Shown: positions 1 through 64,000 of the stretch, in pieces | How positions within the stretch are numbered: position 1 is the first letter of the stretch | Layout: the number at the start of each line of letters is the position of its first letter | The notes under the pieces: generated by a model | The model's database searches: none | What the model saw: the letters and a program-made list of their open reading frames with translations, nothing else | What the model was told of the DNA's origin: nothing | NCBI GenBank assembly: GCA_030158725.1 | Contig: JAOASJ010000016.1 | Span: 12,616 to 76,615 of the forward strand | Source of the DNA: Bacteroidia bacterium | GTDB lineage: Bacteria; Bacteroidota; Bacteroidia; NS11-12g; UBA955 | Direction: 5' to 3' | Length of the DNA stretch: 64,000 nucleotides | Translations under genes and position numbers: made by a program

Positions 1-132
1 GCACTAGAAAAACTAAAATTAAATCCTAACGATGTCATTATGATAGGAGATAGCTTAGAAAAAGACGTTAAAGGGGCAGAAAATTTCGGCATTAAGGCCT
101 ACCTTATAAAAGATAATACAATATTGTTTTGA
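1..132 (+). CDS. HAD-superfamily hydrolase, C-terminal fragment (gene begins upstream of the window)
   Basis: Frame 1 is open from base 1 to TGA at 130-132 and reads ALEKLKLNPNDVIMIGDSLEKDVKGAENFGIKAYLIKDNTILF. The IMIGDS..D..GA..G string resembles the C-terminal Asp motif of HAD phosphatases. The stop overlaps the TTG start of the next ORF (TTGA). Confidence 0.55.
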   Translation, partial: ALEKLKLNPNDVIMIGDSLEKDVKGAENFGIKAYLIKDNTILF

Positions 133-2249
133 AAATCAACATTTCATTTTTATTTGATAAGCAAGGAAGAAGCAAAATTCCTTTAGCCAAATCAAGGTTG
201 TTTTGGGCTGGACTTATTTTTAAATTGGTTTTATCTATTTGTTTTGCTTCTACTTATTTAAGAGATTTATTTGCTCCATTTGCGAATTATTTTATTGATT
301 CTGGATTTCAAGACCCATACACTTATTTTATGCAAAATGGCAAGGGGATTGAATTCCCTTATCCTCCATTAATGTTGTGGTTGTTTTCTTTGCCAAGAAT
401 GATATTTTGGCCTTTGTTTCCAGGATCTATTGATGCCTTTAGTGTAGTAGATAGCTTAGTTTATCGCCTACCATTAATTATAGCAGATATTGCCATTTTA
501 TTGGTACTTATCCGTTGGCTTAAAAACTATACAAGACAAGTATTAATTTGGTATTGGTTATCGCCGGTATTAATCTATATAAATTATTTTCATGGACAAT
601 TGGATGTAATCCCAATGGCGTTTATGATGGCTTCTCTTTATTTTCTTTTTAAATCAAATTGGATACAAGCATTTATATTAATTGGTTTGGCAATAGGATG
701 CAAAACAAACATGGTCTTGGTATTGCCATTTTATGTGTTATACCTCATCCGTATATCTAATGTTGATTTCAAAACCCTGTTTTTGTCTCTTATCAGTTTG
801 ATATCAGTCTTGGTTTTAATCAATCTGCCATATATTCACTCCGATGGAATGGTGCAAATGGTTTATAACAATCCAGTTCAACAGCAAATATTTGACTTAT
901 ACTATCAATTTAATAAAACACTCAGAATATATTTTATACCAGCTATTTACTTTATTTTAGTTTTGTATTATTTCACTTTTAAATTTGTAAATAGAGACCA
1001 ACTTATTTTATTTTTAGCCTTTACTTTCTTGGCTTTAACCTTAATGATAGCTCCAATGCAAGGTTGGTATTATTGGATATTGCCATTGTTGGTTTATTTT
1101 GTTATCAAACAAAGTAAAATTGAGAAGTATACTTTAATTATTTTATCGGTCTTATATTTTGTTTATTTCGGACTGATCCAAGAGTCAGATTATTTGTTCT
1201 CATTTAATTTCAATCAAAATGGGTATGAAGCTCTAGGTCCAAAATATTATGAAAAGGCACTGAATGTAAGTTTTACTTTACTGCAAACAACTTTGGTTTT
1301 ATTGGCCTACTTGGTGTTCAAAAATGGAATACGAAATAACATTCAAACAAAGTTTTTATCCCAACCATACTTAATTGGCATTGGAGGTGACTCTGCCAGT
1401 GGCAAGTCAACTTTAAGTAATGCTTTGGCAGAAGTTTTTGAGTTATCCAACACAAGTATTATACGAGGCGATGATATGCACAAATGGGAAAGGGGTAACG
1501 AAAATTGGAATGTATTTACTCATTTAGATCCAAGAGCAAATAAAATACATGAAGATTTTGAGCATGCTAAAGAGTTAAAGTCAGGCAACAGCATACAACG
1601 CAGGAATTATGACCACAGTACTGGGAAATTCACATTACCTAAATTTATTAAGCCAAATAAATTAATTGTCTTCGAAGGACTTCATTCGTTTTATTTAAAC
1701 AACCAATCGAGTGTCTATGACTTAAAGATATTTATGGAACCCGATGAAAAGTTGCGCATGTGGTGGAAAGTTCAAAGGGATGTTGCAAAAAGAGGATATT
1801 CGCCAGAAAAAGTGCTTGAGCAGTTAAGGATGCGCGAAGAGGATTCTCAAAAATATATTCGCTCTCAAGCCAATCAAGCAGATATCATCGCTCAGTTTTA
1901 TCCCTTAAATGATATTGACCCGATAAATCAAGACATTGAGCCAATTATTGGTTTAAAAATGGTTATTTCAAATGATGTAAATCTTGATCCATTAATTGAA
2001 AGATTGAATGGTATAGATTCCTTAACTCTAGACCATAAATATAATAATGAACATCAAGAACTTTACTTCAAAGGTGGTATTAGCAATGAGCATATTGAAC
2101 AGCTTGCCGACCGTTGTATTCCAGAATTAGAGGATGTGGGTATTTACAATACTAAATGGAAAGAAAATTATGAAGGAATATTACAACTTGTATCTACCTT
2201 TATTATTTTTAATTCAATGAAAAATAAAGATTTAAATGCAAAGTACTAA
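129..2249 (+). CDS. Fusion protein: polytopic GT-C-like membrane domain (GT87/DUF2029-like) plus a C-terminal phosphoribulokinase/uridine-kinase-family P-loop domain
   Basis: 706-aa ORF with a TTG start. Residues 1 to about 400 have roughly ten hydrophobic spans and the loop string GKGIEFPYPPLMLWLF, like the YPP loop motif of GT87/DUF2029 proteins. Residues about 415-600 carry Walker A IGIGGDSASGKST, then GDDMHKWER, HLDPRAN, VFEGLH and WWKVQRDVAKRGYS, in the order typical of the PRK/uridine kinase family. Confidence 0.6.
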   Translation: MKINISFLFDKQGRSKIPLAKSRLFWAGLIFKLVLSICFASTYLRDLFAPFANYFIDSGFQDPYTYFMQNGKGIEFPYPPLMLWLFSLPRMIFWPLFPGSIDAFSVVDSLVYRLPLIIADIAILLVLIRWLKNYTRQVLIWYWLSPVLIYINYFHGQLDVIPMAFMMASLYFLFKSNWIQAFILIGLAIGCKTNMVLVLPFYVLYLIRISNVDFKTLFLSLISLISVLVLINLPYIHSDGMVQMVYNNPVQQQIFDLYYQFNKTLRIYFIPAIYFILVLYYFTFKFVNRDQLILFLAFTFLALTLMIAPMQGWYYWILPLLVYFVIKQSKIEKYTLIILSVLYFVYFGLIQESDYLFSFNFNQNGYEALGPKYYEKALNVSFTLLQTTLVLLAYLVFKNGIRNNIQTKFLSQPYLIGIGGDSASGKSTLSNALAEVFELSNTSIIRGDDMHKWERGNENWNVFTHLDPRANKIHEDFEHAKELKSGNSIQRRNYDHSTGKFTLPKFIKPNKLIVFEGLHSFYLNNQSSVYDLKIFMEPDEKLRMWWKVQRDVAKRGYSPEKVLEQLRMREEDSQKYIRSQANQADIIAQFYPLNDIDPINQDIEPIIGLKMVISNDVNLDPLIERLNGIDSLTLDHKYNNEHQELYFKGGISNEHIEQLADRCIPELEDVGIYNTKWKENYEGILQLVSTFIIFNSMKNKDLNAKY

Positions 2250-3279
2250 ACAAGAACTTTTAGAATTAACAAAACTGTTTTTAAATCGAGCAGATTTAAT
2301 TCAAGGACCTGGTGGAAATACATCAGTTAAATCTGAAGATGGTTCAATGTTTATCAAAGCCTCTGGTTTTAGATTTGATGAAATGTCTTTGACTAAAGGC
2401 ATATCTGCAGTTAACTCTACTAAAATTGCCAAATATTTTTTTTCAGTTGAGCCTCTAGATAAAGTTAAGGAAGAGAAAACAATGTTGGGTGTAATTGCAG
2501 ATAATATATTAACTGATACCGATGGTAATATATTTCCCAAGCCTAGCATGGAAACTGGTTTTCATGCAATTTTGGAAAAATATGTCATTCACACACATTC
2601 TGTTTGGACCAACTTAATTAACTGTGCTCAAGAAAAGACGAGTTTAATTGAAAAGTTGAAACAGAAAACAGGGTTACAAATTGAGATTTTACCTTTTGTT
2701 AGTCCTGGTTTTGGATTGTCGTATCTGATAGCAAAAATTTTAAAGCAAAATGCTGTGAGTGGTATAAGACGTCCAGATGTTTTCTTTCTTTCCAATCACG
2801 GAATTATTTCCCACGCCCAAAGTATAGAATTGTGTCAAGATCAATTATTTAAAATAGATCAGGCCATCAAAGATTTACTTAATATCAAACTAGAATATCC
2901 GAGTATTGAGCTTAAGGAAGACGCATTACGATGGATACCTCAAAGTTCATTTGTGAATAGTGTTTTATCCAAGTATCAATGTCAATCTGATTTCTTTAAT
3001 CAGGTTTTGTTCCCAGATCAAACGGTTTTCTTTAAAGATCAAATCGCATACGATTCAATAGAAACGAATAGAAAAATTCACATATCTATACAGAAGCAGA
3101 TCAGTTATAATTGTAACTCTAGGGAAGCAGGTTCAATACATGAAACCATGACAGCCTATCTATTTATTTATGACTTCATGCACTCAAATAATATTCCCAT
3201 TGAATTAATTGGTGATTCAGAAATTGATTACATCAATAACATGGAAATGGAAAAGTACCGTAAAAAGATTCAAAATTAG
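2236..3279 (+). CDS. Class II aldolase/adducin-family protein with a C-terminal extension
   Basis: 347 aa. It has the GPGGNTSVK phosphate loop, ETGFHAIL...VIHTHS metal-binding histidines and SNHGIISHA, in the order typical of zinc-dependent class II aldolase/epimerase folds. The last ~130 aa carry no motif I recognise. It overlaps the upstream gene by 14 nt. Confidence 0.7.
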   Translation: MQSTKQELLELTKLFLNRADLIQGPGGNTSVKSEDGSMFIKASGFRFDEMSLTKGISAVNSTKIAKYFFSVEPLDKVKEEKTMLGVIADNILTDTDGNIFPKPSMETGFHAILEKYVIHTHSVWTNLINCAQEKTSLIEKLKQKTGLQIEILPFVSPGFGLSYLIAKILKQNAVSGIRRPDVFFLSNHGIISHAQSIELCQDQLFKIDQAIKDLLNIKLEYPSIELKEDALRWIPQSSFVNSVLSKYQCQSDFFNQVLFPDQTVFFKDQIAYDSIETNRKIHISIQKQISYNCNSREAGSIHETMTAYLFIYDFMHSNNIPIELIGDSEIDYINNMEMEKYRKKIQN

Positions 3280-3283
3280 TAAA

Positions 3284-4063
3284 ATGAAAATAGTGATTCC
3301 AATGTCTGGTTTAGGTAAGCGTTTTGCTGATGCTGGTTATACCGACATTAAACCGTTGATAAAGGTGCATGGAAAACCTATTATAGAATGGGTTGTTAGC
3401 ATGTTTCCTGGGGACAATGATTTTATATTTATTTGCCGAAATGAGCATTTAGAAAAAACAGAACTAAAAAGCGTTTTAAATAGAATTGCCCCAGAAGGTA
3501 AAATTATAGGTATAGATGGGCATAAATACGGACCGGTTTACGCTGTAAGTAAAGTGTTTGATTTGATAAATGATGAGGAAGAGGTTATCGTAAATTATTG
3601 CGATTTCTATCAAAAATGGGATTTCTCAGATTTCGTTTTTACAGTCAATAAGTTGAAAGTTGATGGAGCAATTCCTTGCTATACTGGTTTTCACCCCCAT
3701 TTATTACACCCACAGAACTTATATGCATCTTGTAAAGTTGATGAAAGCAAGTTTTTATTAGAAATTAGGGAGAAATTTTCTTTTGAAATAGATAAAACTA
3801 AGGCATATCACTCCGGTGGTACCTATTATTTTTCAAAGGGCAAATTTGTAAAGAAGTACTTTCAAATGATGATAGATGAAGATGTGAATTTAAATGGTGA
3901 ATACTATGTTAGTTTGGTTTATAATTTAATGTTAAGGGATAATTTAAAGGTCTTAGTTTATGACCAAGTGCCATTTTTCTGTCAATGGGGAACCCCAAGT
4001 GATCTTGAAGAATACTTAACTTGGAGTAAAATAATTAATCATTATAAAACGGAAAAAATATGA
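3284..4063 (+). CDS. Sugar-phosphate nucleotidyltransferase-fold protein (paralog 1)
   Basis: I chose the ATG at 3284 (MKIVIPMSGLGKRF), 5 nt after the upstream stop. The ORF-track start at 3209 overlaps the aldolase gene. It has an N-terminal glycine-rich NTP-binding loop and a C-terminal WGTPSDLEEY. Confidence 0.6.
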   Translation: MKIVIPMSGLGKRFADAGYTDIKPLIKVHGKPIIEWVVSMFPGDNDFIFICRNEHLEKTELKSVLNRIAPEGKIIGIDGHKYGPVYAVSKVFDLINDEEEVIVNYCDFYQKWDFSDFVFTVNKLKVDGAIPCYTGFHPHLLHPQNLYASCKVDESKFLLEIREKFSFEIDKTKAYHSGGTYYFSKGKFVKKYFQMMIDEDVNLNGEYYVSLVYNLMLRDNLKVLVYDQVPFFCQWGTPSDLEEYLTWSKIINHYKTEKI

Positions 4064-4806
4064 TTGCACTAATTCCAATGGCAGGTGCTGGGAGTCGATT
4101 TGTTGAAGCGGGTTACAACATTCCAAAACCATTGTTGCCTTTAATGGGAACACCAATGGTTGTTAAAGCGGCTTTGGCTTTACCTAGTTCTGATAAATAT
4201 ATATTTGTGGTAAGAGATTTTCAAATAAATGACTTTCAGATTGACATTCATTTGAAAAGTCATTTTTCAAATAGTGAAATCATAGTCTTAGACCATTTAA
4301 CCGAAGGTCAAGCCATTACATGTTTAGAAGCCAAGTCTTTGATTGATAATGATGAGGCTTTACTCATTGGTGCAAGCGACAATGGAATGGTATACGATAG
4401 AGCTGCGTTTCAAGAAGCAAGTATGAATGCAGATGCTTTAGTCTTTACATTTAGAAATAATCCTTCTGTTTTGGCTAAGCCACAAGCTTATGGTTGGGTT
4501 CAAGTAAATCAGTCAAATGAAGTTGAAAAAGTAAGCGTTAAAGTACCTTTGAGCAATACCCCAATGAATGACCATGCTGTGGTTGGTGCATTTTGGTTTC
4601 GCAAAGGTTCTATGTTTGTAGAGGCAGCTGAGCATATGGTTGCGAACAATAAACGTATTAATAATGAATTTTATGTTGATGAATGCATCAATGATTTAAT
4701 TGAATTAGGATATAAAGTTAAAGCTTTTGAAATTGAACATTATGTTTGTTGGGGTACACCAAATGATTATGAAACTTTTAATTATTGGGAAAAGTTTTTT
4801 AAATGA
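4060..4806 (+). CDS. Sugar-phosphate nucleotidyltransferase-fold protein (paralog 2)
   Basis: It begins MIALIPMAGAGSRF and has a C-terminal WGTPNDYETF. It is clearly paralogous to the preceding ORF. Its start overlaps the upstream stop (ATGA). Confidence 0.6.
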   Translation: MIALIPMAGAGSRFVEAGYNIPKPLLPLMGTPMVVKAALALPSSDKYIFVVRDFQINDFQIDIHLKSHFSNSEIIVLDHLTEGQAITCLEAKSLIDNDEALLIGASDNGMVYDRAAFQEASMNADALVFTFRNNPSVLAKPQAYGWVQVNQSNEVEKVSVKVPLSNTPMNDHAVVGAFWFRKGSMFVEAAEHMVANNKRINNEFYVDECINDLIELGYKVKAFEIEHYVCWGTPNDYETFNYWEKFFK

Positions 4807-4821
4807 TGAGGATGCAATGAC

Positions 4822-4852
4822 AAATCGATAAATCGATAAATCGATAAATTGA
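4822..4852. repeat. Tandem 8-nt repeat array AAATCGAT x3 plus degenerate AAATTGA
   Basis: Read directly: aaatcgat aaatcgat aaatcgat aaattga. It is an imperfect inverted partner of the array at 5294-5331. Confidence 0.9.
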
Positions 4853-4902
4853 AAGTTTTTTCTTAATAGAATATTTGTTGTAAATTTATCTAAAATTAAA
4901 TT

Positions 4903-5271
4903 ATGAAATACTTATTCTCTTTTGAAAAATTAAATGTTTGGATTGCAAGTAAGGACCTAGCGCTATTGATTTATAAAGGTTCAGAAGGTTTTCCAAAATC
5001 AGAAAATTTTGGTTTAGTAAACCAAATCCGCCAATCATCTATTTCAATATCTTCAAACATAGCTGAAGGTAATTCTAGGAAGTCCAAAACCGACAGGTTA
5101 AGGTTTTTTAACATTGCATATTCTAGTTTGATGGAAATGTTAAGTCAATCGATTATTGCTTACGAATTAGGATTTATTACAAGTGATAATTACCATAAAA
5201 TACGTGAATTAAGCAATGAGATTTCGAACAAACTTATTGCATTAATGAACAAACAGGAAACTTTCCAATAA
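4903..5271 (+). CDS. Four-helix-bundle protein (23S rRNA intervening-sequence protein / Avd-like family)
   Basis: 122 aa. FEKLNVWIASKDLALLIY, FGLVNQIRQSSISISSNIAEGNSR and FFNIAYSSLMEM match the family hallmarks (L.vw..a, QlrRa..Si..NIAEG, GS..E). Confidence 0.85.
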   Translation: MKYLFSFEKLNVWIASKDLALLIYKGSEGFPKSENFGLVNQIRQSSISISSNIAEGNSRKSKTDRLRFFNIAYSSLMEMLSQSIIAYELGFITSDNYHKIRELSNEISNKLIALMNKQETFQ

Positions 5272-5293
5272 CCTATTTATTGAAATTTAAATG

Positions 5294-5331
5294 TCAATTT
5301 ATCAATTTCACAGTTTATCAATTTATCAATT
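5294..5331. repeat. Tandem 8-nt repeat array TCAATTTA (five units, two degenerate)
   Basis: Read directly: tcaattta tcaatttc acagttta tcaattta tcaatt. The reverse complement TAAATTGA equals the last unit of the upstream array and differs by one base from TAAATCGA. Confidence 0.9.
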
Positions 5332-5340
5332 CTCCACATT

Positions 5341-6054
5341 ATGCTCTCAATCATCCTACCTTGTTACAATGAAAAAGACAATTTAGTTGCTCTATTCGAA
5401 CGCCTTGATTTGTTGGTTAAAGCAAGTGATGAAATAGAAATTGTTTTAGTTAATAATGGTTCAAATGATGGATCAGATATAGTATTTGAACAAGAGGTAT
5501 TAAGTCGAAGTAAAGAAATATTTAAAATTGTTCATGTCAAAGAAAATAAAGGGTATGGCTTCGGAATCCTTAGCGGCCTAAGGGCAGCAAAAGGCAATGT
5601 ATTGGCTGTGACTCATGCGGATCGACAAACCGATCCTATGGATGTTTTAAAAGCATACGAAATATATAGAAGTAAAGGTGACCTTAATTTATTGGTTAAA
5701 GGGTTCCGAAAAAACAGAAAAATTTCAGAAGCTGTTTTTTCATATGGAATGGGACTATTGGCATCAATTGTTTTAGGAAGTAGATTAACCGAAATAAATG
5801 CACAGCCTAAACTATTTAGTAAATCGTTTTTTGACACCTACAAGAATGATGCACCAAATGACTTTTCGCTTGATCTTTATTTACTATATAAGGCAAAAAA
5901 ACACGGTCAAATTATTGATTTTCCAGTATACTTTTCCAAAAGGGTAGCCGGTGAGGCTAAAGGTGGAAGTGGTAGTTCATTTAAAGTAAAATGGAAATTA
6001 ATAAAGCGCAGCTTCTCATATATATTCGAATTAAAAAGGTCATTAACTAAATAA
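5341..6054 (+). CDS. GT2 glycosyltransferase, polyprenyl-phosphate sugar synthase type (DPM1/ArnC/GtrB-like)
   Basis: It begins MLSIILPCYNEKDNL, followed by VNNGSNDGS, GYGFGILSGL and THADRQTDP. At 237 aa it has the size typical of this subgroup. Confidence 0.75.
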   Translation: MLSIILPCYNEKDNLVALFERLDLLVKASDEIEIVLVNNGSNDGSDIVFEQEVLSRSKEIFKIVHVKENKGYGFGILSGLRAAKGNVLAVTHADRQTDPMDVLKAYEIYRSKGDLNLLVKGFRKNRKISEAVFSYGMGLLASIVLGSRLTEINAQPKLFSKSFFDTYKNDAPNDFSLDLYLLYKAKKHGQIIDFPVYFSKRVAGEAKGGSGSSFKVKWKLIKRSFSYIFELKRSLTK

Positions 6055-6067
6055 ATATCTAACTAGA

Positions 6068-7642
6068 ATGAAGCAATTTTTTAAGAAATACACCATTGAA
6101 TTGGTTTTTGGCTTGGTATTTATTGGACTTTCCTTGCGCTTAAATCTGCAGTTTTTATTAGGATCTAACATCAACACAATTATTGCAGGACACGACGAAT
6201 ATATAGCCGTTAAAGAAGTGTATTCAATACTTCACCCAATCTCACTTAAACATTTTGTAATGGCAGTTATTAGTGGTAACGCTTTATATTATGGTCGCAT
6301 TATGTTTTACATTGATGCAATTGTCGCATTTTTACCTTTTAAAATCTGGGGTACAACAGGTATGGTATTGGCCATTAGAATGTTTCATGCAATTTGTATT
6401 CTGTCTGCATTTCTGATTTTAAGTAAAACCTTTTTGGAAACCAATAGACAAAGGGTCTTGTTTTTTATTGGGTCGTTCTGTTTGTATTTTACAATGTACT
6501 TCATTATGATGCCAAAGCCTGAGCCTCTGCAACTTTTGATTTTGACATTGTTTTTACATCAACTTAAAAAATCCAATTGGTCATTTGGAAAGCATTTTAT
6601 TCTTTTAGGAATAGCATACGGACTTAAATTTAATGTCCTGTTAATTCTACCAATTGTATTTCTTTTACCTCTTATAAAGTCTGGTAAATTGAATATTACT
6701 AATTTAGTCTTACCAGGATTTCTATCTGTTTTTTATTTTATTATCGGTGTTATAATTGCAATACCTTGCCTGATATTAAGTCCTATAAAACCAATCTTTT
6801 TAAGCACTTATTTGCATGAAACCTTTGGGGGTACAGAAAAAGGATATGATTCAGCAACATTAAGTTTTAATGATTGGATGAGCTCTGGCCTTGGTGGTTC
6901 TTATTTGGGACATTGGACATTGGCTTACCCATTCTTAGTGTTTGTTTTGGTATTAATCTTTATTAATTTCAAAAAGTCATTTAAGACACAGAATTTTTCT
7001 TCAATTTTATTCATGGTAATGGGCTTGATTTTTGCTTTGGTTATCATGTTTAAAACCAAAAGACTATGGCCTCATTATTTATGGACTGCCTATATCTTCA
7101 TGCTATTAGGCATGATAGGTTCCCTACCAATTTTGGTAGATACATATATCAAAAAGATTCAGATAATAATAGTGTCTCTATTTGTCAGCTCTTCATTGTT
7201 TTTTTATTGTTATCGGGAGTTACCTTTGTATTTGGGTTTAGATCAAAGACCCGAAGTTCAGAATAATATTAGATGGAGCGAATTGGCCATCCAATATATT
7301 AACACAAAGTATAAAGGTTCTAAAATAGGTACGGATGGCTCATTTTTGTATCCATTTAAGGATTTTGTTGAGGTAGATTTGTATCATCCTTTTGCAACGA
7401 CTAGGCCAAAGGAAGCCGAAACACCATACATGTGGTATGTTGATGCTCCACAAAAGATTTGGGATGATTCAAATAAATTAGTGGTTTTCTATAAACGCTT
7501 ACCACCAAGAATGCTTAAAGAAAATCCTAATGTTTATGTTGGTAGACATCAAGAATTAAATACTTTATTTATTGAGAAAACAATGAAAGAGTTTGATTTA
7601 GATACTACTATAGGAGAATTACATATTTATAAACGCCGTTGA
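6068..7642 (+). CDS. Polytopic GT-C-like membrane glycosyltransferase (ArnT/PMT-like), tentative
   Basis: 524 aa with more than 10 hydrophobic spans. The first loop after TM1 carries AGHDEYIAVKEVYSIL, which resembles the DE..Y motif of the GT39/GT83 families. It lies 13 nt downstream of the GT2 gene. Confidence 0.5.
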   Translation: MKQFFKKYTIELVFGLVFIGLSLRLNLQFLLGSNINTIIAGHDEYIAVKEVYSILHPISLKHFVMAVISGNALYYGRIMFYIDAIVAFLPFKIWGTTGMVLAIRMFHAICILSAFLILSKTFLETNRQRVLFFIGSFCLYFTMYFIMMPKPEPLQLLILTLFLHQLKKSNWSFGKHFILLGIAYGLKFNVLLILPIVFLLPLIKSGKLNITNLVLPGFLSVFYFIIGVIIAIPCLILSPIKPIFLSTYLHETFGGTEKGYDSATLSFNDWMSSGLGGSYLGHWTLAYPFLVFVLVLIFINFKKSFKTQNFSSILFMVMGLIFALVIMFKTKRLWPHYLWTAYIFMLLGMIGSLPILVDTYIKKIQIIIVSLFVSSSLFFYCYRELPLYLGLDQRPEVQNNIRWSELAIQYINTKYKGSKIGTDGSFLYPFKDFVEVDLYHPFATTRPKEAETPYMWYVDAPQKIWDDSNKLVVFYKRLPPRMLKENPNVYVGRHQELNTLFIEKTMKEFDLDTTIGELHIYKRR

Positions 7643-8859
7643 AAAATACCTGTTATTATTTTGTAGATGATATTGAAACATCTTTTGTAATCAATGATAT
7701 CAAGAGGTTTTCAAAACAATATGAAAATATTGTCTTGTTTTCGGCCGAGATTATTGATGATAAGAGTGGATTGCCTACAAACGTTAGCGTTATTGACAAT
7801 TTTATAGATTGGTCTAAATTTAACAAGCTAAAGATTGTTATTACTCAATTTTGGACTTTAATTTATTTGTACATTAGTGAAATTTTAGCACTAAAAAAGT
7901 TTCTTCCATTGAAAGAATCAATAGCTCTTTTGTGTTCTAATATTTATAAAGCAGAAGAAGTTATAAGACATTTAAATGAAAGAAAAATACACGTCAAATC
8001 GGATAGTTTATTTTATTCTTTTTGGTTCTATGACTGTATATATCTTGCCTATTTGAAAAGAATTCATTTTGCCCCAAAAATTATAACTAGAGCACATGGG
8101 GGAGATGTTTTTGAAGAAAGAAGTTCACTAAGAGGAAAAGTTCTGTTTAGAAATTTTCAGATGAAACATTTCGATTATGTTTTTTCTGTTTCCAAAATTG
8201 GAGCTGATTATCTTAGAAAAAAATATGTAAAATTTCAATCAAAGATACAAGTATCCTATTTAGGTTCAGATGAGCCTAAACACTTAAATGAAATAAATAA
8301 TGAAGTGTTTACTTTGGTTAGTTGCGCGAAAATCCGAGATATAAAACGCGTTTACTTAATTGCAGAGGCCTTAATGTACATCAATTTTCCTTTAGTTTGG
8401 TACCATTTGGGAGATGAAAATTTAGATGCACATAATGATCCTACAGTGGAAATTTATGTTCAAAACATGCTTAAATTAAAGGAAAACAAGCATGTTAAAT
8501 CAATACAGTTGGGTCAATTATCGAATGAAGAAATATTTGAATTTTACACTAAGACTAAATGTAATTTATTTATCAGTTTGTCAGCAACTGAAGGAATACC
8601 AGTTAGTATGATGGAAGCCATAAGTTTTGGGTTGCCAATTTTATCAACAGATGTTGGTGGTTGCAATGAAATTGTAAATAATATTACTGGAATTTTAATT
8701 CCTGAAAATTTGCCAGCGGAATCTATTGCAAAGTCAATAATAGAATTTAAAGATTCTGCAATGAATATCAATGATTACAGGAGAAATATTCGAACTTTTT
8801 GGATAGAAAATTTTAACCAAACCACAAACTATTCTAAGTTTTTTGAACTAATAAAATGA
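7639..8859 (+). CDS. GT4-family glycosyltransferase
   Basis: The C-terminal SLSATEGIPVSMMEAISFGLPILSTDVGGCNEIV is the E-x7-E GT-B signature. The TTG start overlaps the upstream stop. Confidence 0.75.
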   Translation: MKNTCYYFVDDIETSFVINDIKRFSKQYENIVLFSAEIIDDKSGLPTNVSVIDNFIDWSKFNKLKIVITQFWTLIYLYISEILALKKFLPLKESIALLCSNIYKAEEVIRHLNERKIHVKSDSLFYSFWFYDCIYLAYLKRIHFAPKIITRAHGGDVFEERSSLRGKVLFRNFQMKHFDYVFSVSKIGADYLRKKYVKFQSKIQVSYLGSDEPKHLNEINNEVFTLVSCAKIRDIKRVYLIAEALMYINFPLVWYHLGDENLDAHNDPTVEIYVQNMLKLKENKHVKSIQLGQLSNEEIFEFYTKTKCNLFISLSATEGIPVSMMEAISFGLPILSTDVGGCNEIVNNITGILIPENLPAESIAKSIIEFKDSAMNINDYRRNIRTFWIENFNQTTNYSKFFELIK

Positions 8860-9866
8860 ACAATCAAGTTGAAATAATCGCTGAAATAGCGCAAGCCCAT
8901 GATGGTAGTCTTGGTATTGCGCATTCATATATAGATGCACTCCATGGAACTGGAGTAGATACAATTAAATTCCAAATGCATATAGCATCTCATGAGAGTA
9001 GTGCTTACGAACAGTTTAGAGTAAATTTTAGCTATGAGGATAAAACTAGATTTGATTATTGGGACAGAATGGGATTTACCTTTGAACAATGGGTTGGGTT
9101 AAAACAACATTGTGAAGATAAAGGCTTTAAATTTTTATGCTCTCCTTTTTCAATAAAAGCAGTAGAATGGATGGAGCAACTAGGTGTTGATAGGTATAAG
9201 ATTGCAAGTGGAGAAATAACCAATTATCTAATGATTGATCGTATTTGTAGCACAGGTAAATCTATACTATTGTCTAGTGGAATGAGCAGTTATGCGGAAA
9301 TTCTAGAATCGGTGGATTTTATTCATTCACATAATGGTAAATTTGAAGGCGTGTTTCAGTGTACAACTTCATATCCAACTCCACCAGAAAAATATGGTTT
9401 GAATGTATTGGCAGAGCTAAAAAATAAAACCAATGTTAAGGTTGGTTTAAGCGACCATTCTGGAGAGGTTTTTGCACCACTTGCAGCTGTTGCTTTAGGT
9501 GCTCAAATGCTTGAAATGCATGTTGTTTTTGATAAGAAAATGTTTGGGCCAGATGCAGCATCTTCTTTAACTATTTCAGATTTTAGAACCCTTTGTGAAG
9601 GAGTAAGGAAAATTGAAAAGGCATTAAGCAATCCTATTCAAAAAGACCATGTAGAGGCTTATAAAGAAATGAAGGTAATGTTTGGAAAGTCTATAACTGC
9701 TTCAAAAGATTTGAACAAAGGCCATATAATTCGAATCGAAGATTTAGAAACTACTAAGCCAGGAGATAAAGGTATTATGGCAAAAGATTACAGCAAGATT
9801 ATTGGAAAGGAATTGAATAAAGATATTTCAATCCATCAATTTATACAAAACAGTGATTTAGTATGA
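8856..9866 (+). CDS. neuB: Nonulosonic acid synthase (NeuB/LegI family; N-acetylneuraminate or legionaminate synthase)
   Basis: 336 aa. It shows IAEIAQAHDGSLGIAHSYIDA, YKIASGEITNY and GLSDHSGE, plus a C-terminal SAF-like segment (IIRIEDLETTKPGDKGI). Confidence 0.85.
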   Translation: MNNQVEIIAEIAQAHDGSLGIAHSYIDALHGTGVDTIKFQMHIASHESSAYEQFRVNFSYEDKTRFDYWDRMGFTFEQWVGLKQHCEDKGFKFLCSPFSIKAVEWMEQLGVDRYKIASGEITNYLMIDRICSTGKSILLSSGMSSYAEILESVDFIHSHNGKFEGVFQCTTSYPTPPEKYGLNVLAELKNKTNVKVGLSDHSGEVFAPLAAVALGAQMLEMHVVFDKKMFGPDAASSLTISDFRTLCEGVRKIEKALSNPIQKDHVEAYKEMKVMFGKSITASKDLNKGHIIRIEDLETTKPGDKGIMAKDYSKIIGKELNKDISIHQFIQNSDLV

Positions 9867-11020
9867 AAAAAAGAAAAATTTGTGTCATAATAACAGCTCG
9901 CCCAAGTTATAGTAGGGTAAGAACTGCTTTAATTGCTATTAACAATCATCCCGATTTGGAATTGCAATTGGTTGTGGCGGCTTCTGCATTGCTTGATCGA
10001 TATGGTTCAACCATAAATTACATTGAGGCTGATGGTTTTAAAATTGCCGAGAAGGTGTATATGATCATTGAAGGTGCAACTTTAACCAGTTCAGCTAAAA
10101 CGACAGGTATAGGAATTATGGAATTAGCCACAACGTTTGATAATTTAAAACCTGATATGGTATGTACCATAGGTGATCGTTATGAAACTATGGCAACAGC
10201 AATTGCAGCAAGTTATATGAATATTCCTTTGGTCCATATACAAGGGGGTGAAGTAACTGGAAATATAGATGAGAAAGTTAGACATGCAATTACCAAACTT
10301 TCAGATTTGCATCTAGTATCAAATGATGATGCAAAACAGAGGTTAATAAAAATGGGTGAGTATGAAGATAAAATTCATATTACAGGTTGTCCAAGTATAG
10401 ATATTGCTAAAATGGTTTTAGATCAACCAGAACTTGATTTTGATCCTTGTAATAAATATGGTGGAGTTGGTAAATATATTGATACCACTAAAGACTATAT
10501 TGTTGTCATGCAACACCCTGTGACCACTGAATTTGAAATGGCAAAATCTCAGGCCGAGAGTTTAATTAAGATAGTTCATGAATTAGATATGCCAGTTTTT
10601 TGGTTTTGGCCAAATCCTGATGCTGGTAGTGATGGTACAAGTAGCGCATTAAGAACACATAGAGAAGAGAATCCCGATAACCATATTCGTTTCTTTAAAA
10701 ATTTAGAAGGTGCTGATTTCCTTAAATTACTATACCATTCTAAATGTTTAATAGGAAATAGCAGTGTAGGAATTCGCGAATGTTCTTATTTAGGAATTCC
10801 AGTTGTAAATATTGGAAGCAGACAAAACAGGCGCTTAAGAGGTAAAAATGTAATTGATACAGATTACAATCAAGAAAACTTAAGAAATGCCATTTTAAAA
10901 CAAGTAAACCATGGTCATTATCCAATTGAAAATTTATATGGTAATGGTCATGCAGGTACAGCAATTGCTGATGTGTTAGTAAATGCCGGAACAGAAATTA
11001 AAAAAGTAATTAGTTATTAA
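9863..11020 (+). CDS. neuC: Hydrolysing UDP/GDP-N-acetylhexosamine 2-epimerase (NeuC/LegG family)
   Basis: 385 aa. It shows ICVIITARPSYSRV, GDRYETMATAIAAS, HIQGGEVTGNIDEKVRHAITKLS and GNSSVGIRE. Confidence 0.85.
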   Translation: MKKRKICVIITARPSYSRVRTALIAINNHPDLELQLVVAASALLDRYGSTINYIEADGFKIAEKVYMIIEGATLTSSAKTTGIGIMELATTFDNLKPDMVCTIGDRYETMATAIAASYMNIPLVHIQGGEVTGNIDEKVRHAITKLSDLHLVSNDDAKQRLIKMGEYEDKIHITGCPSIDIAKMVLDQPELDFDPCNKYGGVGKYIDTTKDYIVVMQHPVTTEFEMAKSQAESLIKIVHELDMPVFWFWPNPDAGSDGTSSALRTHREENPDNHIRFFKNLEGADFLKLLYHSKCLIGNSSVGIRECSYLGIPVVNIGSRQNRRLRGKNVIDTDYNQENLRNAILKQVNHGHYPIENLYGNGHAGTAIADVLVNAGTEIKKVISY

Positions 11021-11024
11021 AAAT

Positions 11025-12221
11025 ATGTCAAAAACGATGCACGGACTTCCTGAGGAAGTTATTTTTTGTAAAAAATGTTGTATCTCTAATCAGAGACCAA
11101 GTACAAAGAGAGAATTTTCAAAAAAAACAAGTAAAGATACAGATACCATTGGTTTAGGTGCCGATGGAATTTGTGATACTTGTAAATGGTTTGAGTTTAA
11201 AAAGACCATTGATTGGGAACAAAGAGAAAAACAATTGGAAGAATTATGTAATAAATTCAGAAGAAATGATGGAACTTATGATGTAATTGTACCTTCTAGT
11301 GGTGGAAAAGATAGTTTTTATGTAGCCCATCAATTGAAATACAAATATGGAATGAATCCACTTACTGTTACATGGGCTCCACATCAATATACAGAAATAG
11401 GTTGGAAAAATTTTGAAAGTATGATTGATGCTGGTTTTGACAATGTTTTGGTAACTCCAAATGGCAAAGTACATAGAGTGCTTACTAGATTGGCTTTCGA
11501 AAATTTAGTTAATCCTTTTCAACCATTTATTATTGGACAAAAAAATGTGGCTCCTAGAGCAGCATTACAATATGGTGTTCAGTTAATCATGTATGGTGAA
11601 AATCAAGCTGAGGCTCATAATAAATTAGAAGAAAATTTTAGTCCACTTATGGACATTTCTCACTTCTGTAAAAAAGAAGGTGAAGAATTATATTTTGGAG
11701 GTGTTCATATCAATGATTTAAAGAATCATGGTGTTGAAGAAAAAGATCTTTATTTATATAAACCATTAGATGAGAAAGATATTATCAATGCAGGTTTAGA
11801 GGTACATTTCTACAGTTTCTACAAAAATTGGTCTCCTCAAGAGAATTATTATTACGCAATGGAGCACTCAGGTTTTGAATCAAATCCTGATGGTAGAACT
11901 GAAGGTACTTATACTAAATTTGTTAGTTTAGATGATAAAATTGATGGTCAACATTACTACACCATGTTTATTAAATTTGGACAAGGTCGTGCCATGAATG
12001 ATGTTAATAGAGACATAAGAGATGGTTTTATAAGCCGTGAAGAAGGTATTGAATTAATTAACAAGTATGATGGTGAATTCCCTAAAAAATACTTCCAAGA
12101 AGTGTTAGATTACATGGGAATAAGCGAAGAACGCTATTGGGAAGTAATTGATAATGCACGTTCTCCACATTTATGGGACAAAGTAAATGGAGAGTGGGTC
12201 TTGAAGCATAAGACTGTATAA
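11025..12221 (+). CDS. N-acetyl sugar amidotransferase (WbpG/WbuX/PseA family, PP-loop ATPase)
   Basis: It has an N-terminal Cys cluster (CKKCCISNQRPS ... CDTCKW), the PP-loop VPSSGGKDS, and the conserved IMYGENQAE. Confidence 0.8.
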   Translation: MSKTMHGLPEEVIFCKKCCISNQRPSTKREFSKKTSKDTDTIGLGADGICDTCKWFEFKKTIDWEQREKQLEELCNKFRRNDGTYDVIVPSSGGKDSFYVAHQLKYKYGMNPLTVTWAPHQYTEIGWKNFESMIDAGFDNVLVTPNGKVHRVLTRLAFENLVNPFQPFIIGQKNVAPRAALQYGVQLIMYGENQAEAHNKLEENFSPLMDISHFCKKEGEELYFGGVHINDLKNHGVEEKDLYLYKPLDEKDIINAGLEVHFYSFYKNWSPQENYYYAMEHSGFESNPDGRTEGTYTKFVSLDDKIDGQHYYTMFIKFGQGRAMNDVNRDIRDGFISREEGIELINKYDGEFPKKYFQEVLDYMGISEERYWEVIDNARSPHLWDKVNGEWVLKHKTV

Positions 12222-12304
12222 AATCAAGTTTAGATTTGTATTGCATTAAATGGGTAGTAATTTAATTTCTTAATTATTTTACCTATTCAATAGGTGTATT
12301 TTTT

Positions 12305-13054
12305 ATGAAAAGAGTAATAGCAAGATTAGATATTAAAGGCAATAGATTGGTTAAAGGTATCCATATGGAAGGATGGAGATTTTTGCCAAACCATCCCAAT
12401 GATTATTGTTACAAATACTATTTGCAAGGCGTTGATGAGATAATTTATGTCGATGCTGTTGCTAGCTTATACAACAGAGATTCACTCAAAGAAATCATAA
12501 AAAAAACAACAGATAATGTTTTTGTTCCAATTACAGTTGGAGGAGGTATTCGTTCACTCGAAGATGCCTACGATATTTTAAGAAGTGGAGCCGACAAAGT
12601 TGCAATCTGTACACAGGCCGTTAAGAACCCAGAAATAATATCAGAAATAGCCGGCAAATTTGGAAATCAATGCATGGTACTGTCTATTCAAGCAAAGAAG
12701 AATCAGTCTGGTTCCTATTCGGTTTGGTATGATGTTGCTAGAGAAAAAACAGAAATTGATGTTATTGAATGGGCTCAAAAAGGGGAAGAACTAGGTGCCG
12801 GTGAAATTCTTTTAACATGCATTGACCATGAAGGTTTAGAAAGAGGGATGAATACAGAACTTATTTCTATGGTTTCTAAAGCAGTAAATATACCTGTGAT
12901 AGCTAGCGGCGGATTAGGAAAATCAGGTCATTTTGTAGATGCTATAGAGAGCGGTGCCGATGCGGTGGCTATTGCGAAAGCATTGCATTATGACAAACTT
13001 AATATTCAAGATATTAAGAACGAAGCAAGAAGTAAAAATATAAAAGTACGTTGA
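12305..13054 (+). CDS. hisF: HisF-like cyclase subunit paralog (glycosyl amidation-associated, WbuZ-type)
   Basis: It shows VIARLDIKGNRLVKG, PITVGGGIRS, ADKVAI, the Asp-containing CIDHEG and VIASGGLG. The context is polysaccharide synthesis, not a histidine operon. Confidence 0.8.
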   Translation: MKRVIARLDIKGNRLVKGIHMEGWRFLPNHPNDYCYKYYLQGVDEIIYVDAVASLYNRDSLKEIIKKTTDNVFVPITVGGGIRSLEDAYDILRSGADKVAICTQAVKNPEIISEIAGKFGNQCMVLSIQAKKNQSGSYSVWYDVAREKTEIDVIEWAQKGEELGAGEILLTCIDHEGLERGMNTELISMVSKAVNIPVIASGGLGKSGHFVDAIESGADAVAIAKALHYDKLNIQDIKNEARSKNIKVR

Positions 13055-13686
13055 TGACAAAAAATGTTTCAATAATCGACTATGGGATGAGCAATCTTCT
13101 TAGTATTTGCCGTGCTTTTGAGCATGTTGGAGCAAATGTAAAAATAGTAAGAACTGAAGCAGAAATTCTGAATTCAGATTACCTAGTACTTCCAGGAGTT
13201 GGTGCATTTCCAGATGGAATGAATGAATTAAAGTCAAGAAATTTGATAAATCCTATTAGGAACTTCTCATTAAAGGAAAGACCACTTTTAGGCATTTGTT
13301 TGGGCATGCAGATGTTGCTATCCAAAGGATTTGAACATAAAGAAACTGAGGGTTTAGGAATCATAGAAGGAGATGTATTGCCTTTGCCTAAAAATATGCC
13401 CAATTTTAAAGTGCCAAATATTAATTGGCATGCAATAAATGAACCTTCAAATGGCAAATGGTCGAATTCTCTATTAAGTGATACAAAGATTGAAACATGT
13501 TTTTATTTTGTACACTCCTATTTTGCAAATCCAAAAGACACTAATGATGTTCTAGCTGAAAGTAGCTTTGGTACTCTGAAGTTTGCTGCAGCAGTCAAAA
13601 GAAACAATATTTGTGGAACACAATTTCACCCAGAAAAGAGTGGTGAGGATGGGTTAAAATTGTTACAAAAGTTTTTAGAGTTATAA
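13054..13686 (+). CDS. hisH: HisH-like glutamine amidotransferase subunit paralog (WbuY-type)
   Basis: It shows IIDYGMSNL, LPGVGAF, the catalytic Cys in LGICLGMQML, and FHPEKSG. I preferred the ATG at 13054 over the TTG at 13051. Confidence 0.8.
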   Translation: MTKNVSIIDYGMSNLLSICRAFEHVGANVKIVRTEAEILNSDYLVLPGVGAFPDGMNELKSRNLINPIRNFSLKERPLLGICLGMQMLLSKGFEHKETEGLGIIEGDVLPLPKNMPNFKVPNINWHAINEPSNGKWSNSLLSDTKIETCFYFVHSYFANPKDTNDVLAESSFGTLKFAAAVKRNNICGTQFHPEKSGEDGLKLLQKFLEL

Positions 13687-13691
13687 AGAAA

Positions 13692-14381
13692 ATGAAAGTT
13701 CTTTGTATAATTCCAGCAAGGGGAGGCTCGAAAGGAATTCCTAAGAAAAATATTATTGATGTCAATGGTAAGCCTTTGATAGCGTATTCTATAGAACCTG
13801 CAATTGAAGCACAAAAGCTTGGCATAATTGATAAGGTTATAGTATCCACTGATTCTGAAGAAATAGCAAATATTTCATTAAAATATGGCGCTGAAATTCC
13901 TTTTTTAAGGCCATCTGAAATCTCTGGTGATAAAGCTAAATCAGTCGAATTCATAATGCATGCACTCGACTTTTATAGCAAGCAAGGAGTTAATTACGAC
14001 ACGGTATTATTGCTTCAACCAACTTCACCTCTTCGCACATTAAACGATTTATTGGCATCTTTAAATTTATATAAGGAAGCTGAAAATGACAGTTTAATTT
14101 CTGCATATGAAGAAGAATATATAAATGACTTGGTAATTTATAGAATGGGTGAAGATGGGAAAACGTCAATACCAGTGAACCATTTGCACAACAAGGGAGT
14201 TAGAAGACAAGAACATGGTTCTTTATATGTGAGAAACGGATGTATTTATATAAGTTCTGCTGAATTAATTGGTAAAGGATATGTTATCGGTGAGACTCCT
14301 TTAATGTATATTATGGAAAAGAATAAATCCGTAAACGTTGATACAATGGAAGATTTGGAGTTGCTTAGAAAATTATTATGA
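13692..14381 (+). CDS. neuA: CMP-nonulosonic acid synthetase (acylneuraminate cytidylyltransferase family)
   Basis: 229 aa. It shows CIIPARGGSKGIPKKNI, VSTDSEEI, LLQPTSPLR and RRQE. Confidence 0.8.
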   Translation: MKVLCIIPARGGSKGIPKKNIIDVNGKPLIAYSIEPAIEAQKLGIIDKVIVSTDSEEIANISLKYGAEIPFLRPSEISGDKAKSVEFIMHALDFYSKQGVNYDTVLLLQPTSPLRTLNDLLASLNLYKEAENDSLISAYEEEYINDLVIYRMGEDGKTSIPVNHLHNKGVRRQEHGSLYVRNGCIYISSAELIGKGYVIGETPLMYIMEKNKSVNVDTMEDLELLRKLL

Positions 14382-15304
14382 AGATCGGAATTTTAGAACC
14401 AGCAGACTTCTCGAGTATAGCTTCTCATAAGTTATCTAAGATTGGAAGTATTGAAAACTATTCTGGTGAAAAATTGGAAGAATTTTTATGTAACAAGGAG
14501 ATTATTTTTGTTCGTTTAAACTTCGATATAAATAAGGGTTTTTTAGAAGCTGCACCAAATTTAAAGTACATATGTTCACCGACCACTGGCTTAAATCATA
14601 TTGATGTTAATTATTGTCAATCTAAAGGGATTGAAATAATTTCGTTAAAAGGTGAAACTGATTTTTTAAATACTATTAGGGCTACTCCAGAACATACTCT
14701 GGGTCTAATTTTAGCTTTAAAAAGAAATTACAATTTTGCTTTTTTAAAAAGCGATAACTCAGAATGGAATAGAAACCCTTATAGGGGCTATGAGATTTAT
14801 GGTAGTAAAATTGGTATTGTTGGTTTTGGAAGAGTAGGAAAAATTCTATCTTCTTATTTAAAAAACATGGGTGCTTCTGTTGCTTTCTATGATATAAATA
14901 AAGATATTCAAGAGGAAGGTGTTCACAAATTCGATTCAATAGAATCTTTAATTGATGCTTGCGAGACAGTAGTTTTATGCAGCAGTTATACTGTTGAATA
15001 CGGATCTATCATTAATGAAAAGGAAATTGATGCATTAAAGAATAAATATTTTATTAATACAGCCAGGGCAGAGTTGACAAATGAATCATATTTATCTCAA
15101 CGAGCTTTAGAAGGCCATTTTAAAGGAATAGCAATTGATGTGATTCAAAATGAGCAAAGTGCTCAAAATAATTTGAAATCATGGTTAGAAGCAGCTGATA
15201 AATACAATGTAATTGTTACTCCACATATCGGTGGAGCTACATATTCATCTATGAATAGAACGGAGGAGTTTATCAGCGATAAATTATTAATGAGTTTTGA
15301 GTAA
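14378..15304 (+). CDS. D-isomer-specific 2-hydroxyacid dehydrogenase family protein
   Basis: It has the NAD loop IGIVGFGRVGK, ARAEL and the catalytic-region VTPHIGGAT. Its start overlaps the neuA-like stop (ATGA). Confidence 0.7.
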   Translation: MKIGILEPADFSSIASHKLSKIGSIENYSGEKLEEFLCNKEIIFVRLNFDINKGFLEAAPNLKYICSPTTGLNHIDVNYCQSKGIEIISLKGETDFLNTIRATPEHTLGLILALKRNYNFAFLKSDNSEWNRNPYRGYEIYGSKIGIVGFGRVGKILSSYLKNMGASVAFYDINKDIQEEGVHKFDSIESLIDACETVVLCSSYTVEYGSIINEKEIDALKNKYFINTARAELTNESYLSQRALEGHFKGIAIDVIQNEQSAQNNLKSWLEAADKYNVIVTPHIGGATYSSMNRTEEFISDKLLMSFE

Positions 15305-16859
15305 TAAGAAAGTTTTCATTGTTGATTCATTAAACGAAGAAGGTCTACAAAAGGCTTTAGAACTTGAATCAAATTGTATAATTAGCAATGAGGTTAAATT
15401 AAGCAGTTCTATTCCAGAGGGAATTGAGATTATTAATGCTGAAATTTATCGTGTTGACGGCACTTGGGAGATTTATAATTACATACAAAACATAGTTAAT
15501 AGACTTTGTTTAAGAACCCCAAAGCAATTTATTAGTTCTGGTATCAATTTGCAACCTGCCATGTGCAAATTGATTTATTGGACAAATTACAGATTGGGTG
15601 CATTAAAAGTAGCCTTTAATAAAATTGAGGATACAAAAAGTAACGTCAATAATTTTCAGTTTATTAATGCAAATAAATCAAAAGAAGTACTCAAATACTT
15701 TAAAAACTATCTTTCAAATAATTGGCAATGGTTAAAATCCAAACATAAAAGCTTAAAAGTATTAGAATCCAATGCTAAAATAGGAGTACTTATTAATAAT
15801 GAATTTGAATTAAAGTTATACCAAGATACAATTAAATTAATTGGAAATTGCATCGTTTTTTACAACGGAAATATTGATTTAAAAGAATATGATTTTAAAT
15901 CAGAAAAAATACAATTTGTAAATTTATCAAATTTGAAAAGAGTTGTTTATCAACCTTTTTCAAATCCATTTAACAAAAATTCTGAAGAGCTATTTGTAAC
16001 AAATATTATCTTAAAAGATTGGATTGAAATTGCAAATGAATTAGAACATTATAAATATATTAGTAAAACAGGAATAAAGAAATTATTAATAAATGTTGGT
16101 GAGAATTTAGCATTGAGAAATTTAATGCCACAAGTTTTTGAATCTAATATAATGGTCTATAATTCCATGAATGGTTTGAAAAGTGCTGAGGGGCATGATG
16201 CAGATGTCAATTTTGATAAATGGTTTGTTTGGGATCAGGATATGTTTAATCTGTTAAATAAACAATGTCATATACCTGCTGAAAAATTAATCATAAGTGG
16301 GCATTTGTCTGAGGATCAAATTGCAGATCATAAATTTCAAAATTCAATACAAATTGATTTAGAAAGTATTGAAAATAAAAAAGTTATTTCTATTTTTTCA
16401 GTTCGTGGTCATAGGAAAGAAAAAGTTGATGCATTTAAGGTTTTGTATGATTTTTTAGAATCGCACAAAGATTTCTTTCTAATTGTTAAACCACATCCTT
16501 TAGAAAAAATGTCTGACTATATATTTCCTAATTCCAGTTTAAAGAATGTATATTTTATTCCTGAAGAATTAAAGAACTCCAAGTCTGCTCTATTTGATCA
16601 GTTGACTTTATCAGACCTAACAATTGTATTCGGTTCAACTGTAGCATTAGAGAGTAATTGGATGGGTGTGCCTTGTATTACTTACGAATACAAAGAAAAA
16701 TCATTTATTTATAATTTAGAATCTGCAGACACTCAGCATATAAAGGATGAGAATCAATTGTTATTGAGACTCGTAAATACTGAGAAGAAGATTACTAAGT
16801 CGAATCCTTTGAAACCTAAAGTATGTGAAGTTATATCTTCACATTTATTGACTATATAA
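15297..16859 (+). CDS. Uncharacterised 520-aa protein, paralog A (GT-B-like C-terminal half with KPHP motif)
   Basis: TTG start. It shares strings with paralog B: YRV.GTW, IYWTNY, LIN.GEN, VYNSMNGLKSAEG.DA, NFD.WFVWD, KLIISGHL, KKVISIF, KPHPLEK and SDLTIVFGSTVALESNWMGVPCIT. I recognise no named family with confidence. Confidence 0.6.
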   Translation: MSNKKVFIVDSLNEEGLQKALELESNCIISNEVKLSSSIPEGIEIINAEIYRVDGTWEIYNYIQNIVNRLCLRTPKQFISSGINLQPAMCKLIYWTNYRLGALKVAFNKIEDTKSNVNNFQFINANKSKEVLKYFKNYLSNNWQWLKSKHKSLKVLESNAKIGVLINNEFELKLYQDTIKLIGNCIVFYNGNIDLKEYDFKSEKIQFVNLSNLKRVVYQPFSNPFNKNSEELFVTNIILKDWIEIANELEHYKYISKTGIKKLLINVGENLALRNLMPQVFESNIMVYNSMNGLKSAEGHDADVNFDKWFVWDQDMFNLLNKQCHIPAEKLIISGHLSEDQIADHKFQNSIQIDLESIENKKVISIFSVRGHRKEKVDAFKVLYDFLESHKDFFLIVKPHPLEKMSDYIFPNSSLKNVYFIPEELKNSKSALFDQLTLSDLTIVFGSTVALESNWMGVPCITYEYKEKSFIYNLESADTQHIKDENQLLLRLVNTEKKITKSNPLKPKVCEVISSHLLTI

Positions 16860-16872
16860 ACACTAAAACACT

Positions 16873-18435
16873 ATGCTAGTTGCTAAAAATTTTATTTCTT
16901 ACAATTACTACCTGTGGGCAAAATCTAAAGGAGTGAAAGTATTCTTATTTAATGAAATAGATTTTATTCCAGATGAATCAGAAGGATCAGGAGAGATTTT
17001 CTTTAATTGCACTTCGTACAGGGTAGAAAGTACATGGTATACATGGACTGAGAATGAGAAACTAATACAATCTTTTAAAATAAAGTTCCCAAGTTTATTT
17101 AAAATTAAAAACTATGATATAACCTTGGCGGTGCAAAAAGCCATGTATTGGGCAAATTTTAAATCAGGTTTTCTTTGGTATTGCATTGTTAATTTTTTCC
17201 CAAATGAAAAGATTTTTTATGCAGATTCATTGCATCAATCTGGAAAATTAGGTGCAATTGGAAGATATTTTAAATTGGTTGAGTTTAAGCGAAAAAATAA
17301 AATTAAAAAGATAGTTGAGAAACGATCAGAATTTAAGTTTGCTATTCACTTAAAAAGCGATTTTCAATTAGGTTTTTATATTGATTTAATCGAGAAAACT
17401 AAGCATGATAAACAATTTTCATTATTTATAGAACCTAAGGTTAATGAACAATATTTAAAGGAACTTGGAATAGCAGATTTTCACAAAATTCAACATTCAG
17501 ATAAAATTTATCCTGTACCACTGATTAACCCATTTAAATTAAGTAAAAAAGATAGTTTTACGCTAAATATTATACTAATTCATTGGAAAGAAATTAATGA
17601 GAACATTCAATCAGCTGAAGCAATTTGCCACACAGGTTTGAAAGCAACATTAATCAATGAAGGGGAAAATGGTATTTATGGGGCAATAGTTTCTGAGGTA
17701 TTTAACAAAAATGGTGTAAAAGTATATAACACCATGAATGGTGTAAAATCAGGAGAGGCGCAAGATGCTTTTATAAATTTTGACTATTGGTTTGTTTGGG
17801 ACACCCAAATGAAGGAAATGCTTGCAACCACAAATAATATATCAAGAGATAAGTTAATAATTAGCGGACATTTAATTCAAGATTTAATTCAAAATTATCA
17901 ATACCATAATTCTCTTAATGTTAATTTGGAAAGTTTAAAATCCAAAAAGGTTATATCAATATTTACAGTTAAAGGAAAACGTTTTGCAAAATTGGAATCA
18001 TTAAAATTCTTATATAATTTATTGGAAGAAGATGAATCTATCGAATTGTTTATTAGACCTCATCCAGCTGAAAAACCTGAAGACTATGTCTTACCTGAAA
18101 TTGATCATGAAAGAGTACATTTAGCCAATTATAATTCAAAAAACTTAAATAGCAGCTTGCATGACCTATTATTGATATCAGACTTAGCCATTGTTTACGG
18201 ATCCACTGTTGCGTTGGATGCTAAATGGATGGGGGTTCCATGTATAACTTTTGAAATTCGTGAAAAATCAATGATATACTGTGCTGATAATGATAAAATA
18301 AAACATGTAAGAACTTTAGAAGATTTTATCACACTTGTGAAATCTTCATTATCCAAAAAGCAGAATAATATTGATGCAAATAAATCTTCAGTATCAGATT
18401 TTATCTTGGAAGAAATCATTAAAAACAATCATTGA
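16873..18435 (+). CDS. Uncharacterised 520-aa protein, paralog B (GT-B-like C-terminal half with RPHP motif)
   Basis: ATG start. It is collinear with paralog A along its whole length and is exactly the same length (520 aa). Confidence 0.6.
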   Translation: MLVAKNFISYNYYLWAKSKGVKVFLFNEIDFIPDESEGSGEIFFNCTSYRVESTWYTWTENEKLIQSFKIKFPSLFKIKNYDITLAVQKAMYWANFKSGFLWYCIVNFFPNEKIFYADSLHQSGKLGAIGRYFKLVEFKRKNKIKKIVEKRSEFKFAIHLKSDFQLGFYIDLIEKTKHDKQFSLFIEPKVNEQYLKELGIADFHKIQHSDKIYPVPLINPFKLSKKDSFTLNIILIHWKEINENIQSAEAICHTGLKATLINEGENGIYGAIVSEVFNKNGVKVYNTMNGVKSGEAQDAFINFDYWFVWDTQMKEMLATTNNISRDKLIISGHLIQDLIQNYQYHNSLNVNLESLKSKKVISIFTVKGKRFAKLESLKFLYNLLEEDESIELFIRPHPAEKPEDYVLPEIDHERVHLANYNSKNLNSSLHDLLLISDLAIVYGSTVALDAKWMGVPCITFEIREKSMIYCADNDKIKHVRTLEDFITLVKSSLSKKQNNIDANKSSVSDFILEEIIKNNH

Positions 18436-18437
18436 TT

Positions 18438-19097
18438 ATGAATATTTGGAAACATAAGTATCCTCAAAATATATGGGCAAGTGAAATAGTAAAGATTTTA
18501 AAATCTAATGTAGACTATACATCTGGTACAATAGTAGACGCACCATGTGGTAATGGCATTATTGGCAACTTAGTTTCTAAAGAGTTTGATACCTCTAAAA
18601 TTTTATTGTTGGACAATGATAGTTCTTTATCAAAATCACCATATGTAATAAATGAGAAAATTGATTATAGAATAGAGGATATTTTTAATTTTAAAATTGA
18701 TGGAAAAGATAATACCTGGTTGTTAATTAATTCGCTGTATTGTTTGCCCAATTCTGAAGTTTTAATATCAGGCAATAGAGATAGATTTAAATATATTATT
18801 GCTGTTTTCCCGAACATTGAAAGTTCAAATTATAAATACTTTACTAAAAAGCATCCTGAATTCTCTAATCCATCATCAAAAGATATTAAATCTACCATAG
18901 AACTTTTTAATCAAAGTGGGTATATTGTTGTTTCTCAAAAAAAAATAACAAAGCTAGCTTTTCATAAATGGAATAATGTCTTTGACCGTTTGAAGTTCCC
19001 ATTGATATTTAAAAATATAATTTATTTAACTTTTGAAAAAATATTGTTTTTTATATCAGGACATTACACGATAATTGCATTTAAGCGCAGTGAATAG
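18438..19097 (+). CDS. Class I SAM-dependent methyltransferase
   Basis: Motif I is IVDAPCGNGIIG, followed by the acidic LLLDND. I preferred the ATG at 18438 over the TTG at 18432. Confidence 0.6.
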   Translation: MNIWKHKYPQNIWASEIVKILKSNVDYTSGTIVDAPCGNGIIGNLVSKEFDTSKILLLDNDSSLSKSPYVINEKIDYRIEDIFNFKIDGKDNTWLLINSLYCLPNSEVLISGNRDRFKYIIAVFPNIESSNYKYFTKKHPEFSNPSSKDIKSTIELFNQSGYIVVSQKKITKLAFHKWNNVFDRLKFPLIFKNIIYLTFEKILFFISGHYTIIAFKRSE

Positions 19098-20127
19098 AAT
19101 AATTTTGTCATTTGATTATGAGATTTATTTTGACGGTAGTAACCGTCTGGATTCGCTCATTCAAAATACAGATGAAATTTTAAAAAGCGCTAAAAAGAGC
19201 AATTCCAAATTGGTTTTTTTTATTGATATTTATTATTTAATAAAACTTGAAGAGTATGGTTTATCTAGCCATTTTGATAAATTAAGGAATCAAATTTTAG
19301 AGATGATTGATAAAGGGCATGAAATCCAATATCACTTACATCCTCATTGGATAAATGCTCAGTACAATAAAGATAAAGACCTTTGGAAATACGATCAATT
19401 AGAATATTCCTTTACTGATATTATTAAAATTTATGGTAAAACTTTCGCGTACGATAAGTTTAATAAAGGAGTAAATAAAATGAAAGAATGGTTTGCTTAT
19501 AAACCAATGGCATATAGGGCAGGTGGATTATCAATAGATCAAAACCAAGGAGAATTATTAGAACTCTTAATTGAGAATAAATTTGAATATGATTCTAGTG
19601 TAATGCCTGGATTATATTTACAAGGTAAGTTCATACACATAGACCATAGATCTGCACCTAAAAAAGCAATATGGAATGTTGATGATACATTTTTATCAGA
19701 GTCTAAAACTTCTAGTATTGATTCATCAATAAAGGAAATTCCAGTTATGACAATTAATAAATTTGATATTCCATTGTCAGACAGAATAATGACAAGTTTA
19801 AAATATAGAGCGATTTCAGCAATTAGTGCTAAAGACGACAGTATACTTGCAAATATTGGCCGGCCTTTTGATTTAGAAATCAATCAATCAACGTATCCTA
19901 TCAGCATTACATTTGATAAATCAAAATTAGCTGATATTCTACTTTTAAAATATTTTACCAAAACATATTTTAAAAAGAACGCCAATATAATGTGCATTCT
20001 TTCCCATCCGAAAAGTTTCTTAAATCAGTCATTTGAGGTGTTTAACAACTATCTAAATTGGATTGATAAAAACAGAAATAAATATATTTTTTCTGGTTTC
20101 TCAGATATCTTAAAAAGTGAAAAATAG
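19075..20127 (+). CDS. Polysaccharide deacetylase-like (CE4-like) protein, tentative
   Basis: ILSFDYEIYFDG and HEIQYHLHPHW resemble the Asp and His metal motifs of the deacetylase fold. No ATG lies near the 5' end, so the start (TTG 19075 or GTG 19090) is uncertain. Confidence 0.45.
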   Translation: MHLSAVNRIILSFDYEIYFDGSNRLDSLIQNTDEILKSAKKSNSKLVFFIDIYYLIKLEEYGLSSHFDKLRNQILEMIDKGHEIQYHLHPHWINAQYNKDKDLWKYDQLEYSFTDIIKIYGKTFAYDKFNKGVNKMKEWFAYKPMAYRAGGLSIDQNQGELLELLIENKFEYDSSVMPGLYLQGKFIHIDHRSAPKKAIWNVDDTFLSESKTSSIDSSIKEIPVMTINKFDIPLSDRIMTSLKYRAISAISAKDDSILANIGRPFDLEINQSTYPISITFDKSKLADILLLKYFTKTYFKKNANIMCILSHPKSFLNQSFEVFNNYLNWIDKNRNKYIFSGFSDILKSEK

Positions 20128-20776
20128 TTTTTTATTCGTTGCATATCAATTCCCGCCTATGGGGGGTCCAGGTGTTCAGCGTAGTTATAATTTTGTTAGA
20201 GAGCTTAATAATGCAGGTTATTCACCAATTGTATTTACAATAACGGAAGTAGATATAGAATCTGCTAAGTATCAAAAAGATTTTTCTTTGTTAGAAAAGC
20301 TGCCTTCAAACATTAACATAGTTCGAATTGAATCAGGACAAAATTTTAAACTAGTTGAAAAGCTTATAAAATGGAGGGTATATCGTTTGTTTTGGTATGT
20401 TTTATACCCATTATTTTGGGAGAAAATGGCTAGATGGCCATTCATTGCTTATAAACAGGCAAAGAAGATTATTCTTGACAATAAACTAGATTTGGTTTAT
20501 ACCAGTTCTGGACCATTTTCTTCTCTAGTTTTAGGTTATTTATTGAAAAAAAGACTTGGCATAAAATGGGTAGCTGATTTAAGAGATCCATACACAGATG
20601 CCTATGCATGGTCATATCCTTCTAAACTGCATTGGATGGTATCAAGAATATGGGAGAAGTGGATTTTATCTAAAGTTGATGAACTTATAGTAAATACACC
20701 TGAAGTCAAGAAATTATATATCAAAAGAAATATATTACCTGAATCTAAAATTAATGTTATAACCAATGGATATTAG
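20117..20776 (+). CDS. Glycosyltransferase, N-terminal GT-B half (split gene)
   Basis: GTG start. FVAYQFPPMGGPGVQRSYNFVREL is typical of a GT4-like N-domain. The ORF ends at ITNGY-stop, the point where the interdomain linker is expected. Confidence 0.55.
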   Translation: MKNSFLFVAYQFPPMGGPGVQRSYNFVRELNNAGYSPIVFTITEVDIESAKYQKDFSLLEKLPSNINIVRIESGQNFKLVEKLIKWRVYRLFWYVLYPLFWEKMARWPFIAYKQAKKIILDNKLDLVYTSSGPFSSLVLGYLLKKRLGIKWVADLRDPYTDAYAWSYPSKLHWMVSRIWEKWILSKVDELIVNTPEVKKLYIKRNILPESKINVITNGY

Positions 20777-21437
20777 TAAACCATTATTAATTGCCTATTC
20801 AGGAAGTTTAGATGCCAAACAACCTAATTCCAACAAAGGTATTTTGATGTTTTTTAAGAGCATTTTTTGGACATATAAACACAATGTTGTAGATCCTTCA
20901 ACAAGAACAGCTTATTACCTAATAAAATCTATTGGCATTTTAAAGCGTGATTATAACATCAAACCAAGCGAGATTCAAATAGAACTTTGGGGGAATATAA
21001 ATTCTTTGAATAAGCAACATATTTTAGAAGAGGATGTTGAAGAATACTTTTCAATTGATTCTTATTTACCCAAAGATGAATCTATAAAAAGATTAAATCT
21101 AGCTGATATGCTATTTTTACCACTTGAAAAATCTAATGTAAAAGGTCAAGGAACACTTTTTATTCCTGGAAAATTATTTGAATATTTAAATACTTTAAAA
21201 CCTATTTTAGCACTTTGTGAACCTTCTGATTGTCGGAATATTATAGAAAATTCTGGTTTGGGTGTTTGTATTGATCCTGATAACCCTGAATTAATTGCCA
21301 AATGCTTATTTCCAATAATTAAAAATAAAAACTTATTGCTTGGACTTAAACCAAACAAAGAGTTTATAGAAACATTTACTTTTAAAAATAAGACACAAGA
21401 ACTTATAACTGTTCTCAAGAAGGCAAGCGTCAACTGA
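20766..21437 (+). CDS. Glycosyltransferase, C-terminal GT-B half (split gene)
   Basis: PLLIAYSGSL followed by PGKLFEYLNTLKPILAL is typical of a GT4-like C-domain. Its frame is +1 relative to the preceding ORF and is open only from 20763. Confidence 0.55.
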   Translation: MDISKPLLIAYSGSLDAKQPNSNKGILMFFKSIFWTYKHNVVDPSTRTAYYLIKSIGILKRDYNIKPSEIQIELWGNINSLNKQHILEEDVEEYFSIDSYLPKDESIKRLNLADMLFLPLEKSNVKGQGTLFIPGKLFEYLNTLKPILALCEPSDCRNIIENSGLGVCIDPDNPELIAKCLFPIIKNKNLLLGLKPNKEFIETFTFKNKTQELITVLKKASVN

Positions 21438-21485
21438 AATTGACAAGCGAGTTTTAGCTGTGGATAGGATATAAATTTTAAGCAG

Positions 21486-21493
21486 TAGTTTTG
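21486..21493 (+). promoter_or_regulatory. Candidate Bacteroidota -7 promoter element TAGTTTTG (TAnnTTTG)
   Basis: The motif lies 56 nt upstream of the carbamoyltransferase ATG, in the 111-nt intergenic gap. Confidence 0.35.
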
Positions 21494-21548
21494 AGCCAAT
21501 TAAGTGTATATTTTATTTAACTATTACACAGAAAATCATCAAATATAA

Positions 21549-23423
21549 ATGAAAAAGATATTAGGAATTTCTGCTTTTTACCATGATTCCGCCGCAGCTA
21601 TTACAGTGGGTGGAAAGGTCATTGCAGCTGCGCAAGAAGAAAGGTTTACAAGGGATAAACACACTCCTGACTTTCCTAAAAATGCTGTAGAATATTGTTT
21701 ACAAGAAGCTGGTTTAACTTTAAATGAATTGGATGCTGTTGTTTTTTATGACAAGCCTTTTTTGAAATTTGAAAGATTATTAGAAACATATTATGCCTTT
21801 GCACCAAAAGGTTTTTTGTCTTTTATTAAAGCTATTCCTGTTTGGTTGAATGAAAAAATCTTTCTTAAAAAACTAATCTATGATCATTTGAAGGAGATAG
21901 GTTCTTTCGACAAAAAGAAAGTAAAATTACTTTTTCCAGAACATCATTTATCACATGCTGCAAGTGCTTTTTTTGTCTCTCCTTTCAAAAGTTCTGCAAT
22001 TCTAACAATTGATGGTGTTGGCGAATGGAGTACTGCTTCTATTGCTTTTGGTGACGATAAAAATATAAAATTGTTAAAGGAGCTTGACTTTCCGCATTCT
22101 GTAGGTCTGTTATACTCTGCATTTACTTATTTTTTAGGCTTTACAGTAAATTCAGGAGAATATAAACTTATGGGCTTAGCACCTTATGGTAATCCTGACG
22201 ATCAGCAAACCAAAGACTTTGTTGAAATAATAAAAAAGTATTTAGTTGACATTAAGGAAGATGGTTCTATTTGGTTAGATCAAAAATATTTCAATTATGC
22301 TACTGGATTGAGAATGGTTCACGATAACAAATGGGAATCATTATTTGGTTTTCCAAGAAGAGAAGATGAAAATGATTTAAAACAACACCATTGTAATCTT
22401 GCTATTGCTATACAACAAGTAACAGAGGAAATCGTGATTAAAATGGCTAAGGAGGCGAAAAGAATTACCAATAGTGATTATTTGTGTATGGCAGGTGGAG
22501 TGGCTTTGAATTGTGTAGCAAATGGTAAACTATTAAGAGAAAATATATTTAAAGAAATTTATATTCAACCTGCTGCCGGTGATGCAGGTGGTGCATTAGG
22601 TGCCGCATTGGCAGCATCTTACATGTATTTTGATGAAACAAGAGTTTTCAATGAAATAGATCCAAAGTTAGATACTATGTCGGGTTCATATTTAGGTCCT
22701 GATTATTCAGATAAAGAAATTGAACAAACATGTAAATTGCTTAAAGCAGTTTACAATCGATATGAAAATTTAGATGAGATGTATCAATTCGTTGCTTCAA
22801 AATTAGCAGAAGGATCTGTGGTAGGTTGGTTTCAAGGTAGAATGGAATTTGGTCCAAGAGCATTAGGCAACAGAAGTATTTTAGGAGATGCAAGAAATCC
22901 TGAAATGCAAAGAAAATTAAATCTAAAAATTAAGTATAGAGAAGGATTTAGACCATTTGCACCTTCAGTTTTAGCAGAAGATGTAAACAAGTATTTTGAT
23001 TTAAGTTCTGATTCTCCATATATGCTCATTGTTGCGCCTGTAAAGGAAGATAGAAGAAAGCAATTGCCTGAGAATTTTCATCAAATGGATTTGTGGGATA
23101 AATTATATTATCAAAGAAGTGATGTGCAATCAATCACGCACTTAGATTTCTCTGCAAGAATTCAATCTGTACATAAATCTACCAATCCACGATACTGGGG
23201 TTTAATCAATGAGTTTAAGAATCAAACATCATATGGTTTGGTGGTTAATACAAGCTTCAATGTGAGAGGTGAGCCTATTGTCTGTACACCTCATGATGCA
23301 TTTAGATGTTTTATGAGTACAGAAATGGATTACCTAGTCATTAATAATTATGTATTTGAAAAAACTAAGCAAATTGATTGGGAAAATAAGGAAAAGTGGA
23401 TGGTAACATTTAAAAAGGATTAA
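21549..23423 (+). CDS. Carbamoyltransferase (NodU/CmcH family)
   Basis: 624 aa. It shows MKKILGISAFYHDSAAAI, AAQEERFTR, HHLSHAASAF, MAGGVALN, the C-terminal domain GRMEFGPRALGNRSI, and NTSFN. Confidence 0.9.
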   Translation: MKKILGISAFYHDSAAAITVGGKVIAAAQEERFTRDKHTPDFPKNAVEYCLQEAGLTLNELDAVVFYDKPFLKFERLLETYYAFAPKGFLSFIKAIPVWLNEKIFLKKLIYDHLKEIGSFDKKKVKLLFPEHHLSHAASAFFVSPFKSSAILTIDGVGEWSTASIAFGDDKNIKLLKELDFPHSVGLLYSAFTYFLGFTVNSGEYKLMGLAPYGNPDDQQTKDFVEIIKKYLVDIKEDGSIWLDQKYFNYATGLRMVHDNKWESLFGFPRREDENDLKQHHCNLAIAIQQVTEEIVIKMAKEAKRITNSDYLCMAGGVALNCVANGKLLRENIFKEIYIQPAAGDAGGALGAALAASYMYFDETRVFNEIDPKLDTMSGSYLGPDYSDKEIEQTCKLLKAVYNRYENLDEMYQFVASKLAEGSVVGWFQGRMEFGPRALGNRSILGDARNPEMQRKLNLKIKYREGFRPFAPSVLAEDVNKYFDLSSDSPYMLIVAPVKEDRRKQLPENFHQMDLWDKLYYQRSDVQSITHLDFSARIQSVHKSTNPRYWGLINEFKNQTSYGLVVNTSFNVRGEPIVCTPHDAFRCFMSTEMDYLVINNYVFEKTKQIDWENKEKWMVTFKKD

Positions 23424-23424
23424 C

Positions 23425-24450
23425 ATGTTTTTAAAAAAATTTCTTTCAATTGTTTTCGGTGTTTTATTTGCATTTTTCTTATGTGAAATAGTCCTGAGAA
23501 TTTATAATCCTTTTCAATCAAGAGTTAGAGGAAACGAGATAATTTTAAAAAGTAACTATAAAAGAAAGTCAGTAATTGAACCTAGAATAAACGGATTAGA
23601 TCCTGTTGTTTTTTATTCAAGTAATTCAATTGGTTTTAGAGGGCCTGAGCCACCAAAGAAATGGGATGAAGCAACAACTATAGTTACAATTGGTGGGAGT
23701 ACTACTGAATGTTCTTTGTTGTCAGATGATTCAACTTGGCCAGCTAAATTGTATAAAAAATTAGGTCCAAATGTTCCAAACCTTTGGTTAAACAATGCCG
23801 GTATGGATGGCTGTTCTTCATACGGACATTTGATTTTAATGAGAGATTATATTGTTAAATTAAAACCAGATTATGCGATTTTCCTTATTGGTATTAATGA
23901 TTTGGTAAAATCATCATTTTCAAATGAAGATGGATTTTTAATTAATAGATCTGAAGCATGGTGGAGGAAATTATTAAAGAAGTCAGAGTTTATAACCACG
24001 ATGTCAAATTTATATGAGGCCATAAAATCTCAAAAAGCAAATGTGGCCCATGGCAGCAATCCGAACGATTACAAAAATAATGACTTGAATGTTGCAGATT
24101 CAACTATAAGAATTGCAACAGAAGAGAAATTAAAGAAATTTATACCAGAATACATTAATCGTCTCAAAAGCATATTGGATATCTGTAAAGCAAATGGGAT
24201 AAAGCCAATATTTATAACTCAGCCTAAATTTGATGATGTAAACGCTTATTCATGGCAGGTAATGGAAAAGTATAATGACGCAATGATTGGTCTATGTAGC
24301 AAAGAAAATGTGCCTTGCATCGACCTTGGACGTCAAATGCCAAAAGAACTTAGTTTGTACTATGATCAAATACACTACACCAATGCTGGTGCTGAGAGAA
24401 TTGCACAAATTTTAACGCCACAAATTTTAAAATATATACAAAAACAATAA
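23425..24450 (+). CDS. SGNH/GDSL-family hydrolase
   Basis: It has an N-terminal TM helix, block I TIGGSTTEC, block III FLIGINDL and block V YYDQIHYT. Confidence 0.7.
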   Translation: MFLKKFLSIVFGVLFAFFLCEIVLRIYNPFQSRVRGNEIILKSNYKRKSVIEPRINGLDPVVFYSSNSIGFRGPEPPKKWDEATTIVTIGGSTTECSLLSDDSTWPAKLYKKLGPNVPNLWLNNAGMDGCSSYGHLILMRDYIVKLKPDYAIFLIGINDLVKSSFSNEDGFLINRSEAWWRKLLKKSEFITTMSNLYEAIKSQKANVAHGSNPNDYKNNDLNVADSTIRIATEEKLKKFIPEYINRLKSILDICKANGIKPIFITQPKFDDVNAYSWQVMEKYNDAMIGLCSKENVPCIDLGRQMPKELSLYYDQIHYTNAGAERIAQILTPQILKYIQKQ

Positions 24451-24455
24451 ATAAT

Positions 24456-24618
24456 ATGATGGATTTTTTAGCTGATTTATGGAACTTTATGAAACAAAGA
24501 AAGAAATTCTGGTTGGTTCCAATAATTATAGTACTCCTTTTGTTAGGTGTGTTGTTGGTTGTAGGTGGCTCTAGCGCAGTAGCTCCTTTTATTTATACTT
24601 TATTCTAGGCTCTTATGA
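24456..24618 (+). pseudogene. SxtK/DUF5989-like small membrane protein gene, apparently frameshifted at a T5 run
   Basis: The frame starting at ATG 24456 reads MMDFLADLWNFMKQRKKFWLVPIIIVLLF and then hits TAG at 24573. The +1 frame from 24541 reads LLGVLLVVGGSSAVAPFIYTYSRLL, with TGA at 24616-24618 overlapping the next ATG. Joined at the T5 run (24538-24542), the two pieces resemble the family as I recall it (..FW.lPiil.LlllG.l......sa.aPFIYT..). Confidence 0.5.
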
Positions 24619-24983
24619 AAGAAATGAAAAGCAATCCCTCAAAAACGGTATTAACAATATCGGTGGGATTTTTATTTGTCTATTTATTTGCTAAATTAAA
24701 TTGGGCACTTTGGGTTTCTTTTGGAATTGGTTTAACAGGGGTATTCTCTGATTATCTAAGTCAATTAATTGAGAAAGTATGGATGAAGTTGGCATTTGTT
24801 TTAAGCAAGATAGTTCCAAATATTATTTTAGGAATTATATTTTTCGCTTTATTGTTACCGATTTCATTATTATCAAAAGTATTCAGAAAGCAAGACGTAC
24901 TAAAATTGCGAAATTCTTCGGATTCTGTATACAGTCTTAAGCCTGGGGCTTATGATAAGGCACACTTTGAAAACATGTGGTAA
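24615..24983 (+). CDS. SxtJ-like small membrane protein
   Basis: 122 aa with hydrophobic spans. The call rests on size, topology and position after the carbamoyltransferase and the SxtK-like gene. Confidence 0.5.
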   Translation: MKEMKSNPSKTVLTISVGFLFVYLFAKLNWALWVSFGIGLTGVFSDYLSQLIEKVWMKLAFVLSKIVPNIILGIIFFALLLPISLLSKVFRKQDVLKLRNSSDSVYSLKPGAYDKAHFENMW

Positions 24984-25052
24984 AACTGATGTTTATCATT
25001 CTATAAATTTAAATACTTATTAATTTTGCAATTAGAAAATAATTCAAATAGC

Positions 25053-26039
25053 ATGCAACATGTACTAGATGAAAGTCCTTACATAAAAGAAATCCTTTCT
25101 CTTGAAAAGAAATTTCCAGATAGAAGAGAGTTTCATAAAAATGCAGAGCATTTATTAAGTAAAATGGGTTCTGATGATGAATTTTTGAGATCTGTTGTAA
25201 AACGTAATTTTGAAGATATAGGTTATTTAAAACAGCAATGGAGTTTATACAATATCCCATTTTTCTATATTTATGAAACTGCTGATTTTTATTTGAAGAT
25301 TCACTTTTTTCCAAGCATGAAGAATTATGTAGCCGGTACAGCGGCGCATTGTATACATCACCATAACAATTACATCTTAACAACTGCTGCTATATTTGGA
25401 TCTGGTTATGAAACAATTTTATTTGATAAAAATGTTGAAATAAATCAAAAATCTTTAGATGCTAAACTAAAAATTAATAAGCATTTTACTCAAACAGAAT
25501 TTCCAATTCATTGCATTGATGCTTGGGAACCTCATTTGGTTTTTAATCCCGAAAAATTCTCAGCTACTCTACAATTATGGACTCCAGATCAGAAACGAGT
25601 AACCGATAATCTGAGAGTAAATCCAATTCTAAAGGCAATTAAAAATCCTTTAAGAAAATTAATTTACATGTTTGGAATGGAAAAACAATTTGGTATTGCT
25701 TCTAAGAAAACTTACCAATGGTATCCATTAGGAAATCATTTTAAAGCAATTGAAGAAAATGATTATTTTGAACCTACAAGAAAGGCTATTGGTCCTGATG
25801 TTGATTCGTATAGTATGCAAACAGTTTTTTATTTTCTGCAGAATAGGAACTTAATTGATTCAGATTTTCTTAGGCAGTTACTAGATAAAGACAGCACCCC
25901 TTTGTATTATAAGCCATTAATTAATGAAATCTTAAATGGAGCAAAAATTGAAGAAACTTTCTGTAAAGAATTCATCAATATACCATCTAAAACATACACA
26001 ATTAATGATGTCTTTATTGCTTCAAATAATGCCAATTAG
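25053..26039 (+). CDS. Hypothetical protein with a histidine-rich motif (AAHCIHHHNNY), unknown family
   Basis: I preferred the ATG at 25053 over the TTG at 25026. The 328-aa protein has no signal peptide and no TM span. I recognise no family. Confidence 0.5.
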   Translation: MQHVLDESPYIKEILSLEKKFPDRREFHKNAEHLLSKMGSDDEFLRSVVKRNFEDIGYLKQQWSLYNIPFFYIYETADFYLKIHFFPSMKNYVAGTAAHCIHHHNNYILTTAAIFGSGYETILFDKNVEINQKSLDAKLKINKHFTQTEFPIHCIDAWEPHLVFNPEKFSATLQLWTPDQKRVTDNLRVNPILKAIKNPLRKLIYMFGMEKQFGIASKKTYQWYPLGNHFKAIEENDYFEPTRKAIGPDVDSYSMQTVFYFLQNRNLIDSDFLRQLLDKDSTPLYYKPLINEILNGAKIEETFCKEFINIPSKTYTINDVFIASNNAN

Positions 26040-26054
26040 GCATTGTTTCTAAAC

Positions 26055-27248
26055 ATGCGTATAATTTATTATTCCCCACATCCAACTCATGATATTGTGA
26101 GTGAAGTAGGTTATGCTACCCATCAAAGGGAAGTAATTCTGGCTTTAAGAAGTCTTGGCCATGAAGTATTTCCTGTTATTATGGGTGGGACAGAAGTTGC
26201 TAATTTAAATGCTTTTGCTACCGATAGTTATAAGATTCCTTTTTATAAAAAGATTTTGAAAAGATTGGTTCCAAGATTTCTATGGACCAGTTTGAACAAC
26301 TATAAACTGATAAGGCATGATATCAACGCCTCTAGAATTTTAGAAGAAAACATTTTAAATATTAAACCTGATTTGATTTATGAACGATCAGAATATTTGC
26401 AAGATTCGGGAGCAAAACTTGCGAATAAATATAAAATCAAATACTTTATTGAAGTTAATGCCCCATTTATTGAGGAAATGAATGACTTTGAGGGGTATTC
26501 ATTATTTCATAATAGAGCTCATAAAATTGAAGCAGTTAAATTAACAGCAGCTGATAAAGTATTTACTGTATCGACAGCATTAAAGGATTTTCTCGTTTCA
26601 AGATATAATTGTAGTAGCGATAAAATTATAGTTCAACCAAATTGCATAAATCCAGAGAAAATCAAATTCGATACTCAATTGGTTGATAATTTAAAAGGAG
26701 ACTTACAACTAAACACTAAAAAAGTAATAGGATTTGTTGGTTCAATGTTTCCATACCATGGTGTAGATATTTTAATTAATGCGTTTTCTAAAGTTATTAA
26801 AGTACATCCAGATGCAAAGTTATTAATTATTGGAGATGGCATTGTGTTAAGTGATTTAAAAGCGCTTACCCATGATTTATCTTTGGATAATTCAGTTGTG
26901 TTTACAGGGAAAATACCCCATAGTTTAGTTTTTAACTACATACAACTAATGGATATATGCATAATGGCGAAGTCTAATTGGTATGGTTCACCCGTAAAGA
27001 TATTTGAATATGGTTTGTTAAAAAAGCCAATTATTGCACCCAATAACATACCAGTTAGAGATGTGATGGTAAATATGCAAGATGCAATTCTGATTCAAGA
27101 AAATGAGACAGAACTTAAGACTGCAATATGTAATTTATTAGAAAATGAAACTCTTGCTGAAAGTTTAGCCATTAATTTTTATAAGAAAGTTATGGAGAAT
27201 TATAAATGGAAAAATGCAGCTGAGAAAATTATTGAATCATGCGTATAG
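26055..27248 (+). CDS. GT4-family glycosyltransferase
   Basis: It starts MRIIYYSPHP. It shows GFVGSMFPYHGVD, LIIGDG and GSPVKIFEYGLLKKPIIAP. Confidence 0.7.
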   Translation: MRIIYYSPHPTHDIVSEVGYATHQREVILALRSLGHEVFPVIMGGTEVANLNAFATDSYKIPFYKKILKRLVPRFLWTSLNNYKLIRHDINASRILEENILNIKPDLIYERSEYLQDSGAKLANKYKIKYFIEVNAPFIEEMNDFEGYSLFHNRAHKIEAVKLTAADKVFTVSTALKDFLVSRYNCSSDKIIVQPNCINPEKIKFDTQLVDNLKGDLQLNTKKVIGFVGSMFPYHGVDILINAFSKVIKVHPDAKLLIIGDGIVLSDLKALTHDLSLDNSVVFTGKIPHSLVFNYIQLMDICIMAKSNWYGSPVKIFEYGLLKKPIIAPNNIPVRDVMVNMQDAILIQENETELKTAICNLLENETLAESLAINFYKKVMENYKWKNAAEKIIESCV

Positions 27249-28387
27249 CAATTATTTCTGACGGCGTCCACCCTTATGTAATTGGGGGAATGCAAAGGCA
27301 TACATTTTATCTTTGTAAATATTTGAGTTTATCTGGTGTAAAAGTAACACTGTACCACTTTAATAAAAGTAATCTTGATATTGAAAGGTTAGAAATATTT
27401 TCAGAAAAAGAAAGAGAAAATATTGAAAGTATTGTTATTCCGTTTCCAAGTTCCAATAAATTGCCCGGTCATTATATTCGCGATTCTTATAAATACTCAT
27501 GTCTTATTTATGAGCAAATCAAAGATAGATTAAACGAATTTGACTTTATTTACTCCAAAGGTTTTAGTGCATGGAAACTAATAGAGCAAAAAAAGAATCA
27601 AAAAATAGAGTGCCCGCCAATAGGGGTTAAATTTCATGGTTATGAAATGTTCCAGAAACAGGCAGATTTCAAGAGTTTTTTGCAATCTTATTTATTAAAA
27701 GGCTCTGTCCGTTGGATTAGCAAAAATGCAGATTATGTATTCTCTTATGGTTCAAAAATTACCAAAATTATAGAGTCTTTAGGTATCAATAATAATAGAA
27801 TCATTGAAATACCTGCTGGAATCGAAAAAGAATGGATTTCACAAGTGGAAAAACCTAGAAACGAAATTAGGAGATTTGTATACTTAGGAAGATACGAAAG
27901 ACGAAAAGGGATAGAAGAATTAAATTCTGTATTAAATGAATTGATTAAACAGAATACAGATTTTGAATTCCATTTTATAGGCCCATTTGAAAAAGAACAA
28001 CAAATACAATCTAACTTGATTCATTATCATGGATCAATAACAGATAATTCGCGAATTAGGGCCATTTTAGATGCCTCAGATTGCTTGGTTTGCCCAAGTT
28101 GGAGCGAAGGTATGCCAAACGTTATTTTGGAGGCAATGGCTCGGTCATGTGCTATTATTGCATCAAATGTTGGTGCAGTATCAATTGAAGTTGATTCAAG
28201 TAATGGGCTGTTAATTGAGCCTGGAGACAAGACCCAACTTAAAAATGCTATAAATAGATTTTTGTCTTTAGATGAAGCTGATATATTAGCAATGCAAGAA
28301 TCATCAAGAAATAAAATTATAAATAAATTTGAATATTCCCTTATAATTGAAGAAGTCCTAACAAAAATAAATAATACAATAAAATGA
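27239..28387 (+). CDS. GT4-family glycosyltransferase
   Basis: It shows MRIAIISDGVHPYVIGGMQRH and PSWSEGMPNVILEAMARSCAIIASNVGA. Confidence 0.75.
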   Translation: MRIAIISDGVHPYVIGGMQRHTFYLCKYLSLSGVKVTLYHFNKSNLDIERLEIFSEKERENIESIVIPFPSSNKLPGHYIRDSYKYSCLIYEQIKDRLNEFDFIYSKGFSAWKLIEQKKNQKIECPPIGVKFHGYEMFQKQADFKSFLQSYLLKGSVRWISKNADYVFSYGSKITKIIESLGINNNRIIEIPAGIEKEWISQVEKPRNEIRRFVYLGRYERRKGIEELNSVLNELIKQNTDFEFHFIGPFEKEQQIQSNLIHYHGSITDNSRIRAILDASDCLVCPSWSEGMPNVILEAMARSCAIIASNVGAVSIEVDSSNGLLIEPGDKTQLKNAINRFLSLDEADILAMQESSRNKIINKFEYSLIIEEVLTKINNTIK

Positions 28388-29433
28388 AGAAAAGATTAAG
28401 TCAACTAAATTTACATGTCCTTTTAATCTATGTTTTGCTTGCATTTCCCATGTTTTATTTTGCATACAAATTTGGTGTTTTATTGCAAGGATATAAAGAT
28501 GCAGAATCTTATTTAAAGCTTTATGCAAATTTGAGCTCTCCCGATGTTGAGGCTCCTTTTAATATGCGTTTAATAAGTGCAAGTATTATTCATTTAATGG
28601 ATAAAATAGGCTTAATTTACCCAACTGAATGTGCTATTGATGCTTATCCTCAATTTGATAAAGGCTTATTTTTCAATAATATTTTCTTTAACTTTATTTG
28701 TATCTCTCTTACTTCATTTTCATTATTTACAATCTTTAAGAAATTGGAGTTTAATGTCTTATTTTCATTCTTAGCAGGCGTATTGTATATGTTGGGATTT
28801 GGAACCGTTTTTTATTTAATGATGCCGGGACCTGATGCTTTCTCTGTCTTAGTTTTTACATGGATTGTATATTTTTATGTAAGAAAAAGTGTTGCAATAG
28901 TTCCGTTATTCATGTTGTTAATTCTTCAAAGAGAATATTATTTTCTATCATTCATGGTGATATCTGCTATGGATTATTTAAAGTTTAAACATAAGTATTT
29001 TGGATTGGTATTCTTATTAAATATCTTGTGTTTTGCAACATATTTTGCACTTAGAAAAACAATTTTCCATACTTACCATTGGCAACATCAAACTTCTCCA
29101 GAATTTCTATTAAAAACCCTTTTTAACAGTGATTTGCAAATTGTTCCTTTAGTAAAGCAAACTATGATGACAATGAACTTATACTTAGTGTATATTTTTA
29201 TTTTAATTTACAAAAGGTTTAAAGGTTTGGAAATAAATAAACATCAATTATATATAACATTGTTGTTGTTAGCACAGATTACGATCTTAAGTTATGCAGC
29301 TACTTTTGGAACAAACAATGGAAGATATTTTTATTTAAATATCCCTTTGTTTTTATACTTTATGATGTTAGAAATAAAACCTTTCTATCCAACTCTGTTG
29401 GGTGATTTAGGTAAAACAGAAACTGAAGTATAG
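28384..29433 (+). CDS. Polytopic membrane protein, unknown function
   Basis: 349 aa with about 9-10 hydrophobic spans. Its start overlaps the upstream stop (ATGA). Its 3' end overlaps the convergent gene by 49 nt. Confidence 0.5.
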   Translation: MKKRLSQLNLHVLLIYVLLAFPMFYFAYKFGVLLQGYKDAESYLKLYANLSSPDVEAPFNMRLISASIIHLMDKIGLIYPTECAIDAYPQFDKGLFFNNIFFNFICISLTSFSLFTIFKKLEFNVLFSFLAGVLYMLGFGTVFYLMMPGPDAFSVLVFTWIVYFYVRKSVAIVPLFMLLILQREYYFLSFMVISAMDYLKFKHKYFGLVFLLNILCFATYFALRKTIFHTYHWQHQTSPEFLLKTLFNSDLQIVPLVKQTMMTMNLYLVYIFILIYKRFKGLEINKHQLYITLLLLAQITILSYAATFGTNNGRYFYLNIPLFLYFMMLEIKPFYPTLLGDLGKTETEV

Positions 29434-30740
29434 CTTCTAGTTCTATATTTTTTTTCAAGTGTTTTATTTTGAACTATCTTTTTAGAGAAATAGTACAAAA
29501 AGAAAAACAAGAAAAAACCATTACCAAAATAATTTCCGGTTCTTATTAATCTTACCAAGAACCAAATAAATATGCCTTGATTAATTAGGGTATAGTCTCT
29601 TAACTCGGGGTCATCATAACCTCTTCTTATTAATGCATTTTTAAATAAAAATGCAAAAAACAAACTCAATCCAAGAAGTCCTGTTTCAGACATTAAACGA
29701 ACAAAAAGTGAATTTGCATCAGCGGTATTAAACACACCATATCTGATTACAAAGTCTTTGTCAAAGTATTTACTAAAATATTTTTTGTAATTAGATTCAT
29801 GCGTTCCAAGTCCAGTTCCAGTTAATGGATATTCATTAAAAGAAGCCTTTGCAATGATAAAATTAGAATACAAAGCAAAGCTACTGGTATTCAATGCTTC
29901 AATGTCTTTCTTTTTTGTTGAATTGTTGGAAAATGCTGTTATTGTTTGAGTAAATTTAATGTTAAATTCTTTCCATTCCTTTTGTACGTTATTGAAAAGT
30001 ATTCCAAATAAAATTATGAATATGGGTAACAATATGATTTTCCAGCTTTTTAAGGACAGGTATTTTTTGTTTATTAAATAGAATAAAAAGACGCCACCTA
30101 TACCTAATACCCCCGCAGATGAAAATGTAAAGATGAAGCAAGATGCAATAAATCCAATTAATAAATAGTTGTTGATTTTACTATTAACCCTTTCGAAAAT
30201 TACAGTTTTGTAAAAGACAAAGAACATCGCTGGAATTAATGCAACCGCAAGGAAATATGGTTCACCCATAATACCGAATATGCGGTAAAAACCGGAAGTC
30301 GTCATTCTCATTTTTTCGTTGATATGGATACCCGATAAATTCAATACCTCTTCCAGCAATCCTTCAGCAGCAACAAAAAATGCCAGATAAATATACATCC
30401 TAAATAATTTCTTGACTTCGAAATTATTATATGCAATGAAAGTATAATATGCTATTGAAGTAAAAAGCACACCAAATACTTGTTTTAGAACTCCTAGAGC
30501 AAAAGTATTGTCTATGCTGCAAATTAAAACTGTGGTTAATATTAAAGAGAAAATTGAAATAGAAAACCATCGAGGTAAGATGCCACCTTTTGTTTTAGTT
30601 TTAAAAAAGTAAATGATACTTAAAATAAAAACTAGATAATATACATAAAAATCAAAGGGAATTTGGTATCTTAGAATGATGAAATCATCCATAAAAACAG
30701 AAGCAACCATTGCCCAATTAAGGAAAGTTTTGTATTTCAT
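29385..30740 (-). CDS. O-antigen ligase/polymerase-like membrane protein (Wzy_C family)
   Basis: 451 aa with many TM spans. YRIFGIMGEPYFLAVALIPA and the periplasmic-loop string PLTGTGLGTHESNY are typical of Wzy_C-domain proteins. It is the only minus-strand gene in the locus. Confidence 0.6.
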   Translation of the reverse strand: MKYKTFLNWAMVASVFMDDFIILRYQIPFDFYVYYLVFILSIIYFFKTKTKGGILPRWFSISIFSLILTTVLICSIDNTFALGVLKQVFGVLFTSIAYYTFIAYNNFEVKKLFRMYIYLAFFVAAEGLLEEVLNLSGIHINEKMRMTTSGFYRIFGIMGEPYFLAVALIPAMFFVFYKTVIFERVNSKINNYLLIGFIASCFIFTFSSAGVLGIGGVFLFYLINKKYLSLKSWKIILLPIFIILFGILFNNVQKEWKEFNIKFTQTITAFSNNSTKKKDIEALNTSSFALYSNFIIAKASFNEYPLTGTGLGTHESNYKKYFSKYFDKDFVIRYGVFNTADANSLFVRLMSETGLLGLSLFFAFLFKNALIRRGYDDPELRDYTLINQGIFIWFLVRLIRTGNYFGNGFFLFFFLYYFSKKIVQNKTLEKKYRTRSYTSVSVLPKSPNRVG

Positions 30741-30749
30741 GGATTAAAT

Positions 30750-30757
30750 TATCTTTG
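30750..30757 (+). promoter_or_regulatory. Candidate -7 promoter element TATCTTTG
   Basis: The motif lies in the 31-nt divergent gap, 15 nt upstream of the TTG start at 30772. Confidence 0.3.
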
Positions 30758-30771
30758 CAAATGTAAAAATT

Positions 30772-31821
30772 TTGAACGTATTAATCTTATATACTGAATT
30801 AGCTGGTTATGTTTTAGGCAATATAAACCTATTTTTAGTCAATAATCCTGAGGCAAATCTTATTCTAGTGCATTATCCTGTTAATCCTGAAGCACCTTTT
30901 AAAATTGAAAGCCTGCCAAGAACACAACTAATCGAATTTAGTATAGAAAATCAAGATATAATAAAATCAGGGGTTGAAAAATTTTCTCCTGATATTGTTT
31001 TGTGTTCAGGATGGGGGAATAAATTTTATCTTCAAATAATGGATTTAATCCCAGCAACAGCTAAGAAAGTTGTGTGTTTTGATAATAAATGGAAGTCTAG
31101 TCTTAAACAAAATATTTTAGTTTTAATTTCGAAATTTTATTTATTGAAGAGATTCAATTATGCTTGGGTACCAGGAAATCCGCAAAAAACCTATGCACTT
31201 AAACTAGGATTTAAGGAAGAAAATATTTATACGGGCTTATATCCTGCCGATTCAAATTACTTTCTTAAAATTGGCCAGAAAAAATTGGAAAAAGGTGGAG
31301 CTTTTCCAAAAGTGTTTTTAAGTGTTGCAAGATATATTGCACAAAAAGACCTACCTACTTTATGGAAAGCCTTTATTAATGCAAATAATAAAACAGGGAA
31401 TAAATGGATATTAAAATGTATAGGTCTTGGTGATCAATTTGATTCTCGAATTGAAAATGAATTTATTCAGCATTTAGGATTTAAACAGCCCTTTGAAATG
31501 GAAGAGTTTATTTTGAATTCTGGAATTTATGTATTGCCAAGTATTGAAGAACCTTGGGGTGTTGCTGTTCACGAAATGGCTTTGAGTGGTTTACCTTTGG
31601 TGTTAAGTAATAAGGTTGGAGCGGCTTCTATGTTTTTAAATGAAAATAATGGTTTTAGTTTCCCAGCAGGGAATCAAGCAACTCTTGAAGAAATTTTAAT
31701 TAAAATTATGAACATGGATGATGCTGAACTTAATAATATGTCAATTGAAAGTATTAAAAGCGGCAGACAATTATTAAGTGATGATTGGTCAAGGACCTTA
31801 TTGAAAATTTATAATTCTTAA
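30772..31821 (+). CDS. GT4-family glycosyltransferase
   Basis: TTG start (MNVLILYTE). It shows PSIEEPWGVAVHEMALSGLPLVLSNKVG. Confidence 0.7.
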   Translation: MNVLILYTELAGYVLGNINLFLVNNPEANLILVHYPVNPEAPFKIESLPRTQLIEFSIENQDIIKSGVEKFSPDIVLCSGWGNKFYLQIMDLIPATAKKVVCFDNKWKSSLKQNILVLISKFYLLKRFNYAWVPGNPQKTYALKLGFKEENIYTGLYPADSNYFLKIGQKKLEKGGAFPKVFLSVARYIAQKDLPTLWKAFINANNKTGNKWILKCIGLGDQFDSRIENEFIQHLGFKQPFEMEEFILNSGIYVLPSIEEPWGVAVHEMALSGLPLVLSNKVGAASMFLNENNGFSFPAGNQATLEEILIKIMNMDDAELNNMSIESIKSGRQLLSDDWSRTLLKIYNS

Positions 31822-31824
31822 AAT

Positions 31825-32976
31825 TTGAATTCAACTAAAACCATATTAATTTTTACGGATTGGTATATTCCTGGATCAAAAGCAGGAGGTCCAATACAAT
31901 CTGTTCATAATTTAGCATTAATATTAAGCAAGCATTTTATTGTAAAAGTTGTTTGTCGTGATAGAGATCTGAATTCACAAGAAGCTTTTAATTCAATTAA
32001 ACCTGATGAATGGAATGAGATTTCAAATCAGCATTTTGTACTCTATTTAAGTCCAGAGAACACAAGTTTTAGAAAAATTAAATCAATAATCAAAGAAAAC
32101 AATCGTAATATATTATATATTAATGGATTATATTCTTTTTATTTTAGTTTTTTGCCTGTTTTAATTGCATCAGTATTAAATTTAAAATCAGTTTTTATTT
32201 CTGTTAGGGGTATGCTGCACAAGTCGGCATTATCAGTAAAAAGAACGAAAAAAATGATTTTTCTAGCATTTGCAAAAGGTTATAGCTTGTATAAAAACTA
32301 TACTTTGTTATCGAGTAATAGTTTAGAAACTATAGAAATCAAAAGAATTCTAGGTGATCAAAAAGTCAAAGAAGTTCCAAATATTCCAATTAATCCAAAT
32401 TCTATAGATAGAATTAAAAAAGTATTTAAAGGAGATAACAATACATTAAGGATTCTATTTCTAGGTAGATTGGCTCCAGAAAAAAATCCAATTGTTTTAT
32501 TAAAGGCACTACAATCAGCTACGTTTGATGTAATGGTTACTTTTTGTGGTTCAAACAATGATGAGGAATACAAAAGGCAATTTGAAAGTGAGTTAGCAAA
32601 ACTTCCAAGTTGTGTTGAAGTGAAAATTATAGGAGACATACCCCACAGTGAGTTAGGTAGTTTATTTCTACAGAATGATATATTGGCTTTGCCTAGCTTA
32701 GGCGAAAATTTTGGTCATGCTATTTTTGAAAGTTTGGCATTTGGTTTACCAGTTATTATTGGCAACAATACACCTTGGAAAGATTTAGAATTAAAGCAGG
32801 CTGGATTTGAAATTGAACCAACTAATGAAGCAGAATTACTTAAGAGAATTACCTTTTTCAATGACTTAAGTTCAGATATATTTGTTGATTGGTCTTTGAA
32901 ATCTCAAAAGACTGCTGTTTCATATTATAATGAGAATAACTTTGAGGAAATTTATCTAAATCTATTTAATGCTTAA
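31825..32976 (+). CDS. GT4-family glycosyltransferase
   Basis: TTG start. It shows ILIFTDWYIPGSKAGGPIQS, FLGRLAPEKN and PSLGENFGHAIFESLAFGLPVII. Confidence 0.7.
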   Translation: MNSTKTILIFTDWYIPGSKAGGPIQSVHNLALILSKHFIVKVVCRDRDLNSQEAFNSIKPDEWNEISNQHFVLYLSPENTSFRKIKSIIKENNRNILYINGLYSFYFSFLPVLIASVLNLKSVFISVRGMLHKSALSVKRTKKMIFLAFAKGYSLYKNYTLLSSNSLETIEIKRILGDQKVKEVPNIPINPNSIDRIKKVFKGDNNTLRILFLGRLAPEKNPIVLLKALQSATFDVMVTFCGSNNDEEYKRQFESELAKLPSCVEVKIIGDIPHSELGSLFLQNDILALPSLGENFGHAIFESLAFGLPVIIGNNTPWKDLELKQAGFEIEPTNEAELLKRITFFNDLSSDIFVDWSLKSQKTAVSYYNENNFEEIYLNLFNA

Positions 32977-33017
32977 ATATTAAAAATAATTTTTTGCTTA
33001 TAGTATATAATCTTATC

Positions 33018-33025
33018 TAAATTTG
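33018..33025 (+). promoter_or_regulatory. Candidate -7 promoter element TAAATTTG
   Basis: The motif sits 9 nt before the ATG at 33034. This would imply a very short leader. Confidence 0.3.
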
Positions 33026-33033
33026 TGTCATAA

Positions 33034-33585
33034 ATGAAGAAAACTGTAAATCTCGGTGATTATAATAATTCACATTTTAAGACTGGTTCAGGACCAATTA
33101 AAAGAGTATTATGGCATTTTGTGAATGGCTTGTTTTTTAACTCATTTTTTCATTTTTATGGTCTGAAAATTATACTTTTAAAGCTTTTTGGAGCTGAAAT
33201 AGGAATAAATGTAATTATAAAACCCAATGTCAATATCAAATATCCATGGAATTTAATAGTTGGAAATAATGTATGGATAGGCGAGGAAGTATGGATTGAC
33301 AATTTGGTTACAGTTCAAATTGGAAATAATGTATGTATTTCTCAAGGGGCATTGTTATTATGTGGCAACCACAACTTCTCAAAGCCTAATTTTGATCTTA
33401 TAACAGGAACAATTATTCTTGAAGATGGTGTTTGGATAGGTGCCAAAAGTATTGTTGGTCCCAATGTAGTTTGCCATTCTCATAGTGTTTTAAGTGTAAA
33501 TAGTGTCGCAAGTAAAGATTTACAAGCATATGGGATTTATAGAGGAAACCCTGCTCAACTAATTAAAGAAAGAATTATTGAATAA
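33034..33585 (+). CDS. Hexapeptide-repeat O-acetyltransferase (WcaF-like)
   Basis: It has left-handed beta-helix repeats (IGNNVWIGEEVWI, IGNNVCISQGA, DGVWIGAKSIVGPNV) and a C-terminal GNPAQLIKER. Confidence 0.75.
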   Translation: MKKTVNLGDYNNSHFKTGSGPIKRVLWHFVNGLFFNSFFHFYGLKIILLKLFGAEIGINVIIKPNVNIKYPWNLIVGNNVWIGEEVWIDNLVTVQIGNNVCISQGALLLCGNHNFSKPNFDLITGTIILEDGVWIGAKSIVGPNVVCHSHSVLSVNSVASKDLQAYGIYRGNPAQLIKERIIE

Positions 33586-34339
33586 TTTGAAAGTATCTAT
33601 AATAACGGTTTGCTTTAACGCTGAAAAGACAATTTTAAAGACAGTTAAATCAGTATTAAATCAGAGATATTCTAACATAGAGTATATTATCATTGATGGC
33701 GCTTCAACTGACAATACTCTTGCGGAGTTGAGTGCCTATTCAAATAATGAATTTAAGCTCATTAGTGAGAAGGATAATGGACTTTATGATGCCATAAACA
33801 AAGGCATTAGTTTAGCTTCTGGAGATATAATAGGTTTATTGCATTCAGATGATATTTATCCAAATGAAGATGTTATATCGACCGTAGTATCATATTTTCA
33901 AGAAGATACTTTGTTAGAAGCTTTGTCGAGTTCGGTTGAAATCTATAAAACAGATAATTTCGCTAAACCTTATAGGATTTATAAAGCCAATAAATTTAAG
34001 AATTGGCAATTTAAAATCGGAATTCAACCACCTCACCCAGGATTCTTTATTACAAAAGTAGCCTTTAACAAGGTCGGATATTACCGCACACAATATAAAA
34101 TTAGTGGTGATTTTGATTGGTTATTAAGAGCAATTGTTTTGAATCATATTAAAGTTAAGTTCGTCCCATTTGTCAGTGTTTTCATGCTAGATGGAGGACT
34201 GAGCTCTTCAGGATGGAAAAGTAAGGTAAAGATGAATAATGAAAATCTTAGAATACTAAAGTCTCATGGAATTTATAGCAATAAATTTTTAATTTATCTT
34301 AAGTATTTCCTAAAGATTTTTCAAATAAGGGGATTGTAG
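33578..34339 (+). CDS. GT2-family glycosyltransferase
   Basis: It shows VSIITVCFNAEKTILKTVKSVLNQ, IIIDGASTDNT and LHSDD. The start is a TTG (33578 or 33587). Confidence 0.75.
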   Translation: MNNLKVSIITVCFNAEKTILKTVKSVLNQRYSNIEYIIIDGASTDNTLAELSAYSNNEFKLISEKDNGLYDAINKGISLASGDIIGLLHSDDIYPNEDVISTVVSYFQEDTLLEALSSSVEIYKTDNFAKPYRIYKANKFKNWQFKIGIQPPHPGFFITKVAFNKVGYYRTQYKISGDFDWLLRAIVLNHIKVKFVPFVSVFMLDGGLSSSGWKSKVKMNNENLRILKSHGIYSNKFLIYLKYFLKIFQIRGL

Positions 34340-34350
34340 TTTTTTAATAA

Positions 34351-37197
34351 CTATTTACCAGTAATTTTTTCAATTAGGAATTTCCCAGTATAGCTATCCT
34401 TTTTATGGATAATATCTTCGGGCGTTCCTTCAAAGACAAGGCTTCCACCATTATCACCACCTTCTGGCCCTAAATCAATTAGCCAATCTGCACATTTAAT
34501 AACATCAACATTATGTTCTATAATAATGACTGTATGGCCTTTTTCTATTAATGCATTAAAACAGTACAACAATTTATGGATATCATGGAAGTGCAAACCT
34601 GTAGTTGGCTCATCAAAAATGAATACTGTATGACTCTCTTTAGTATTGCCCTTTCCTAAGAAAGTAGCTAGTTTTATTCTTTGTGCTTCTCCACCACTTA
34701 GCGTATTACTTGATTGCCCAAGGGCTACATAGCCTAAACCAACACTTTGCAATGGTGCGATCTTGGCAGAAATACTTGGTTTATCACTAAAGAACTCCAT
34801 AGATTCATCTACAGTCATTTCTAAAATATCTGCAATGTTTTTACCATTGTAGGTGACTTCAAGAATTTCTTCTTTGAATCTTTTGCCTTTACAAAATTCA
34901 CATGGCAAAATTAAATCTGCCATAAATTGCATTTCGATGGTTACTTCCCCTTCGCCTTTACATTGCTCACATCTGCCACCATCAACATTAAAAGAAAAAT
35001 GGGATGGCTTTAGTTTTTTAGCCTTTGCAGCTGGAAGTTCCGAATAAAGTTCTCTTATGCTATCGTAGGCTTTGATGTAGGTAATCGGATTGCTTCTACT
35101 TGATTTTCCAATAGGATTTTGATCAACCATTTCTACTTGTTTTACCAAGTTAATATCACCTATTATTTTCTCATGTCGACCAGTTCTAGTGCCTGTATAA
35201 TTGCCAATAGCTTTATTTAAACCAGGATAAAAAATGTTTTTAATTAAAGTGGTTTTTCCACTTCCACTCACACCAGTAATACAACTCATAACTTGTAGAG
35301 GTATTTTAACACTGATGTTTTTTAAATTATTTTCCCTAGCACCAACTATTTCTATGCTATTTTTCCAAGTTCTTCTTGTTTTAGGAGTTTCTATGCCTAA
35401 TCTTCCACTTAAATATTTACCAGTTAAACTTCTTTCACTCTTTAGAATTTGGTTGAATACTCCACTAAATATTAACTCTCCACCAAAAGTTCCAGCTTCA
35501 GGACCAATATCAATCAATCTATCCGCAGCCTTCATCATTTCTTCCTCGTGTTCAACAACTATAACTGTATTTCCTATTTTTTGTAAACTTTTTAAGACCT
35601 CAATAAGTTTTAAAGTGTCTCTTGGATGAAGACCAATACTAGGCTCATCCAAAATGTACATACTACCAGTTAAACTGCTGCCTAATGAGGTTGCTAAATT
35701 AATTCTTTGAGATTCTCCCCCACTTAGACTATTACTTAATCTATTTAAACCCAAATATCCTAAACCTACATCCTTTAAAAAATTCAATCTGTTTTGAATT
35801 TCAATAAATATACGACCACCAATATGCATGTCGTTTTCATTTAGTTTAACAGTGTTGAAATAATGACTAGCTTGATCAACTGACATCAATAAAACTTCTT
35901 GAATACTCAATAGTTTTGGAATAGTTTTATTGAAATTTTCAGCAATTAATTTTACATAGGAAGCATCTTTTCGCAATCTTGTTCCTCTGCAATCAGGACA
36001 GGTTGTTTTGCCTCTGTATCGGCTTAACATTACCCTGTATTGAATTTTGTAAGATTTTTCTTCTAATGATTTAAAAAAGACATTTAATCCGGGTATCTTT
36101 TTATTTCCTTGCCAAAGCAAATCTTTTTCCTTCTCATTTAAGTCATGGTAACTTCTATGAATTGGAAAATCAAATTCAATTGCCAATTTAACAAAATCGT
36201 CCTTCCATTCGCTCATGGTTTCACCTTTCCAAGGTTGAATACAGCCTTCGTAAACACTTAATGTTTTATCAGGGATAACCAAGTCCTCATCTATTCCAAT
36301 TACCTGACCATAGCCTTCACATGTTTTACAAGCACCTAATGGGTTGTTAAAACTTAGGAAATCTTTACTTGGAATTTCAAAACTAATTCCATCGGCCTCA
36401 AACTTATTTGAAAAATCATATAAAGTATCTTCTACCTTAATGAAGCATGTTCCCAATCCTTCCCAAAATGCACTCTCTACTGAATCGGCCGCTCTGTTTT
36501 GCAAATCTTCATCATCTTTTTGGATGATAAGTCTATCTATGACTAAATAGTTTTTTTTAGATTTTAAATCAGTTTTTGGGTCTAATTCTGCGATTTTTAA
36601 TATTCCATTATCAGTAAGAATTCTAACAAAACCTTGCTGAATATAAGTACTAATAGTTTCTTTTTCTTTACCCTTTTTGAAGTTAATTTCACTTAGAATT
36701 AAGATACTTTGACCTTCATCTAATGATTTAATAAAATTAACCACATCATCAGTGGTGTGCCTTTTAACTTCCTTTCCACTTATTGGTGATATAGTTCTTC
36801 CAATTCTAGAAAAGAGAAGTTTTAAATAATCATAAATCTCTGTGCTTGTTGAAACTGTGCTCCTAGGATTTCTTGTATTTACCTTTTGTTCAATAGCAAT
36901 TGCAGGTGCTAAACCTTCAATGAAATCAACTTCTGGTTTATTCATCCTACCAAGAAATTGTCGAGCATAACTGCTCAAACTTTCTACGTACCTTCTTTGG
37001 CCTTCAGCAAAAAGGGTATCAAAAACAAGGCTGCTTTTGCCACTTCCAGATACTCCAGTTACAACAGTAAAACTACCAGATGGAATTTCAACTTGTATGT
37101 TCTTTAAATTATGAACCCGAGCGCCTCGAATGATGATATTAGGATATTTAGCCACGTTTTTTGAGTAACATGCAAAGGTAGATTTTTGTTTTGACAA
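34351..37197 (-). CDS. uvrA: Excinuclease ABC subunit A
   Basis: 948 aa. It has two ABC ATPase modules (GVSGSGKSS and GVSGSGKTT), LSGGESQR/LSGGEAQR signatures and zinc-finger cysteines (CKTCEGYG, CPDCRGTR, CEQCKGEG). Confidence 0.95.
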   Translation of the reverse strand: MSKQKSTFACYSKNVAKYPNIIIRGARVHNLKNIQVEIPSGSFTVVTGVSGSGKSSLVFDTLFAEGQRRYVESLSSYARQFLGRMNKPEVDFIEGLAPAIAIEQKVNTRNPRSTVSTSTEIYDYLKLLFSRIGRTISPISGKEVKRHTTDDVVNFIKSLDEGQSILILSEINFKKGKEKETISTYIQQGFVRILTDNGILKIAELDPKTDLKSKKNYLVIDRLIIQKDDEDLQNRAADSVESAFWEGLGTCFIKVEDTLYDFSNKFEADGISFEIPSKDFLSFNNPLGACKTCEGYGQVIGIDEDLVIPDKTLSVYEGCIQPWKGETMSEWKDDFVKLAIEFDFPIHRSYHDLNEKEKDLLWQGNKKIPGLNVFFKSLEEKSYKIQYRVMLSRYRGKTTCPDCRGTRLRKDASYVKLIAENFNKTIPKLLSIQEVLLMSVDQASHYFNTVKLNENDMHIGGRIFIEIQNRLNFLKDVGLGYLGLNRLSNSLSGGESQRINLATSLGSSLTGSMYILDEPSIGLHPRDTLKLIEVLKSLQKIGNTVIVVEHEEEMMKAADRLIDIGPEAGTFGGELIFSGVFNQILKSERSLTGKYLSGRLGIETPKTRRTWKNSIEIVGARENNLKNISVKIPLQVMSCITGVSGSGKTTLIKNIFYPGLNKAIGNYTGTRTGRHEKIIGDINLVKQVEMVDQNPIGKSSRSNPITYIKAYDSIRELYSELPAAKAKKLKPSHFSFNVDGGRCEQCKGEGEVTIEMQFMADLILPCEFCKGKRFKEEILEVTYNGKNIADILEMTVDESMEFFSDKPSISAKIAPLQSVGLGYVALGQSSNTLSGGEAQRIKLATFLGKGNTKESHTVFIFDEPTTGLHFHDIHKLLYCFNALIEKGHTVIIIEHNVDVIKCADWLIDLGPEGGDNGGSLVFEGTPEDIIHKKDSYTGKFLIEKITGK

Positions 37198-37271
37198 TGG
37201 AAATTAAACCTATCTTTTTATTTGAGTTATTATAGTCTTCAATATTTTAGACAGTTTTACGTTCATTTAAT

Positions 37272-38066
37272 ATGAAAATTTTAATTGTAATCTTCCTTTT
37301 TATCTGTTGCAATAATATTGAACAGTCAAGTAAAATTGACATGTTTGTTAACGAAACTTCATCAAGTTCATCTAAAATTGACACTTTAAAAATGTCAATT
37401 TTAGAAAGATATTTGACTCCTGATTCTTTTCGTCGAGAACCATCAGATTCAATCTCCTTCGCATATTATTTGTCTCATTTACCATTGAAAAAATATGGTG
37501 AAACTGTAAAGTATTATGATGGCAGCACAAAAATCAATTATGACGTTTATTCTTCTGTTATAGATATGAAGATTTCGAATAAAGATTTACAACAATGTGC
37601 AGATGCAGTTATGAGACTTAGAGCCGAATATCTATACAAGCAAAAGAAGTATAGTCAAATTACTTTCCTATTTAATGGGGATAAGCAATATCATTCTTAC
37701 CTTGATTACTCCAAAAATGACCGCTCTTACAATAAGTTTTTAAATTACATGGATTACATATTTTCATACGCTAATACTGGGTCACTTCATAATCAATTAA
37801 AAGCTATTGAAATTTCAAAAATGCAAATAGGTGATGTATTTGTTAAAAAAGGAAATCCATATGGACATGCAGTCATAGTAATAGACATGTGTTATGATCA
37901 AAAGGGAAATAAATGTTTTATGTTGGCTCAAAGCTACATGCCTGCTCAGGAAACTCAAGTTTTATTAAATCCAAGAAACAAAACCGTTTGGTATGATTTA
38001 CCTTTAAATGGAGAGATAAAAACGCCTGAATGGACATTTTCTGCTAGCGATTTAAGAAGATGGTAA
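37272..38066 (+). CDS. DUF4846-like lipoprotein
   Basis: It has a signal peptide with Cys (LFICCNN). GDVFVKKGNPYGHAVIVIDM is a string I associate with DUF4846. The family assignment is from memory only. Confidence 0.5.
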   Translation: MKILIVIFLFICCNNIEQSSKIDMFVNETSSSSSKIDTLKMSILERYLTPDSFRREPSDSISFAYYLSHLPLKKYGETVKYYDGSTKINYDVYSSVIDMKISNKDLQQCADAVMRLRAEYLYKQKKYSQITFLFNGDKQYHSYLDYSKNDRSYNKFLNYMDYIFSYANTGSLHNQLKAIEISKMQIGDVFVKKGNPYGHAVIVIDMCYDQKGNKCFMLAQSYMPAQETQVLLNPRNKTVWYDLPLNGEIKTPEWTFSASDLRRW

Positions 38067-38095
38067 TAGGATTGTTAAAATTGAATAAACTATTA

Positions 38096-38103
38096 TATCT
38101 TTG
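38096..38103 (+). promoter_or_regulatory. Candidate -7 promoter element TATCTTTG driving the riboswitch-metH transcript
   Basis: It matches TAnnTTTG and ends 7 nt before the first base of the riboswitch P1 stem. Confidence 0.5.
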
Positions 38104-38110
38104 CCATGCA

Positions 38111-38218
38111 ATTATCAAGAAAAGACGGAGGGAATTGGTCCTGTGAAGTCTTGGCAACCCAATTCGAAATTTCGAATTAAAGGTGCTACATCCTGCCTCT
38201 TTTTAGAGGAAAGATAAT
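38111..38218 (+). promoter_or_regulatory. SAM-I (S-box) riboswitch aptamer
   Basis: P1 pairs ATTATC with GATAAT. The core strings are AAGAAAAGACGGAGGGAATTGGTCC, GTCTTGGCAACC, the P3 hairpin AATTCGAAATTTCGAATT, GGTGCTACATCCTGC, the P4 hairpin CCTCTTTTTAGAGG and AAAGATAAT. All appear in consensus order, 60 nt upstream of metH. Confidence 0.85.
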
Positions 38219-38277
38219 AGCGGATCTTGTCGTATAACGATTTTTAATCCTGCTCTCTTGTACTTGCATTTATTAAA

Positions 38278-40983
38278 ATGAGCAGAACGATATACCCTTA
38301 TTTGAGATTAAGTGGACTTGAACCACTAACCCAAACTAAAGAAACTAATTTTATTAATATTGGTGAAAGAACCAATGTTACTGGCAGCAGGAAATTTGCA
38401 AAATTAATTCTTGAAGATAAGTTTGATGAAGCACTATCTGTTGCTAGACAGCAAGTTGAAAATGGTGCACAGGTAATTGACATCAACATGGATGAAGGGA
38501 TGTTGGATGGTAAAGCGGCAATGGTAAGATTTTTAAATCTAATTGCAGCAGAACCGGATATTTCAAGAGTTCCTGTAATGATTGACTCATCAAAATGGGA
38601 AATCATTGAAGCTGGCTTACAATGTATTCAAGGTAAAGGCATAGTAAATTCTATTAGTTTAAAGGGAGGAGAAGAAGAATTCATTCGTCAAGCCAAACTT
38701 TTAAAACGTTATGGAGCCGCAACTGTTGTTATGGCTTTTGATGAACTTGGTCAAGCAGATTCATACCAAAGAAGAATTGAAATCTGTAAAAGAGCTTATG
38801 ATATTTTAGTTGAAAAAGTTAAGTTTCCTGCTCAAGACATCATTTTCGATCCAAATATATTAACGGTTGCAACCGGTATCGAGGAGCACAATAATTATGC
38901 AGTAGACTTCATCAAAGCCACTGAATGGATTAAGAATAATTTACCATTTGCCAAAGTTAGTGGTGGAGTTAGTAATATTTCTTTCTCATTTAGAGGAAAT
39001 GATGCTGTGCGCGAAGCTATGCATTCTGCTTTTTTGTACCATGCAATTAAAGCTGGTATGGACATGGGAATTGTAAATGCCGGTATGTTGATGGTGTACG
39101 ATGAAATTCCTAAAGATTTGCTTGATAGGGTTGAAGATGTTTTATTAAATAGAAGAAGCGATGCCACAGATAGGTTGCTTGAATTTGCAGAAACTGTAAA
39201 GGCAAAAGGGAAAGAAAAGGTAGTTGATGATGCATGGAGAAAAACAGGAGTTGAAGAGAGATTAAAGCATGCCCTTATACATGGAATAACTGATTTTATA
39301 GATGTAGATACAGAGGAGGCAAGACATTTATTTGAAAGACCTCTTCATGTTATAGAAGGTCCTTTAATGGCTGGAATGAATGTAGTTGGAGATTTGTTTG
39401 GTAGTGGTAAAATGTTCTTGCCTCAAGTAGTTAAAAGTGCCCGTGTAATGAAGAAGGCCGTTGCTTATCTTGAACCATTTCTACAAGCAGAAAAAGATAA
39501 AAATATTTTGAATGGCACCAATTTAGTAGAGGCAAATAAAGGTCCTGGTAAGGTTTTGTTGGCAACTGTTAAAGGAGACGTTCATGATATTGGAAAAAAT
39601 ATAGTTGGTGTTGTTTTGGCTTGTAACAATTATGAAATTTATGACATGGGAGTCATGGTTTCTTGTGAAAAGATTTTAGAAAAGGCAAAAGAAATAAATG
39701 CAGATGTAATTGGATTAAGCGGTCTAATAACTCCAAGTTTAGATGAAATGGTCTATGTTGCTCAGCAGATGGAAAAGCAAGGCTTTAATCTTCCTTTGTT
39801 AATTGGGGGAGCTACAACAAGTAGAATCCATGCTGCTGTAAAAGTAGCTCCACAATATAGCGGAGCAACTGTGCATGTTTTGGATGCTTCTAAATCTGTT
39901 CCAGTTGTTTCTCAATTGTTAAATCCAGAAACCAAAGAAGTATATGCTCAGAATATCAAAAATGAGTATTTAAAATTGGCAGAAGACCATGCAAAAAGGC
40001 AATCTGCAAAAGATATTATACCATATAACGAAGCCAAGTCAAATTCATTCCAAATAGAATACAATTCTGAAATTATACCTAAGCCTAAAAAATTAGGAAT
40101 TCATTATATTATTGGTCAAGACTTAAATGAACTTAGACCATTAATTGATTGGACACCATTTTTTCAAACTTGGGAATTGGCAGGTAAATATCCAGCTATT
40201 TTAACAGATTCAGTTGTTGGATCAGAAGCAACAAAATTGTTTAAGGATGCCAATGAAATGCTTGATAAAATCATTAGTGAATCTTGGTTAAAAGCAAATG
40301 CATCTTACGCAATTTTGCCAGCAAATTCTGATGGTGATGATGTACATGTTTTGGATACTGAAGGTAAACATTTAGAAACATTTCATTTTTTGAGACAGCA
40401 AAGAAAAATGACCAATGGCGTTCCCAATCTTTGTTTATCTGATTTTATTGCACCTAAAAATAATGAAACTCAAGATTACATGGGCTTCTTTACGGTGACT
40501 GCTGGTATTGGTATTGAAGAACATATTAAGAAATTTGAAGATAATCATGATGATTATAACAGTATTCTAATTAAAGCACTGGCAGATAGATTGGCTGAAG
40601 CATTTGCTGAGAAATTACATCAATTGGTAAGAACTGATTTTTGGGGATATTCTGAAAATGAGAATTTGACTAATGAAGATTTAATTATTGAGAAGTACAG
40701 AGGGATTAGACCTGCACCAGGATATCCTGCTTGTCCTGACCATACCGAAAAAGGACCTTTATTTGAGCTTTTAAACAATGAAGCTGCAATCGGCGTTAAC
40801 TTAACTGAGTCTTTTGCAATGTATCCAACTGCTGCCGTTTCAGGTTTTTATTTTGCCCACCCAAGTACCCGATACTTCGGTTTAGGAAAAATTAATAAAG
40901 ATCAAGTTGAAGATTATGCCCTTAGAAAAGGCATTACAATTGAAGAAGCTGAAAGGTGGTTAAGGCCTGTTTTAGCTTATTAA
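38278..40983 (+). CDS. metH: Cobalamin-dependent methionine synthase lacking the homocysteine-binding domain (pterin, B12 and AdoMet-activation domains only)
   Basis: 901 aa. It starts at LSGLEPL...[18 protein letters not shown], the junction into the pterin domain. It has the B12 motif [11 protein letters not shown] and the activation-domain string [12 protein letters not shown]. Confidence 0.9.
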
Positions 40984-40985
40984 AA

Positions 40986-41774
40986 CTACTTTTTTGCTTG
41001 TGCAGTTTTGTATTTTTTTACTGCATAATATATTGCTTTGGCCATGCTTGTTTGCCCGCTGTCATTGGCTAAAGTTTTGCGATCAAATTCACTACTTAAA
41101 AAGCCTGTTTCAATTAGTACACCAGGCATTGTTGAGCGCCAAAGAACTAAAAATCCTGCTTCTTTAACACCTCTACTTTTCAGTCTACTTTTTTGCTTGA
41201 ACTCAGTTTCTACTAAACTAGCAAATTTTATACTTTGAGCCCTAAATGCATTCTGCATTAAAGAGAAAATAATATGACCGGCCGGAGAATTTGGGTCAAA
41301 ACCTTCGTATGCTTTATTGTTTTTATAATCTTTTTCAAGTAAGATTACATTATTCTCTCTTTTAGATACTTGCAAATTACCTTCTAGCTTGTGAGGACCC
41401 ATGAGATATGTTTCAGTTCCATTGGCTTCTTTATTGTCATTGGCATTGCAATGTATACTAATAAATAGGTCGGCACTGTTTTTGTTAGCGATATTACTGC
41501 GTTCGCTTAATTCAATGAATTTATCACTTTTACGGGTATATACTACTTTGACATCTTTTAAGCTGTCTTCAATAAATTTGCCCAATTTTAATGCAATTGA
41601 TAAGGTGACTTCTTTCTCCCTGCTTGAGCCTCCATTGCAACCAGGATCATGCCCTCCGTGTCCTGCGTCAATGACTATAATATCAAAAGCATTTATTTTT
41701 TCTTCTTCGTGGTTGAAGGAAGAGAAGACTAAAACAATTAGGCCTAATGAAAGTAATAAGATTCTTCGGTTCAT
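40986..41774 (-). CDS. N-acetylmuramoyl-L-alanine amidase (Amidase_3)
   Basis: I chose the start at 41774 (MNRRILLLSLGLIVLVFS signal peptide). It shows VIDAGHGGHDPG, ISIHCNA and GVLIETGFLS. Confidence 0.8.
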   Translation of the reverse strand: MNRRILLLSLGLIVLVFSSFNHEEEKINAFDIIVIDAGHGGHDPGCNGGSSREKEVTLSIALKLGKFIEDSLKDVKVVYTRKSDKFIELSERSNIANKNSADLFISIHCNANDNKEANGTETYLMGPHKLEGNLQVSKRENNVILLEKDYKNNKAYEGFDPNSPAGHIIFSLMQNAFRAQSIKFASLVETEFKQKSRLKSRGVKEAGFLVLWRSTMPGVLIETGFLSSEFDRKTLANDSGQTSMAKAIYYAVKKYKTAQAKK

Positions 41775-41787
41775 CGTTTTATTTTTT

Positions 41788-44475
41788 ATGCTTGACTTTT
41801 TTAAATTAGTTTTGTGCAAAATTCGCATTTTAAATTTGTTTAATCTATTATCTTCAACTAAATATCTCCGTCAATTCCTGTGGATAATACAAATAGCGTG
41901 CTGCATTTTGTACACAAATAATTTGAGTGCAAAGAACGATAGTGATACAAGCAAATCAAATTCTCTTGATACATTTAGAATCTCAAAAGATGCTTTAGAC
42001 GCCATAATTGAATACCATGCTGATGATTCAACTATGTTTGATTTGGCTAAAAGAAAAGCTTATTTATGGGGAAATGCCAGAGTTAAATATGAAGGCATGG
42101 ACTTGAAAGCGTATCTTATTGTTGTTGATTTTGGCAAACGAGAGTTATATGCAAAAGGAAGAATAAATGATAGTACCGGTAAGTATGTTGGTCGCCCTTT
42201 ATTTAATGATGGTGAGCGAGAAACAGAAGCTGATACAATGATTTATAATTTCGATACCAAAAGAGGGCGAACTTATGGTATTGCAATGAAGGAAGGCGAT
42301 GGTTTCATTTTGTGCAACAAGGTTTTCAGAGATAATGACAATAGCATTTACAGTGATTTAGGAAAATACACTACCTGTAACAACAAAACACATCCGCACT
42401 TTTATTTACAATCACGAAATCTAAAAATCATACCGGATAAAAAAATAATTTTTGGCCCTTCAAATTTAGTTATTGAAGAAATACCAACCCCATTGTATCT
42501 GCCTTTTGGAATGTTTCCAACCAAGAAAGGTGAAAAATCTGGATTGATTCCTTTTGAATATGGAAGTAGTGGACTTTATGGACCATATTTAAGAAATTTA
42601 GGCTATCATTTTGCCATTAATGATTATTTAGACCAAAGTATTACAGGTGATATTTATTTTAGAGGCAGTTGGCGTATTGCTACAAATACTAGGTATGTGA
42701 AGCGTTATAAATACAATGGAAATTTTAATTTAGAGTTTTCAAAATATTTAAATGGAGAAAGGGAAGATTTAAATTTCAAACAAAACACAACAAGAACCTT
42801 TCGTTTGGCTTGGAGACATAATCAAGATCCTAAAGCTAAACCAGGATCTTCATTTTCTTCTAATGTTGATATTCAAAAAAACAACGCATCTAGATTAAAC
42901 TCCTTAAATGCTTCCACTATTGTAACCAATGAATTCGGATCATCCGTTTCATATTCAAAAACACTAGTTCCAAATAAGCTTGATTTACGACTAAGTGCTT
43001 TACATAGACAGAATACAAGTACACATTCGTTTTCAATGACTTTGCCTAACTTAACCCTTAGTATGCAGAGAATAACACCATTTTCTAAACCTGATGTAAG
43101 CGGAAGATATAAATGGTATAAAGATTTCGGGGTAAGTTATATTGTAGAAATGGAGAATAGAATAGACACAAAAGATAGTGTGTTCTTTTCTGGTAAACCT
43201 TTAGAATCCATTATTCCTGGATTTTCAATTAATTCCCCAATTACATTAAAACCTAGCGATGGATTTAGGCAAGGTGTTATTCATTCAATCCCTATTACAC
43301 TTGGCTCTTATAAATTTCTAAAACAACATTTTTCATTGACTCCAACTGTTTCTTACAGAGAGTTTTGGTATTTTAGAACCATTGAAAAACAATGGAACAG
43401 TTCCTTAGAAAAATTAGATACTATTTATCATGATGATTTTAGCCGCGCTTCAGACTATAGTGCCAATGTTGCTATAGCCACACAGATATTTGGAACAATG
43501 CAATTTGCTTCTGGTAAAGTTAGTGCAATTCGCCACAACATAACCCCTCAATTAAGCTTTAGTTATAGACCAGATTATGCAAGTGAAAAATTTGGATATT
43601 ATAAAACAGTGCAATCAGATACAGGGAAGGGTAAAACTACATATAGTATTTATGAACAAGGTATTAAAGGATCGCCTCAGCCTGGTGCAAGTGGTTTGTT
43701 AAACTTCTTAATTATAAATAAGCTTCAAGCGAAAGTTTTTAAGAAAACGGATTCTACTGCAAAGTATGAGAACGTTACTTGGATAGAGAATTTTAATGTA
43801 AGCGGGAATTATAATTTCTTAGCAGACACACAACAACTATCAAAAATCAATATCACTGGATTTACTAGAATATTTAAGCAGGTTAGTTTGAATGCTAATG
43901 CAGTTCTTAATCCTTATGCTAAAAGATCATTAAGTGACGGTAGAGAGTTTTATTTAAACACATTAGAATGGTCAAATAGTAGGCGTATAGGAACATGGAC
44001 GAATGCTACAATTCAATTGGCATCAGGTATTAATGCAGATATGTTTAGAAAGAAGAAGTCTAATGATACCAGTGGCTTAATTAAGACTGAAAAAGACAGG
44101 CAGGAATACGCTGAAATGATGGGAAATCCATATGGATATGTCAACTTTGATTTGCCTTGGAGTATTAATGTCAATTATTCATTGATCTACAATAGAAGCA
44201 ATTTTAAATCTTTATATACCCAAACTTTTAATTTAAAAGGCGATTTTAATCTAACGCCTAAATGGAAAATTGGGTGCAGCTCTGGTTATGATTTTGGACA
44301 AAAGAAGATTGCCTACACTCAATTTGATATTAGCAGACTATTGCATTGTTGGGCACTTAATTTCTCTTGGATTCCAGATGGTATTAGAAAGAGTTTTACT
44401 TTCTCATTAAAAGTTAATAGTGGGATGTTACAAAGCTTGAAAGTAGATAAAAAGCGCAATTGGTTTGACCAATAA
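41788..44475 (+). CDS. Putative LPS-assembly protein LptD-like large outer-membrane protein
   Basis: The N-terminal region reads ISKDALDAIIEYHADDSTMFDLAKRKAYLWGNARVKYEGMDLKA. It is a long beta-rich protein divergent from the amidase gene, as is typical in Bacteroidota. The start is uncertain: ATG 41788 is the first ATG clear of the amidase gene, and TTG 41836 is possible. Confidence 0.6.
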   Translation: MLDFFKLVLCKIRILNLFNLLSSTKYLRQFLWIIQIACCILYTNNLSAKNDSDTSKSNSLDTFRISKDALDAIIEYHADDSTMFDLAKRKAYLWGNARVKYEGMDLKAYLIVVDFGKRELYAKGRINDSTGKYVGRPLFNDGERETEADTMIYNFDTKRGRTYGIAMKEGDGFILCNKVFRDNDNSIYSDLGKYTTCNNKTHPHFYLQSRNLKIIPDKKIIFGPSNLVIEEIPTPLYLPFGMFPTKKGEKSGLIPFEYGSSGLYGPYLRNLGYHFAINDYLDQSITGDIYFRGSWRIATNTRYVKRYKYNGNFNLEFSKYLNGEREDLNFKQNTTRTFRLAWRHNQDPKAKPGSSFSSNVDIQKNNASRLNSLNASTIVTNEFGSSVSYSKTLVPNKLDLRLSALHRQNTSTHSFSMTLPNLTLSMQRITPFSKPDVSGRYKWYKDFGVSYIVEMENRIDTKDSVFFSGKPLESIIPGFSINSPITLKPSDGFRQGVIHSIPITLGSYKFLKQHFSLTPTVSYREFWYFRTIEKQWNSSLEKLDTIYHDDFSRASDYSANVAIATQIFGTMQFASGKVSAIRHNITPQLSFSYRPDYASEKFGYYKTVQSDTGKGKTTYSIYEQGIKGSPQPGASGLLNFLIINKLQAKVFKKTDSTAKYENVTWIENFNVSGNYNFLADTQQLSKINITGFTRIFKQVSLNANAVLNPYAKRSLSDGREFYLNTLEWSNSRRIGTWTNATIQLASGINADMFRKKKSNDTSGLIKTEKDRQEYAEMMGNPYGYVNFDLPWSINVNYSLIYNRSNFKSLYTQTFNLKGDFNLTPKWKIGCSSGYDFGQKKIAYTQFDISRLLHCWALNFSWIPDGIRKSFTFSLKVNSGMLQSLKVDKKRNWFDQ

Positions 44476-44477
44476 TT

Positions 44478-47400
44478 TTATCTAATAATTCTAATTACTC
44501 CTTCTATCTTGTCATCAGAGTTGACCTCTATGTTTTTGCTTTTTAATTTCAGGATATAGTAATACGTGCCATCAGGAAGCAAATCACCTGTGTTTTTTAA
44601 TCTTCCATTCCAACAATTATTTGGTAGGACACCATTAAAAACTAATATACCCCAGCGGTCATAAATCCATATTTCAGCCTCGTCACAATTTGGCGTTATT
44701 CCACCTATTGTATAGCAATCATTTGTGTTATCACTATTAGGCGTAAAGACATTTGGGATTTTTATTGTAGATTTTGGATTGCTAAATAAGGAAAGTTGTA
44801 ATACTTGGGTATCAAGACAACCACTACTTGGATGTCTTACGGTTAAGAGTACTTTATAAATACCATCTTTATAAAATCTATGTTTAGGGTTTTTTTCTGT
44901 GTTTATTTTAGAACTATCATCAAAATCCCATTTGGAAGAATCATAGTCTTTAGATTTATTTTTAAACGTGAATTCATTGCTGCATTCCTCAGTTGAAAAT
45001 TCAAAATCTGCCGTAGGCATTTCTTTTACTGTTATATAGGTTGAATCGAATGCTGCAATATTGCACGAGAAAGAATCTATTGAACTTAATTTTACTTTAT
45101 ATACTCCTGGTGTTGTGTAAGTATGGATAGGATTTTTATTGGTATCTATAGGAGATCCATCGCCAAAATCCCAAAAGTACTTATTTGCCTTTCTACTTTG
45201 GTTTGTAAACACAACTCTTAAGTCTTCACAACCGTTGGTCGGATTTGCTGTAAATTTTGCATTTACTTCAAAGTTAATTTGAAAATCAATTTTAAATGAG
45301 GCATTGCTGCAACGTGGACTTACATTTTTCTTGAAAGGTGCTTTACTGCTAACAGGGAAGTCATCATAATGATTGCCTGCATCAGGACAACTAGAACATA
45401 CAGATTGGTATACAACTCCTTTTTTATCAAATCGAGAAGTACCACCATCCACATGGTCTTCGGTTAAATTTCCTCCATAGTAAGAGGCAAAAAGCAAACT
45501 GCTTGCATTTTTACTTAAGACTAAAATATAAAAATCATTATTGTCTGTAGTTTTTTGAATTGCGTCACTTGTAATTTGCAATCCCTGGGTAGTTAAAGCA
45601 TGTAAACCATTGAAATCAATTGGGCTTCCCCAACCAGAAAAATAAATATTATCACATTTATCTACTAAAAATGCGGAAGGTGCAATTTCTGGATTAAATG
45701 TCCTGTTACCAAAGGTGGTAGATAAATTCATTACACTGATATTAGGTGACAAGCGCAAAATGAATTGACCAGTTCTATCTTTTCCATAGGTATTAGCAGT
45801 TCTCAAAATGTAACCTTCAGTTTGCCCAGCAGCATATACTTGCCCACTGGCATCAATATCTAAAAAGTATACTTGATCATAACTACTAGTTCCAATATAG
45901 GTGCTGTTAATTAGTTTGCCCTTGAGAGAAAGCTTAGCAATAAAACCATCTGCTGTACCGCCAAAGTAATTATTTTGAAATCCATTTACGGCAAATGACA
46001 TTGCATTACTTGTAGTACCGCCACCAACATATACGAATGTATCGTAAAGTCTTATGCTGTACATAGCATCATCTCCATTGCCACCAAAATAAGTACTAAA
46101 TCTAAGTTTACTTAATTGTTTGTCTAAACTCAATATACATCCGTCTTGGTTGGATGCCCTAGCCATCTGTATCGCTTTTGATATTGGGAAACTATTGCTA
46201 TTGGTTGTAGAAGCTACATAAACATTATTTGCTGTATCAACAGCAATATCACCTCTAAAATCATCTGAATAATTATAACGAAGGGAATTGCTGTTTAATC
46301 CATCATTACCAGAACCGCCAATCAATGTACCTGCTAGGAGGCTTGATCCATCTTCAGAAAGTTTTGTTATAAAGATATCTGTACCACCATTATGGGTAAT
46401 ATCAAAACCACTGGTATCGGTTGGGAAATCTGGAGAGTAACAAGTGCCCATAACCAATAAATTATCTTGATGATCAACTACTAAGCTATGAGGATATTCA
46501 TCTCTGCTTCCTCCTAGATATGTACTATAAAGTAGGGTAGTTCCTGCGCTATCATATTTGTTAATACCAATATCACACGGAAGATTTGCAGGTGCTTGCC
46601 CTACACCACCAGCATATACTGTTTGGAATGCGCCAGGCGTAACTGGAAATGGTCCACCGTTGCTGCCGGTCCCACCGTCAACAATGCCACCAGCATATAG
46701 GTGTGACTTTGAATCATAAGTAGCAGTAAATCCAAAGTTATCACCTTGGCTACCACTATAAGTAGAGAAAACTAAAATGGGGTCAATTACAAGTTCATAG
46801 GCGAAATTATAGTCTGATAGCATGTAAGACAGTTCATATTTCCCCTTGTTAAGATTTAGGACATAATTGCATTCAATAAGAAATGTGTCATTATTAATGA
46901 TTTGATACGCAAATGGCTTTTGTTCTATAATTTGACCAACACTACTTGATATAATTAAATTACCGTTTTCAATTCTCATATTATTCGTATGAGAATATTT
47001 AATTTTAATGTTGTTAGGATTTGAACCAGGTTTTAAAATAAAACTGTGTTTAACCGTTTGTTGCAGGCTTTCAATACGCCAATCTATCGATGGATATAAA
47101 TTTAGGTATGTTATAGCTTCATACGATTTTAAGTTTGTATGCCAATTCGAAGGATTGTTTCCTTTGTAAAAATTATACTTAGTAATTGATTGATTTTCGG
47201 TTTTAATATCTGTCAGATTTGCTCCAATAAAATCTACATCAAATCGATGCCAATTTACAGCGAAGTCATGTTGCAAAGTTTTGTATTTGTGTATATGCTC
47301 CCATAAACTGTCATACATCTTAGTGTCCTTCATTAACACTGTATAACCATATTTATTGAAATACAGCATACCCCCAGAAGTTTGCGCAGAGTATTGAATA

Positions 47401-47528
47401 AAGGATGGTAATCTACCTTTGTTTTCTAAGAAATATGTTTGAGAATTTAAATTAACCCACATGCTTATTACGCTGAAAATAAGCATAGAAACGAATCTAA
47501 ATTTGCGGTATTTATTAGTTTTAAACAA
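44478..47528 (-). CDS. Secreted multidomain protein with beta-propeller-like repeats, two PKD domains and a T9SS type-B (gliding-motility-associated) C-terminal sorting domain
   Basis: It has a signal peptide and repeats of the type D..NLLVMG / D.ANNVYVA / DASGQVYAAG. PKD signatures are WDFGDGSP and WDFDDSS. The C-terminus reads PNVFTPNSDNTNDCY...IYDRWGILVF...WNG...PDGTYYYIL. Confidence 0.8.
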   Translation of the reverse strand: MFKTNKYRKFRFVSMLIFSVISMWVNLNSQTYFLENKGRLPSFIQYSAQTSGGMLYFNKYGYTVLMKDTKMYDSLWEHIHKYKTLQHDFAVNWHRFDVDFIGANLTDIKTENQSITKYNFYKGNNPSNWHTNLKSYEAITYLNLYPSIDWRIESLQQTVKHSFILKPGSNPNNIKIKYSHTNNMRIENGNLIISSSVGQIIEQKPFAYQIINNDTFLIECNYVLNLNKGKYELSYMLSDYNFAYELVIDPILVFSTYSGSQGDNFGFTATYDSKSHLYAGGIVDGGTGSNGGPFPVTPGAFQTVYAGGVGQAPANLPCDIGINKYDSAGTTLLYSTYLGGSRDEYPHSLVVDHQDNLLVMGTCYSPDFPTDTSGFDITHNGGTDIFITKLSEDGSSLLAGTLIGGSGNDGLNSNSLRYNYSDDFRGDIAVDTANNVYVASTTNSNSFPISKAIQMARASNQDGCILSLDKQLSKLRFSTYFGGNGDDAMYSIRLYDTFVYVGGGTTSNAMSFAVNGFQNNYFGGTADGFIAKLSLKGKLINSTYIGTSSYDQVYFLDIDASGQVYAAGQTEGYILRTANTYGKDRTGQFILRLSPNISVMNLSTTFGNRTFNPEIAPSAFLVDKCDNIYFSGWGSPIDFNGLHALTTQGLQITSDAIQKTTDNNDFYILVLSKNASSLLFASYYGGNLTEDHVDGGTSRFDKKGVVYQSVCSSCPDAGNHYDDFPVSSKAPFKKNVSPRCSNASFKIDFQINFEVNAKFTANPTNGCEDLRVVFTNQSRKANKYFWDFGDGSPIDTNKNPIHTYTTPGVYKVKLSSIDSFSCNIAAFDSTYITVKEMPTADFEFSTEECSNEFTFKNKSKDYDSSKWDFDDSSKINTEKNPKHRFYKDGIYKVLLTVRHPSSGCLDTQVLQLSLFSNPKSTIKIPNVFTPNSDNTNDCYTIGGITPNCDEAEIWIYDRWGILVFNGVLPNNCWNGRLKNTGDLLPDGTYYYILKLKSKNIEVNSDDKIEGVIRIIR

Positions 47529-47612
47529 TTAACTTTAGGCGTATTTACTACAAAGATAGTAAAAATACAATTTTAGTTGCTTTAATACTATAGAAAAGTC
47601 AACATTGCAGAG

Positions 47613-47620
47613 TATTTTTG
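47613..47620 (+). promoter_or_regulatory. Candidate -7 promoter element TATTTTTG upstream of lysS
   Basis: It matches TAnnTTTG, 24 nt before the ATG at 47644. Confidence 0.4.
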
Positions 47621-47643
47621 CAAACTTATTTTTAAAGTCAAAC

Positions 47644-49155
47644 ATGTCAGAATTAAACGAACTTCAGCTGCAACGCAGACATAAATTGGATCAGATTAAA
47701 GCAATGGGCATTGATCCGTATCCTGCTGATCTTTGGGATGTAAATGCACATTCAGAACAAATTTTGAAGGAATTTAATGCAGAGTTAAATAATTTTCAAG
47801 AGGTAAGTATCTCTGGAAGAATCATGAGTTTACAGCCTAAAGGCAAGGTTTGTTTCATGAAGATTCAAGACCATGTAGGTCGTATTCAACTTTATGTTGG
47901 TAGAGATAATGTTTGTCCTGGAGAAGACAAGGCTTTCTTTGATGAGTTTATTTTACATCTTCTAGATATTGGTGATATTATCGGAGTTAAAGGAGAGGTA
48001 TTCGTAACCAAAACAGGTGAAACAACAGTTAGAGTAAAATCTTTAACTCTATTGTCAAAATCGTTGAATCCATTGCCGATTGTAAAAGAAAAAGATGGAG
48101 TTTTATTCGATGCATTTAGTGATCCTGAGCTTCGCTATAGAATGCGTTATGTCGATTTAATCGTAAATTCTCATGTTAAAGAAACATTTATCAAGAGAAC
48201 AAAAGTTGTTCAATCTTTAAGAAATACATTTAATGCTAGTGGTTATTTAGAAGTTGAAACACCAATATTACAAGCAATTCATGGAGGTGCAGCAGCAAGA
48301 CCATTTATCACCCATCACAATGCTTTAGATATGCAATTGTATTTAAGAATTGCCAATGAGTTGTATCTTAAAAGATTAATTGTTGGTGGATTCGATGGTG
48401 TATATGAATTTGCAAAGAACTTCAGAAACGAAGGAGTAGATAGAACCCACAATCCTGAATTTACAGGTTTAGAAATTTACGTTGCCTACAAAGATTATAA
48501 TTGGATGATGGATTACACTGAGATTATGATTGAAAACGTAGCAAAAGATGTAAATGGTACTACTGATGCTCAAGTAGGTGATAATTTAATCAGTTTTGCT
48601 AGACCATATAAAAGAATAACCATGTTTGATGCCATTAAAGAGCATACAGGTATAGATATTTCTGAAATGGATGAGAATGGATTAAGAGAAGCTTGTAAAT
48701 CATTAGGTATACATGTTGATGCTAGTATGGGTAAAGGAAAATTAATTGATGAATTGTTCAGTGAAAAATGTGAGAAACACTGTGTTCAACCAACATTCAT
48801 TACAGACTATCCAATTGAAATGAGCCCTTTGACTAAAAAGCACCGTTCAAAACCAGGATTGGTAGAACGTTTTGAGTTGTTTGTTAATGGTAAAGAAATA
48901 GCAAATGCTTATACAGAATTAAATGATCCATTAGACCAAAGAGAACGTTTTGAAGAGCAATTAAAACTTGCTGGTAGAGGTGACGATGAAGCGATGCCAC
49001 TTGATGAAGATTTCTTAAGAGCACTTGAGTATGGAATGCCACCAACTGCCGGTCTTGGTGTAGGAATAGATCGTTTAACAATGATGATGACCAATCAAGC
49101 CAGCATTCAAGAAGTATTATTCTTCCCTCAAATGCGACCTGAGAAAAACGACTAA
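47644..49155 (+). CDS. lysS: Lysine--tRNA ligase (class II)
   Basis: ATG at 47644 ([18 protein letters not shown]). It has an OB-fold region and class II motifs ([22 protein letters not shown]). Confidence 0.95.
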
Positions 49156-49883
49156 TTCGTCTCGAATTCTAAGTTTACAGTAATCGTTGCAGTTTTTCTT
49201 TTTGCAAGGGTATTAAAAGACCCACCCCATGAATATTCTTCAGAAGAATTTTGGGCAACAATTTGAAAAACTCCCATGCTCGCATTTTTAAGTTTGCCTA
49301 ATTTACTGTCTGAATTTTCTGCAATTTTCAAAGCTCTATTATTAGCATCCTTGGTTGCTTTTGCAATCATTTCAACTTTTAATTCAGCTAATTTTGTGTA
49401 ATAGTATTGCGGACTTTCTGAGTAGAACTCAACACCTGATTGAATTAATTCACTTACTTGTCTTGAAATATTTTCAACCTTATCAACTGCAGATGATTCA
49501 ATATTGATACTTTGAGTAAGCTTATAACCTGTAAAGGAAGAGTAAGTCAAATTTCCATAATTGTCATATGAGCGGTCAAATTCTTTATCAATTGAAATTG
49601 AAGAAAATACCATCTCCTCAGCCTTGATGCCTTTTGAGATCAAATAGTCTTTTATCTTTTCTCTGTCTGAGTCTAATTCAGTATAAGCATCTTTTAAAAC
49701 AGAATTTTTCTTTGAAAAACTTCCGTTCCAAACGATTAAATTAGAAGTGAAATCTGTTTCACCAAGTCCAGTTACCTTTATACTTTCTTGGGTTTTATTT
49801 CTGTTTTTAAAGGCAGTTCCTAAAAAGTAAGCCGATAGAATAATTGCAAAAGCAATTAAAAAAGTATTTAAATGTTGTTTCAT
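49152..49883 (-). CDS. SIMPL-domain (DUF541) periplasmic protein
   Basis: 243 aa with an N-terminal TM/signal segment. The call rests on [11 protein letters not shown] and the general SIMPL layout. Confidence 0.6.
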
Positions 49884-49891
49884 GTTTATTG

Positions 49892-51313
49892 TTATAGTTC
49901 GTAAGCACCAATGTCTGGATTGCTATCTCTAGCCTTGTCATCTAAGTCTGTATTAGGTGCATTTGATACATCTGCTGCATCTTTTGCCGGTGAATTAGCA
50001 TTTAACTTTAGATTGCTTTTGCTAACTTCAATAAATTTTGGGTCAACGTTTCTTTTGTTGTTTGGTCCTAAGGCATCTAAACTAACTTTTGATTTATAAA
50101 TACTGTGAGACAAAAGCACTGCACTGGGGGTAGTTACAAAATCAAAATTGATTTCCGTTTCAACAGGACCCCAAATTATGCTATTAACAATTGCATATTT
50201 TATGTCATAATTTTTTATAACTACTTTATTCTCATCTCTTAAAGCATTATTAAAAATTACATGAGGGTCCTTTCTTCCATTTGCACCAGTATATAGACTG
50301 CTGTTAAGGATAACATAATCTCCACCTAAGTATCCAATAAATGTATTGAGTCCACAATTGCTAATAACACTATTCTCAATGTAAATCTTAGCAGTTAATC
50401 CTAAAATTCCATATGCAGAAATGTTTTTTATAATGGTATTCCTCATGATTAAACTGTGGGTGCCGCTTTCTGGCAATGAATCAACCTGAATCCCTATAGT
50501 AGCATTTTTAATTATCGCATGTTTTATTTCATTGTTTATGCTTCCTCTCCAAATATGTAAACCTCGCCATTGACCTGCCTTATCTTGGAAGGTATTGTCT
50601 AAACGATCACCTTCAAAAATTACAGGATTTGCTGCAGTACCATTGATTTTTAAAGTTCCAAAAATATTTAATGCCGCAACATTTATAGTTTTATTTGAAC
50701 TAATAATGGTAGAGTTTGTTGAGCTGTATACATGAATTCCAGGGCCAATATTTAATGTTGCACCCTTGTCTACAAAGACTGTATTAACAATGACATATGG
50801 TTTGTCATTTAGAACCCAGTTTGTTGTCCCACTAATTAATGAATCGTTAAAGTAATATGCATCCCAACCATATGCAGCTAATTGTACATATTGGAGTTGA
50901 CCATTTCTTTCAAATTCAATGCTATCTCTTACCAAAGCTGGTTGTGTGAGGTTATTAGGTTCTAAAGTCGCCTCTACAAACAACCATGCACTGTCTTTAG
51001 GGAGTATCTCAACTTCGGGTATGTTCCTACCTGTTCTGCCATCAATATTCATTCTGTATGCAGACGCATTACCTCCCATAATTTTCACATTGAATTTTAT
51101 AGATTCTTTAAATGGGTTTCTCACCATCATTCTCTTGGTAATAGATCTAGGATAATTAGTACCAGGAAGTTTTGTGAAAACAGTATCGAAGTATACAGTA
51201 TCTTGAGAGAACTCTAATTTACCTTGTCCTTCAAAAAATTGATCATCTTTTCTGCATGATATGAATCCCAAACAGAAAACTAAAATTATAAAAAGTATTC
51301 TTTTAATGACCAT
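49892..51313 (-). CDS. Lipoprotein with right-handed parallel beta-helix repeats, unknown function
   Basis: It has a lipobox (LGFISC). Repeated short N/I/G-rich turns (IKNATIGIQV, IIKNISAYGILG, IENSVISNCG) suggest a pectate-lyase-like beta-helix. Confidence 0.5.
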   Translation of the reverse strand: MVIKRILFIILVFCLGFISCRKDDQFFEGQGKLEFSQDTVYFDTVFTKLPGTNYPRSITKRMMVRNPFKESIKFNVKIMGGNASAYRMNIDGRTGRNIPEVEILPKDSAWLFVEATLEPNNLTQPALVRDSIEFERNGQLQYVQLAAYGWDAYYFNDSLISGTTNWVLNDKPYVIVNTVFVDKGATLNIGPGIHVYSSTNSTIISSNKTINVAALNIFGTLKINGTAANPVIFEGDRLDNTFQDKAGQWRGLHIWRGSINNEIKHAIIKNATIGIQVDSLPESGTHSLIMRNTIIKNISAYGILGLTAKIYIENSVISNCGLNTFIGYLGGDYVILNSSLYTGANGRKDPHVIFNNALRDENKVVIKNYDIKYAIVNSIIWGPVETEINFDFVTTPSAVLLSHSIYKSKVSLDALGPNNKRNVDPKFIEVSKSNLKLNANSPAKDAADVSNAPNTDLDDKARDSNPDIGAYEL

Positions 51314-51375
51314 TATTAATACACAAATTTGATTATCTCCAAAGTTAACGCAAGTTAAGAATAAAAATTGTAATC

Positions 51376-52077
51376 TTATTTTGAAGGACCTTTGGGTTGA
51401 AGCGGTCTAACTTCTAAATTGACTTGGTGAAAATTGTCAGGTGTTTTTAATGCATAAACCATCATATCTGCTACGTCTTCAGGGTGTAACATGTAATCGT
51501 GTGGTTTAATGTTTGGACTATTTCTAAAGAAATCAGTCTTAACGCTTCCTGGATAAACACAAGTTACTTTGATCTTAAAATCTCTAAGTTCACGCCATAA
51601 GCTCTCGCTGAATCCTTTTACAGCCCATTTTGTTGCGCAATATCCGCTAACCATTGGCATTCCTTCTAAACCAGCAGTGCTGGCAATGTTTATTATATGC
51701 CCAATGCCGTTGCTTTTCATAGCTGGAACTGCCAATCTTGTGCAATAAAACATTCCATTTACATTGGTTTGCATCATTTCATCCCATTGTTCAATTGGCA
51801 AATCTTCTACATTTCCAAAATAGCCCAATCCTGCGTTATTGATTAAAATATCTATTCTGTTATTATTCTCATTTAGGATATGAATAAAGGCCAAATTAAC
51901 TTCTTCTAAATTTCTAACATCAGTTTTGATGAAAGTATAATTGGTATGATTACCATCAAAATCATTTCTGCCAAGGCCATATACTTTTACGCCATTATCT
52001 AATAATTGATTGCATAATGCTTCACCAATTCCTTTGCTAACTCCAGTAACAACAGCAATTTTATCTTTTAAAATCAT
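51376..52077 (-). CDS. SDR-family oxidoreductase
   Basis: It shows VTGVSKGIGEAL, NNAG and the catalytic YCATKWAV. Confidence 0.8.
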   Translation of the reverse strand: MILKDKIAVVTGVSKGIGEALCNQLLDNGVKVYGLGRNDFDGNHTNYTFIKTDVRNLEEVNLAFIHILNENNNRIDILINNAGLGYFGNVEDLPIEQWDEMMQTNVNGMFYCTRLAVPAMKSNGIGHIINIASTAGLEGMPMVSGYCATKWAVKGFSESLWRELRDFKIKVTCVYPGSVKTDFFRNSPNIKPHDYMLHPEDVADMMVYALKTPDNFHQVNLEVRPLQPKGPSK

Positions 52078-52922
52078 GCCAATTCAAATTTTGCGCAAAC
52101 CCAATTCTTTTTAATTTTTTTATCAATGAATTTTAGACCGTGCTTAGTGCATTCAGCCTCAATATCTACAAGATCCTCCAAATAAAAACCACTTAATAAA
52201 AGTATAGATGGATTTTTCATCGATTTTACATAATATTTGATATCCGCCAATAATATATGTCTGTTAATATTTGCTATGAAAACATCAAAGGTATTTGGAT
52301 ATGATTTTAACATACCCGCGTCACCCAATATCATTTCAAAATTGTTGATATTGTTCTTTTCAATATTTTCTTCTGCATTTTCATAACACCAACTATCATT
52401 ATCAATTCCGACAATTTTAGTACAACCAATCATTGAAGCTAATATACCTAATATTCCGGTCCCTGTTCCCATGTCCATAACGGTTTTGTCTTTTATGTCT
52501 ATTTCTAGAATATACTCAGCCATCATGCTTGTTGTTTCATGATGTCCAGTACCAAAACTCATTTTAGGGTCTATGATTATTTCATATTTGGCTTTAAGGT
52601 CTGTTTTGTGAAAACTGCTTTTAATTAAACATTGTTCACCGATTACAATTGGCTGGAAATAGTTCTTTTCCCATTCCTCATTCCAATTTTTCGGCTTGAT
52701 GATATCAATTGAATATTCATCAAAACATAGTTTTTTCTCGATAAGTTCATCAATAAGTACTTTAATTTCCTCATCAGATTTTTCGTTTTCTGCTACATAT
52801 GCTTTTACTATTTCATCTTCAGCAACACCTTCAAATCCAAATTCAGAAAGGTAAGCGGAGATGATTTCTACATTCTGATCTACTGGTTCGCAGGCAGTCA
52901 GGGTTATTTCAATATAATTCAT
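52074..52922 (-). CDS. prmA: Ribosomal protein L11 methyltransferase
   Basis: It shows FGTGHHETT and DMGTGTGILGILA. The length (282 aa) and layout are typical of PrmA. Confidence 0.8.
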   Translation of the reverse strand: MNYIEITLTACEPVDQNVEIISAYLSEFGFEGVAEDEIVKAYVAENEKSDEEIKVLIDELIEKKLCFDEYSIDIIKPKNWNEEWEKNYFQPIVIGEQCLIKSSFHKTDLKAKYEIIIDPKMSFGTGHHETTSMMAEYILEIDIKDKTVMDMGTGTGILGILASMIGCTKIVGIDNDSWCYENAEENIEKNNINNFEMILGDAGMLKSYPNTFDVFIANINRHILLADIKYYVKSMKNPSILLLSGFYLEDLVDIEAECTKHGLKFIDKKIKKNWVCAKFELA

Positions 52923-52924
52923 TT

Positions 52925-54190
52925 TTAAAAGGATGCTAGTATTTGACCTAGTCTATAAATGTCTTCAAATTTGTTATAAAGTGCTACAGGAGCCATTCGA
53001 ATAACATTTGGGTTTCTCCAGTCTGCAATTACTCCAGCTTGGGTTAAATGATCAAATAAAGCTTTGCCATTTTCATCTGTAAGTATACTAATTTGACAGC
53101 CCCTTTCAGGATATTTTGGGGTTATGATTTCTAATTTTAGGTTTTTATTGTGATGAATTGAATCGTTAATAATATACTCTAAATATGCATTTAGGTTTTT
53201 CCCTTTTTCAATTAATCGGCTCATACCAGCTCTTGCAAATATTTCTAAAGAAGCTTTATGTACAGACATACTTAATACAGGTGCATTGCTAACTTGCCAC
53301 CCAGCAGCACCAGTTTCTGGAATAAATCCTTTTAACATTTTAAATCTAACAGACTCATCATGTCCCCACCAACCAGAAAATCTAGGCAAACTATTGTCAT
53401 TAGCATATCTTTCATTAACGAAAACACCTCCAACACTTCCTGGACCTGAGTTTAAATATTTATAACTACACCATGCAGCAAAATCAACACCCCACTTGTT
53501 TAATTCTAAATTAATATTGCCAGCAGCATGTGCTAAATCAAAACCAGCAACTGCTCCAATTTCATGTGCTTTTTTGGTTATATCTTCAATATTAAAAACT
53601 TGACCAGTGTAATATTGAACGCCACTAAAGAAAACCAATGCTGTTGTGTCCTTATTGTTTTCAATTACTTCTATTATATCCTCGTGTCTTAGAGTATGCT
53701 CGCCCTCTCTAGGTTTTACTTCTATAATTGCATCAGATGGGTCAAAACCATGGAATTTTACTTGTGACTCAACCAAGTACATATCACTTGGAAATGCACC
53801 GGCTTCCATGATGATTTTATATCTTGAGGCTGTAGGTCTATAAAAACTAACAAACAGAAAATGTAAATTAGAACTTAATTGATTCATTATTACTACCTCT
53901 ATTGGTTTAGCTCCAACTACTAATGCTGCATTTTCAGATAGAAATTTATGGTAATGAAACCAAGGATTTTTCCCATGGAAATGTCCTTCAACTCCAAGAT
54001 TTTTCCAATCTTCTAATTCATCTTTAATAGCTTTTTCTGCTGCTTTAGGCAATAATCCAAGCGAATTCCCAGTAAGATAGACGCATGGTTTTCCATTAAT
54101 TTCAGGGATGTGAAACTCTGTTCTGAATTCTCTTAAAACATCCTCGCTGTCTGTTTTCCTCGCAAATGCCAGCGAATTTTCAAAATGCAT
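52925..54190 (-). CDS. kynU: Kynureninase
   Basis: 421 aa. It shows YLTGNSLGL, DLAHAAGN and the PLP-lysine region WCSYKYLNSGPG. Confidence 0.85.
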   Translation of the reverse strand: MHFENSLAFARKTDSEDVLREFRTEFHIPEINGKPCVYLTGNSLGLLPKAAEKAIKDELEDWKNLGVEGHFHGKNPWFHYHKFLSENAALVVGAKPIEVVIMNQLSSNLHFLFVSFYRPTASRYKIIMEAGAFPSDMYLVESQVKFHGFDPSDAIIEVKPREGEHTLRHEDIIEVIENNKDTTALVFFSGVQYYTGQVFNIEDITKKAHEIGAVAGFDLAHAAGNINLELNKWGVDFAAWCSYKYLNSGPGSVGGVFVNERYANDNSLPRFSGWWGHDESVRFKMLKGFIPETGAAGWQVSNAPVLSMSVHKASLEIFARAGMSRLIEKGKNLNAYLEYIINDSIHHNKNLKLEIITPKYPERGCQISILTDENGKALFDHLTQAGVIADWRNPNVIRMAPVALYNKFEDIYRLGQILASF

Positions 54191-54249
54191 ACTGCAAATG
54201 TAATCAATTTAAATAAACGATTCCTTAAATTATATGCTAGAACAAAGAG

Positions 54250-55728
54250 CTACTTATTTGTTTTATGCTTCCACAAATAAAGTATATTATCATCTGCCGG
54301 TAAAATGCTATCAATTTTGTAATAGTTGTTTTCATAAAACTTGGAGTCAGGCAAATACCAAGAGAAATATGAATTCGTATAGGTTGTGATTAGAAAGTCA
54401 GGTGGGTTACTTGAAAGCTCTTTCCAAATTCTTTCACGGTTTTTTAAACCACTAGGGTTTTCGCCAAAATGTATAGGCAATGCAACGGGTAAGAAGCTTG
54501 GATATGTCAATCCTGATTTAAGATAATAATCTCCTTTAACCACATAATCTACAAATAGTGTTTTGCCTTTTTGTTTCTTTAAATAAGTAACAAATTTATC
54601 ATTTACTAAAGGTCTAATTTCAAATGTCCAATTAGGTTTTTGTGTTTCATCTATTCGATAAAAAGTATAGATACAAATAAGGATTAGAGGCCATTTTAAT
54701 TTAATGTTATAAGCCTGAAAATAAAGTGAATATATTTTTGAAAAGACAATAAAAATAAGTGTAAAAGTAGGGTAATAATAATGTCCAAAATTATGCGGTG
54801 AAAGTCCAAATATTATGCATGTACTAAGGAAAAAAAGCAATTGAAATAAAGCTTCCTTACTTGTTTTATTGTTGATTAATGTCTTATATGCTAAATATGA
54901 AAAGAATAGTGTTGCGGTGAGAATTGGATATATTAGGTTTTTATACAGGTCGTTTATTTTTACTTTTAGGGAAATTGACTCTTCAAGATTTAAGTATGAA
55001 ATATTGTATTTAATAGATTCTATATAGCCAAAAAGTGAATTTTGAGAATATAAAAGGACAATAATTATGAAGCTTGGGATGATAATTGAAAGTGCATAAT
55101 ACAGTTTTAATTTTCTTGATTGTAAAGACTGTAAATTGATAACTAATAAGACAAAGCAGACAAATACAAATGGTTCTTTAAACCAAAATGAAAGTCCTAA
55201 TATCATCGAAGAAGCAATTAAATAAACGTTTCTATTGGTATTTTGATACAATAGAAGTAATACTATTGATATTAGAATACAAAGTGTTCCATAAATTTCA
55301 GTACATAAACCATCTCCAATATTGTTTCCATAGATTGTAAAGAATATAGCTAAGATGGTAAACAATATACTTGCACTATATGACTTTAAATTGTTTAAGA
55401 TGATTATGTATAAACAAAATGAGGTCAATAAGAAACTGCTTAATGTCAAATAGAATACAGCATATACTGTATTTGGAACAATAAGCAGAAAAACTTCTAT
55501 TAAATAGAATATAGCTGGGGGTTTATTTTCCCAAGCATTAATGTATAGGGTTCCGCCATTTAAGTCTTTTAAAGCAACGGCAGCAAATATACTTCCATCG
55601 GTTTTGAGATCACCTAAATGAATGAAGCTTAAAAAAATTCCAATAGTGACAATGAAACATGCAATTAACCCAAAATAGAATTTAAATGGGTCGTTTTTTT
55701 CAATATTTAAGGTTAAAGCCTTGTACAA
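54250..55728 (-). CDS. Polytopic GT-C-like membrane glycosyltransferase (ArnT/PMT_2-like), tentative
   Basis: 492 aa with more than 10 hydrophobic spans. The first-loop string AWENKPPAIFYLI resembles the KPPL motif of GT83/GT39 enzymes. It overlaps the phosphatase gene by 29 nt. Confidence 0.5.
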   Translation of the reverse strand: MYKALTLNIEKNDPFKFYFGLIACFIVTIGIFLSFIHLGDLKTDGSIFAAVALKDLNGGTLYINAWENKPPAIFYLIEVFLLIVPNTVYAVFYLTLSSFLLTSFCLYIIILNNLKSYSASILFTILAIFFTIYGNNIGDGLCTEIYGTLCILISIVLLLLYQNTNRNVYLIASSMILGLSFWFKEPFVFVCFVLLVINLQSLQSRKLKLYYALSIIIPSFIIIVLLYSQNSLFGYIESIKYNISYLNLEESISLKVKINDLYKNLIYPILTATLFFSYLAYKTLINNKTSKEALFQLLFFLSTCIIFGLSPHNFGHYYYPTFTLIFIVFSKIYSLYFQAYNIKLKWPLILICIYTFYRIDETQKPNWTFEIRPLVNDKFVTYLKKQKGKTLFVDYVVKGDYYLKSGLTYPSFLPVALPIHFGENPSGLKNRERIWKELSSNPPDFLITTYTNSYFSWYLPDSKFYENNYYKIDSILPADDNILYLWKHKTNK

Positions 55729-56161
55729 TTTCAGCGCAAATATGGTCTAATAATTTGTAAACTTCATCAAAACCTTTAAGATCGCCAAAATATGGATCAG
55801 GTATCATTTGCCCCTGATAATTTATACTGAAGTTACTGATTAAATTAACTTTATCTTTTTTAGATGGACAAACAGCAACAACATCCTTGTAATTTTGCTC
55901 GTCCATTACCATTAGATAATCAAACTCATCAAAATCCTCAATTTTTAATTGTCTTGATCTATGCGTTAACTCTATTCCATAGTTATTTGCAGTTGAACGC
56001 ATTCTATGATCGGCAAGTTCGCCTTTATGATAGTTACTTGTTCCACAGGAGTCAACTATCCAATCGGAAGATGGGTAATTTTCATTTAAATGTTTAACAA
56101 GCAGACCTTCTGCCATTGGACTCCTGCAAATATTTCCAAGACAAATAACAAGAATTTTCAT
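55700..56161 (-). CDS. Low-molecular-weight protein-tyrosine phosphatase
   Basis: It has the active-site loop VICLGNICRSPMAEG (C-x5-R-S) and a C-terminal DPYF. Confidence 0.85.
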   Translation of the reverse strand: MKILVICLGNICRSPMAEGLLVKHLNENYPSSDWIVDSCGTSNYHKGELADHRMRSTANNYGIELTHRSRQLKIEDFDEFDYLMVMDEQNYKDVVAVCPSKKDKVNLISNFSINYQGQMIPDPYFGDLKGFDEVYKLLDHICAEIVQGFNLKY

Positions 56162-56171
56162 TTTTAATTCT

Positions 56172-56294
56172 TTACATGGTACCCATTTCGGTTTTTACCC
56201 CTTTTCTGCCATCGCATTTTCTATTTGAAGCACAAGCAGATAGGATGATTACACATGCAATAATGATGAGATAAATTGATTTTATTTTAAACAT
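56172..56294 (-). CDS. Small predicted lipoprotein (40 aa), not in the ORF track
   Basis: The minus strand reads MFKIKSIYLIIIACVIILSACASNRKCDGRKGVKTEMGTM, with the lipobox LSAC. It ends 10 nt upstream of the phosphatase start. Confidence 0.4.
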   Translation of the reverse strand: MFKIKSIYLIIIACVIILSACASNRKCDGRKGVKTEMGTM

Positions 56295-56386
56295 AGATAT
56301 AATTTATTGAACGTATTATTTAGACTTATATTGTTGCAAAATTAAGTACTAAAACAATGCCAATTAAATTTTTGATGAATTAACTT

Positions 56387-56394
56387 TAATTTTG
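56387..56394 (+). promoter_or_regulatory. Candidate -7 promoter element TAATTTTG
   Basis: The motif lies 11 nt before the TTG start at 56405. Confidence 0.3.
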
Positions 56395-56404
56395 TCAAAT
56401 AAGA

Positions 56405-58177
56405 TTGTCTAGTCAAATAAGAATATTGTTATTGGTTTTTGTCATCATGTGTGCTGTTGACATTAATTTAAATGCTCAAAATTTCAAATTACAATTGTCC
56501 AGTAATCCACTGAATTATAGAGTCGATCAAGATCAAGACAGTATTGCAACATTAAAGAATTTGAACAAAGTTCGGAATCATTACATATTAAATTCTTTTT
56601 TAGAATTTAATATAGATAGTGTCATTTGGACAAATAATGTAGCTAATGCCTTTTTACACTTAGGTCCCCAATACAAAATTGTAAAAATTAAGATTGAGAT
56701 AGATAGTTTAGAATCTAATTTTCAAAATATTAATTCAAAATATTTAATGAATAATTTTGATTCTATTAAATTGGCAATAATCTCTAATGAAATTCTTTTA
56801 GGCTTTGAAAACATTGGGTATCCATTTAGTCAAGTAAATGCAAATTATAGGATTGTAGAAAATGGTGTAGAAGCAAATTTATTTATTGAAAAAGGCCCTT
56901 ATTTTGTTTTTGATACCCTGCACAATGATGGGGAGTTTGTTGTAAAGAAAAGATTTATAGAAGCCTATACTGGTATAAGATCCGGGGATCCTTATAATGA
57001 AGCACTATTTCGTAAAGCACATGATAAGTTACAACAATTGCCTTTTTTGTATTCTGAGCGCATACCACAGTTAATTTTCATGAAAAATGGGAAAGCTAAG
57101 CCATATTATTACATAAGGAAGAAGAAGTCAGATCAATTAAATGGAATTATTGGATTGGCACCAAATACAGCTTCTCAAAGTATTCCGGGGACTAAAAATT
57201 TGGTCTTTACCGGAGAGTTTGCATTGAGGTTGAATAATTTATTTAAAACAGCTAAAGTTCTTAGTATTCAATGGAAAAGTTTTAAAGCAAGGTCTCAAGA
57301 ACTCAAAACTTATTTTAGTTTTCCTTATGTTTTTTATAAGCCTATTGGAATAGATTTAAGTTTAGATTTATTAAAATATGACACACTATACACTGTTTTG
57401 CAAAGACAAATAGGCTTTCAATATTATACATCTGGAATCAATGGCATTAAAGCCTTTTACAAAATTAGCACAACCAATTTAAACACAGTTGACACCAATC
57501 AAATTAGAGCGACTAAACAATTTCCAAATTCTAATTCTATTCAATTAAGGCAATACGGTATAATGACCAACTTTGTTAATTTGGATTATAAATTTAATCC
57601 CAGAAAGGGCTATTTATTTGAGTCAAGCCTTTCAGTTGGAATCAAGCAAATATTAAAAGACAATACTATTTCTGAAGTTAGATTCGGGCCTAATCAATAC
57701 AATTTATATGACTCGAGTATACTTAGAACAAATCAATATCAATATCAATTAAAATTGGATTATTTTATTCCCATTAAAGAAAGAAGCACGCTGAAGTTTG
57801 GATTAAACATTAATCAAATTATTGCTCCACAGATATATTTTAATGAACTTCAACGTGAAGGTGGAATTAATTCTTTAAAAGGATTCAATGAACAAAGTAT
57901 ATTTGCAAGCAATTTTAATATGCTGGACATAGAGTATAGATATCTTTTGGGTTTAAATTCTCATTTTAAGCTTTTTTGGAATGGTGCATATTATGAAAAT
58001 AAAAGTGTAGGTATTCAGAATCAAGTTTTTGATTTGCCCTGGGGCTTTGGCATTGGTGGGAATATTGAGACTGGGGCTGGAATTTTATCAATTGCCTATG
58101 GTCTTGGTAAACAAAAGGGAAATAATTTTGATTTAAGAGCAGGTAAGTTTCATTTTGGTATAAGCAGCTATTTTTAG
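56405..58177 (+). CDS. Outer-membrane beta-barrel protein (Omp85/surface-antigen-like), tentative
   Basis: It has a signal peptide and alternating beta-strand patterning. The C-terminus is GKFHFGISSYF, with a terminal aromatic residue. Confidence 0.5.
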   Translation: MSSQIRILLLVFVIMCAVDINLNAQNFKLQLSSNPLNYRVDQDQDSIATLKNLNKVRNHYILNSFLEFNIDSVIWTNNVANAFLHLGPQYKIVKIKIEIDSLESNFQNINSKYLMNNFDSIKLAIISNEILLGFENIGYPFSQVNANYRIVENGVEANLFIEKGPYFVFDTLHNDGEFVVKKRFIEAYTGIRSGDPYNEALFRKAHDKLQQLPFLYSERIPQLIFMKNGKAKPYYYIRKKKSDQLNGIIGLAPNTASQSIPGTKNLVFTGEFALRLNNLFKTAKVLSIQWKSFKARSQELKTYFSFPYVFYKPIGIDLSLDLLKYDTLYTVLQRQIGFQYYTSGINGIKAFYKISTTNLNTVDTNQIRATKQFPNSNSIQLRQYGIMTNFVNLDYKFNPRKGYLFESSLSVGIKQILKDNTISEVRFGPNQYNLYDSSILRTNQYQYQLKLDYFIPIKERSTLKFGLNINQIIAPQIYFNELQREGGINSLKGFNEQSIFASNFNMLDIEYRYLLGLNSHFKLFWNGAYYENKSVGIQNQVFDLPWGFGIGGNIETGAGILSIAYGLGKQKGNNFDLRAGKFHFGISSYF

Positions 58178-58208
58178 ACTAATTCTGATATCGATCTTCT
58201 TTTTTTCC

Positions 58209-59090
58209 ATGATCAAAATAAATGCTCAAGGAAATGACACTTTGCTACAACTTAGTTCAAGTGACTCTATGGAATTGATGGCCATTGATAGCTTATATGG
58301 CTCAGATACTTTAGTAATAGATACATTGTTTTATGCTAAGTTTGTTCCATACGACAAACAGATTTATAGAAATTCTAAGATTAATTTAAGAAAGACATTA
58401 ACTGCATCAAAGAATCCACCAATTCGTAGAAATCTAAATAATTATTATGTGTTTATTTGGAGTGTATTTATTGCTTTGTTAATTATCTTCTTTAAAAGCA
58501 ATTATTCATTGCAGTACAGACTTCTGAATAAATCTTGGTATAGTAGAATAAGTCTGAATGAATTCTTTGCTACCCAAACAAGTGTTTTTAAAAACAGTAA
58601 GCTATTGACTTGGTTCATTATTAGTCAAAGTTTATCACTTGGTATTTATATAGTAATTAAATCAAGTGAACTAAAGATAGAGCTGTCAGATTTACTCTTA
58701 ATCTTGCTTATTTCTGCTTCTGTAATTATTTTACTAATAGCAAATCAATGGTTAAAAAATTTATTTGCATATTCTTTTTCACAGCCATCCTTAAGTAAAG
58801 ACTATGCGGTGATTTATAGAATTAATTCATACATAACATCTTTAATACTAATACCATTTTTAATCATTACCTACTATAATACAGATTGGAACATTCGAAC
58901 AATAGTCATAGTTTCTTTGGTTATGTATGTACTGATTGTATATTCAATAAGTTTAGTGAAATTTATATTTTCTGGTCGGTTTTTACAAAACCAATCTAAT
59001 TTCATTTTAATTTTGTATCTTTGCGCCTTCGAAATTTTGCCTTTACTGGCATTGATAAAGTCGATTAATAACTTGCTTGAATATGACTAA
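58209..59090 (+). CDS. DUF4271-like multi-pass membrane protein
   Basis: It has six or so hydrophobic spans in the C-terminal two thirds. Its position immediately upstream of hemD is the arrangement I recall for DUF4271 in Bacteroidota. Confidence 0.55.
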   Translation: MIKINAQGNDTLLQLSSSDSMELMAIDSLYGSDTLVIDTLFYAKFVPYDKQIYRNSKINLRKTLTASKNPPIRRNLNNYYVFIWSVFIALLIIFFKSNYSLQYRLLNKSWYSRISLNEFFATQTSVFKNSKLLTWFIISQSLSLGIYIVIKSSELKIELSDLLLILLISASVIILLIANQWLKNLFAYSFSQPSLSKDYAVIYRINSYITSLILIPFLIITYYNTDWNIRTIVIVSLVMYVLIVYSISLVKFIFSGRFLQNQSNFILILYLCAFEILPLLALIKSINNLLEYD

Positions 59091-59844
59091 AGAGGCTAAA
59101 GTAAAAACTATACTCATCTCTCAAAATAAGCCTGAACCAGGTAAGAAGTCAATTTTTGACGACATAGCTGCTAAATATAAATTAAAACTTGATTTTCGCT
59201 CATTTATTCAAGTTGATGCTGTACCTGGTAGAGATATTAGACGCAACAAGATTAATATTCTTAATCACACTGCTATTATATTTAACTCCAAAAATGCAGT
59301 AGATCATTTTTTTAGGGTTGTTGAGGAATTAAGAGTTGAATTGCCTCAAGACATGAAATACTTTTGTCTTACTGAAGGTATAGGCATGTACATTCAAAAA
59401 TATATTTTCCTTAGAAAGAGAAAGGTATTTTATCCAAAAACCAATTTAGAAAGCGATTTCTTGACTTTAATTTTAAGTCATAAAACTGAAAAGTACCTTT
59501 TCCCTTGCTCAGATATTAGAAAACCGACTATACCTGATTTTTTCAAAAAACATAAACTAAACTTTGCTGAAGCAACATTTTATAAGACTGTTTCTGCAGA
59601 TTTAAGTGATTTGGAAGAAGTGTTTTATGATGTAATCGTGTTCTTTAGCCCTGCAGATATTAAGTCTTTGTTTGATAATTTTCCAAATTTCAAGCAAAAT
59701 GCAACACGATTGGCTGCATTTGGAGAGAGCACCCAAAGAGCAATTATAGAAAACAATTTAATTTGTAATATTCCAGCTCCAACAAAAGACAATCCTTCAA
59801 TTGTTAAAGCACTGGAAATGTATATTAAGAATGTAAATTCTTAG
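59077..59844 (+). CDS. hemD: Uroporphyrinogen-III synthase
   Basis: 255 aa. The call rests on ILISQNKP, AIIFNSKNAVDHFF, VFFSPADIKSLF and AAFGESTQRAI, consistent with a two-lobed HemD layout. Confidence 0.65.
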   Translation: MNMTKEAKVKTILISQNKPEPGKKSIFDDIAAKYKLKLDFRSFIQVDAVPGRDIRRNKINILNHTAIIFNSKNAVDHFFRVVEELRVELPQDMKYFCLTEGIGMYIQKYIFLRKRKVFYPKTNLESDFLTLILSHKTEKYLFPCSDIRKPTIPDFFKKHKLNFAEATFYKTVSADLSDLEEVFYDVIVFFSPADIKSLFDNFPNFKQNATRLAAFGESTQRAIIENNLICNIPAPTKDNPSIVKALEMYIKNVNS

Positions 59845-60899
59845 TAGGTGCAATGAACCAATATGGTTTGATTCTTATAAGGGATTACAAAAATGTAATC
59901 TTTTCCACCATCTTTCAAACCCAATTTTCTTTTTAATTCTTCTGTATTAAATTTTAAACCTCTAGCTTTAATATTAGCTTTTGAAATGTTATTGACTTTA
60001 AGATATTCAATACATTCCTTAACATTATAAGTCATTGATTTAATGATTTTAAAGCATCTTCCAATAAATTGATTGTTTATGTTATTACTTGTATAAAAGG
60101 CAACAGATTTATCTAAGGCCAATAAATCTAGTTCCATAGCATATTCATGGTTTTTTCTCAACTTTACAAGACAAGATCCTGTTTCGTAAAGATAAGTTCC
60201 TAAATCCTCTGCAATTTTTAATTTATGTTCCTTTTTATTATTAGTTTCGAAAGTATTGGTCTTATTGTCTTTTTGTATATCACTGCAATATATCGCAATG
60301 CAATCAATAGATGGTTTATCCTCTGCTAAAATAAGCAGCTCTTTCATCTCACCGTATTTAGACACACTATATACTTCACTAATACTTGGAATTTCGGAAA
60401 TAGCCATATCAATATCATATAAGGGAGAGCATTTTATTAATACTTTAGAACTAATATCAAATAATTTTGGCAGCAATTCCACTACATTGGGCTGATGTTC
60501 ACTTAAGAGAATTTGGCGACCCTTATCATTTCTTCTGTCTGGATCAATGTAAATTAAATCAAATTTACTTTTATTTTTCAGTAAAAATTCTTCTGCATTA
60601 ATATCAATTCTTTCAATATTCTTTCTGTTTAAAACATCAAAATTATAACGACTTATGTTATTTAGCTCTTTATCAGAATCTATAGATATTACTTGCTTAA
60701 ATGAAAATGAGAAAGCCCAATCATCTATTCCTAATCCAGCAGCTAATATTAAAATGTTGTTTCCTCTAAAGTTATCAGATTTATAGGTTGCAAGAAGTTC
60801 TGAACTGCATTGTTCAAGGCTTCGCCTTGTAACAAATCCTCCACTTTTTATCAAACATGGCACCTTTTCATTGGCCTGACTTCTTAAAGTGGCTTGCAT
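59841..60899 (-). CDS. Class I SAM-dependent methyltransferase (THUMP-like C-terminal region)
   Basis: It has motif I ILAAGLGIDD and the acidic IYIDPDRR. The frame stays open upstream to 61028 and reads like the family N-terminus, but it contains no ATG/GTG/TTG there. Confidence 0.65.
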   Translation of the reverse strand: MQATLRSQANEKVPCLIKSGGFVTRRSLEQCSSELLATYKSDNFRGNNILILAAGLGIDDWAFSFSFKQVISIDSDKELNNISRYNFDVLNRKNIERIDINAEEFLLKNKSKFDLIYIDPDRRNDKGRQILLSEHQPNVVELLPKLFDISSKVLIKCSPLYDIDMAISEIPSISEVYSVSKYGEMKELLILAEDKPSIDCIAIYCSDIQKDNKTNTFETNNKKEHKLKIAEDLGTYLYETGSCLVKLRKNHEYAMELDLLALDKSVAFYTSNNINNQFIGRCFKIIKSMTYNVKECIEYLKVNNISKANIKARGLKFNTEELKRKLGLKDGGKDYIFVIPYKNQTILVHCTY

Positions 60900-61043
60900 A
60901 GCGGCAAAGCTTGCTTTTTCTTTATTAATTTTAGAATATTTGTATAAGAATGTATCTATTCCTATACTTAGAGCTTCTTCGGTTAAAAAATTAATTTCAG
61001 TATTTAAGATATTTGAATTAATATTGTGTTATTATAAATTGTA

Positions 61044-61172
61044 ATGAAAATAGTTAAAATCTTATTAGTAGCATTTATTTTTACTGCTCTAGTTGTTGCA
61101 TGTGGTGGTCGCAGAGATAGATGCCCATCGGTTTACAAAAATAACCAAGACCAGTCAATTTTCACAGCATAA
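61044..61172 (+). CDS. Small predicted lipoprotein (42 aa), not in the ORF track
   Basis: It reads MKIVKILLVAFIFTALVVACGGRRDRCPSVYKNNQDQSIFTA, with the lipobox VVAC. It ends 5 nt before the ytxJ-like start. Confidence 0.4.
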   Translation: MKIVKILLVAFIFTALVVACGGRRDRCPSVYKNNQDQSIFTA

Positions 61173-61177
61173 TTTTT

Positions 61178-61519
61178 ATGTTGAATTGGTTAAATTTAAC
61201 CGACATAAATCAGTTAGATGATTTAATTGAAAGTTCTGTAAATCAAAAAGTAATAATTTTCAAGCATAGTACCCGTTGCAGTATAAGCAACATGGTTAAA
61301 GACCGTTTTGAGCGCAATTGGCCAAAGGACTTACTAGAGCAAGATGTCTATTATTTGGACCTATTAAGCTTTAGAGACGTATCTAATGCTATTGCAGAAA
61401 AACTTGATGTTGAACATCAATCTCCTCAAGTATTAATAATTGAAAATAAGGCTTGTATTTATTCTGCAAACCACAATTTTATTAGCGCAGAAGCAATAAA
61501 AAACGAACTTATTGCTTAA
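61178..61519 (+). CDS. ytxJ: YtxJ-family thioredoxin-like protein (bacillithiol-system monothiol type)
   Basis: 113 aa. It has VIIFKHSTRCSIS with the single-Cys T-x-C-x-x-S motif, and ESPQVL-like HQSPQVLII. Confidence 0.7.
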   Translation: MLNWLNLTDINQLDDLIESSVNQKVIIFKHSTRCSISNMVKDRFERNWPKDLLEQDVYYLDLLSFRDVSNAIAEKLDVEHQSPQVLIIENKACIYSANHNFISAEAIKNELIA

Positions 61520-61936
61520 TTAGTTCAAAAAACTAATTTGAATATTCTGTCTTAAATCTGGATGTAAGCTTAGAGAAACAGGACAAGTTCTTGCAACTCT
61601 TTCAAGTATTATCCTTTGTTTTTCGTCTAAAACTTCTTTAGTTTTTATTTCTAACAACACATCGATTCCAATAATTCTTCTTGGACCTTCTGTGCTCATT
61701 ATTTTTGTTACTTCGGCATTTGATCCAACTATATCTATGTCATTATTTTGGGCATAGATTCCTAGTACCGTTAGCATGCATGAAGCTAGTGAAGTAGCTG
61801 CTAAATCTGTTGGTGAAAATGCTTCACCTTTACCAAAATTATCAACCGGTGCATCTGTTACAATTGCATTTGATGATGATAAATGAACTGCATTTGTTCT
61901 TAATTCCCCTGAATATATTATCTTTGAAGTGGCCAT
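61520..61936 (-). CDS. OsmC-family peroxiredoxin-like protein
   Basis: The start is at 61936 (MATSKIIYSG). It has the two conserved Cys contexts LASCMLTVLG and ARTCPVSLSL. Confidence 0.75.
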   Translation of the reverse strand: MATSKIIYSGELRTNAVHLSSSNAIVTDAPVDNFGKGEAFSPTDLAATSLASCMLTVLGIYAQNNDIDIVGSNAEVTKIMSTEGPRRIIGIDVLLEIKTKEVLDEKQRIILERVARTCPVSLSLHPDLRQNIQISFLN

Positions 61937-61961
61937 ATTAATTGAATTCTTCTGCAAATAT

Positions 61962-62705
61962 ATGCAACAAATAATCCGTGTTATAATTTTTATGCTTTTT
62001 CAAGGGTTTTCTTATGAACTCCTAGCTCAAGAAAATTATGATATAACATATGAAGATGCATCAATGAAATTTGGTGTTTTAGCAAGTCCTAATGGTATAG
62101 GTCTGTTCTACAGAAATTCAACTCCAATAAGAAATAAATACAGTTGGTGTCTCGACTTTTCATTTACTGGTGTTAAACAAATAAAGGAAAAACAAGTATT
62201 AAACCAAAGGATGGTAAATACAACACCTTATGTTTATGGAAAGGTTAATAGATTGTACGCTTTAAGACCAATGTTAGGTATAAGTAAAGAGCTTGCAGAA
62301 AAGCAAAACAAGAATAGTGTTGGAGTGAATGCATTTGCTTTTTTAGGTCCAACTTTCGGGTTTTTAAAGCCAAATTATGTAGATATTGAGTTCTTTGATC
62401 CTACCAATCCAAATGTTATAATTTCCAAATCAGTTAGGTATAATCCTGAACAATATAGATTTGATCAAATTACTGGATATTCTCCGTTTACACATGGCAT
62501 GAATGAGACCAAAATTGTTGGTGGCTTGTCGTTTAAATTAGGTACAGAGTTTAATTGGGGATATTACAGTTCAGATTTTAAATCGATAGAGGTTGGCCTT
62601 TTAATTGATTGGTTTCCTAGCCGTCCAGAGTTATTACATTATGTTCAAAACAAAATCGTATATTCTTCGTTTTATATTAGCTTTGCACTTGGAAAAAATT
62701 ATTAA
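61962..62705 (+). CDS. Hypothetical secreted protein, probable small outer-membrane beta-barrel
   Basis: ATG at 61962 gives the signal peptide [23 protein letters not shown]. The sequence is beta-rich and ends in FALGKNY. Confidence 0.45.
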
Positions 62706-62710
62706 TAATA

Positions 62711-63577
62711 ATGTCTGAAATTGTTATCCCGGAACCTAGAAAACGTATAAAACCTGATTGGTTAAAAATTAAAATTCCTTCAGGCGAAACTTATGCCGAG
62801 GTTAAGAAAATTGTTAAAACCCATCAGCTAAATACAATATGTGAAGATGGTAAATGTCCTAATATGGCTGAATGTTGGGGTGCTGGAACAGCAACATTTA
62901 TGATTTTAGGTAATATTTGTACAAGAAGTTGTTCTTTTTGTGCGGTTGCAACTGGAAGACCCAATGAATATGATATTGATGAACCTAAAAGAGTTGCAGA
63001 GGCGATAAAATTGATGAAGGTTAAGCATGCGGTTATAACCTCTGTAAATAGAGACGAGCTTAAAGATAAGGGTGCAGGAGTTTGGGCAGCAACTATCAGA
63101 GAAATTAAACTTCAAAATCCAGGTGTTACCATGGAAACATTAATACCTGACTTTAAAGCTAACTGGGACCTATTAGAAATGGTAGTTAACGAGAAACCAG
63201 AAGTTGTAAGCCACAACATGGAGACAGTTGAAAGACTTTATCGTATTGTTAGACCTCAAGCTAAATATGAAAGAAGCCTTGAACAAATTCGACGCACAAA
63301 AGATTTAGGTTTAAGGACAAAAAGTGGAATAATGTTAGGACTAGGTGAGACTGAATCTGAAGTTGAAAAAGCAATGGATGATTTATTGAATCATGGTTGT
63401 GATGTGTTAACTTTAGGTCAGTACCTGCAACCAACTAAGATGCACTTAGAAGTTGCCGAATATGTAACACCAGAACAGTTTCTAAAATACAAGACTATTG
63501 GCGAATCTAAAGGCTTTTCAATCGTAGAAAGCGGACCAATGGTTAGGTCTTCTTACCATGCTGAAAAGCATATCTAA
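62711..63577 (+). CDS. lipA: Lipoyl synthase
   Basis: It has the radical-SAM cluster [10 protein letters not shown], the auxiliary cluster [12 protein letters not shown] and a C-terminal RSSYHA. Confidence 0.95.
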
Positions 63578-63606
63578 AAAAAATTTTTTCTCAAGAAAAT
63601 TATTCT

Positions 63607-63614
63607 TACATTTG
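63607..63614 (+). promoter_or_regulatory. Candidate -7 promoter element TACATTTG
   Basis: The motif lies 24 nt before the ATG at 63638. Confidence 0.35.
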
Positions 63615-63637
63615 AAAATTGTTTATACCACTGTTAT

Positions 63638-64000
63638 ATGAAAATTAAATTTTTATTTGTTATTGCAGTACTTACAGCATTTTTAGCAGTAAGTACATTG
63701 TCATTCAAGGCTAGTGAATACAAGCCTAGAACTGCCTCTAAAATTGAGGATGTACTATCTTATCAAGTACCTGGTGGAAAAATTGCCGCAGGTATGTCAG
63801 AGTATTTTGATGCATTAAGATCTAACCCTCTTACAGGCACTGTAAGTGAGGCTGAGTATATGACTGCAATTAATGCGTCTTTAAAAATCCAATCTAAAAG
63901 AGCTGTAAACTCAGTTTGGAATGAATTAGGACCTGATAATGTTGGAGGAAGAACTAGAGCTTTCTTGCAAGATAAAGATACCCCTAATATCATGTTTGTT
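63638..64000 (+). CDS. Secreted protein, N-terminal fragment (continues beyond the window)
   Basis: The ATG at 63638 gives MKIKFLFVIAVLTAFLAVS (signal peptide), and the frame is open to the end of the window. It contains WNELGPDNVGGRTRAF, a string I associate with BNR/sortilin-type beta-propeller proteins of Bacteroidota. Confidence 0.45.
   Translation, partial: MKIKFLFVIAVLTAFLAVSTLSFKASEYKPRTASKIEDVLSYQVPGGKIAAGMSEYFDALRSNPLTGTVSEAEYMTAINASLKIQSKRAVNSVWNELGPDNVGGRTRAFLQDKDTPNIMFV

Follow-up and report, generated by a model that had tools for sequence, protein, structure and literature searches.

Phosphoribulokinase (PRK, EC 2.7.1.19) is a common Calvin-cycle marker in metagenomes, as in the CPR RuBisCO/PRK paper, which deals with unfused PRKs. 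By sequence and fold, its described forms closest to the gene analyzed here are the "cyanobacteria-specific PRK" (9qkn, 9qko, 9qkp) and the archaeal enzyme of Methanospirillum hungatei (5b3f). The GT-C glycosyltransferases of ALG/PIG type (PIG-M/Gpi14, ALG3, ALG6 and the GT87 enzyme PimE) form a second point of comparison. The Gtr (GtrA/GtrB/GtrC), Arn (ArnC/ArnT) and pentofuranose three-component systems share the logic of a polyprenyl-phosphate sugar synthase, a small GtrA-like membrane protein and a GT-C enzyme that acts after polymerisation; in the pentofuranose systems a UbiA-type synthase builds the lipid donor from PRPP (Kelly et al. 2024, PMC11127046). In the haloarchaeal non-carboxylating pentose bisphosphate pathway, ribulose-1,5-bisphosphate (RuBP) comes from nucleosides via R15P isomerase, its 5-phosphatase has been shown to make ribulose-1-phosphate (Ru1P) and is paired with a class II Ru1P aldolase, and the pathway ends in DHAP and glycolaldehyde (Sato et al. 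2022, PMC9700705).

Here we analyzed a gene at the start of a 64-kb window (the whole stretch of DNA under study) that fuses a polytopic membrane domain to a PRK-type kinase. The kinase resembles PRK in its fold with the C-terminal sheet, Walker A motif, catalytic Asp and conserved residues binding the phosphate of ribulose-5-phosphate (Ru5P). It differs in carrying a membrane domain of 400 residues, in lying within a glycan operon with a RuBP-phosphatase-like HAD enzyme and not beside carbon-fixation genes (RuBisCO lay outside the search), and in scoring just under the NCBI PRK subfamily cut-off; its activity is predicted. The membrane domain has the overall fold of the ALG/PIG enzymes (TM-score 0.60–0.66), a conserved Lys, K192, that a weak alignment (E 0.02) places on the Lys of the PIG-M HFKIYP segment, and in its operon a GT2 that might supply a sugar donor linked to lipid phosphate, whereas it lacks their conserved first-external-loop DXD/Asp, matches Pfam GT87 and ALG6/8 weakly and has a cytoplasmic kinase attached. 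The operon would share the logic of the three-component systems; unlike them, it has its own predicted six-enzyme donor-sugar pathway starting at Ru5P and joins the GT-C domain to the first enzyme of that pathway; its predicted lipid donor would be made by a GT2 from a nucleotide sugar, in contrast to the PRPP and UbiA-type route of the pentofuranose systems. With the haloarchaeal pathway it shares a RuBP-5-phosphatase-like HAD and a class II aldolase-family enzyme, RuBP and Ru1P being predicted intermediates, but here RuBP would arise from Ru5P by PRK, the route would go on to nucleotidyltransferases and glycosyltransferases, and the aldolase-like enzyme belongs to a different, longer subfamily. 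Among the annotated conserved neighbour clusters none matches R1P kinase or R15P isomerase, PRK being found instead. No characterised GT-C~PRK fusion was found in the searchable literature on PRK in a membrane, GT87 or polysaccharide context or on the cyanobacteria-specific PRK structures, which supports the first-pass annotation of this DNA, whose author knew of no characterised example.

The fused gene and its two domains

The features of the locus are collected in Table 1. The fusion had been reported as one open reading frame of 706 residues, and the frame is present with all the motifs quoted for it. A 706-residue protein with 97% identity is found in independent data, and more than 100 full-length relatives were found with identity down to 42%. 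According to our own ORF clustering the fusion is a single ORF in 83 of 84 loci (83 fetched loci and the window); the lone exception, L080, has the gene split into ORFs of 387 and 308 aa. At E<=1e-30 the relatives form 232 clusters at 50% identity, most of the best 150 listed being 660–750 aa in length, and relatives are encoded on 494 stretches of species-representative genomes, in Bacteroidota, Patescibacteria, Rickettsiales, Melainabacteria and Bdellovibrionota. No stop codon or frameshift separates the halves, and the fusion is a real, widely conserved bacterial protein and not an assembly or frameshift artefact.

Table 1. Position of the fusion, its domains and the neighbouring genes in the window (nucleotide positions).
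Feature	Position	Strand	Remark
HAD phosphatase, 3′ end (last 43 codons and stop)	1..132	+	truncated by window edge
Fusion ORF	129..2249	+	706 aa, TTG start, one reading frame
Polytopic GT-C-fold membrane domain (predicted), fusion aa 1–397	129..1319	+	AF2 model, Foldseek
Linker, aa 398–411, basic continuation of last transmembrane helix	1320..1361	+	full-length model
Complete phosphoribulokinase-type domain, aa 412–706	1362..2249	+	Pfam, PDB profile, Foldseek
Class II aldolase-like metalloenzyme, 347 aa	2236..3279	+	Pfam Aldolase_II, E 6.6e-15
Nucleotidyltransferase NT1, sugar-phosphate nucleotidylyltransferase-like	3284..4063	+	weak Pfam NTP_transf_3
Nucleotidyltransferase NT2, NT1 paralogue	4060..4806	+	Pfam NTP_transferase, E 1.8e-8; PDB 4evw
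GT2 glycosyltransferase	5341..6054	+	Pfam Glycos_transf_2, E 8.9e-17
Second large polytopic membrane protein, 524 aa	6068..7642	+	about 11 hydrophobic helices

The N-terminal domain was modelled on its own, because the full-length Foldseek search was swamped by the kinase. The AlphaFold2 model of aa 1–410 (pLDDT 90.6, pTM 0.90) matched GPI mannosyltransferase I best (9wno, E 6.6e-6, TM 0.66), followed by 9s6r (0.61) and 6snh (0.60), with ALG3, ALG6, PIG-U, ArnT and PimE also among the matches. Judged by this model, the N-terminal half has a GT-C glycosyltransferase fold, with GPI mannosyltransferase I, ALG3 and ALG6 as its nearest counterparts. The topology was read from the AF2 helices, the positive-inside rule and the cytoplasmic (aldolase-like) or GtrA domains fused at the ends in relatives, and gives about 12 transmembrane helices with both termini in the cytoplasm; the Kyte-Doolittle topology is ambiguous. 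In the full-length model the DSSP helix 374–411 passes straight into strand 414–420, with pLDDT <50 at 404–409.

This half had been called GT87-like, and of that description the GT-C fold is supported and membership of GT87 proper is not. Pfam GT87/DUF2029 (PF09594) gives the window protein E=0.0083 and 16.3 bits, short of the cut-off of 25; 23 of 47 family members match it at E<0.01 (best member E 2.6e-6) and 10 of the 47 weakly match ALG6/ALG8. The FPYPP motif, taken earlier as a sign of GT87, is part of a family-specific conserved loop and no proof of membership. A profile of the domain found among PDB sequences the marginal GPI mannosyltransferase I match only (E 0.02), and this PIG-M alignment was used solely to locate the DXD and Lys positions.

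Y78, D120, K192, W313, Y314 and W316 are invariant in all 81 relatives aligned, and K32, Y64, H155, Q157 and D159 are kept in 80. The conserved polar and aromatic residues would sit on the outer face, a placement read from the topology and not from the model coordinates. Between TM1 and FPYPP the 81 relatives have no invariant acid: only 60 have D or E at position 46, and opposite the second Asp of the PIG-M DXD, 51 have N and 9 have D. They thus do not conserve the Asp/DXD that canonical GT-C enzymes use for catalysis in the first external loop, and for this reason the transferase activity is called putative; the invariant D120 and near-invariant D159 might replace the missing acid. The membrane domain is conserved as well as the kinase, at about 40% identity across phyla, and it defines a large GT-C family, uncharacterised so far.

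The kinase half carries the P-loop GDSASGKS (aa 420–427, nt 1386–1409), which fits Walker A GxxxxGK[ST]. Pfam PRK (PF00485) matches aa 415–596 with E=1.7e-40 and 139.3 bits against a cut-off of 22, and NCBIfam phosphoribulokinase PRK07429 gives 208.6 bits, just short of its 236-bit cut-off. PDB profile matches are PRKs at E 1.7e-58 to 1e-40 and uridine kinases at about 1e-19. Foldseek covers whole PRK chains over about 300 columns (9qko TMt 0.77, 5b3f 0.74) and uridine kinases over only about 190; the kinase half includes the PRK C-terminal dimerisation sheet domain beyond the uridine-kinase core. K426, D448, H451, R455, Y494, H496, K547, R550, D551 and R555 are invariant in 81 of 81 relatives. 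The residues of PRKs that bind the 5-phosphate of Ru5P (R64, Y103 and H105 in CrPRK; R59, Y98 and H100 in MhPRK) map, by alignment to Synechococcus PRK, to R455, Y494 and H496, and the catalytic Asp of CrPRK with its flanking Arg (R159, D160, R164) to R550, D551 and R555 in WKVQRDVAKRG. As the first-pass annotation had proposed for a complete kinase of this family, the C-terminal half is, on alignment, profile and Foldseek grounds, a complete PRK fold with intact Walker A lysine (K426) and catalytic Asp (D551). Uridine kinase, about 130 bits lower, zeta-toxin-like UDP-GlcNAc kinase and undecaprenol kinase were rejected as assignments because the PRK-specific substrate residues and fold are retained.

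The operon and its unfused viral version

Start and stop codons overlap in the window at the junctions HAD/fusion, where the frame-0 HAD translation stops at TGA 130–132 over the TTG start of the fusion, fusion/aldolase, where a 14-nt overlap couples the genes translationally, and NT1/NT2, where the overlap is ATGA. A full-length HAD orthologue lies directly upstream of the fusion in 59 loci; at all 10 loci tested, the NCBIfam family it matches best is NF053830 (RuBP 5-phosphatase; E 2e-39 to 5e-60), with 136–203 bits against an equivalog cut-off of 330. The aldolase-like gene lies directly downstream in 64 loci, and E106, H119, H121 and H188, aligned with the metal and acid-base residues of class II aldolases, are conserved with GGNxS in 63 orthologues. 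Its protein matches Ru1P aldolase weakly (E 2.3e-4) and is closer to rhamnulose-1-phosphate aldolase (RhaD-type) domains. NT1 is found in 68 loci, 44–83% identical across phyla, retains the G-x-G-x-R signature and also matches NCBIfam sugar-1-phosphate nucleotidylyltransferases and PDB 4evw. The GT2, present in 55 loci, is closest to polyprenyl-phosphate sugar synthases of ArnC/GtrB/DPMS type; among specific NCBIfam families it scores best with ArnC, PgfS and dolichyl-phosphate hexose transferase (E ~1e-10 to 2e-4), though far short of their cut-offs.

The 524-aa polytopic protein has no Pfam, NCBIfam or PDB assignment and shows only a weak colinear hhalign match to the membrane domain of the fusion; it may be an acceptor-specific GT-C-like transferase. 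Its family is lineage-variable and occurs in 20 loci, the same position elsewhere being taken by other polytopic proteins of 520–690 aa, one of them PMT_2-like. Such a second large polytopic protein follows the GT2 in most complete operons, and some loci have the fusion with none nearby. For c4, which is small and conserved, Pfam, NCBIfam and PDB give no match and hhalign a weak one to the GDPD cluster (probability 22%), so that its label "GDPD-like" comes from the motif HR..E.D..HD. A GtrA-like protein was not found in the 64-kb window by tblastn, and the ORF maps of the nearest Bacteroidota loci show none either. The operon is embedded in a polysaccharide locus with GT4, NeuB and NeuC genes.

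Across the 83 fetched loci, from several phyla, the gene order is HAD, fusion, aldolase-like gene, NT1, NT2 and GT2, and GtrA is a separate gene in 18 of the 84 loci, in some lineages right beside the GT-C domain. The same genes are also fused to each other, as GtrA~GT-C~PRK with GtrA N-terminal (P0153, P0159, P0181), GT-C~PRK~aldolase (P0132; such proteins have ~1058 aa), NT1~NT2 and NT2~GT2. About ten Bacteroidota loci have the fusion and the aldolase-like gene only, with no NT or GT2 within 10 kb, and at about ten loci a GDPD enzyme takes the place of the aldolase-like gene, so the aldolase-like step is not obligatory. On balance we regard the operon as conserved and laterally mobile, with the fusion as its signature gene.

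The operon's soluble enzymes also occur in large phages and giant viruses, there with an unfused kinase. Of 53 viral contigs with this kinase, 46 also have NT1/NT2 and 43 have the aldolase-like gene, and no membrane domain, GT2 or GtrA was detected in the 53; the soluble enzymes therefore form a self-contained unit ending at the nucleotidyltransferases. The viral kinases belong to the same clade as the fusion kinase (36–48% identity, same WERG motif), and their N-terminal domain has no PDB match. The viral gene fusions are PRK~aldolase, HAD~aldolase and c4~NT1~NT2.

Proposed route and competing explanations

The reading we prefer, with a probability of roughly 55%, is that the fusion is a bifunctional inner-membrane protein in an operon that adds a pentose-derived sugar to a cell-surface glycan; from the observations above we infer which substrates the steps use, what the sugar is and that the membrane domain is a transferase. 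In the cytoplasm, the C-terminal domain would act as a true phosphoribulokinase, converting Ru5P and ATP to RuBP, and the upstream HAD would take off the 5-phosphate to leave Ru1P. The class II aldolase-like enzyme and the small GDPD-like protein would remodel this ketose-1-phosphate, and NT1 and NT2 would convert the product to a nucleotide-activated sugar. The GT2 would then load the sugar onto polyprenyl phosphate, with a GtrA-like membrane partner in some lineages, and after flipping the GT-C-fold domain, alone or with the variable second polytopic protein, would consume the lipid-linked sugar at the outer membrane face. The fusion would put the donor-consuming enzyme on one chain with the kinase that takes the first committed step towards the donor. 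The suggestion in the first-pass annotation of phosphosugar channelling or supply comes close to what the operon context indicates, the kinase being most likely the first enzyme of the donor-sugar pathway. A ketose-1-phosphate is no obvious substrate for glycosyl-donor synthesis, and the pathway gives no reason for needing two apparently active nucleotidyltransferases. Against the preferred reading stand the unconserved first-loop GT-C acid, the second polytopic protein of most complete operons, which could be the real transferase, the ten or so loci with the fusion and aldolase-like gene only, the loci where GDPD takes the place of that gene, and the scores of HAD and kinase below the curated equivalog and subfamily cut-offs.

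The known roles of RuBP are those of CO2 acceptor for RuBisCO and of an intermediate in archaeal nucleoside breakdown. A bolder and speculative version, which we hold rather unlikely, makes it the committed intermediate of an undescribed nucleotide-sugar pathway in at least five bacterial phyla, large phages and giant viruses, with a shift from C5 to C1, activation at C2 and a new transferase family. PRK and RuBP 5-phosphatase would transfer the phosphate from C5 to C1, and activation would then pass to the anomeric C2 via a cyclic phosphate, through the GDPD-like protein and both nucleotidyltransferases. The resulting donor would be an NDP-ketopentose (ribulo- or xylulofuranose) or some other rare pentose, and the GT-C domain would be the founder of a transferase family without the usual first-loop Asp.

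The alternative that survives best, although we doubt it, takes the membrane domain as an inert GT-C-like scaffold, carrier-lipid binder or flippase holding the kinase and the other soluble enzymes of the pathway at the membrane beside the GT2, with transfer done by the variable second polytopic protein. One of the structural matches is PIG-U, the catalytically inert GT-C-fold part of the GPI transamidase, the relatives do not keep the canonical Asp/DXD of EL1, a polytopic protein of 520–690 aa stands just behind the GT2 in most complete operons, and with GtrA missing from the window and from the closest Bacteroidota loci the flipping function is vacant there. Against an inert role, the domain is conserved like the kinase, its conserved D120, K192, H155, Q157, D159, W313, Y314, W316 and D354 are of active-site-like kinds, K192 has its (weakly aligned) PIG-M counterpart, and some loci have the fusion without a second polytopic protein nearby.

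A catabolic or bypass route through PRK, HAD and aldolase-like enzyme, with the link to glycan genes incidental, is improbable. It would explain why the HAD is closest to the haloarchaeal RuBP 5-phosphatase, why the aldolase-like protein keeps its metal ligands and weakly matches Ru1P aldolase, and why some loci hold the fusion and aldolase-like gene alone. But the synteny with nucleotidyltransferases, GT2, GtrA and GT-C domain crosses phyla, a chain of pairwise gene fusions ties the same genes to glycan parts, the aldolase-like enzyme is nearer to rhamnulose-1-phosphate aldolase domains and is substituted by GDPD in some loci, and spending ATP on Ru5P before cleavage offers no obvious gain beside the ordinary pentose phosphate pathway.

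The first-pass annotation had also proposed that the kinase acts on a lipid-linked or nascent glycan. Its substrate would then be a polyprenyl-phosphate-linked sugar or nascent lipid-linked glycan at the membrane and its product a phosphorylated lipid intermediate like decaprenyl-phospho-ribose-5-phosphate; we give this even less credit. The kinase begins right after the last transmembrane helix, which could bring its active site close to the membrane, and the PRK phosphate pocket could in principle take the phosphate of such a sugar; however, all PRK contacts to soluble Ru5P are kept, the phosphatase that the partner HAD most resembles is specific for soluble RuBP, and the same clade of kinase is unfused in the 53 viral loci, with no membrane domain, GT2 or GtrA detected. 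That the fusion is a mis-assembly, a read-through of two genes or a pseudogene, for which the two ORFs of the related locus L080 may be quoted, is already refuted by the conservation data above, the uninterrupted ORF of the window and the strong constraint on both halves.

What the fusion may mean for phosphoribulokinase and surface glycans

The observation made in the first-pass annotation is confirmed, and its interpretation is partly supported. In metagenomes, PRK homologues that are fused or viral could be wrongly counted as signs of autotrophy. The GT-C family, with its 232 clusters and 494 stretches, comes with a ready set of partner enzymes for reconstitution. If the preferred reading is true, phosphoribulokinase and RuBP would have a biosynthetic role outside carbon fixation, and this role of PRK would be found in heterotrophs, obligate symbionts (Patescibacteria, Rickettsiales) and viruses. 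The operon hints at a path, so far undescribed, that would turn ribulose phosphate into a building block of surface glycans, and at a novel nucleotide-activated sugar, derived from a pentose, on the surfaces of microbes and viruses.

The fusion gene and its distribution

The fusion gene of the window is one uninterrupted ORF of 706 aa with a TTG start, and it carries all the motifs quoted for it in the first-pass annotation. The TTG shares bases with the TGA stop (130-132) of the preceding gene, which is cut by the window edge, and the fusion stop (2247-2249) overlaps the start of the next gene. Because starts and stops overlap on both sides, the fusion is an internal and translationally coupled member of an operon.

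The protein search gave a 97%-identical protein, also of 706 aa, and more than 100 full-length relatives with identity down to 42%. Those having a name are labelled as 'uridine kinase/Gpi18-like mannosyltransferase', 'DUF2029 domain-containing protein', 'zeta toxin family protein' or 'hypothetical'. The scan of one genome per species gave 494 stretches encoding a fusion relative, distributed in Bacteroidota, several Patescibacteria lineages, Rickettsiales, Melainabacteria, Bdellovibrionota and one spirochaete symbiont; the two cultured carriers seen are Eudoraea adriatica DSM 19308 and Aurantibacillus circumpalustris. The membrane half alone, searched against 1.8 billion cluster representatives, matched 232 clusters at E<=1e-30, and most of the best 150 of these are 660-750 aa long, i.e. 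kinase-fused. By ORF clustering the gene is a single ORF in 83 of 84 loci, the sole exception being the fetched locus L080, where it is split. The fusion is real and conserved, and with relatives in several phyla the conservation asked for in the first-pass annotation is confirmed.

Identity of the kinase and membrane halves

The Pfam PRK/uridine-kinase domain is found at aa 415-596 (E 1.7e-40). The top NCBIfam model for the fusion is a phosphoribulokinase (PRK) subfamily (208.6 bits against a cut-off of 236), with the uridine kinase model far behind at 77 bits, and a profile built from 47 family members reached E 1.7e-58 to 1e-40 with PRKs of solved structure and about 1e-19 with uridine kinases. 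In the full-length AlphaFold2 model (pLDDT 87.4, pTM 0.79), aa ~405-706 superpose on the whole chains of 9qko (TMt 0.77), a new 'cyanobacteria-specific PRK', and 5b3f (0.74), an archaeal PRK; as entire chains are covered, the C-terminal 110 residues are the PRK sheet domain and not an unknown extension. Published PRK structures name R64, Y103 and H105 of CrPRK and R59, Y98 and H100 of MhPRK as holders of the ribulose-5-phosphate (Ru5P) phosphate, and Asp160 as catalytic together with R159 and R164. These residues correspond by alignment to R455, Y494, H496, R550, D551 and R555 of the fusion; neither these six nor K426 vary in any of the 81 full-length relatives. The objection that the Walker A lysine or the catalytic Asp might be lost therefore fails. 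By every sequence test the kinase is a PRK, though its NCBIfam score is under the curated cut-off; it resembles a functional PRK-type kinase whose substrate is a phosphorylated ketose, and would act as PRKs do.

For the membrane half, the GT87 match (aa 76-223) is sub-threshold at 16.3 bits against a Pfam cut-off of 25. A separate, confident model of aa 1-410 (pLDDT 90.6, pTM 0.90) has GPI mannosyltransferase I among its GT-C matches (E 6.6e-6, TM 0.66), along with ALG3, ALG6, ArnT, PimE and the non-catalytic PIG-U, so this half is glycosyltransferase-like by fold. The earlier claim of a glycosyltransferase-like N-terminal half thus holds for the fold; the half is not a proven member of GT87, and we do not file it there. 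The test for the catalytic motif failed: the catalytic acid to be expected of a GT-C enzyme in this loop, the first external one, is not conserved among 81 relatives. An acid (D/E) stands at position 46 in 60 of these 81, and where a weak profile alignment places the second Asp of the PIG-M DXD, most have Asn. Conservation is strict or nearly so at K32, Y64, Y78, D120, the segment H155-G-Q-L-D159, K192 (aligned to the Lys in the PIG-M HFKIYP segment), W313, Y314, W316 and D354. From the model helices, the basic loops and the cytoplasmic domains fused at both ends in relatives, we read the membrane half as 12 helices with both ends cytoplasmic and most of these conserved residues near the outer face.

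The operon and its viral counterpart

Members of the operon in listed order, defined by ORF clustering of 83 fetched loci and the window, followed by other features of the window
Feature	Window position	Strand	Remarks
c4, small protein			conserved member; GDPD-like HR..E.D..HD motif
HAD phosphatase	1-132 (tail)		conserved member
GtrA			member in some loci only
Fusion	129-2249	+	GT-C~PRK
Class II aldolase-like enzyme	ATG at 2236		follows fusion
NT1, NT2			paralogous nucleotidyltransferases
23S-rRNA-IVS protein gene (PF05635)	4903-5271		insert between NT2 and GT2
GT2			follows NT1 and NT2
Second polytopic protein	6068-7642		usually present; variable, 520-690 aa (524 aa in window)
Polysaccharide genes	8856-14381; 21549-23423		
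Adjacent ORFs	15297-16859; 16873-18435		each 520 aa, no Pfam match
23S-rRNA-IVS protein gene (PF05635)	24615-24983		
SAM riboswitch RF00162	38109-38220		73.6 bits; directly upstream of methionine synthase gene
B12-dependent methionine synthase	38278-40983		N-terminal homocysteine-binding domain absent among Pfam matches listed

Between the HAD tail and the 524-aa membrane protein the window follows the conserved order, and inserts similar to its IVS gene occur in fetched loci L010 and L036. In other genomes, parts of the operon are linked by gene fusions independent of one another, namely GtrA~GT-C~PRK (835-844 aa), GT-C~PRK~aldolase (~1058 aa), NT1~NT2 and NT2~GT2. NT1 and NT2 both keep the G-x-G-x-R signature. 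The 524-aa protein is without Pfam, NCBIfam or PDB match; it shares a GLAxGxKxNxxLxLP-like motif with the fusion membrane domain, aligns with it weakly and colinearly by profile, and could be a GT-C paralogue that has diverged far. The polysaccharide genes further downstream encode a NeuB-like synthase, a NeuC-like UDP-GlcNAc 2-epimerase, a HisF-like cyclase, a CMP-sugar cytidylyltransferase (CTP_transf_3) and a carbamoyltransferase, which together indicate a locus for a carbamoylated surface glycan containing nonulosonic acid.

This gene context is the principal finding, and within it the HAD protein is the most telling member. In 10 of 10 loci tested across phyla, the top NCBIfam family of the HAD protein is ribulose-1,5-bisphosphate (RuBP) 5-phosphatase, at E 2e-39 to 5e-60, under the equivalog cut-off and with a lead of 22 to 82 bits (mostly 50-80) over the next family. 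The haloarchaeal enzyme of this name is strictly RuBP-specific, yields ribulose-1-phosphate (Ru1P) and shares its operon with a Ru1P aldolase of class II, FucA-like (PMC9700705). The aldolase-like protein most resembles rhamnulose-1-phosphate aldolase domains; it conserves the phosphate-binding GGNxS and the Glu and His that align to the metal and acid-base positions in class II aldolases. A PRK beside a relative of RuBP 5-phosphatase and an enzyme of the class II aldolase family is hard to read other than as a putative route from Ru5P via RuBP and Ru1P to a further product.

Some loci deviate from this plan. In L011, L017-L023, L025 and L080 a canonical GDPD (glycerophosphodiester phosphodiesterase, ~240 aa) replaces the aldolase-like gene directly downstream of the fusion. 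As c4 is absent from most GDPD-bearing Bacteroidota loci (in L022 it is truncated), this suggests that c4 and GDPD are functional counterparts. In a Bacteroidota subgroup (L028-L032, L035, L045, L052) a fusion of ~677 aa and the aldolase-like gene stand alone behind an unrelated ~440-aa gene, with no NT, GT2 or HAD gene within 10 kb.

The scan of viral contigs gave 53 loci (L084-L136) with the kinase half, in large phages and giant-virus MAGs, 36-48% identical to that of the fusion. The membrane domain was never found in these 53 loci, and no GT2 or GtrA was detected in them. NT1/NT2 adjoin the kinase in 46 and the aldolase-like gene in 43 of the 53; HAD and c4 are present in some. PRK~aldolase fusions also occur, and in giant-virus MAG contigs the same pathway enzymes are independently linked as HAD~class II aldolase (~555 aa, L086:2465-4144) and as c4~NT1~NT2 (ORFs of ~745 aa, L090 and L118). 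Unfused viral kinases have 460-490 aa (e.g. L084:9347-10789; L086:1051-2451), with an N-terminal domain of ~215 aa where cells have the GT-C domain; this domain matches DUF7796 weakly (E 0.0016) and nothing in PDB. The contigs also encode GT61, NDP-sugar dehydratase/epimerase and PhoH. As the viral loci hold soluble enzymes only, these form a self-contained unit that ends in nucleotidyl transfers, as a nucleotide-sugar pathway would; cells couple this unit to GT2, GtrA and GT-C.

Proposed pathway and its relation to known systems

The folds, residues, synteny, gene fusions and viral module are observations, from which we infer every substrate of the following model. The kinase would make RuBP in the cytoplasm, the HAD phosphatase would convert it to Ru1P, the aldolase-like and c4 proteins would remodel this, and NT1 and NT2 would activate the product. 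GT2 would put the activated sugar on polyprenyl phosphate, and the GT-C domain would use the lipid-linked sugar outside the membrane. Most likely, the membrane tether ties donor-sugar synthesis to donor use, and to that extent the channelling of a phosphosugar proposed in the first-pass annotation survives, with its substrates conjectural. The missing first-loop Asp counts against the transferase reading; the second polytopic protein may itself be the transferase, or a further one. Weak points of the model are also the loci where the fusion is accompanied by the aldolase-like gene alone, those where GDPD replaces the latter, the pair of nucleotidyltransferases with both signatures intact, and the step from a ketose-1-phosphate to a glycosyl donor. 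For this step, a shift of the phosphate from position 1 to 2 via a cyclic phosphate that the GDPD-like protein would make, giving an NDP-ketopentose, is speculative and of low probability. The kinase probably does not phosphorylate a lipid-linked glycan, as was also proposed, since the viral clade shows that it works without a membrane domain.

GT2, GtrA and GT-C are the kinds of parts that make up Gtr/Arn-type periplasmic glycosylation (scheme in PMC11127046). The operon is like the three-component glycosylation systems, with what would be a new donor-synthesis branch, two of whose steps are known from the pentose bisphosphate pathway of haloarchaea. Neither the fusion nor the operon was found described in the literature searched. 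The role suggested here for PRK and RuBP is unexpected, and the genes are broadly distributed, viruses included.

Follow-up and report, generated by a model that had tools for sequence, protein, structure and literature searches.

Five consecutive genes at the start of a 64,000 nt stretch of DNA from a Bacteroidia bacterium (JAOASJ010000016.1; hereafter the window) had been read as a translationally coupled sugar-activation module of a HAD phosphatase, a kinase, a class II aldolase-like protein (ALD) and two nucleotidyltransferases (NTase1 and NTase2, or NT1 and NT2), which raises the question of whether they form a unit and, if so, what that unit makes. The open-reading frames, junctions and motifs quoted in the original prediction are all present in the sequence, aside from the length of one spacer. 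The HAD frame is already open where the window begins and stops at a TGA (130–132), which overlaps the TTG start (129–131) of a 706 aa fusion reading frame as TTGA; this frame ends at a TAA (2247–2249) and overlaps ALD, with its ATG at 2236, by 14 nt; between the TAG of ALD (3277–3279) and the ATG of NTase1 (3284) lie 4 nt (TAAA), not the 5 nt first counted; the NTase1 stop and NTase2 start share an ATGA (4060–4063), and NTase2 stops at 4804–4806. Start/stop overlaps are, on their own, an ordinary operon feature, and we regard the genes as a unit because their order is conserved across genomes, not because they overlap.

The five genes at positions 1–4806 are the core of a strongly conserved, undescribed Bacteroidota cassette of ca. 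ten genes, which reaches beyond them on both sides in the order u401, P191, HAD, GT-C::PRK, ALD, NT1, NT2, GT2, MEM524, GT4 (Table 1). The soluble five-gene module originally proposed was too narrow, as the cassette also holds a polyprenyl-phosphate GT2, two GT-C-type membrane proteins, two probable GT-B transferases and P191. Recurrence outside this genome, which the original prediction had made its own test, was found: 19 or more further genomes keep the gene order, with proteins 42–97% identical, and all 16 canonical Bacteroidota loci (L001 and L006–L020, defined by an ALD at least 49% identical) share the same order and keep every cassette gene within contig reach. Rearranged sets occur in three further loci, from Flexibacter flexilis (L002), a Cytophagales MAG (L024) and a Patescibacteria-labelled contig (L080). 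The fusion gene adjoins ALD in the 22 Bacteroidota-type loci examined, except L015, whose contig begins within the PRK domain. In the canonical arrangement, and likewise in L002, L024 and L080, the gene after ALD is NT1, a neighbourhood preserved in four arrangement types; in L016 the two are separated by a 23S-rRNA-IVP gene. The latter gene also occurs in the window, where it interrupts the cassette as an insertion and is not a member of it, as it is absent from 15 of the 16 canonical loci, lies at a different position in L016 and is flanked by inverted 8 nt tandem repeats. Three Cytophagaceae loci (L021–L023) hold the fusion and ALD only, plus GtrA in L023, with no HAD or NTase within 1.3–10 kb. 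The claim that the set is undescribed also held, none of the five genes reaching an NCBIfam equivalog cut-off and full-text literature searches finding no paper that describes it.

Table 1 Cassette features and their positions in the window.
Feature	Position (nt)	Strand	Remarks
P191			190 aa protein; cassette position between u401 and HAD
HAD phosphatase, C-terminal 43 codons + stop of 221 aa	1–132	+	Remainder upstream of window
Fusion, N-terminal multi-pass membrane domain	129–1340	+	GT-C-type glycosyltransferase, by sequence profiles
Fusion, C-terminal phosphoribulokinase domain	1353–2249	+	aa about 409–706; PF00485
ALD, class II aldolase family, 347 aa	2236–3279	+	PF00596 + conserved ~136 aa C-terminal domain
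NTase1, divergent sugar-phosphate NTase, 259 aa	3284–4063	+	Weak PF12804; NTase2 paralog
NTase2, 248 aa	4060–4806	+	PF00483
23S-rRNA-IVP/bAvd-like four-helix-bundle gene	4903–5271	+	PF05635, E = 5e-32
GT2 glycosyltransferase, polyprenyl-phosphate-sugar synthase type, 237 aa	5341–6054	+	PF00535
MEM524, multi-pass membrane protein, 524 aa	6068–7642	+	Distant paralog of GT-C domain
GT4 glycosyltransferase, 406 aa	7639–8859	+	Last conserved cassette gene; PF00534, PF13692

The window locus is a ~34 kb glycan-gene mosaic with NeuB, NeuC, WbuX, a carbamoyltransferase and many GT4s, and flanks vary from genome to genome, as would be expected if genes independent of one another had come to lie together by chance in an O-antigen or capsule locus of variable content, their short junctions reflecting operon packing. 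The conserved gene order already contradicts this and makes it highly improbable: the same genes recur in the same order despite the changing flanks, the fusion and ALD stay paired, and the Flexibacter set is located outside any polysaccharide locus. Recent copies of one mobile element are argued against by the spread of protein identities.

The gene predicted as a kinase does encode a PRK-type kinase, but ~405 aa of N-terminal multi-pass membrane domain had been missed, and the product is, on its sequence, a fusion of a GT-C-type membrane glycosyltransferase with an entire phosphoribulokinase (PRK). The N-terminal domain of the window protein matches GT87 weakly (E = 0.008); among 60 homologs, 18 match PF09594 (GT87, best 2.6e-6) and 10 match PF03155 (Alg6/Alg8, best 3.9e-10), and many homologs have precomputed matches to PF26314 (MptA_B). 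F76-P-Y-P79, D120, H155-G-Q-L-D159 and K192 are invariant in the membrane domain, for which a crude hydropathy scan gives at least eight TM segments, a K/R-rich N-terminus and a 67 aa first loop. The GT-C assignment rests on sequence profiles, because the best 50 Foldseek matches listed for the fusion model are all PRK or uridine kinase, with no GT-C structure among them.

The PRK domain matches PF00485 (E = 1.7e-40, aa 415–596) and scores 208.6 bits against the phosphoribulokinase family NF005655, just under the curated cut-off of 236. Its PDB sequence matches include 9qko (E = 1e-43), Synechococcus PRK 6hzk (6e-37) and archaeal PRK 5b3f (3e-31), with uridine kinases at about 1e-11, and it shares ~45% identity with cyanobacterial PRKs over 182–186 aligned residues (E = 1e-43 to 6e-37). 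Foldseek aligned the fusion model to full-length plant-type, cyanobacterial and archaeal PRKs over 297–371 columns, to R. sphaeroides PRK (1a7j) over 284 and to uridine kinases over ~190; the domain is modelled as a full-length PRK fold. D448, D449, H451, R455, Y494, H496, K547, R550, D551 and R555 are invariant in 60 homologs and at least 98% conserved in 113, and the domain carries the motif DD-x-H-x-x-x-R, which is of PRK and not uridine-kinase type. In MhPRK the phosphate of ribulose-5-phosphate (Ru5P) is bound by Arg59, Tyr98 and His100, and in RsPRK Ru5P is bound by His45 and Lys165 and ATP by Arg168 (Kono 2017, PMC5241800); judged from where the motifs lie and how they are spaced, their counterparts in the fusion are R455, Y494, H496, H451, K547 and R550, all six of them invariant, and every reported Ru5P-binding residue is kept. 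Calvin-cycle and methanogen PRKs (6hzk, 5b3f; PMC5241800) have the same full-length fold, Walker A motif and Ru5P-binding residues, whereas the cassette PRK sits behind a 405 aa membrane glycosyltransferase and is found among glycan genes of presumably heterotrophic Bacteroidota; a scan of the window ORFs at 1–34,339 turned up no RuBisCO.

The HAD fragment in the window (43 aa; PF13242, E = 1.7e-10, also PF13419 and PF00702) is identical to the C-terminus of a 221 aa HAD encoded on contig L086; contig and window show 4 differences over 7600 nt. The best NCBIfam match of this full-length protein is NF053830, ribulose-1,5-bisphosphate (RuBP) 5-phosphatase (184 bits, E = 2.5e-54, cut-off 330, next family 115 bits); the best curated family for the HAD is the haloarchaeal one, at 184–188 bits (E about 1e-55), the next family reaching 115–125 bits. 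The haloarchaeal enzyme is strictly RuBP-specific and yields ribulose-1-phosphate (Ru1P) (PMC9700705).

Were the PRK-like domain to act on something other than free Ru5P, such as a different ketose phosphate, a nucleoside, or a lipid-linked or polyprenol intermediate of the fused GT-C, the activated sugar would come from a different precursor, to which we attach a slim chance. Heterotrophs also have PRK homologs of unassigned role, E. coli prkB being one, and both the score under the NCBI cut-off and the fusion to a membrane protein, which would suit a membrane-associated substrate, fit such a role. So does the nature of the closest solved relatives, ‘cyanobacteria-specific PRK’ paralogs (9qko, 9qkn; one deposited as ‘uridine kinase’) for which we found no published function. 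However, all residues reported to bind the Ru5P phosphate or sugar are invariant in the fusion family, the motif is of the PRK type, the adjoining HAD independently points to RuBP, and archaeal PRK, more distantly related and sharing ~30% identity with photosynthetic PRKs, accepts Ru5P alone (PMC5241800).

The aldolase-like protein has the two motifs first noted, GPGGNTS (aa 24–30) and HTHS (aa 119–122), within a PF00596 Aldolase_II domain (E = 6.6e-15, aa 7–211), and its metal and phosphate residues are intact and invariant, with E106, H119, H121 and H188 unchanged in 55 homologs. The extra C-terminal part, originally put at ~130 aa, measures ~136 aa (aa 212–347) and is conserved (invariant P260, D261, Q262, E339, R342). 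It is confidently modelled (mean pLDDT of the AF2 model 94.6), and in a whole-model Foldseek search it matched no PDB fold, all matches (3m4r, YgbL, FucA, DrdA, AraD) being to the N-domain. ALD shares this N-domain fold, the four metal ligands and the phosphate loop with class II aldolases and epimerases (RhaD, FucA, the L-ribulose-5-phosphate 4-epimerase AraD, DrdA, MtnB) but adds its C-terminal domain, and approaches no curated subfamily cut-off. Firmicutes and Atribacteria homologs occupy the RhaD slot in FGGY-kinase/RhaA-like operons, which suggests that the ALD family handles ketose-1-phosphates; the original pointer to keto-sugar phosphates was, we judge, right. As the catalytic residues are common to the cassette proteins and their catabolic Firmicutes relatives, plain aldol cleavage fits the ALD sequence as well as epimerisation.

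PRK, HAD and ALD might form a bacterial non-carboxylating pentose-bisphosphate route (Ru5P to RuBP to Ru1P to DHAP + glycolaldehyde), with ALD a true Ru1P aldolase and NT1 and NT2 activating a separate sugar-1-phosphate, not derived from the route, for the GT2 and GT-C machinery. We consider this unlikely. In the haloarchaeal non-carboxylating pentose bisphosphate pathway, an operon of a RuBP-specific HAD (Halxa_2271) and a class II, FucA-type Ru1P aldolase (Halxa_2272) does exactly this (Sato et al. 2022, PMC9700705); the cassette HAD is closest to that phosphatase family, ALD weakly matches the Ru1P aldolase model NF053831 (E = 2e-4), relatives of ALD with the same catalytic residues hold the aldolase slot of rhamnose-type catabolic operons, and PRK and ALD are kept in L021–L023 with no NTases nearby. 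Yet the ALD match amounts to 20.7 bits against a cut-off of 300, family searches of the cassette genes found no glycolaldehyde-handling enzyme, and NT1 adjoins ALD in every rearranged version. Neither the GT-C fusion nor the two coupled NTases and the fixed order with GT2, GT-C and GT4 in ~20 genomes has an obvious catabolic reason. The likeness to the haloarchaeal pathway lies in a HAD of the same closest family beside a class II aldolase-family gene, with RuBP implied; in the cassette, however, RuBP would come from PRK and not from ribose-1,5-bisphosphate isomerase, ALD belongs to another class II subfamily with an extra domain, and the context is anabolic (NTases, glycosyltransferases) rather than nucleoside catabolism.

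The two NTases are full-length paralogs, as had been claimed (24% identity, E = 2e-26), and both look catalytically competent from their motifs. NTase1 matches PF12804 weakly (20.5 bits, cut-off 27) and PDB 4evw (E = 1.3e-7), and its G-x-G-x-R-F signature, K-P-L and C-D motif are conserved in 20 orthologs. NTase2 exceeds the gathering score of PF00483 (E = 1.8e-8), its NCBIfam matches are far under cut-off (best rmlA_long, 40 bits against 320), and 17 orthologs conserve PMAGxGSRF, KPLL and GASDNG.

The NDP-heptose route uses an HddA or HldE kinase, the HAD phosphatase GmhB and an HddC or HldE nucleotidyltransferase. Its logic matches the scheme we favour for the cassette, in which phosphorylation at C1 is followed by loss of the distal phosphate to a HAD and nucleotidylation by an enzyme of the NTP_transferase fold, and this part of the original prediction is strengthened by the PRK-type kinase and the RuBP 5-phosphatase match of the HAD. 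The two were said to be built from unrelated folds, which is so for the kinase (P-loop PRK, not GHMP or ribokinase-type), while the HAD and NTases have folds in common with GmhB and HddC. They differ further in that the proposed cassette substrate is a ketopentose phosphate and not heptose-7-phosphate, the C1 phosphate of the ketose would not be anomeric, and the cassette scheme inserts two further proteins, an aldolase-family enzyme and a second NTase; NCBIfam heptose-pathway models gave no cassette match.

Downstream, GT2 is the next cassette gene after NTase2 wherever a canonical contig extends far enough, and its best PDB sequence matches are all polyprenyl-phosphate glycosyltransferases (DPMS 5mlz, 1.2e-12; GtrB 5ekp, 4.9e-10; ArnC). 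MEM524, present in 13 of 13 canonical loci with contigs reaching its position and followed by GT4 in 12, had no significant Pfam, NCBIfam or PDB sequence match, only a single weak one to DUF6056 (E = 0.004, 16.4 bits, cut-off 27). By hhalign, its profile columns 78–323 align to 66–289 of the fusion family (probability 88%, E = 3e-6, 213 columns), and its first long loop has an invariant G41-H-D-E-Y45. Polyprenyl-phosphate-sugar/GT-C periplasmic systems include GtrA-GtrB-GtrC, ArnC-ArnT, the mycobacterial Ppm1-PimE-MptA/B and DPA-Emb. The cassette likewise combines a DPM1/GtrB/ArnC-type GT2 with GT-C-type proteins matching GT87, MptA_B and Alg6/8, has cytoplasmic GT4s alongside, as in PIM/lipomannan assembly, and in some versions a fused or adjacent GtrA (L002, L023, L080). 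No GtrA flippase was found in the window or the canonical loci, an observation that counts against the pathway, as do the PRK and HAD scores under the equivalog cut-offs and the three loci with fusion and ALD alone. Unlike GtrB and ArnC, the cassette GT2 has no C-terminal TM helices.

In the pathway that we propose from homology and synteny, the cytoplasmic PRK domain would phosphorylate D-ribulose-5-phosphate at C1 to give RuBP, from which the HAD would remove the 5-phosphate to leave Ru1P. ALD, with or without P191, would remodel the pentulose-1-phosphate by metal-dependent retro-aldol chemistry, most likely an AraD-like epimerisation, and the HAD and ALD steps could be reversed. From the product of these steps NT1 and NT2 would make a nucleotide-activated pentose or pentulose, working either as one heteromer or one after the other. 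Nucleotidylation of Ru1P itself would give no donor for a DPM1-like GT2, because a ketose-1-phosphate has no anomeric phosphate, and the scheme therefore misses at least one chemical step. The GT2 would load the sugar onto polyprenyl phosphate and, after flipping, the PRK-fused GT-C domain and MEM524 would attach it to a glycan on the periplasmic side, with the GT-B enzymes (GT4, possibly u401) acting on the cytoplasmic side. In contrast to the known polyprenyl-phosphate/GT-C systems, the cassette would bring its own dedicated precursor pathway, with one of its GT-Cs fused to the enzyme that opens this pathway. We give about an even chance to the cassette being a self-contained glycan builder, which would take a pentose-phosphate sugar through RuBP to an activated sugar for a surface glycan.

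The kinase was correctly placed in the phosphoribulokinase-like family by the original prediction (confirmed with PF00485 at 139 bits, cut-off 22, E 1.7e-40), which overlooked however that the open-reading frame encodes a 706-aa fusion with a multi-pass membrane domain over its N-terminal ~405 aa. Judged by sequence and structural model, the last ~300 aa are a complete phosphoribulokinase (PRK) and a predicted ribulose-5-phosphate (Ru5P) kinase. The domain carries the Walker A P-loop GDSASGKS, and in phmmer searches it matched cyanobacterial and archaeal PRKs at 1e-43 to 3e-31, against ~1e-11 for uridine kinases. For the AF2 model of the fusion (mean pLDDT 86.5), the Foldseek alignments covered 297–371 columns with plant-type, cyanobacterial and archaeal PRKs of full length (target TM-score 0.60–0.77), 284 columns with the R. 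sphaeroides PRK (1a7j) and ~190 columns with uridine kinases, which lack the PRK C-terminal domain; the PRK fold is complete in the model, this domain included. We found no paper on the 'cyanobacteria-specific PRK' structures 9qko and 9qkn. Ru5P or its phosphate is bound by His45, Arg49 and Lys165 in RsPRK and by Arg59, Tyr98 and His100 in MhPRK (Kono et al., PMC5241800). The counterparts in the fusion, located by motif alignment to 6hzk and equal spacing, are H451, R455, Y494, H496, K547 and R550 (numbered as in the window protein), all of them invariant in 60 of 60 fusion homologues and at least 98% conserved in a set of 113 which share 42–97% identity with the window protein. Strict Ru5P specificity has been shown for an archaeal PRK that shares only ~30% identity with the photosynthetic enzymes (PMC5241800). 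Against the phosphoribulokinase model NF005655 the score was 208.6 bits, under the curated cut-off of 236, so NCBI would not call the protein a PRK.

The HAD phosphatase is a second pointer to ribulose-1,5-bisphosphate (RuBP), independent of the kinase. Its family had been named correctly, although the window carries a fragment of 43 codons only. For three orthologues, including that of the source genome, the top NCBIfam match is NF053830, a RuBP 5-phosphatase (184–188 bits, E ~1e-55), which is ~60–70 bits ahead of the runner-up family (115–125 bits) but whose equivalog cut-off of 330 is not reached. As kinase and phosphatase both score under their equivalog cut-offs, they can be regarded as closely related to these families but not as certified members; none of the five genes originally predicted as a module reached the curated cut-off of an NCBIfam equivalog model. 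The founder of NF053830 is a haloarchaeal enzyme which hydrolyses RuBP as its sole substrate, with ribulose-1-phosphate (Ru1P) as the product, and whose gene shares an operon with that of a class II Ru1P aldolase (Sato et al. 2022, PMC9700705). The first two enzymes of the cassette resemble this haloarchaeal non-carboxylating pentose-bisphosphate pathway.

The 347-aa class II aldolase-family protein (ALD) matches PF00596 over aa 7–211 (55.9 bits, cut-off 22.2, E 6.6e-15), and the two motifs quoted for it, GPGGNTS and HTHS, lie at aa 24–30 and 119–122. In 55 sequences the phosphate loop (G26-G27-N28-x-S30) and the metal ligands (E106, H119, H121, H188) are invariant, and the N-terminal domain adopts the class II aldolase fold, with a Foldseek match to 3m4r (E 2.7e-11), followed by YgbL, FucA, DrdA and AraD. 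The extra C-terminal part noticed from the sequence was borne out as a conserved, confidently modelled domain of 136 aa with P260, D261, Q262, E339 and R342 invariant, for which Foldseek found no fold counterpart in the PDB. Against the Ru1P aldolase model NF053831, ALD scored 20.7 bits and did not reach the cut-off of 300. We rejected a bifunctional RhaD/RhaEW-type aldolase/SDR (TIGR02632, NF0061xx), for which the best score was 46.7 bits against 831; the alignment to the N-terminal half of RhaEW is weak and restricted to aa 12–215, and the SDR domain is absent.

Homologues of ALD with ~30% identity occur in Firmicutes and Atribacteria, where all cassette partners are absent. Amongst these ~350-aa proteins (L025–L085), 19 are encoded directly after a gene resembling L-rhamnose isomerase, in many cases together with an FGGY kinase and also a mutarotase-sized gene, a position that corresponds to RhaD in rhamnose-type operons, whilst at 36 loci the homologue follows a class II aldolase of 437 aa with two domains, in most cases near SDR and PHP-like genes. 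These relatives may be an unannotated family of ketose-1-phosphate aldolases and, judged by these operon contexts, the baseline chemistry of the ALD family is probably retro-aldol on ketose-1-phosphates, which fits Ru1P or RuBP as substrate. Cleavage by the cassette ALD would give DHAP and glycolaldehyde, and its sequence is compatible with cleavage and with AraD-like epimerisation alike. The gene for NT1, the first of two nucleotidyltransferases (NTases), keeps its place beside ALD in each arrangement type (in L016 with an inserted gene between them), and cleavage would leave both dedicated NTases without a dedicated substrate. For these two reasons we favour remodelling of the sugar phosphate by ALD over its cleavage.

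To delimit the cassette, loci were retrieved by ALD from species-representative genomes and every open-reading frame was scored against the window proteins. All 16 Bacteroidota loci with an ALD of at least 49% identity (L001, L006–L020) encode HAD, fusion, ALD, NT1, NT2, a GT2 glycosyltransferase, a 524-aa membrane protein (MEM524) and a GT4, in identical order as far as the contigs extend; the stretch from HAD to GT4 is complete in 11 of them, and Aurantibacillus circumpalustris carries the cassette in the same order. The proposed five-gene unit is thus a conserved gene set that co-occurs outside the source genome, but its boundaries were drawn too narrowly. P191 (or P192), a protein of ~190 aa, is encoded directly upstream of HAD in 15 loci and is also found in L002 and L080, and u401, a protein of 401 aa, is present in 12 loci, mostly directly before P191. 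In the source genome P191 and a 221-aa HAD lie immediately upstream of window position 1, as shown by the metagenomic contig L086, which is identical to the window in all but 4 of 7600 positions. The tight coupling of the reading frames was confirmed almost to the nucleotide: TTGA at 129–132 joins the HAD stop (TGA, 130–132) to the next start (TTG, 129–131), the 14-nt overlap at 2236 spans 2236–2249, ATGA occupies 4060–4063 and the final stop of the five-gene run is at 4804–4806, whilst the aldolase and NT1 genes nearly abut, with 4 nt and not 5 between TAG (3277–3279) and ATG (3284).

The variant loci are rearranged or reduced. In Flexibacter flexilis the genes sit outside any polysaccharide locus, in the order ALD, NT1, NT2, membrane protein, HAD and a GtrA::GT-C::PRK fusion, with GT2 and P192 on the opposite strand. 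A Cytophagales MAG has NUDIX, fusion, ALD and NT1, and a Patescibacteria-labelled contig has NT2, P192, HAD, fusion, ALD, NT1, GtrA, a methyltransferase, a membrane protein, GT2 and a double GT4. In three Cytophagaceae loci only fusion and ALD remain of the cassette genes, with GtrA additionally in L023. Fusion and ALD are adjacent in every canonical, rearranged and fusion/ALD-only locus, bar L015, where the contig begins within the PRK domain. In L023, from a Cytophagaceae MAG, the genes after GtrA, fusion and ALD are not NTases but a TMEM220-family member and a sugar-phosphate cyclase resembling 3-dehydroquinate synthase (11183–12859).

The predicted pair of NTases holds with a qualification for the first member. 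NT2 passes the gathering score of PF00483 (34.7 bits against 21.2) with PMAGAGSRF ... KPLL conserved, whilst NT1 shows a weak match to PF12804 (20.5 bits, under the cut-off of 27), yet is a full-length paralogue of NT2 (24% identity, E 2e-26) whose G-x-G-x-R ... K signature is conserved in 20 orthologues; both proteins retain the signature residues. Downstream of them, GT2 (PF00535, 62 bits) is assigned to the DPM1/GtrB/ArnC branch as a putative polyprenyl-phosphate glycosyltransferase. A PDB sequence search gave as its closest solved relatives DPMS (dolichol-phosphate-mannose synthase, 5mlz), GtrB (5ekp) and ArnC, all of which produce polyprenyl-phosphate sugars; against NCBIfam equivalogs every score was far under cut-off.

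Profile evidence places the membrane domain fused to PRK tentatively in the GT-C superfamily. The window protein itself scored 16.3 bits against GT87, under the cut-off of 25, and at E ≤0.001 GT87 was matched by 18 and Alg6/8 by 10 of 60 homologues, with precomputed MptA_B matches for many. No GT-C structure was among the top 50 listed Foldseek matches of the fusion model, which were PRKs or uridine kinases only, and the membrane topology is a crude hydropathy estimate. MEM524 appears to be a distant paralogue of this GT-C domain (hhalign probability 88%, E 3e-6, 213 columns), and an HDE motif is invariant in the first of its long loops; its profile had no match amongst PDB sequences. A homologue search covering the window of 64 kb, L086 and eleven canonical loci found no GtrA-family flippase, and GtrA is fused or adjacent in variant loci only (L002, L023, L080). 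GT2, the putative GT-C domains, GT4 and u401 make up the components expected of a periplasmic glycosylation system that depends on polyprenyl-phosphate sugars, comparable at this back end to the Gtr, Arn and mycobacterial Ppm1/PimE/Mpt (PIM-type) systems, but differing from them in that the cassette brings its own precursor pathway.

In the protein collection the P191/P192 family has >7000 clusters, every one labelled 'hypothetical' and with no Pfam domains, and even a 17-sequence profile of P191 found no match in Pfam, NCBIfam or PDB sequences. Its invariant charged residues are H8, R9, E26, D28, R30, H40, K66, E71, D90, R110, E113, E115, D133, E160 and D182. A motif-based guess that P191 is a GDPD/PLC-like phosphodiesterase was unsupported (hhalign probability of 0.2% against E. 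coli UgpQ). The gene occupies L086 6666–7241, immediately upstream of window position 1, and the family is invariably cassette-linked. Between u401 and P191, L086 620–6661 encodes a DUF6044 537-aa membrane protein, FdtA, an LbH acetyltransferase, a DegT aminotransferase and a 309-aa PgfS/ArnC-like GT2 with C-terminal TM helices, which looks like a second polyprenyl-phosphate-type module in the source genome.

The best-supported chain leads from Ru5P to a glycan: PRK would convert Ru5P to RuBP, HAD would dephosphorylate RuBP to a pentulose-1-phosphate, ALD, with or without P191, would remodel it, NT1 and NT2 would make a nucleotide sugar, GT2 would pass the sugar to polyprenyl-phosphate and the GT-C proteins would transfer it onto the glycan. 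The originally predicted likeness to the logic of the NDP-heptose route is upheld for the cassette. Because a ketose 1-phosphate is not anomeric, a DPM1-type enzyme could use the donor only after a glycosidic phosphate has been created, a step to which the extra domain of ALD, P191 or the second NTase may contribute. A speculative scheme that employs all components would start with Ru5P, RuBP and Ru1P, followed by epimerisation by ALD; NT1 would then form an NDP-1-pentulose, a 1,2-cyclic phosphate would be relayed to a pentulose-2-phosphate, possibly by P191, NT2 would form an NDP-2-pentulofuranose, and GT2 would form a polyprenyl-phosphate-pentulose for transfer by the GT-C proteins. Such a route would bear on a published gap, as xylulofuranose residues occur in bacterial O-antigens (E. 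coli O95, O97) but their nucleotide-precursor genes are not known (review of E. coli O-antigens, PMC7685785). Our literature searches (gene combination; Ru1P and nucleotidyltransferase; PRK and GT-C; xylulose-capsule biosynthesis) found no description of the gene set. We consider it rather improbable that the cassette is the first known route to a nucleotide-activated, then polyprenyl-phosphate-linked pentulofuranose (xylulose/ribulose) or related pentofuranose, and with it the first anabolic, glycan-building use of PRK and RuBP outside CO2 fixation.

The cassette forms the 5′ end of a ~34-kb glycan locus that contains NeuB, NeuC, WbuX with HisF/HisH-like partners, a CMP-sugar synthetase, a carbamoyltransferase and many GT4s, with NeuC and WbuX each above their own curated cut-off. 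In the window the cassette is interrupted by a 23S-rRNA-intervening-sequence (IVP) gene, flanked (4819–5341) by inverted 8-nt tandem repeats, GATAAATC three times at 4819–4850 and TCAATTTA-type at 5294–5341, whose arms of 30 nt are 80% complementary and 449 nt apart. With an IVP homologue placed between ALD and NT1 in L016 and none in the remaining cassette loci, the gene looks like a small mobile insertion. Recent horizontal acquisition was rejected, GC being uniform at 28–34% across the window with no compositional island.

Features in and downstream of the cassette (window coordinates)
Feature	Position	Strand	Remarks
IVP / bAvd-like four-helix-bundle gene	4903–5271	+	interrupts cassette between NT2 and GT2
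Nonulosonic-acid pathway block	8856–15304		NeuB-like, NeuC, WbuX amidotransferase, HisF-like, HisH-like, CMP-sugar synthetase-like, D-2-hydroxyacid dehydrogenase
Two adjacent 520-aa ORFs	15297–16859, 16873–18435		no Pfam match
Further family-less ORFs	18432–20127		
Carbamoyltransferase	21549–23423		

The novelty of the cassette is its proposed, unusual recruitment of a Calvin-cycle enzyme together with several uncharacterised protein families: P191 with its thousands of database clusters, u401, the ALD C-terminal domain, the NT1/NT2 clade and MEM524 are all without a characterised member. It is a concrete, testable candidate for the activation of a ketopentose or unusual pentofuranose, and as its soluble components are all small, expression should be easy, with at least two cultured carrier species. 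If the proposed pathway is true, the nucleotide sugar and the polyprenyl-phosphate sugar donor of the cassette would both be new, metagenomic PRK genes would be no marker of autotrophy unless their context is checked, and heterotrophic Bacteroidota would have recruited PRK and RuBP, known from textbooks as Calvin-cycle markers, to supply a surface-glycan pathway.

Follow-up and report, generated by a model that had tools for sequence, protein, structure and literature searches.

Two adjacent genes of the 64-kb window (the whole stretch of DNA analysed here), ORF A and ORF B, probably encode two soluble, cytoplasmic GT-B glycosyltransferases that use CMP-nonulosonates and differ in acceptor or linkage specificity. 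We observed that the two proteins are paralogs with a common predicted fold, conserved motifs, remote homologs and a recurring gene neighbourhood, and from this we infer their donor, catalytic roles and division of labour. The original prediction, which had proposed them as candidate transferases of nonulosonic acid, gains support from the predicted fold, the invariant (K/R)xHP motif, the relatives in the BFO_1060 and TIGR04396 families and the gene neighbourhood, all of which come from sequence comparison and structural models. To our knowledge, few enzymes are known that attach sialic-acid-like nine-carbon sugars to surface glycans.

The tandem pair, its locus and its distribution

The two genes lie among the following features:

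8856–9866, + strand: NeuB-family nonulosonate synthase (TIGR03569, 282 bits, under the equivalog cut-off)
9863–11020, + strand: NeuC-type hydrolysing UDP-GlcNAc 2-epimerase (TIGR03568, 385 bits, over the cut-off)
11025–13686, + strand: WbuX amidotransferase, WbuZ/HisF-like and HisH-like genes (acetamidino-modification set)
13692–14381, + strand: PseF-like cytidylyltransferase (CTP_transf_3, 148 bits), putative source of the CMP-activated donor
14378–15304, + strand: D-2-hydroxyacid dehydrogenase (phosphoglycerate dehydrogenase-like), its stop overlapping the start of ORF A
15297–16859, + strand: ORF A, TTG start, 520 aa, A-type member of an unnamed GT-B family, candidate CMP-nonulosonate glycosyltransferase
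16873–18435, + strand: ORF B, ATG start, 520 aa, B-type paralog of A sharing its fold and motifs, candidate second transferase
18432–20127, + strand: two conserved genes, 221 aa (weakly methyltransferase-like) and 350 aa (weakly polysaccharide-deacetylase-like), both syntenic with A/B
20117–21437, + strand: split GT4 glycosyltransferase (N-domain ORF 20117–20776, C-domain ORF 20766–21437)

A and B had been described as adjacent, collinear ORFs of 520 aa; their coordinates agree with this and they are full-length paralogs (35% identity across 446 aa, E = 5e-82, BLASTP), with a similarity far above chance level. They are spaced by 13 nt, and this close or overlapping arrangement of the genes, together with the separate A and B clades and the fusion described below, points to joint action. 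No transmembrane segment is predicted in either protein. The pair had also been placed directly after the cytidylyltransferase gene, which is incorrect, as the 2-hydroxyacid dehydrogenase gene lies between them. In some relatives, an Acyl_transf_3 gene is found in place of this dehydrogenase. The split GT4, whose N- and C-domain ORFs are kept separate, is a conserved feature immediately 3' of A/B-like genes. The window lacks the dehydratase and aminotransferase genes needed for the Leg and Pse pathways, so its genes do not point to one particular nonulosonate.

A and B are members of a small, unannotated and previously unnamed enzyme family, in agreement with their initial description as unrecognised. 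A Pfam search gave no match for either, NCBIfam gave only sub-threshold matches (36–50 bits against cut-offs of 125–200), and the A/B family profile retrieved no PDB sequence, even at E ≤ 10. All public homologs that have a name are called "hypothetical protein", except P0046, a "predicted transcriptional regulator" according to JGI.

Of the related loci, 25 have enough upstream sequence to judge, and in 24 of these a NeuB/NeuC/amidotransferase/cytidylyltransferase cassette immediately precedes the homolog. In loci L001–L015, L017–L022 and L028–L030, the cytidylyltransferase is found no more than a few kb upstream of it, usually together with NeuB, NeuC, WbuX, HisF and HisH. Locus L027 carries a distant homolog (31% identical), and no cytidylyltransferase was found in its 2.4 kb of available upstream sequence. 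NulO clusters also house a divergent member (P0103) and an archaeal-looking relative (P0184). Even in very divergent loci, where the remaining gene content varies, the homolog keeps its position immediately behind the cytidylyltransferase. The suggested co-occurrence with cytidylyltransferase genes is thus real: homologs almost always adjoin cytidylyltransferase and NeuB genes. The A and B types form separate clades, corresponding to old, distinct orthogroups. The pair is kept in ten genome loci, and about twelve loci are single-copy, either A-like or B-like. Moreover, a natural A–B fusion of 1055 aa was found in one lineage (5 contigs from at least 3 runs), inside the same cassette.

Predicted fold, conserved motifs and remote relatives

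A and B are confidently predicted to be soluble GT-B folds. In both AF2 models (pLDDT 93.5 for A and 91.3 for B; pTM 0.89 each), two Rossmann-like domains are separated by an inter-domain cleft, as in the GT-B superfamily. Foldseek returned hundreds of GT-B matches at E ≤ 1e-3, with about 360–470 aligned columns among the top matches. Against the PDB, these include TagF, the capsule polymerase 8qoy and the polysialyltransferase 5wcn (E = 2.7e-8). The anticipated GT-B fold and its transferase relatives were therefore recovered, but UDP-GlcNAc 2-epimerases, with NeuC on top, and not sialyltransferases, are the best matches of both models, and nothing is close (query-length-normalised TM-scores of 0.36–0.50 throughout).

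The main motifs of the two proteins are the following:

16092–16106, + strand: A NVGEN, with the invariant E269, candidate general base
17656–17670, + strand: B NEGEN, counterpart of A NVGEN, invariant Glu kept
16161–16184, + strand: A NSMNGLKS, M291-N292-G293 and K295 invariant
17728–17751, + strand: B NTMNGVKS, counterpart of A NSMNGLKS
16296–16316, + strand: A SGHLSED, G335, H336 and D340 invariant
17863–17883, + strand: B SGHLIQD, counterpart of A SGHLSED
16488–16508, + strand: A KPHPLEK (K398-x-H400-P401-x-E403), (K/R)xHP, putative CMP/cytosine-binding motif (role from PMC12887879)
18055–18075, + strand: B RPHPAEK, (K/R)xHP motif
16632–16652, + strand: A GSTVALE, S447-T448 invariant, putative nucleotide/phosphate-binding loop of the C-terminal Rossmann domain
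18199–18219, + strand: B GSTVALD, counterpart of A GSTVALE

In addition, NFDKWFVWD of A corresponds to NFDYWFVWD of B, and GVPCIT is common to both; every shared block listed in the original prediction is present in the two proteins, and its His-Pro coordinates are exact (H400-P401 of A at 16494–16499, H397-P398 of B at 18061–18066). Across 63 sequences from both orthogroups, K/R398, H400, P401, E403, S447, T448, E269, N292, H336 and D340 are invariant. The (K/R)XHP motif of CMP-dependent sialyl- and Kdo-transferases (GT38/52/80, GT99/107) is thus present with each of its three residues in 63/63 sequences. It is described as a cytosine/CMP-binding motif common to sialyltransferases and retaining Kdo transferases (PMC12887879), and this reported role, with the 63/63 conservation, bears out the resemblance first noticed to cytidine-nucleotide-dependent transferases. 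The sialyltransferase D/E-D/E-G motif is absent in its literal form, A reading N-V-G-E-N and B N-E-G-E-N, with E269 as the sole invariant acid there. K91 and W95 are also invariant, within an extra N-terminal region of about 150 residues in the A/B family.

The only named HMM relatives are NF046086 BFO_1060 (E = 1.8e-13 for A and 3.7e-9 for B) and TIGR04396, a surface carbohydrate biosynthesis protein. Their scores remain below the membership cut-offs, with 50.4 (A) and 36.2 bits (B) against 200 for the former and 33 (A) and 40.2 bits (B) against 125 for the latter, and both matches are confined to the C-terminal, nucleotide-binding domain. A and B share with the BFO_1060 family the HP motif and a site beside CMP-nonulosonate biosynthesis genes (traits from PMC5420450); its D/E-D/E-G motif is found in neither. 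Two BFO_1060 homologs, Tanf_01245 and TFUB4_00887, are genetically required to add the terminal Pse/Leg derivative in Tannerella forsythia (PMC5420450). This outcome of the profile searches counts in favour of the original prediction. Similarity to members of CAZy GT38/52/80 and GT99/107 was not found, either in the PDB profile search (E ≤ 10) or with Pfam Capsule_synth.

More distant relatives of about 600 aa align to the A/B family with 99.8% probability (hhalign), and they reach, or come close to, the thresholds of Pfam Glyphos_transf and Capsule_synth. E269 of A aligns to a conserved DE of these relatives and to the position of the catalytic Asp (GDR) in NeuC-type epimerases, N292 occupies the place of their invariant His (QHG), and SGHLSED aligns to their GxxRxD motif, which in turn aligns to TGVPRTD of TarL.

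Proposed roles and alternative readings

As CMP-nonulosonate transferases, A and B would bind the activated nonulosonic acid supplied by the genes just upstream and transfer the nine-carbon sugar onto a growing surface glycan. The C-terminal Rossmann domain would hold CMP, with the cytosine contacted by K398 (R in B), H400-P401 placed at the phosphate leaving group, and phosphate and ribose held by S447-T448 with E/D452. The N-terminal domain would provide the acceptor site and the base, most likely the invariant E269. As A and B belong to old, separately conserved orthogroups that share the same catalytic set and show fixed differences at positions beside it, they most likely catalyse distinct transfer steps of one pathway, with different acceptors or linkages; one might, for example, attach a nonulosonate to a hexose and the other add a second nonulosonate to that one.

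By analogy with KpsC, the pair might instead form a two-module nonulosonate oligomerase or polymerase, which we consider a possible but clearly less likely arrangement. The acceptor sugar would receive a legionaminic- or neuraminic-type acid from one module, with the other placing the next residue on a nonulosonate, or the two modules would make alternating linkages. If so, uncultured freshwater or soil Bacteroidota would carry a di-, oligo- or poly-nonulosonate surface glycan, and the A/B family would constitute a new CAZy glycosyltransferase family.

It is improbable that A and B are TagF-like phosphotransferases, moving polyol-phosphate or sugar-phosphate from a CDP donor into a teichoic-acid-like phosphodiester polymer. 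The best structural matches include TagF and TagF-like capsule polymerases, the profile of the distant relatives that pass Glyphos_transf matches TarL at E = 2.8e-9 with GxxRxD, HP and SS/ST aligned, and two nucleotidyltransferase-like genes and a kinase-like gene are found upstream (129–4806). Against this, only the distant relatives, and neither A nor B (Pfam, E ≤ 0.1), match PF04464, and the A/B genes follow the CMP-nonulosonate genes and not the other nucleotidyltransferases. Moreover, the QHG His of the relatives is replaced by Asn (N292) in 63/63 family members. This His may correspond to the catalytic-base His of TagF (H444) and TarL (H300, W-H), as judged from motif order and spacing only (127 residues to the HP His, against 133 from H300 to H433 in TarL), direct alignments stopping short of the site. 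A TarL H300N mutant is catalytically dead (PMC10901376). This residue mapping, partly inferred, weakens the CDP-polyol reading. A GT-B glycosyltransferase with another donor (UDP-, GDP- or CMP-Kdo-type), present because it builds the same glycan, appears about as improbable. The GT-B fold alone does not specify the donor and the locus encodes several further glycosyltransferases, but the invariant (K/R)xHP is reported in two groups of CMP-donor users, sialyltransferases and retaining Kdo transferases (PMC12887879), and the constant position after the cytidylyltransferase in otherwise changing loci also argues against another donor.

Still less probable is an enzyme of the UDP-GlcNAc 2-epimerase lineage, which would help to make or modify nonulosonates by acting on a nucleotide sugar without transferring it. 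Such an origin would fit the best Foldseek matches and the distant relatives, which align over the entire fold to the NeuC family of the type found in the window (96–97% probability) and also to MnaA in the PDB. However, hhalign of the A/B profile to NeuC gives only 1.8% probability, Pfam Epimerase_2 (PF02350) is not matched, NeuC has WPNP at the HP position, a full-scoring NeuC is already present in the locus, and the nearest named HMM family (BFO_1060) is genetically a transferase. The roles of the epimerase catalytic acids are those established in WecB, SiaA and GNE. By transitive (indirect) alignment, only the first of these positions is kept (E269); the next are the invariant M291 and a variable hydrophobic residue, L294. 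An obligate heterodimer, with one catalytic paralog and the other as scaffold or specificity subunit, is similarly doubtful: the conserved tandem arrangement, the translational coupling and the natural fusion are what it would predict, but all invariant active-site candidates are kept in both orthogroups, and the single-copy loci indicate that neither partner is strictly required.

Comparison with known systems

The predicted CMP-nonulosonate transferases share with the GT38/GT52/GT80 sialyl- and polysialyltransferases the GT-B fold, (K/R)XHP, an N-domain acidic base (a candidate in A/B) and a CMP-nonulosonate donor (putative in A/B); they differ by the lack of detectable sequence similarity, the degenerate D/E-D/E-G and the extra N-terminal region. 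With TagF/TarL (PF04464) they share the fold, HP, GxxRxD-like and SS/ST motifs in the same order and a putative cytidine-nucleotide donor, but the base-His position is apparently an invariant Asn, no transmembrane segment is predicted, and the context consists of nonulosonate and not CDP-polyol genes. UDP-GlcNAc 2-epimerases (NeuC/WecB/MnaA) are the closest solved folds, with a remote ancestry visible via intermediate relatives, although a single catalytic acid position is conserved in A/B, (K/R)xHP replaces H/W-x-N-P and direct profile similarity is not significant.

KpsC (GT107) is a single protein with two beta-Kdo transferase modules, paralogous and in tandem, that make alternating linkages, and its N-domain is reduced and displaced (PMC12887879), a difference from A/B. 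Its donor is Kdo, against the nonulosonate proposed here, and weak KpsC similarity is seen only in the distant relatives. Nevertheless, it shares (K/R)XHP and a CMP-ulosonic-acid donor (putative for A/B), and its paired modules parallel the A/B pair and the A–B fusion.

Finally, in the T. forsythia system a single gene is present instead of a conserved pair, and strain UB4 has a methyltransferase gene between the CMP-sugar genes and the transferase gene (PMC5420450). A and B are longer than BFO_1060 family members (520 vs. about 445 aa), D/E-D/E-G is not literal in them, and the HMM match spans only residues ~350–490, the N-terminal two-thirds being unrelated in sequence. Like A and B, the family is soluble and GT-B/TagB-like with an HP motif, and BFO_1060 is the best named HMM match of A; Tanf_01245 and TFUB4_00887 likewise belong to Bacteroidota and lie just downstream of CMP-Pse/CMP-Leg biosynthesis genes (PMC5420450).

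The paralogous pair and its family

ORF A and ORF B, predicted from the sequence alone as two adjacent paralogs of 520 residues, are both present as described, and their products share 35% identity over 446 residues (E=5e-82).

15297-16859, + strand, ORF A, TTG start, 520 codons
16873-18435, + strand, ORF B, 520 codons, adjoining ORF A

The two genes are separated by a gap of 13 nt and the stop of ORF B overlaps the start of the next gene, so that the genes look co-translated. All the sequence blocks listed in the original prediction were found in both ORFs, and the positions of the His-Pro codons (16494-16499 in ORF A, 18061-18066 in ORF B) are exact. The pair does not, as had been proposed, directly follow the cytidylyltransferase gene (13692-14381). 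A D-2-hydroxyacid dehydrogenase gene (14378-15304), whose stop overlaps the start of ORF A, lies between them.

The family proved to be as unrecognised as first suggested. No Pfam match was obtained for either protein, and the NCBIfam matches, confined to the C-terminal third, are all below threshold: NF046086, the BFO_1060 family of Tannerella forsythia nonulosonic-acid derivative transferases (50 bits for ORF A and 36 for ORF B; cut-off 200), and TIGR04396, "surface carbohydrate biosynthesis protein" (33 and 40 bits, respectively; cut-off 125). A profile built from 63 members of the A/B family, i.e. the homologs of both ORFs, retrieved no PDB sequence even at E<=10. A word-indexed protein search returned 74 relatives, all lacking Pfam domains. 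Where a source gives a name, in a few cases, it is "hypothetical protein", except for one JGI entry called "predicted transcriptional regulator", and the source name was at most "hypothetical protein" for five clusters that we looked up. The JGI label belongs to a B-type member (P0046) and is almost certainly a misannotation. In the literature on the later classification of T. forsythia-type transferases, we found no description of this family. A profile search run exhaustively over 1.84 billion representatives gave only 107 clusters (50% identity) at E<=1e-30; the family is therefore small. The 24 genome matches are all metagenome-assembled genomes, 23 of them labelled Bacteroidota (Chitinophagaceae, Bacteroidia, Flavobacteriales) and one being a short contig in a bin labelled Alphaproteobacteria.

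By BLAST score, the 74 homologs split into 43 A-type and 31 B-type proteins, and the pair is kept in ten genome loci. A rough neighbour-joining tree of the ORFs from the fetched loci displays separate A and B clades, each with members of paired loci, a single-copy clade sister to B, and two A-like single genes in basal position. One B-like single gene (L018) is nested beside ORF B of the window and looks like a secondary loss of A; another (L016) lies 1.2 kb from a contig end, its upstream gene being beyond the contig. A natural fusion of 1055 aa (P0075; L028 10001-13168, also L029 and L030) joins an A-type N-terminal half to a B-type C-terminal half, in the genomic order. It was found inside the same cassette on 5 contigs. 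These represent at least three sequencing runs, apparently of one study, and all occurrences of the fusion may derive from a single population. Both orthogroups retain every invariant active-site candidate. Fixed differences between A and B lie beside these residues (ORF A numbering throughout): 267 V/E, 271 L/G, 300 H/Q, 303 D/aromatic or His, and 375 E/variable.

Gene neighbourhood and the nonulosonate cassette

The pair belongs to a surface-glycan cluster (about 129-34339) on a Bacteroidota chromosome, followed by genes for UvrA, MetH, LptD and a protein with a T9SS signal. Upstream of the pair, the order is NeuB-family synthase, NeuC-type epimerase, WbuX/HisF/HisH, cytidylyltransferase and 2-hydroxyacid dehydrogenase; downstream are the methyltransferase-like and deacetylase-like genes, a split GT4, a carbamoyltransferase, a GDSL protein and further GT4/GT1 genes.

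8856-15304, nonulosonate cassette (NeuB, NeuC, WbuX/HisF/HisH acetamidino genes, cytidylyltransferase)
9863-11020, NeuC-type hydrolysing epimerase, full-scoring
13692-14381, cytidylyltransferase (CTP_transf_3)
18432-20127, 221-aa weak methyltransferase-like and 350-aa weak polysaccharide-deacetylase-like genes, syntenic with the pair
20117-20776 and 20766-21437, split GT4 in two overlapping ORFs, the first with the Glyco_transf_4 N-domain only

The gene content suggests that the cassette makes a CMP-activated nonulosonate, probably acetamidino-modified. The sugar can be named only to this extent because a search of the whole 64-kb window for the early steps of the Leg/Pse pathways (4,6-dehydratase, DegT aminotransferase) found none. 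The NeuB-like protein falls below the equivalog cut-offs of both NeuB and PseI. Neu-type and Leg-type products are both possible: either the diamino precursor would be made elsewhere, or the product would be a Neu-type acid with an acetamidino group. In hydrolysing 2-epimerases, an acidic or His residue generally precedes GGE; the NeuC of the window reads HIQGGE, and the same Q appears in the consensus of NeuC homologs from related loci.

We compared the proteins of this locus with the fetched loci by tblastn. The gene order is the same even where the identity of the A-type protein drops to 38-48%. In some loci, an Acyl_transf_3 gene takes the slot of the dehydrogenase. In L001-L015, L017-L022 and L028-L030, i.e. 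in 24 of the 25 loci with at least about 1.5 kb of upstream sequence, a cytidylyltransferase gene is followed within a few kb by an A/B-like gene. The exception, L027, carries the most divergent homolog on a 5-kb contig, preceded by a methyltransferase and an AsnB-like gene. The association also holds further out. P0103, a divergent member that scores 310 bits against the family profile, is encoded in a Pse-type cluster alongside NeuB, a PseB-like dehydratase, a DegT aminotransferase and a cytidylyltransferase. The distant relative P0184 (645 aa) shares an archaeal-looking cluster with a cytidylyltransferase, a formyltransferase, NeuB and DegT. The link to cytidylyltransferase genes expected from the original prediction is thus clearly present. 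Moreover, P0184 is directly followed by a paralog of 560 aa (L033 8001-11592, GCA_025698945.1; E=2e-22 to the relatives' profile), so that tandem pairs recur in the superfamily, outside Bacteroidota.

Other genes travel with the pair. The GT4 is likewise split in the syntenic loci and in L031 and L032, which are divergent. Its place is in all cases just after an A/B-like gene, and orthologs of its second ORF match Glyco_trans_1_4; it looks like a genuine two-chain GT-B enzyme accompanying the candidate nonulosonate transferases. In L031, the A/B-like gene is followed by a clear methyltransferase gene; in L032, there is a clear Polysacc_deac_1 gene a short way downstream. In T. forsythia UB4, a methyltransferase gene is located between the Leg locus and its transferase (PMC5420450).

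At the start of the cluster, the product of the ORF at 129-2249 (706 aa) has about 7 predicted transmembrane segments and, fused to them, a phosphoribulokinase/uridine-kinase-type domain. Next, up to 4806, come a class-II-aldolase-like ORF and two nucleotidyltransferase-like ORFs; the genes at 129-4806 may form an activation pathway for some further substituent. A protein of 524 aa with about 10 hydrophobic segments (6068-7642) has no Pfam or NCBIfam match. Its gene is conserved ahead of NeuB in many related loci, and it may be a flippase or a polymerase belonging to an undescribed family.

Predicted fold, conserved residues and alternative activities

The AlphaFold2 models are confident (pLDDT 93.5 for ORF A and 91.3 for ORF B; pTM 0.89 each). 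Foldseek matched both models exclusively to GT-B-fold enzymes in the PDB: UDP-GlcNAc 2-epimerases (NeuC included) at the top, then the TagF-like capsule polymerase 8qoy, TagF, GT4 enzymes and the polysialyltransferase 5wcn. The GT-B fold suggested from the sequence is therefore certain at the level of the models. The E-values cluster between 1e-12 and 1e-8, with query-normalised TM-scores of 0.36-0.50, and the models have no close relative among solved structures. No transmembrane segment was predicted in either protein, and a role as membrane polymerase or flippase was rejected on that ground.

Across the family, 26 columns are invariant.

K91, W95
N266, E269, N270 (NxGEN)
N289, M291, N292, G293, K295
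D301, F306, W309, W312
G335, H336, D340
K376
H400, P401, E403
L432
S447, T448
W455, E464

Position 398 is K or R in 63 of 63 sequences, and the motif is thus (K/R)xHP. According to a 2026 structural paper, (K/R)XHP is common to sialyltransferases (GT29/38/42/52/80) and retaining Kdo transferases (GT99/107), in which the cytosine ring is normally bonded by the K/R and has the Pro packed against it (PMC12887879). The D/E-D/E-G motif of sialyltransferases has no literal match in ORF A or ORF B. A deep search also retrieved distant relatives of about 600 aa, which pass or approach the Pfam thresholds for Glyphos_transf, Capsule_synth and Epimerase_2 and likewise match BFO_1060/TIGR04396 below threshold. 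Over the stretch between NxGEN and the C-terminus, hhalign joins them to the A/B family (99.8% probability, E=3.8e-29) and pairs invariant residues of theirs with E269, G335/D340, S365, H400-P401-E403 and S447-T448. For the A/B family itself, HMM similarity to named families is weak and restricted to the nucleotide-binding domain.

TagF-type phosphotransferases agree with the pair in fold and in motif order, and the profile of the distant relatives matches TarL (E=2.8e-9) at GxxRxD, HP and SS/ST. However, the invariant His of the QHG motif in these relatives is an invariant Asn in the A/B family, and the H300N variant of TarL is inactive (PMC10901376). By spacing alone, the QHG His would correspond to TarL H300; the replacement of a catalytic His by Asn rests on this spacing since the direct alignments stop short of the region (in profile and single-sequence PDB searches with the distant relatives, they start at GxxRxD and none reaches QHG). 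The same profile matches UDP-GlcNAc 2-epimerases equally well. In hhalign, the distant relatives align with NeuC at 96-97% probability, which, together with the Foldseek ranking, would fit an epimerase-like activity. Yet the link exists only through the distant relatives, the A/B profile itself giving a non-significant 1.8% against NeuC. Of the catalytic acid positions, the first alone is conserved, with Met and a hydrophobic residue at those that follow, and the locus already has a genuine NeuC. That one paralog is a pseudo-enzyme partner of the other is unlikely, since A and B both conserve the motifs in full and some loci have a single copy.

Proposed function and comparison with known systems

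The best-supported reading is that ORF A and ORF B are CMP-nonulosonate glycosyltransferases, in line with the original prediction. It is suggested by the modelled GT-B fold with an invariant (K/R)xHP and a GST nucleotide site, and by the T. forsythia family as sole named relatives. When members of that family are deleted, the O-glycan loses precisely its terminal Pse5Am7Gra or Leg derivative, which complementation brings back (PMC5420450). The genomic context points the same way: nearly all loci keep the position behind CMP-nonulosonate genes, whereas their remaining content differs, and the locus of the window has no other candidate for the transfer step, its other glycosyltransferases being ordinary GT2/GT4 types. 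From alignment to characterised families, E269 would act as general base, H400 would stabilise the phosphate leaving group and K/R398 would read the cytosine. We favour two sequential transfers by ORF A and ORF B, which would differ in acceptor or linkage specificity, because both paralogs look catalytically complete, the copy number varies between loci and a fusion exists.

Legionaminic, pseudaminic or sialic-type acids are found on display in many bacteria and archaea, but very few of the attaching enzymes have been identified, as Tomek et al. 2017 point out. The reference list of PMC12887879 places the first family dedicated to Pse transfer, GT118, in 2024. The A/B family (about 107 clusters), absent from Pfam and unnamed by annotation pipelines, is a concrete set of candidate nonulosonate transferases, in which the pair, the single-copy variants and the natural fusion can readily be compared to learn what encodes acceptor or linkage specificity. 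Should the role be confirmed, Bacteroidota surface-glycan loci could be annotated better, and enzymes would become available for the chemoenzymatic synthesis of nonulosonate glycans.

The pair is new at the family level, inside the known class of HP-motif GT-B enzymes with cytidine-nucleotide donors, the type of system being already known. Its closest functional analogue is KpsC, whose two GT107 modules alternately add beta-2,4 and beta-2,7 Kdo (PMC12887879); by this analogy, the pair may build a di- or oligo-nonulosonate.
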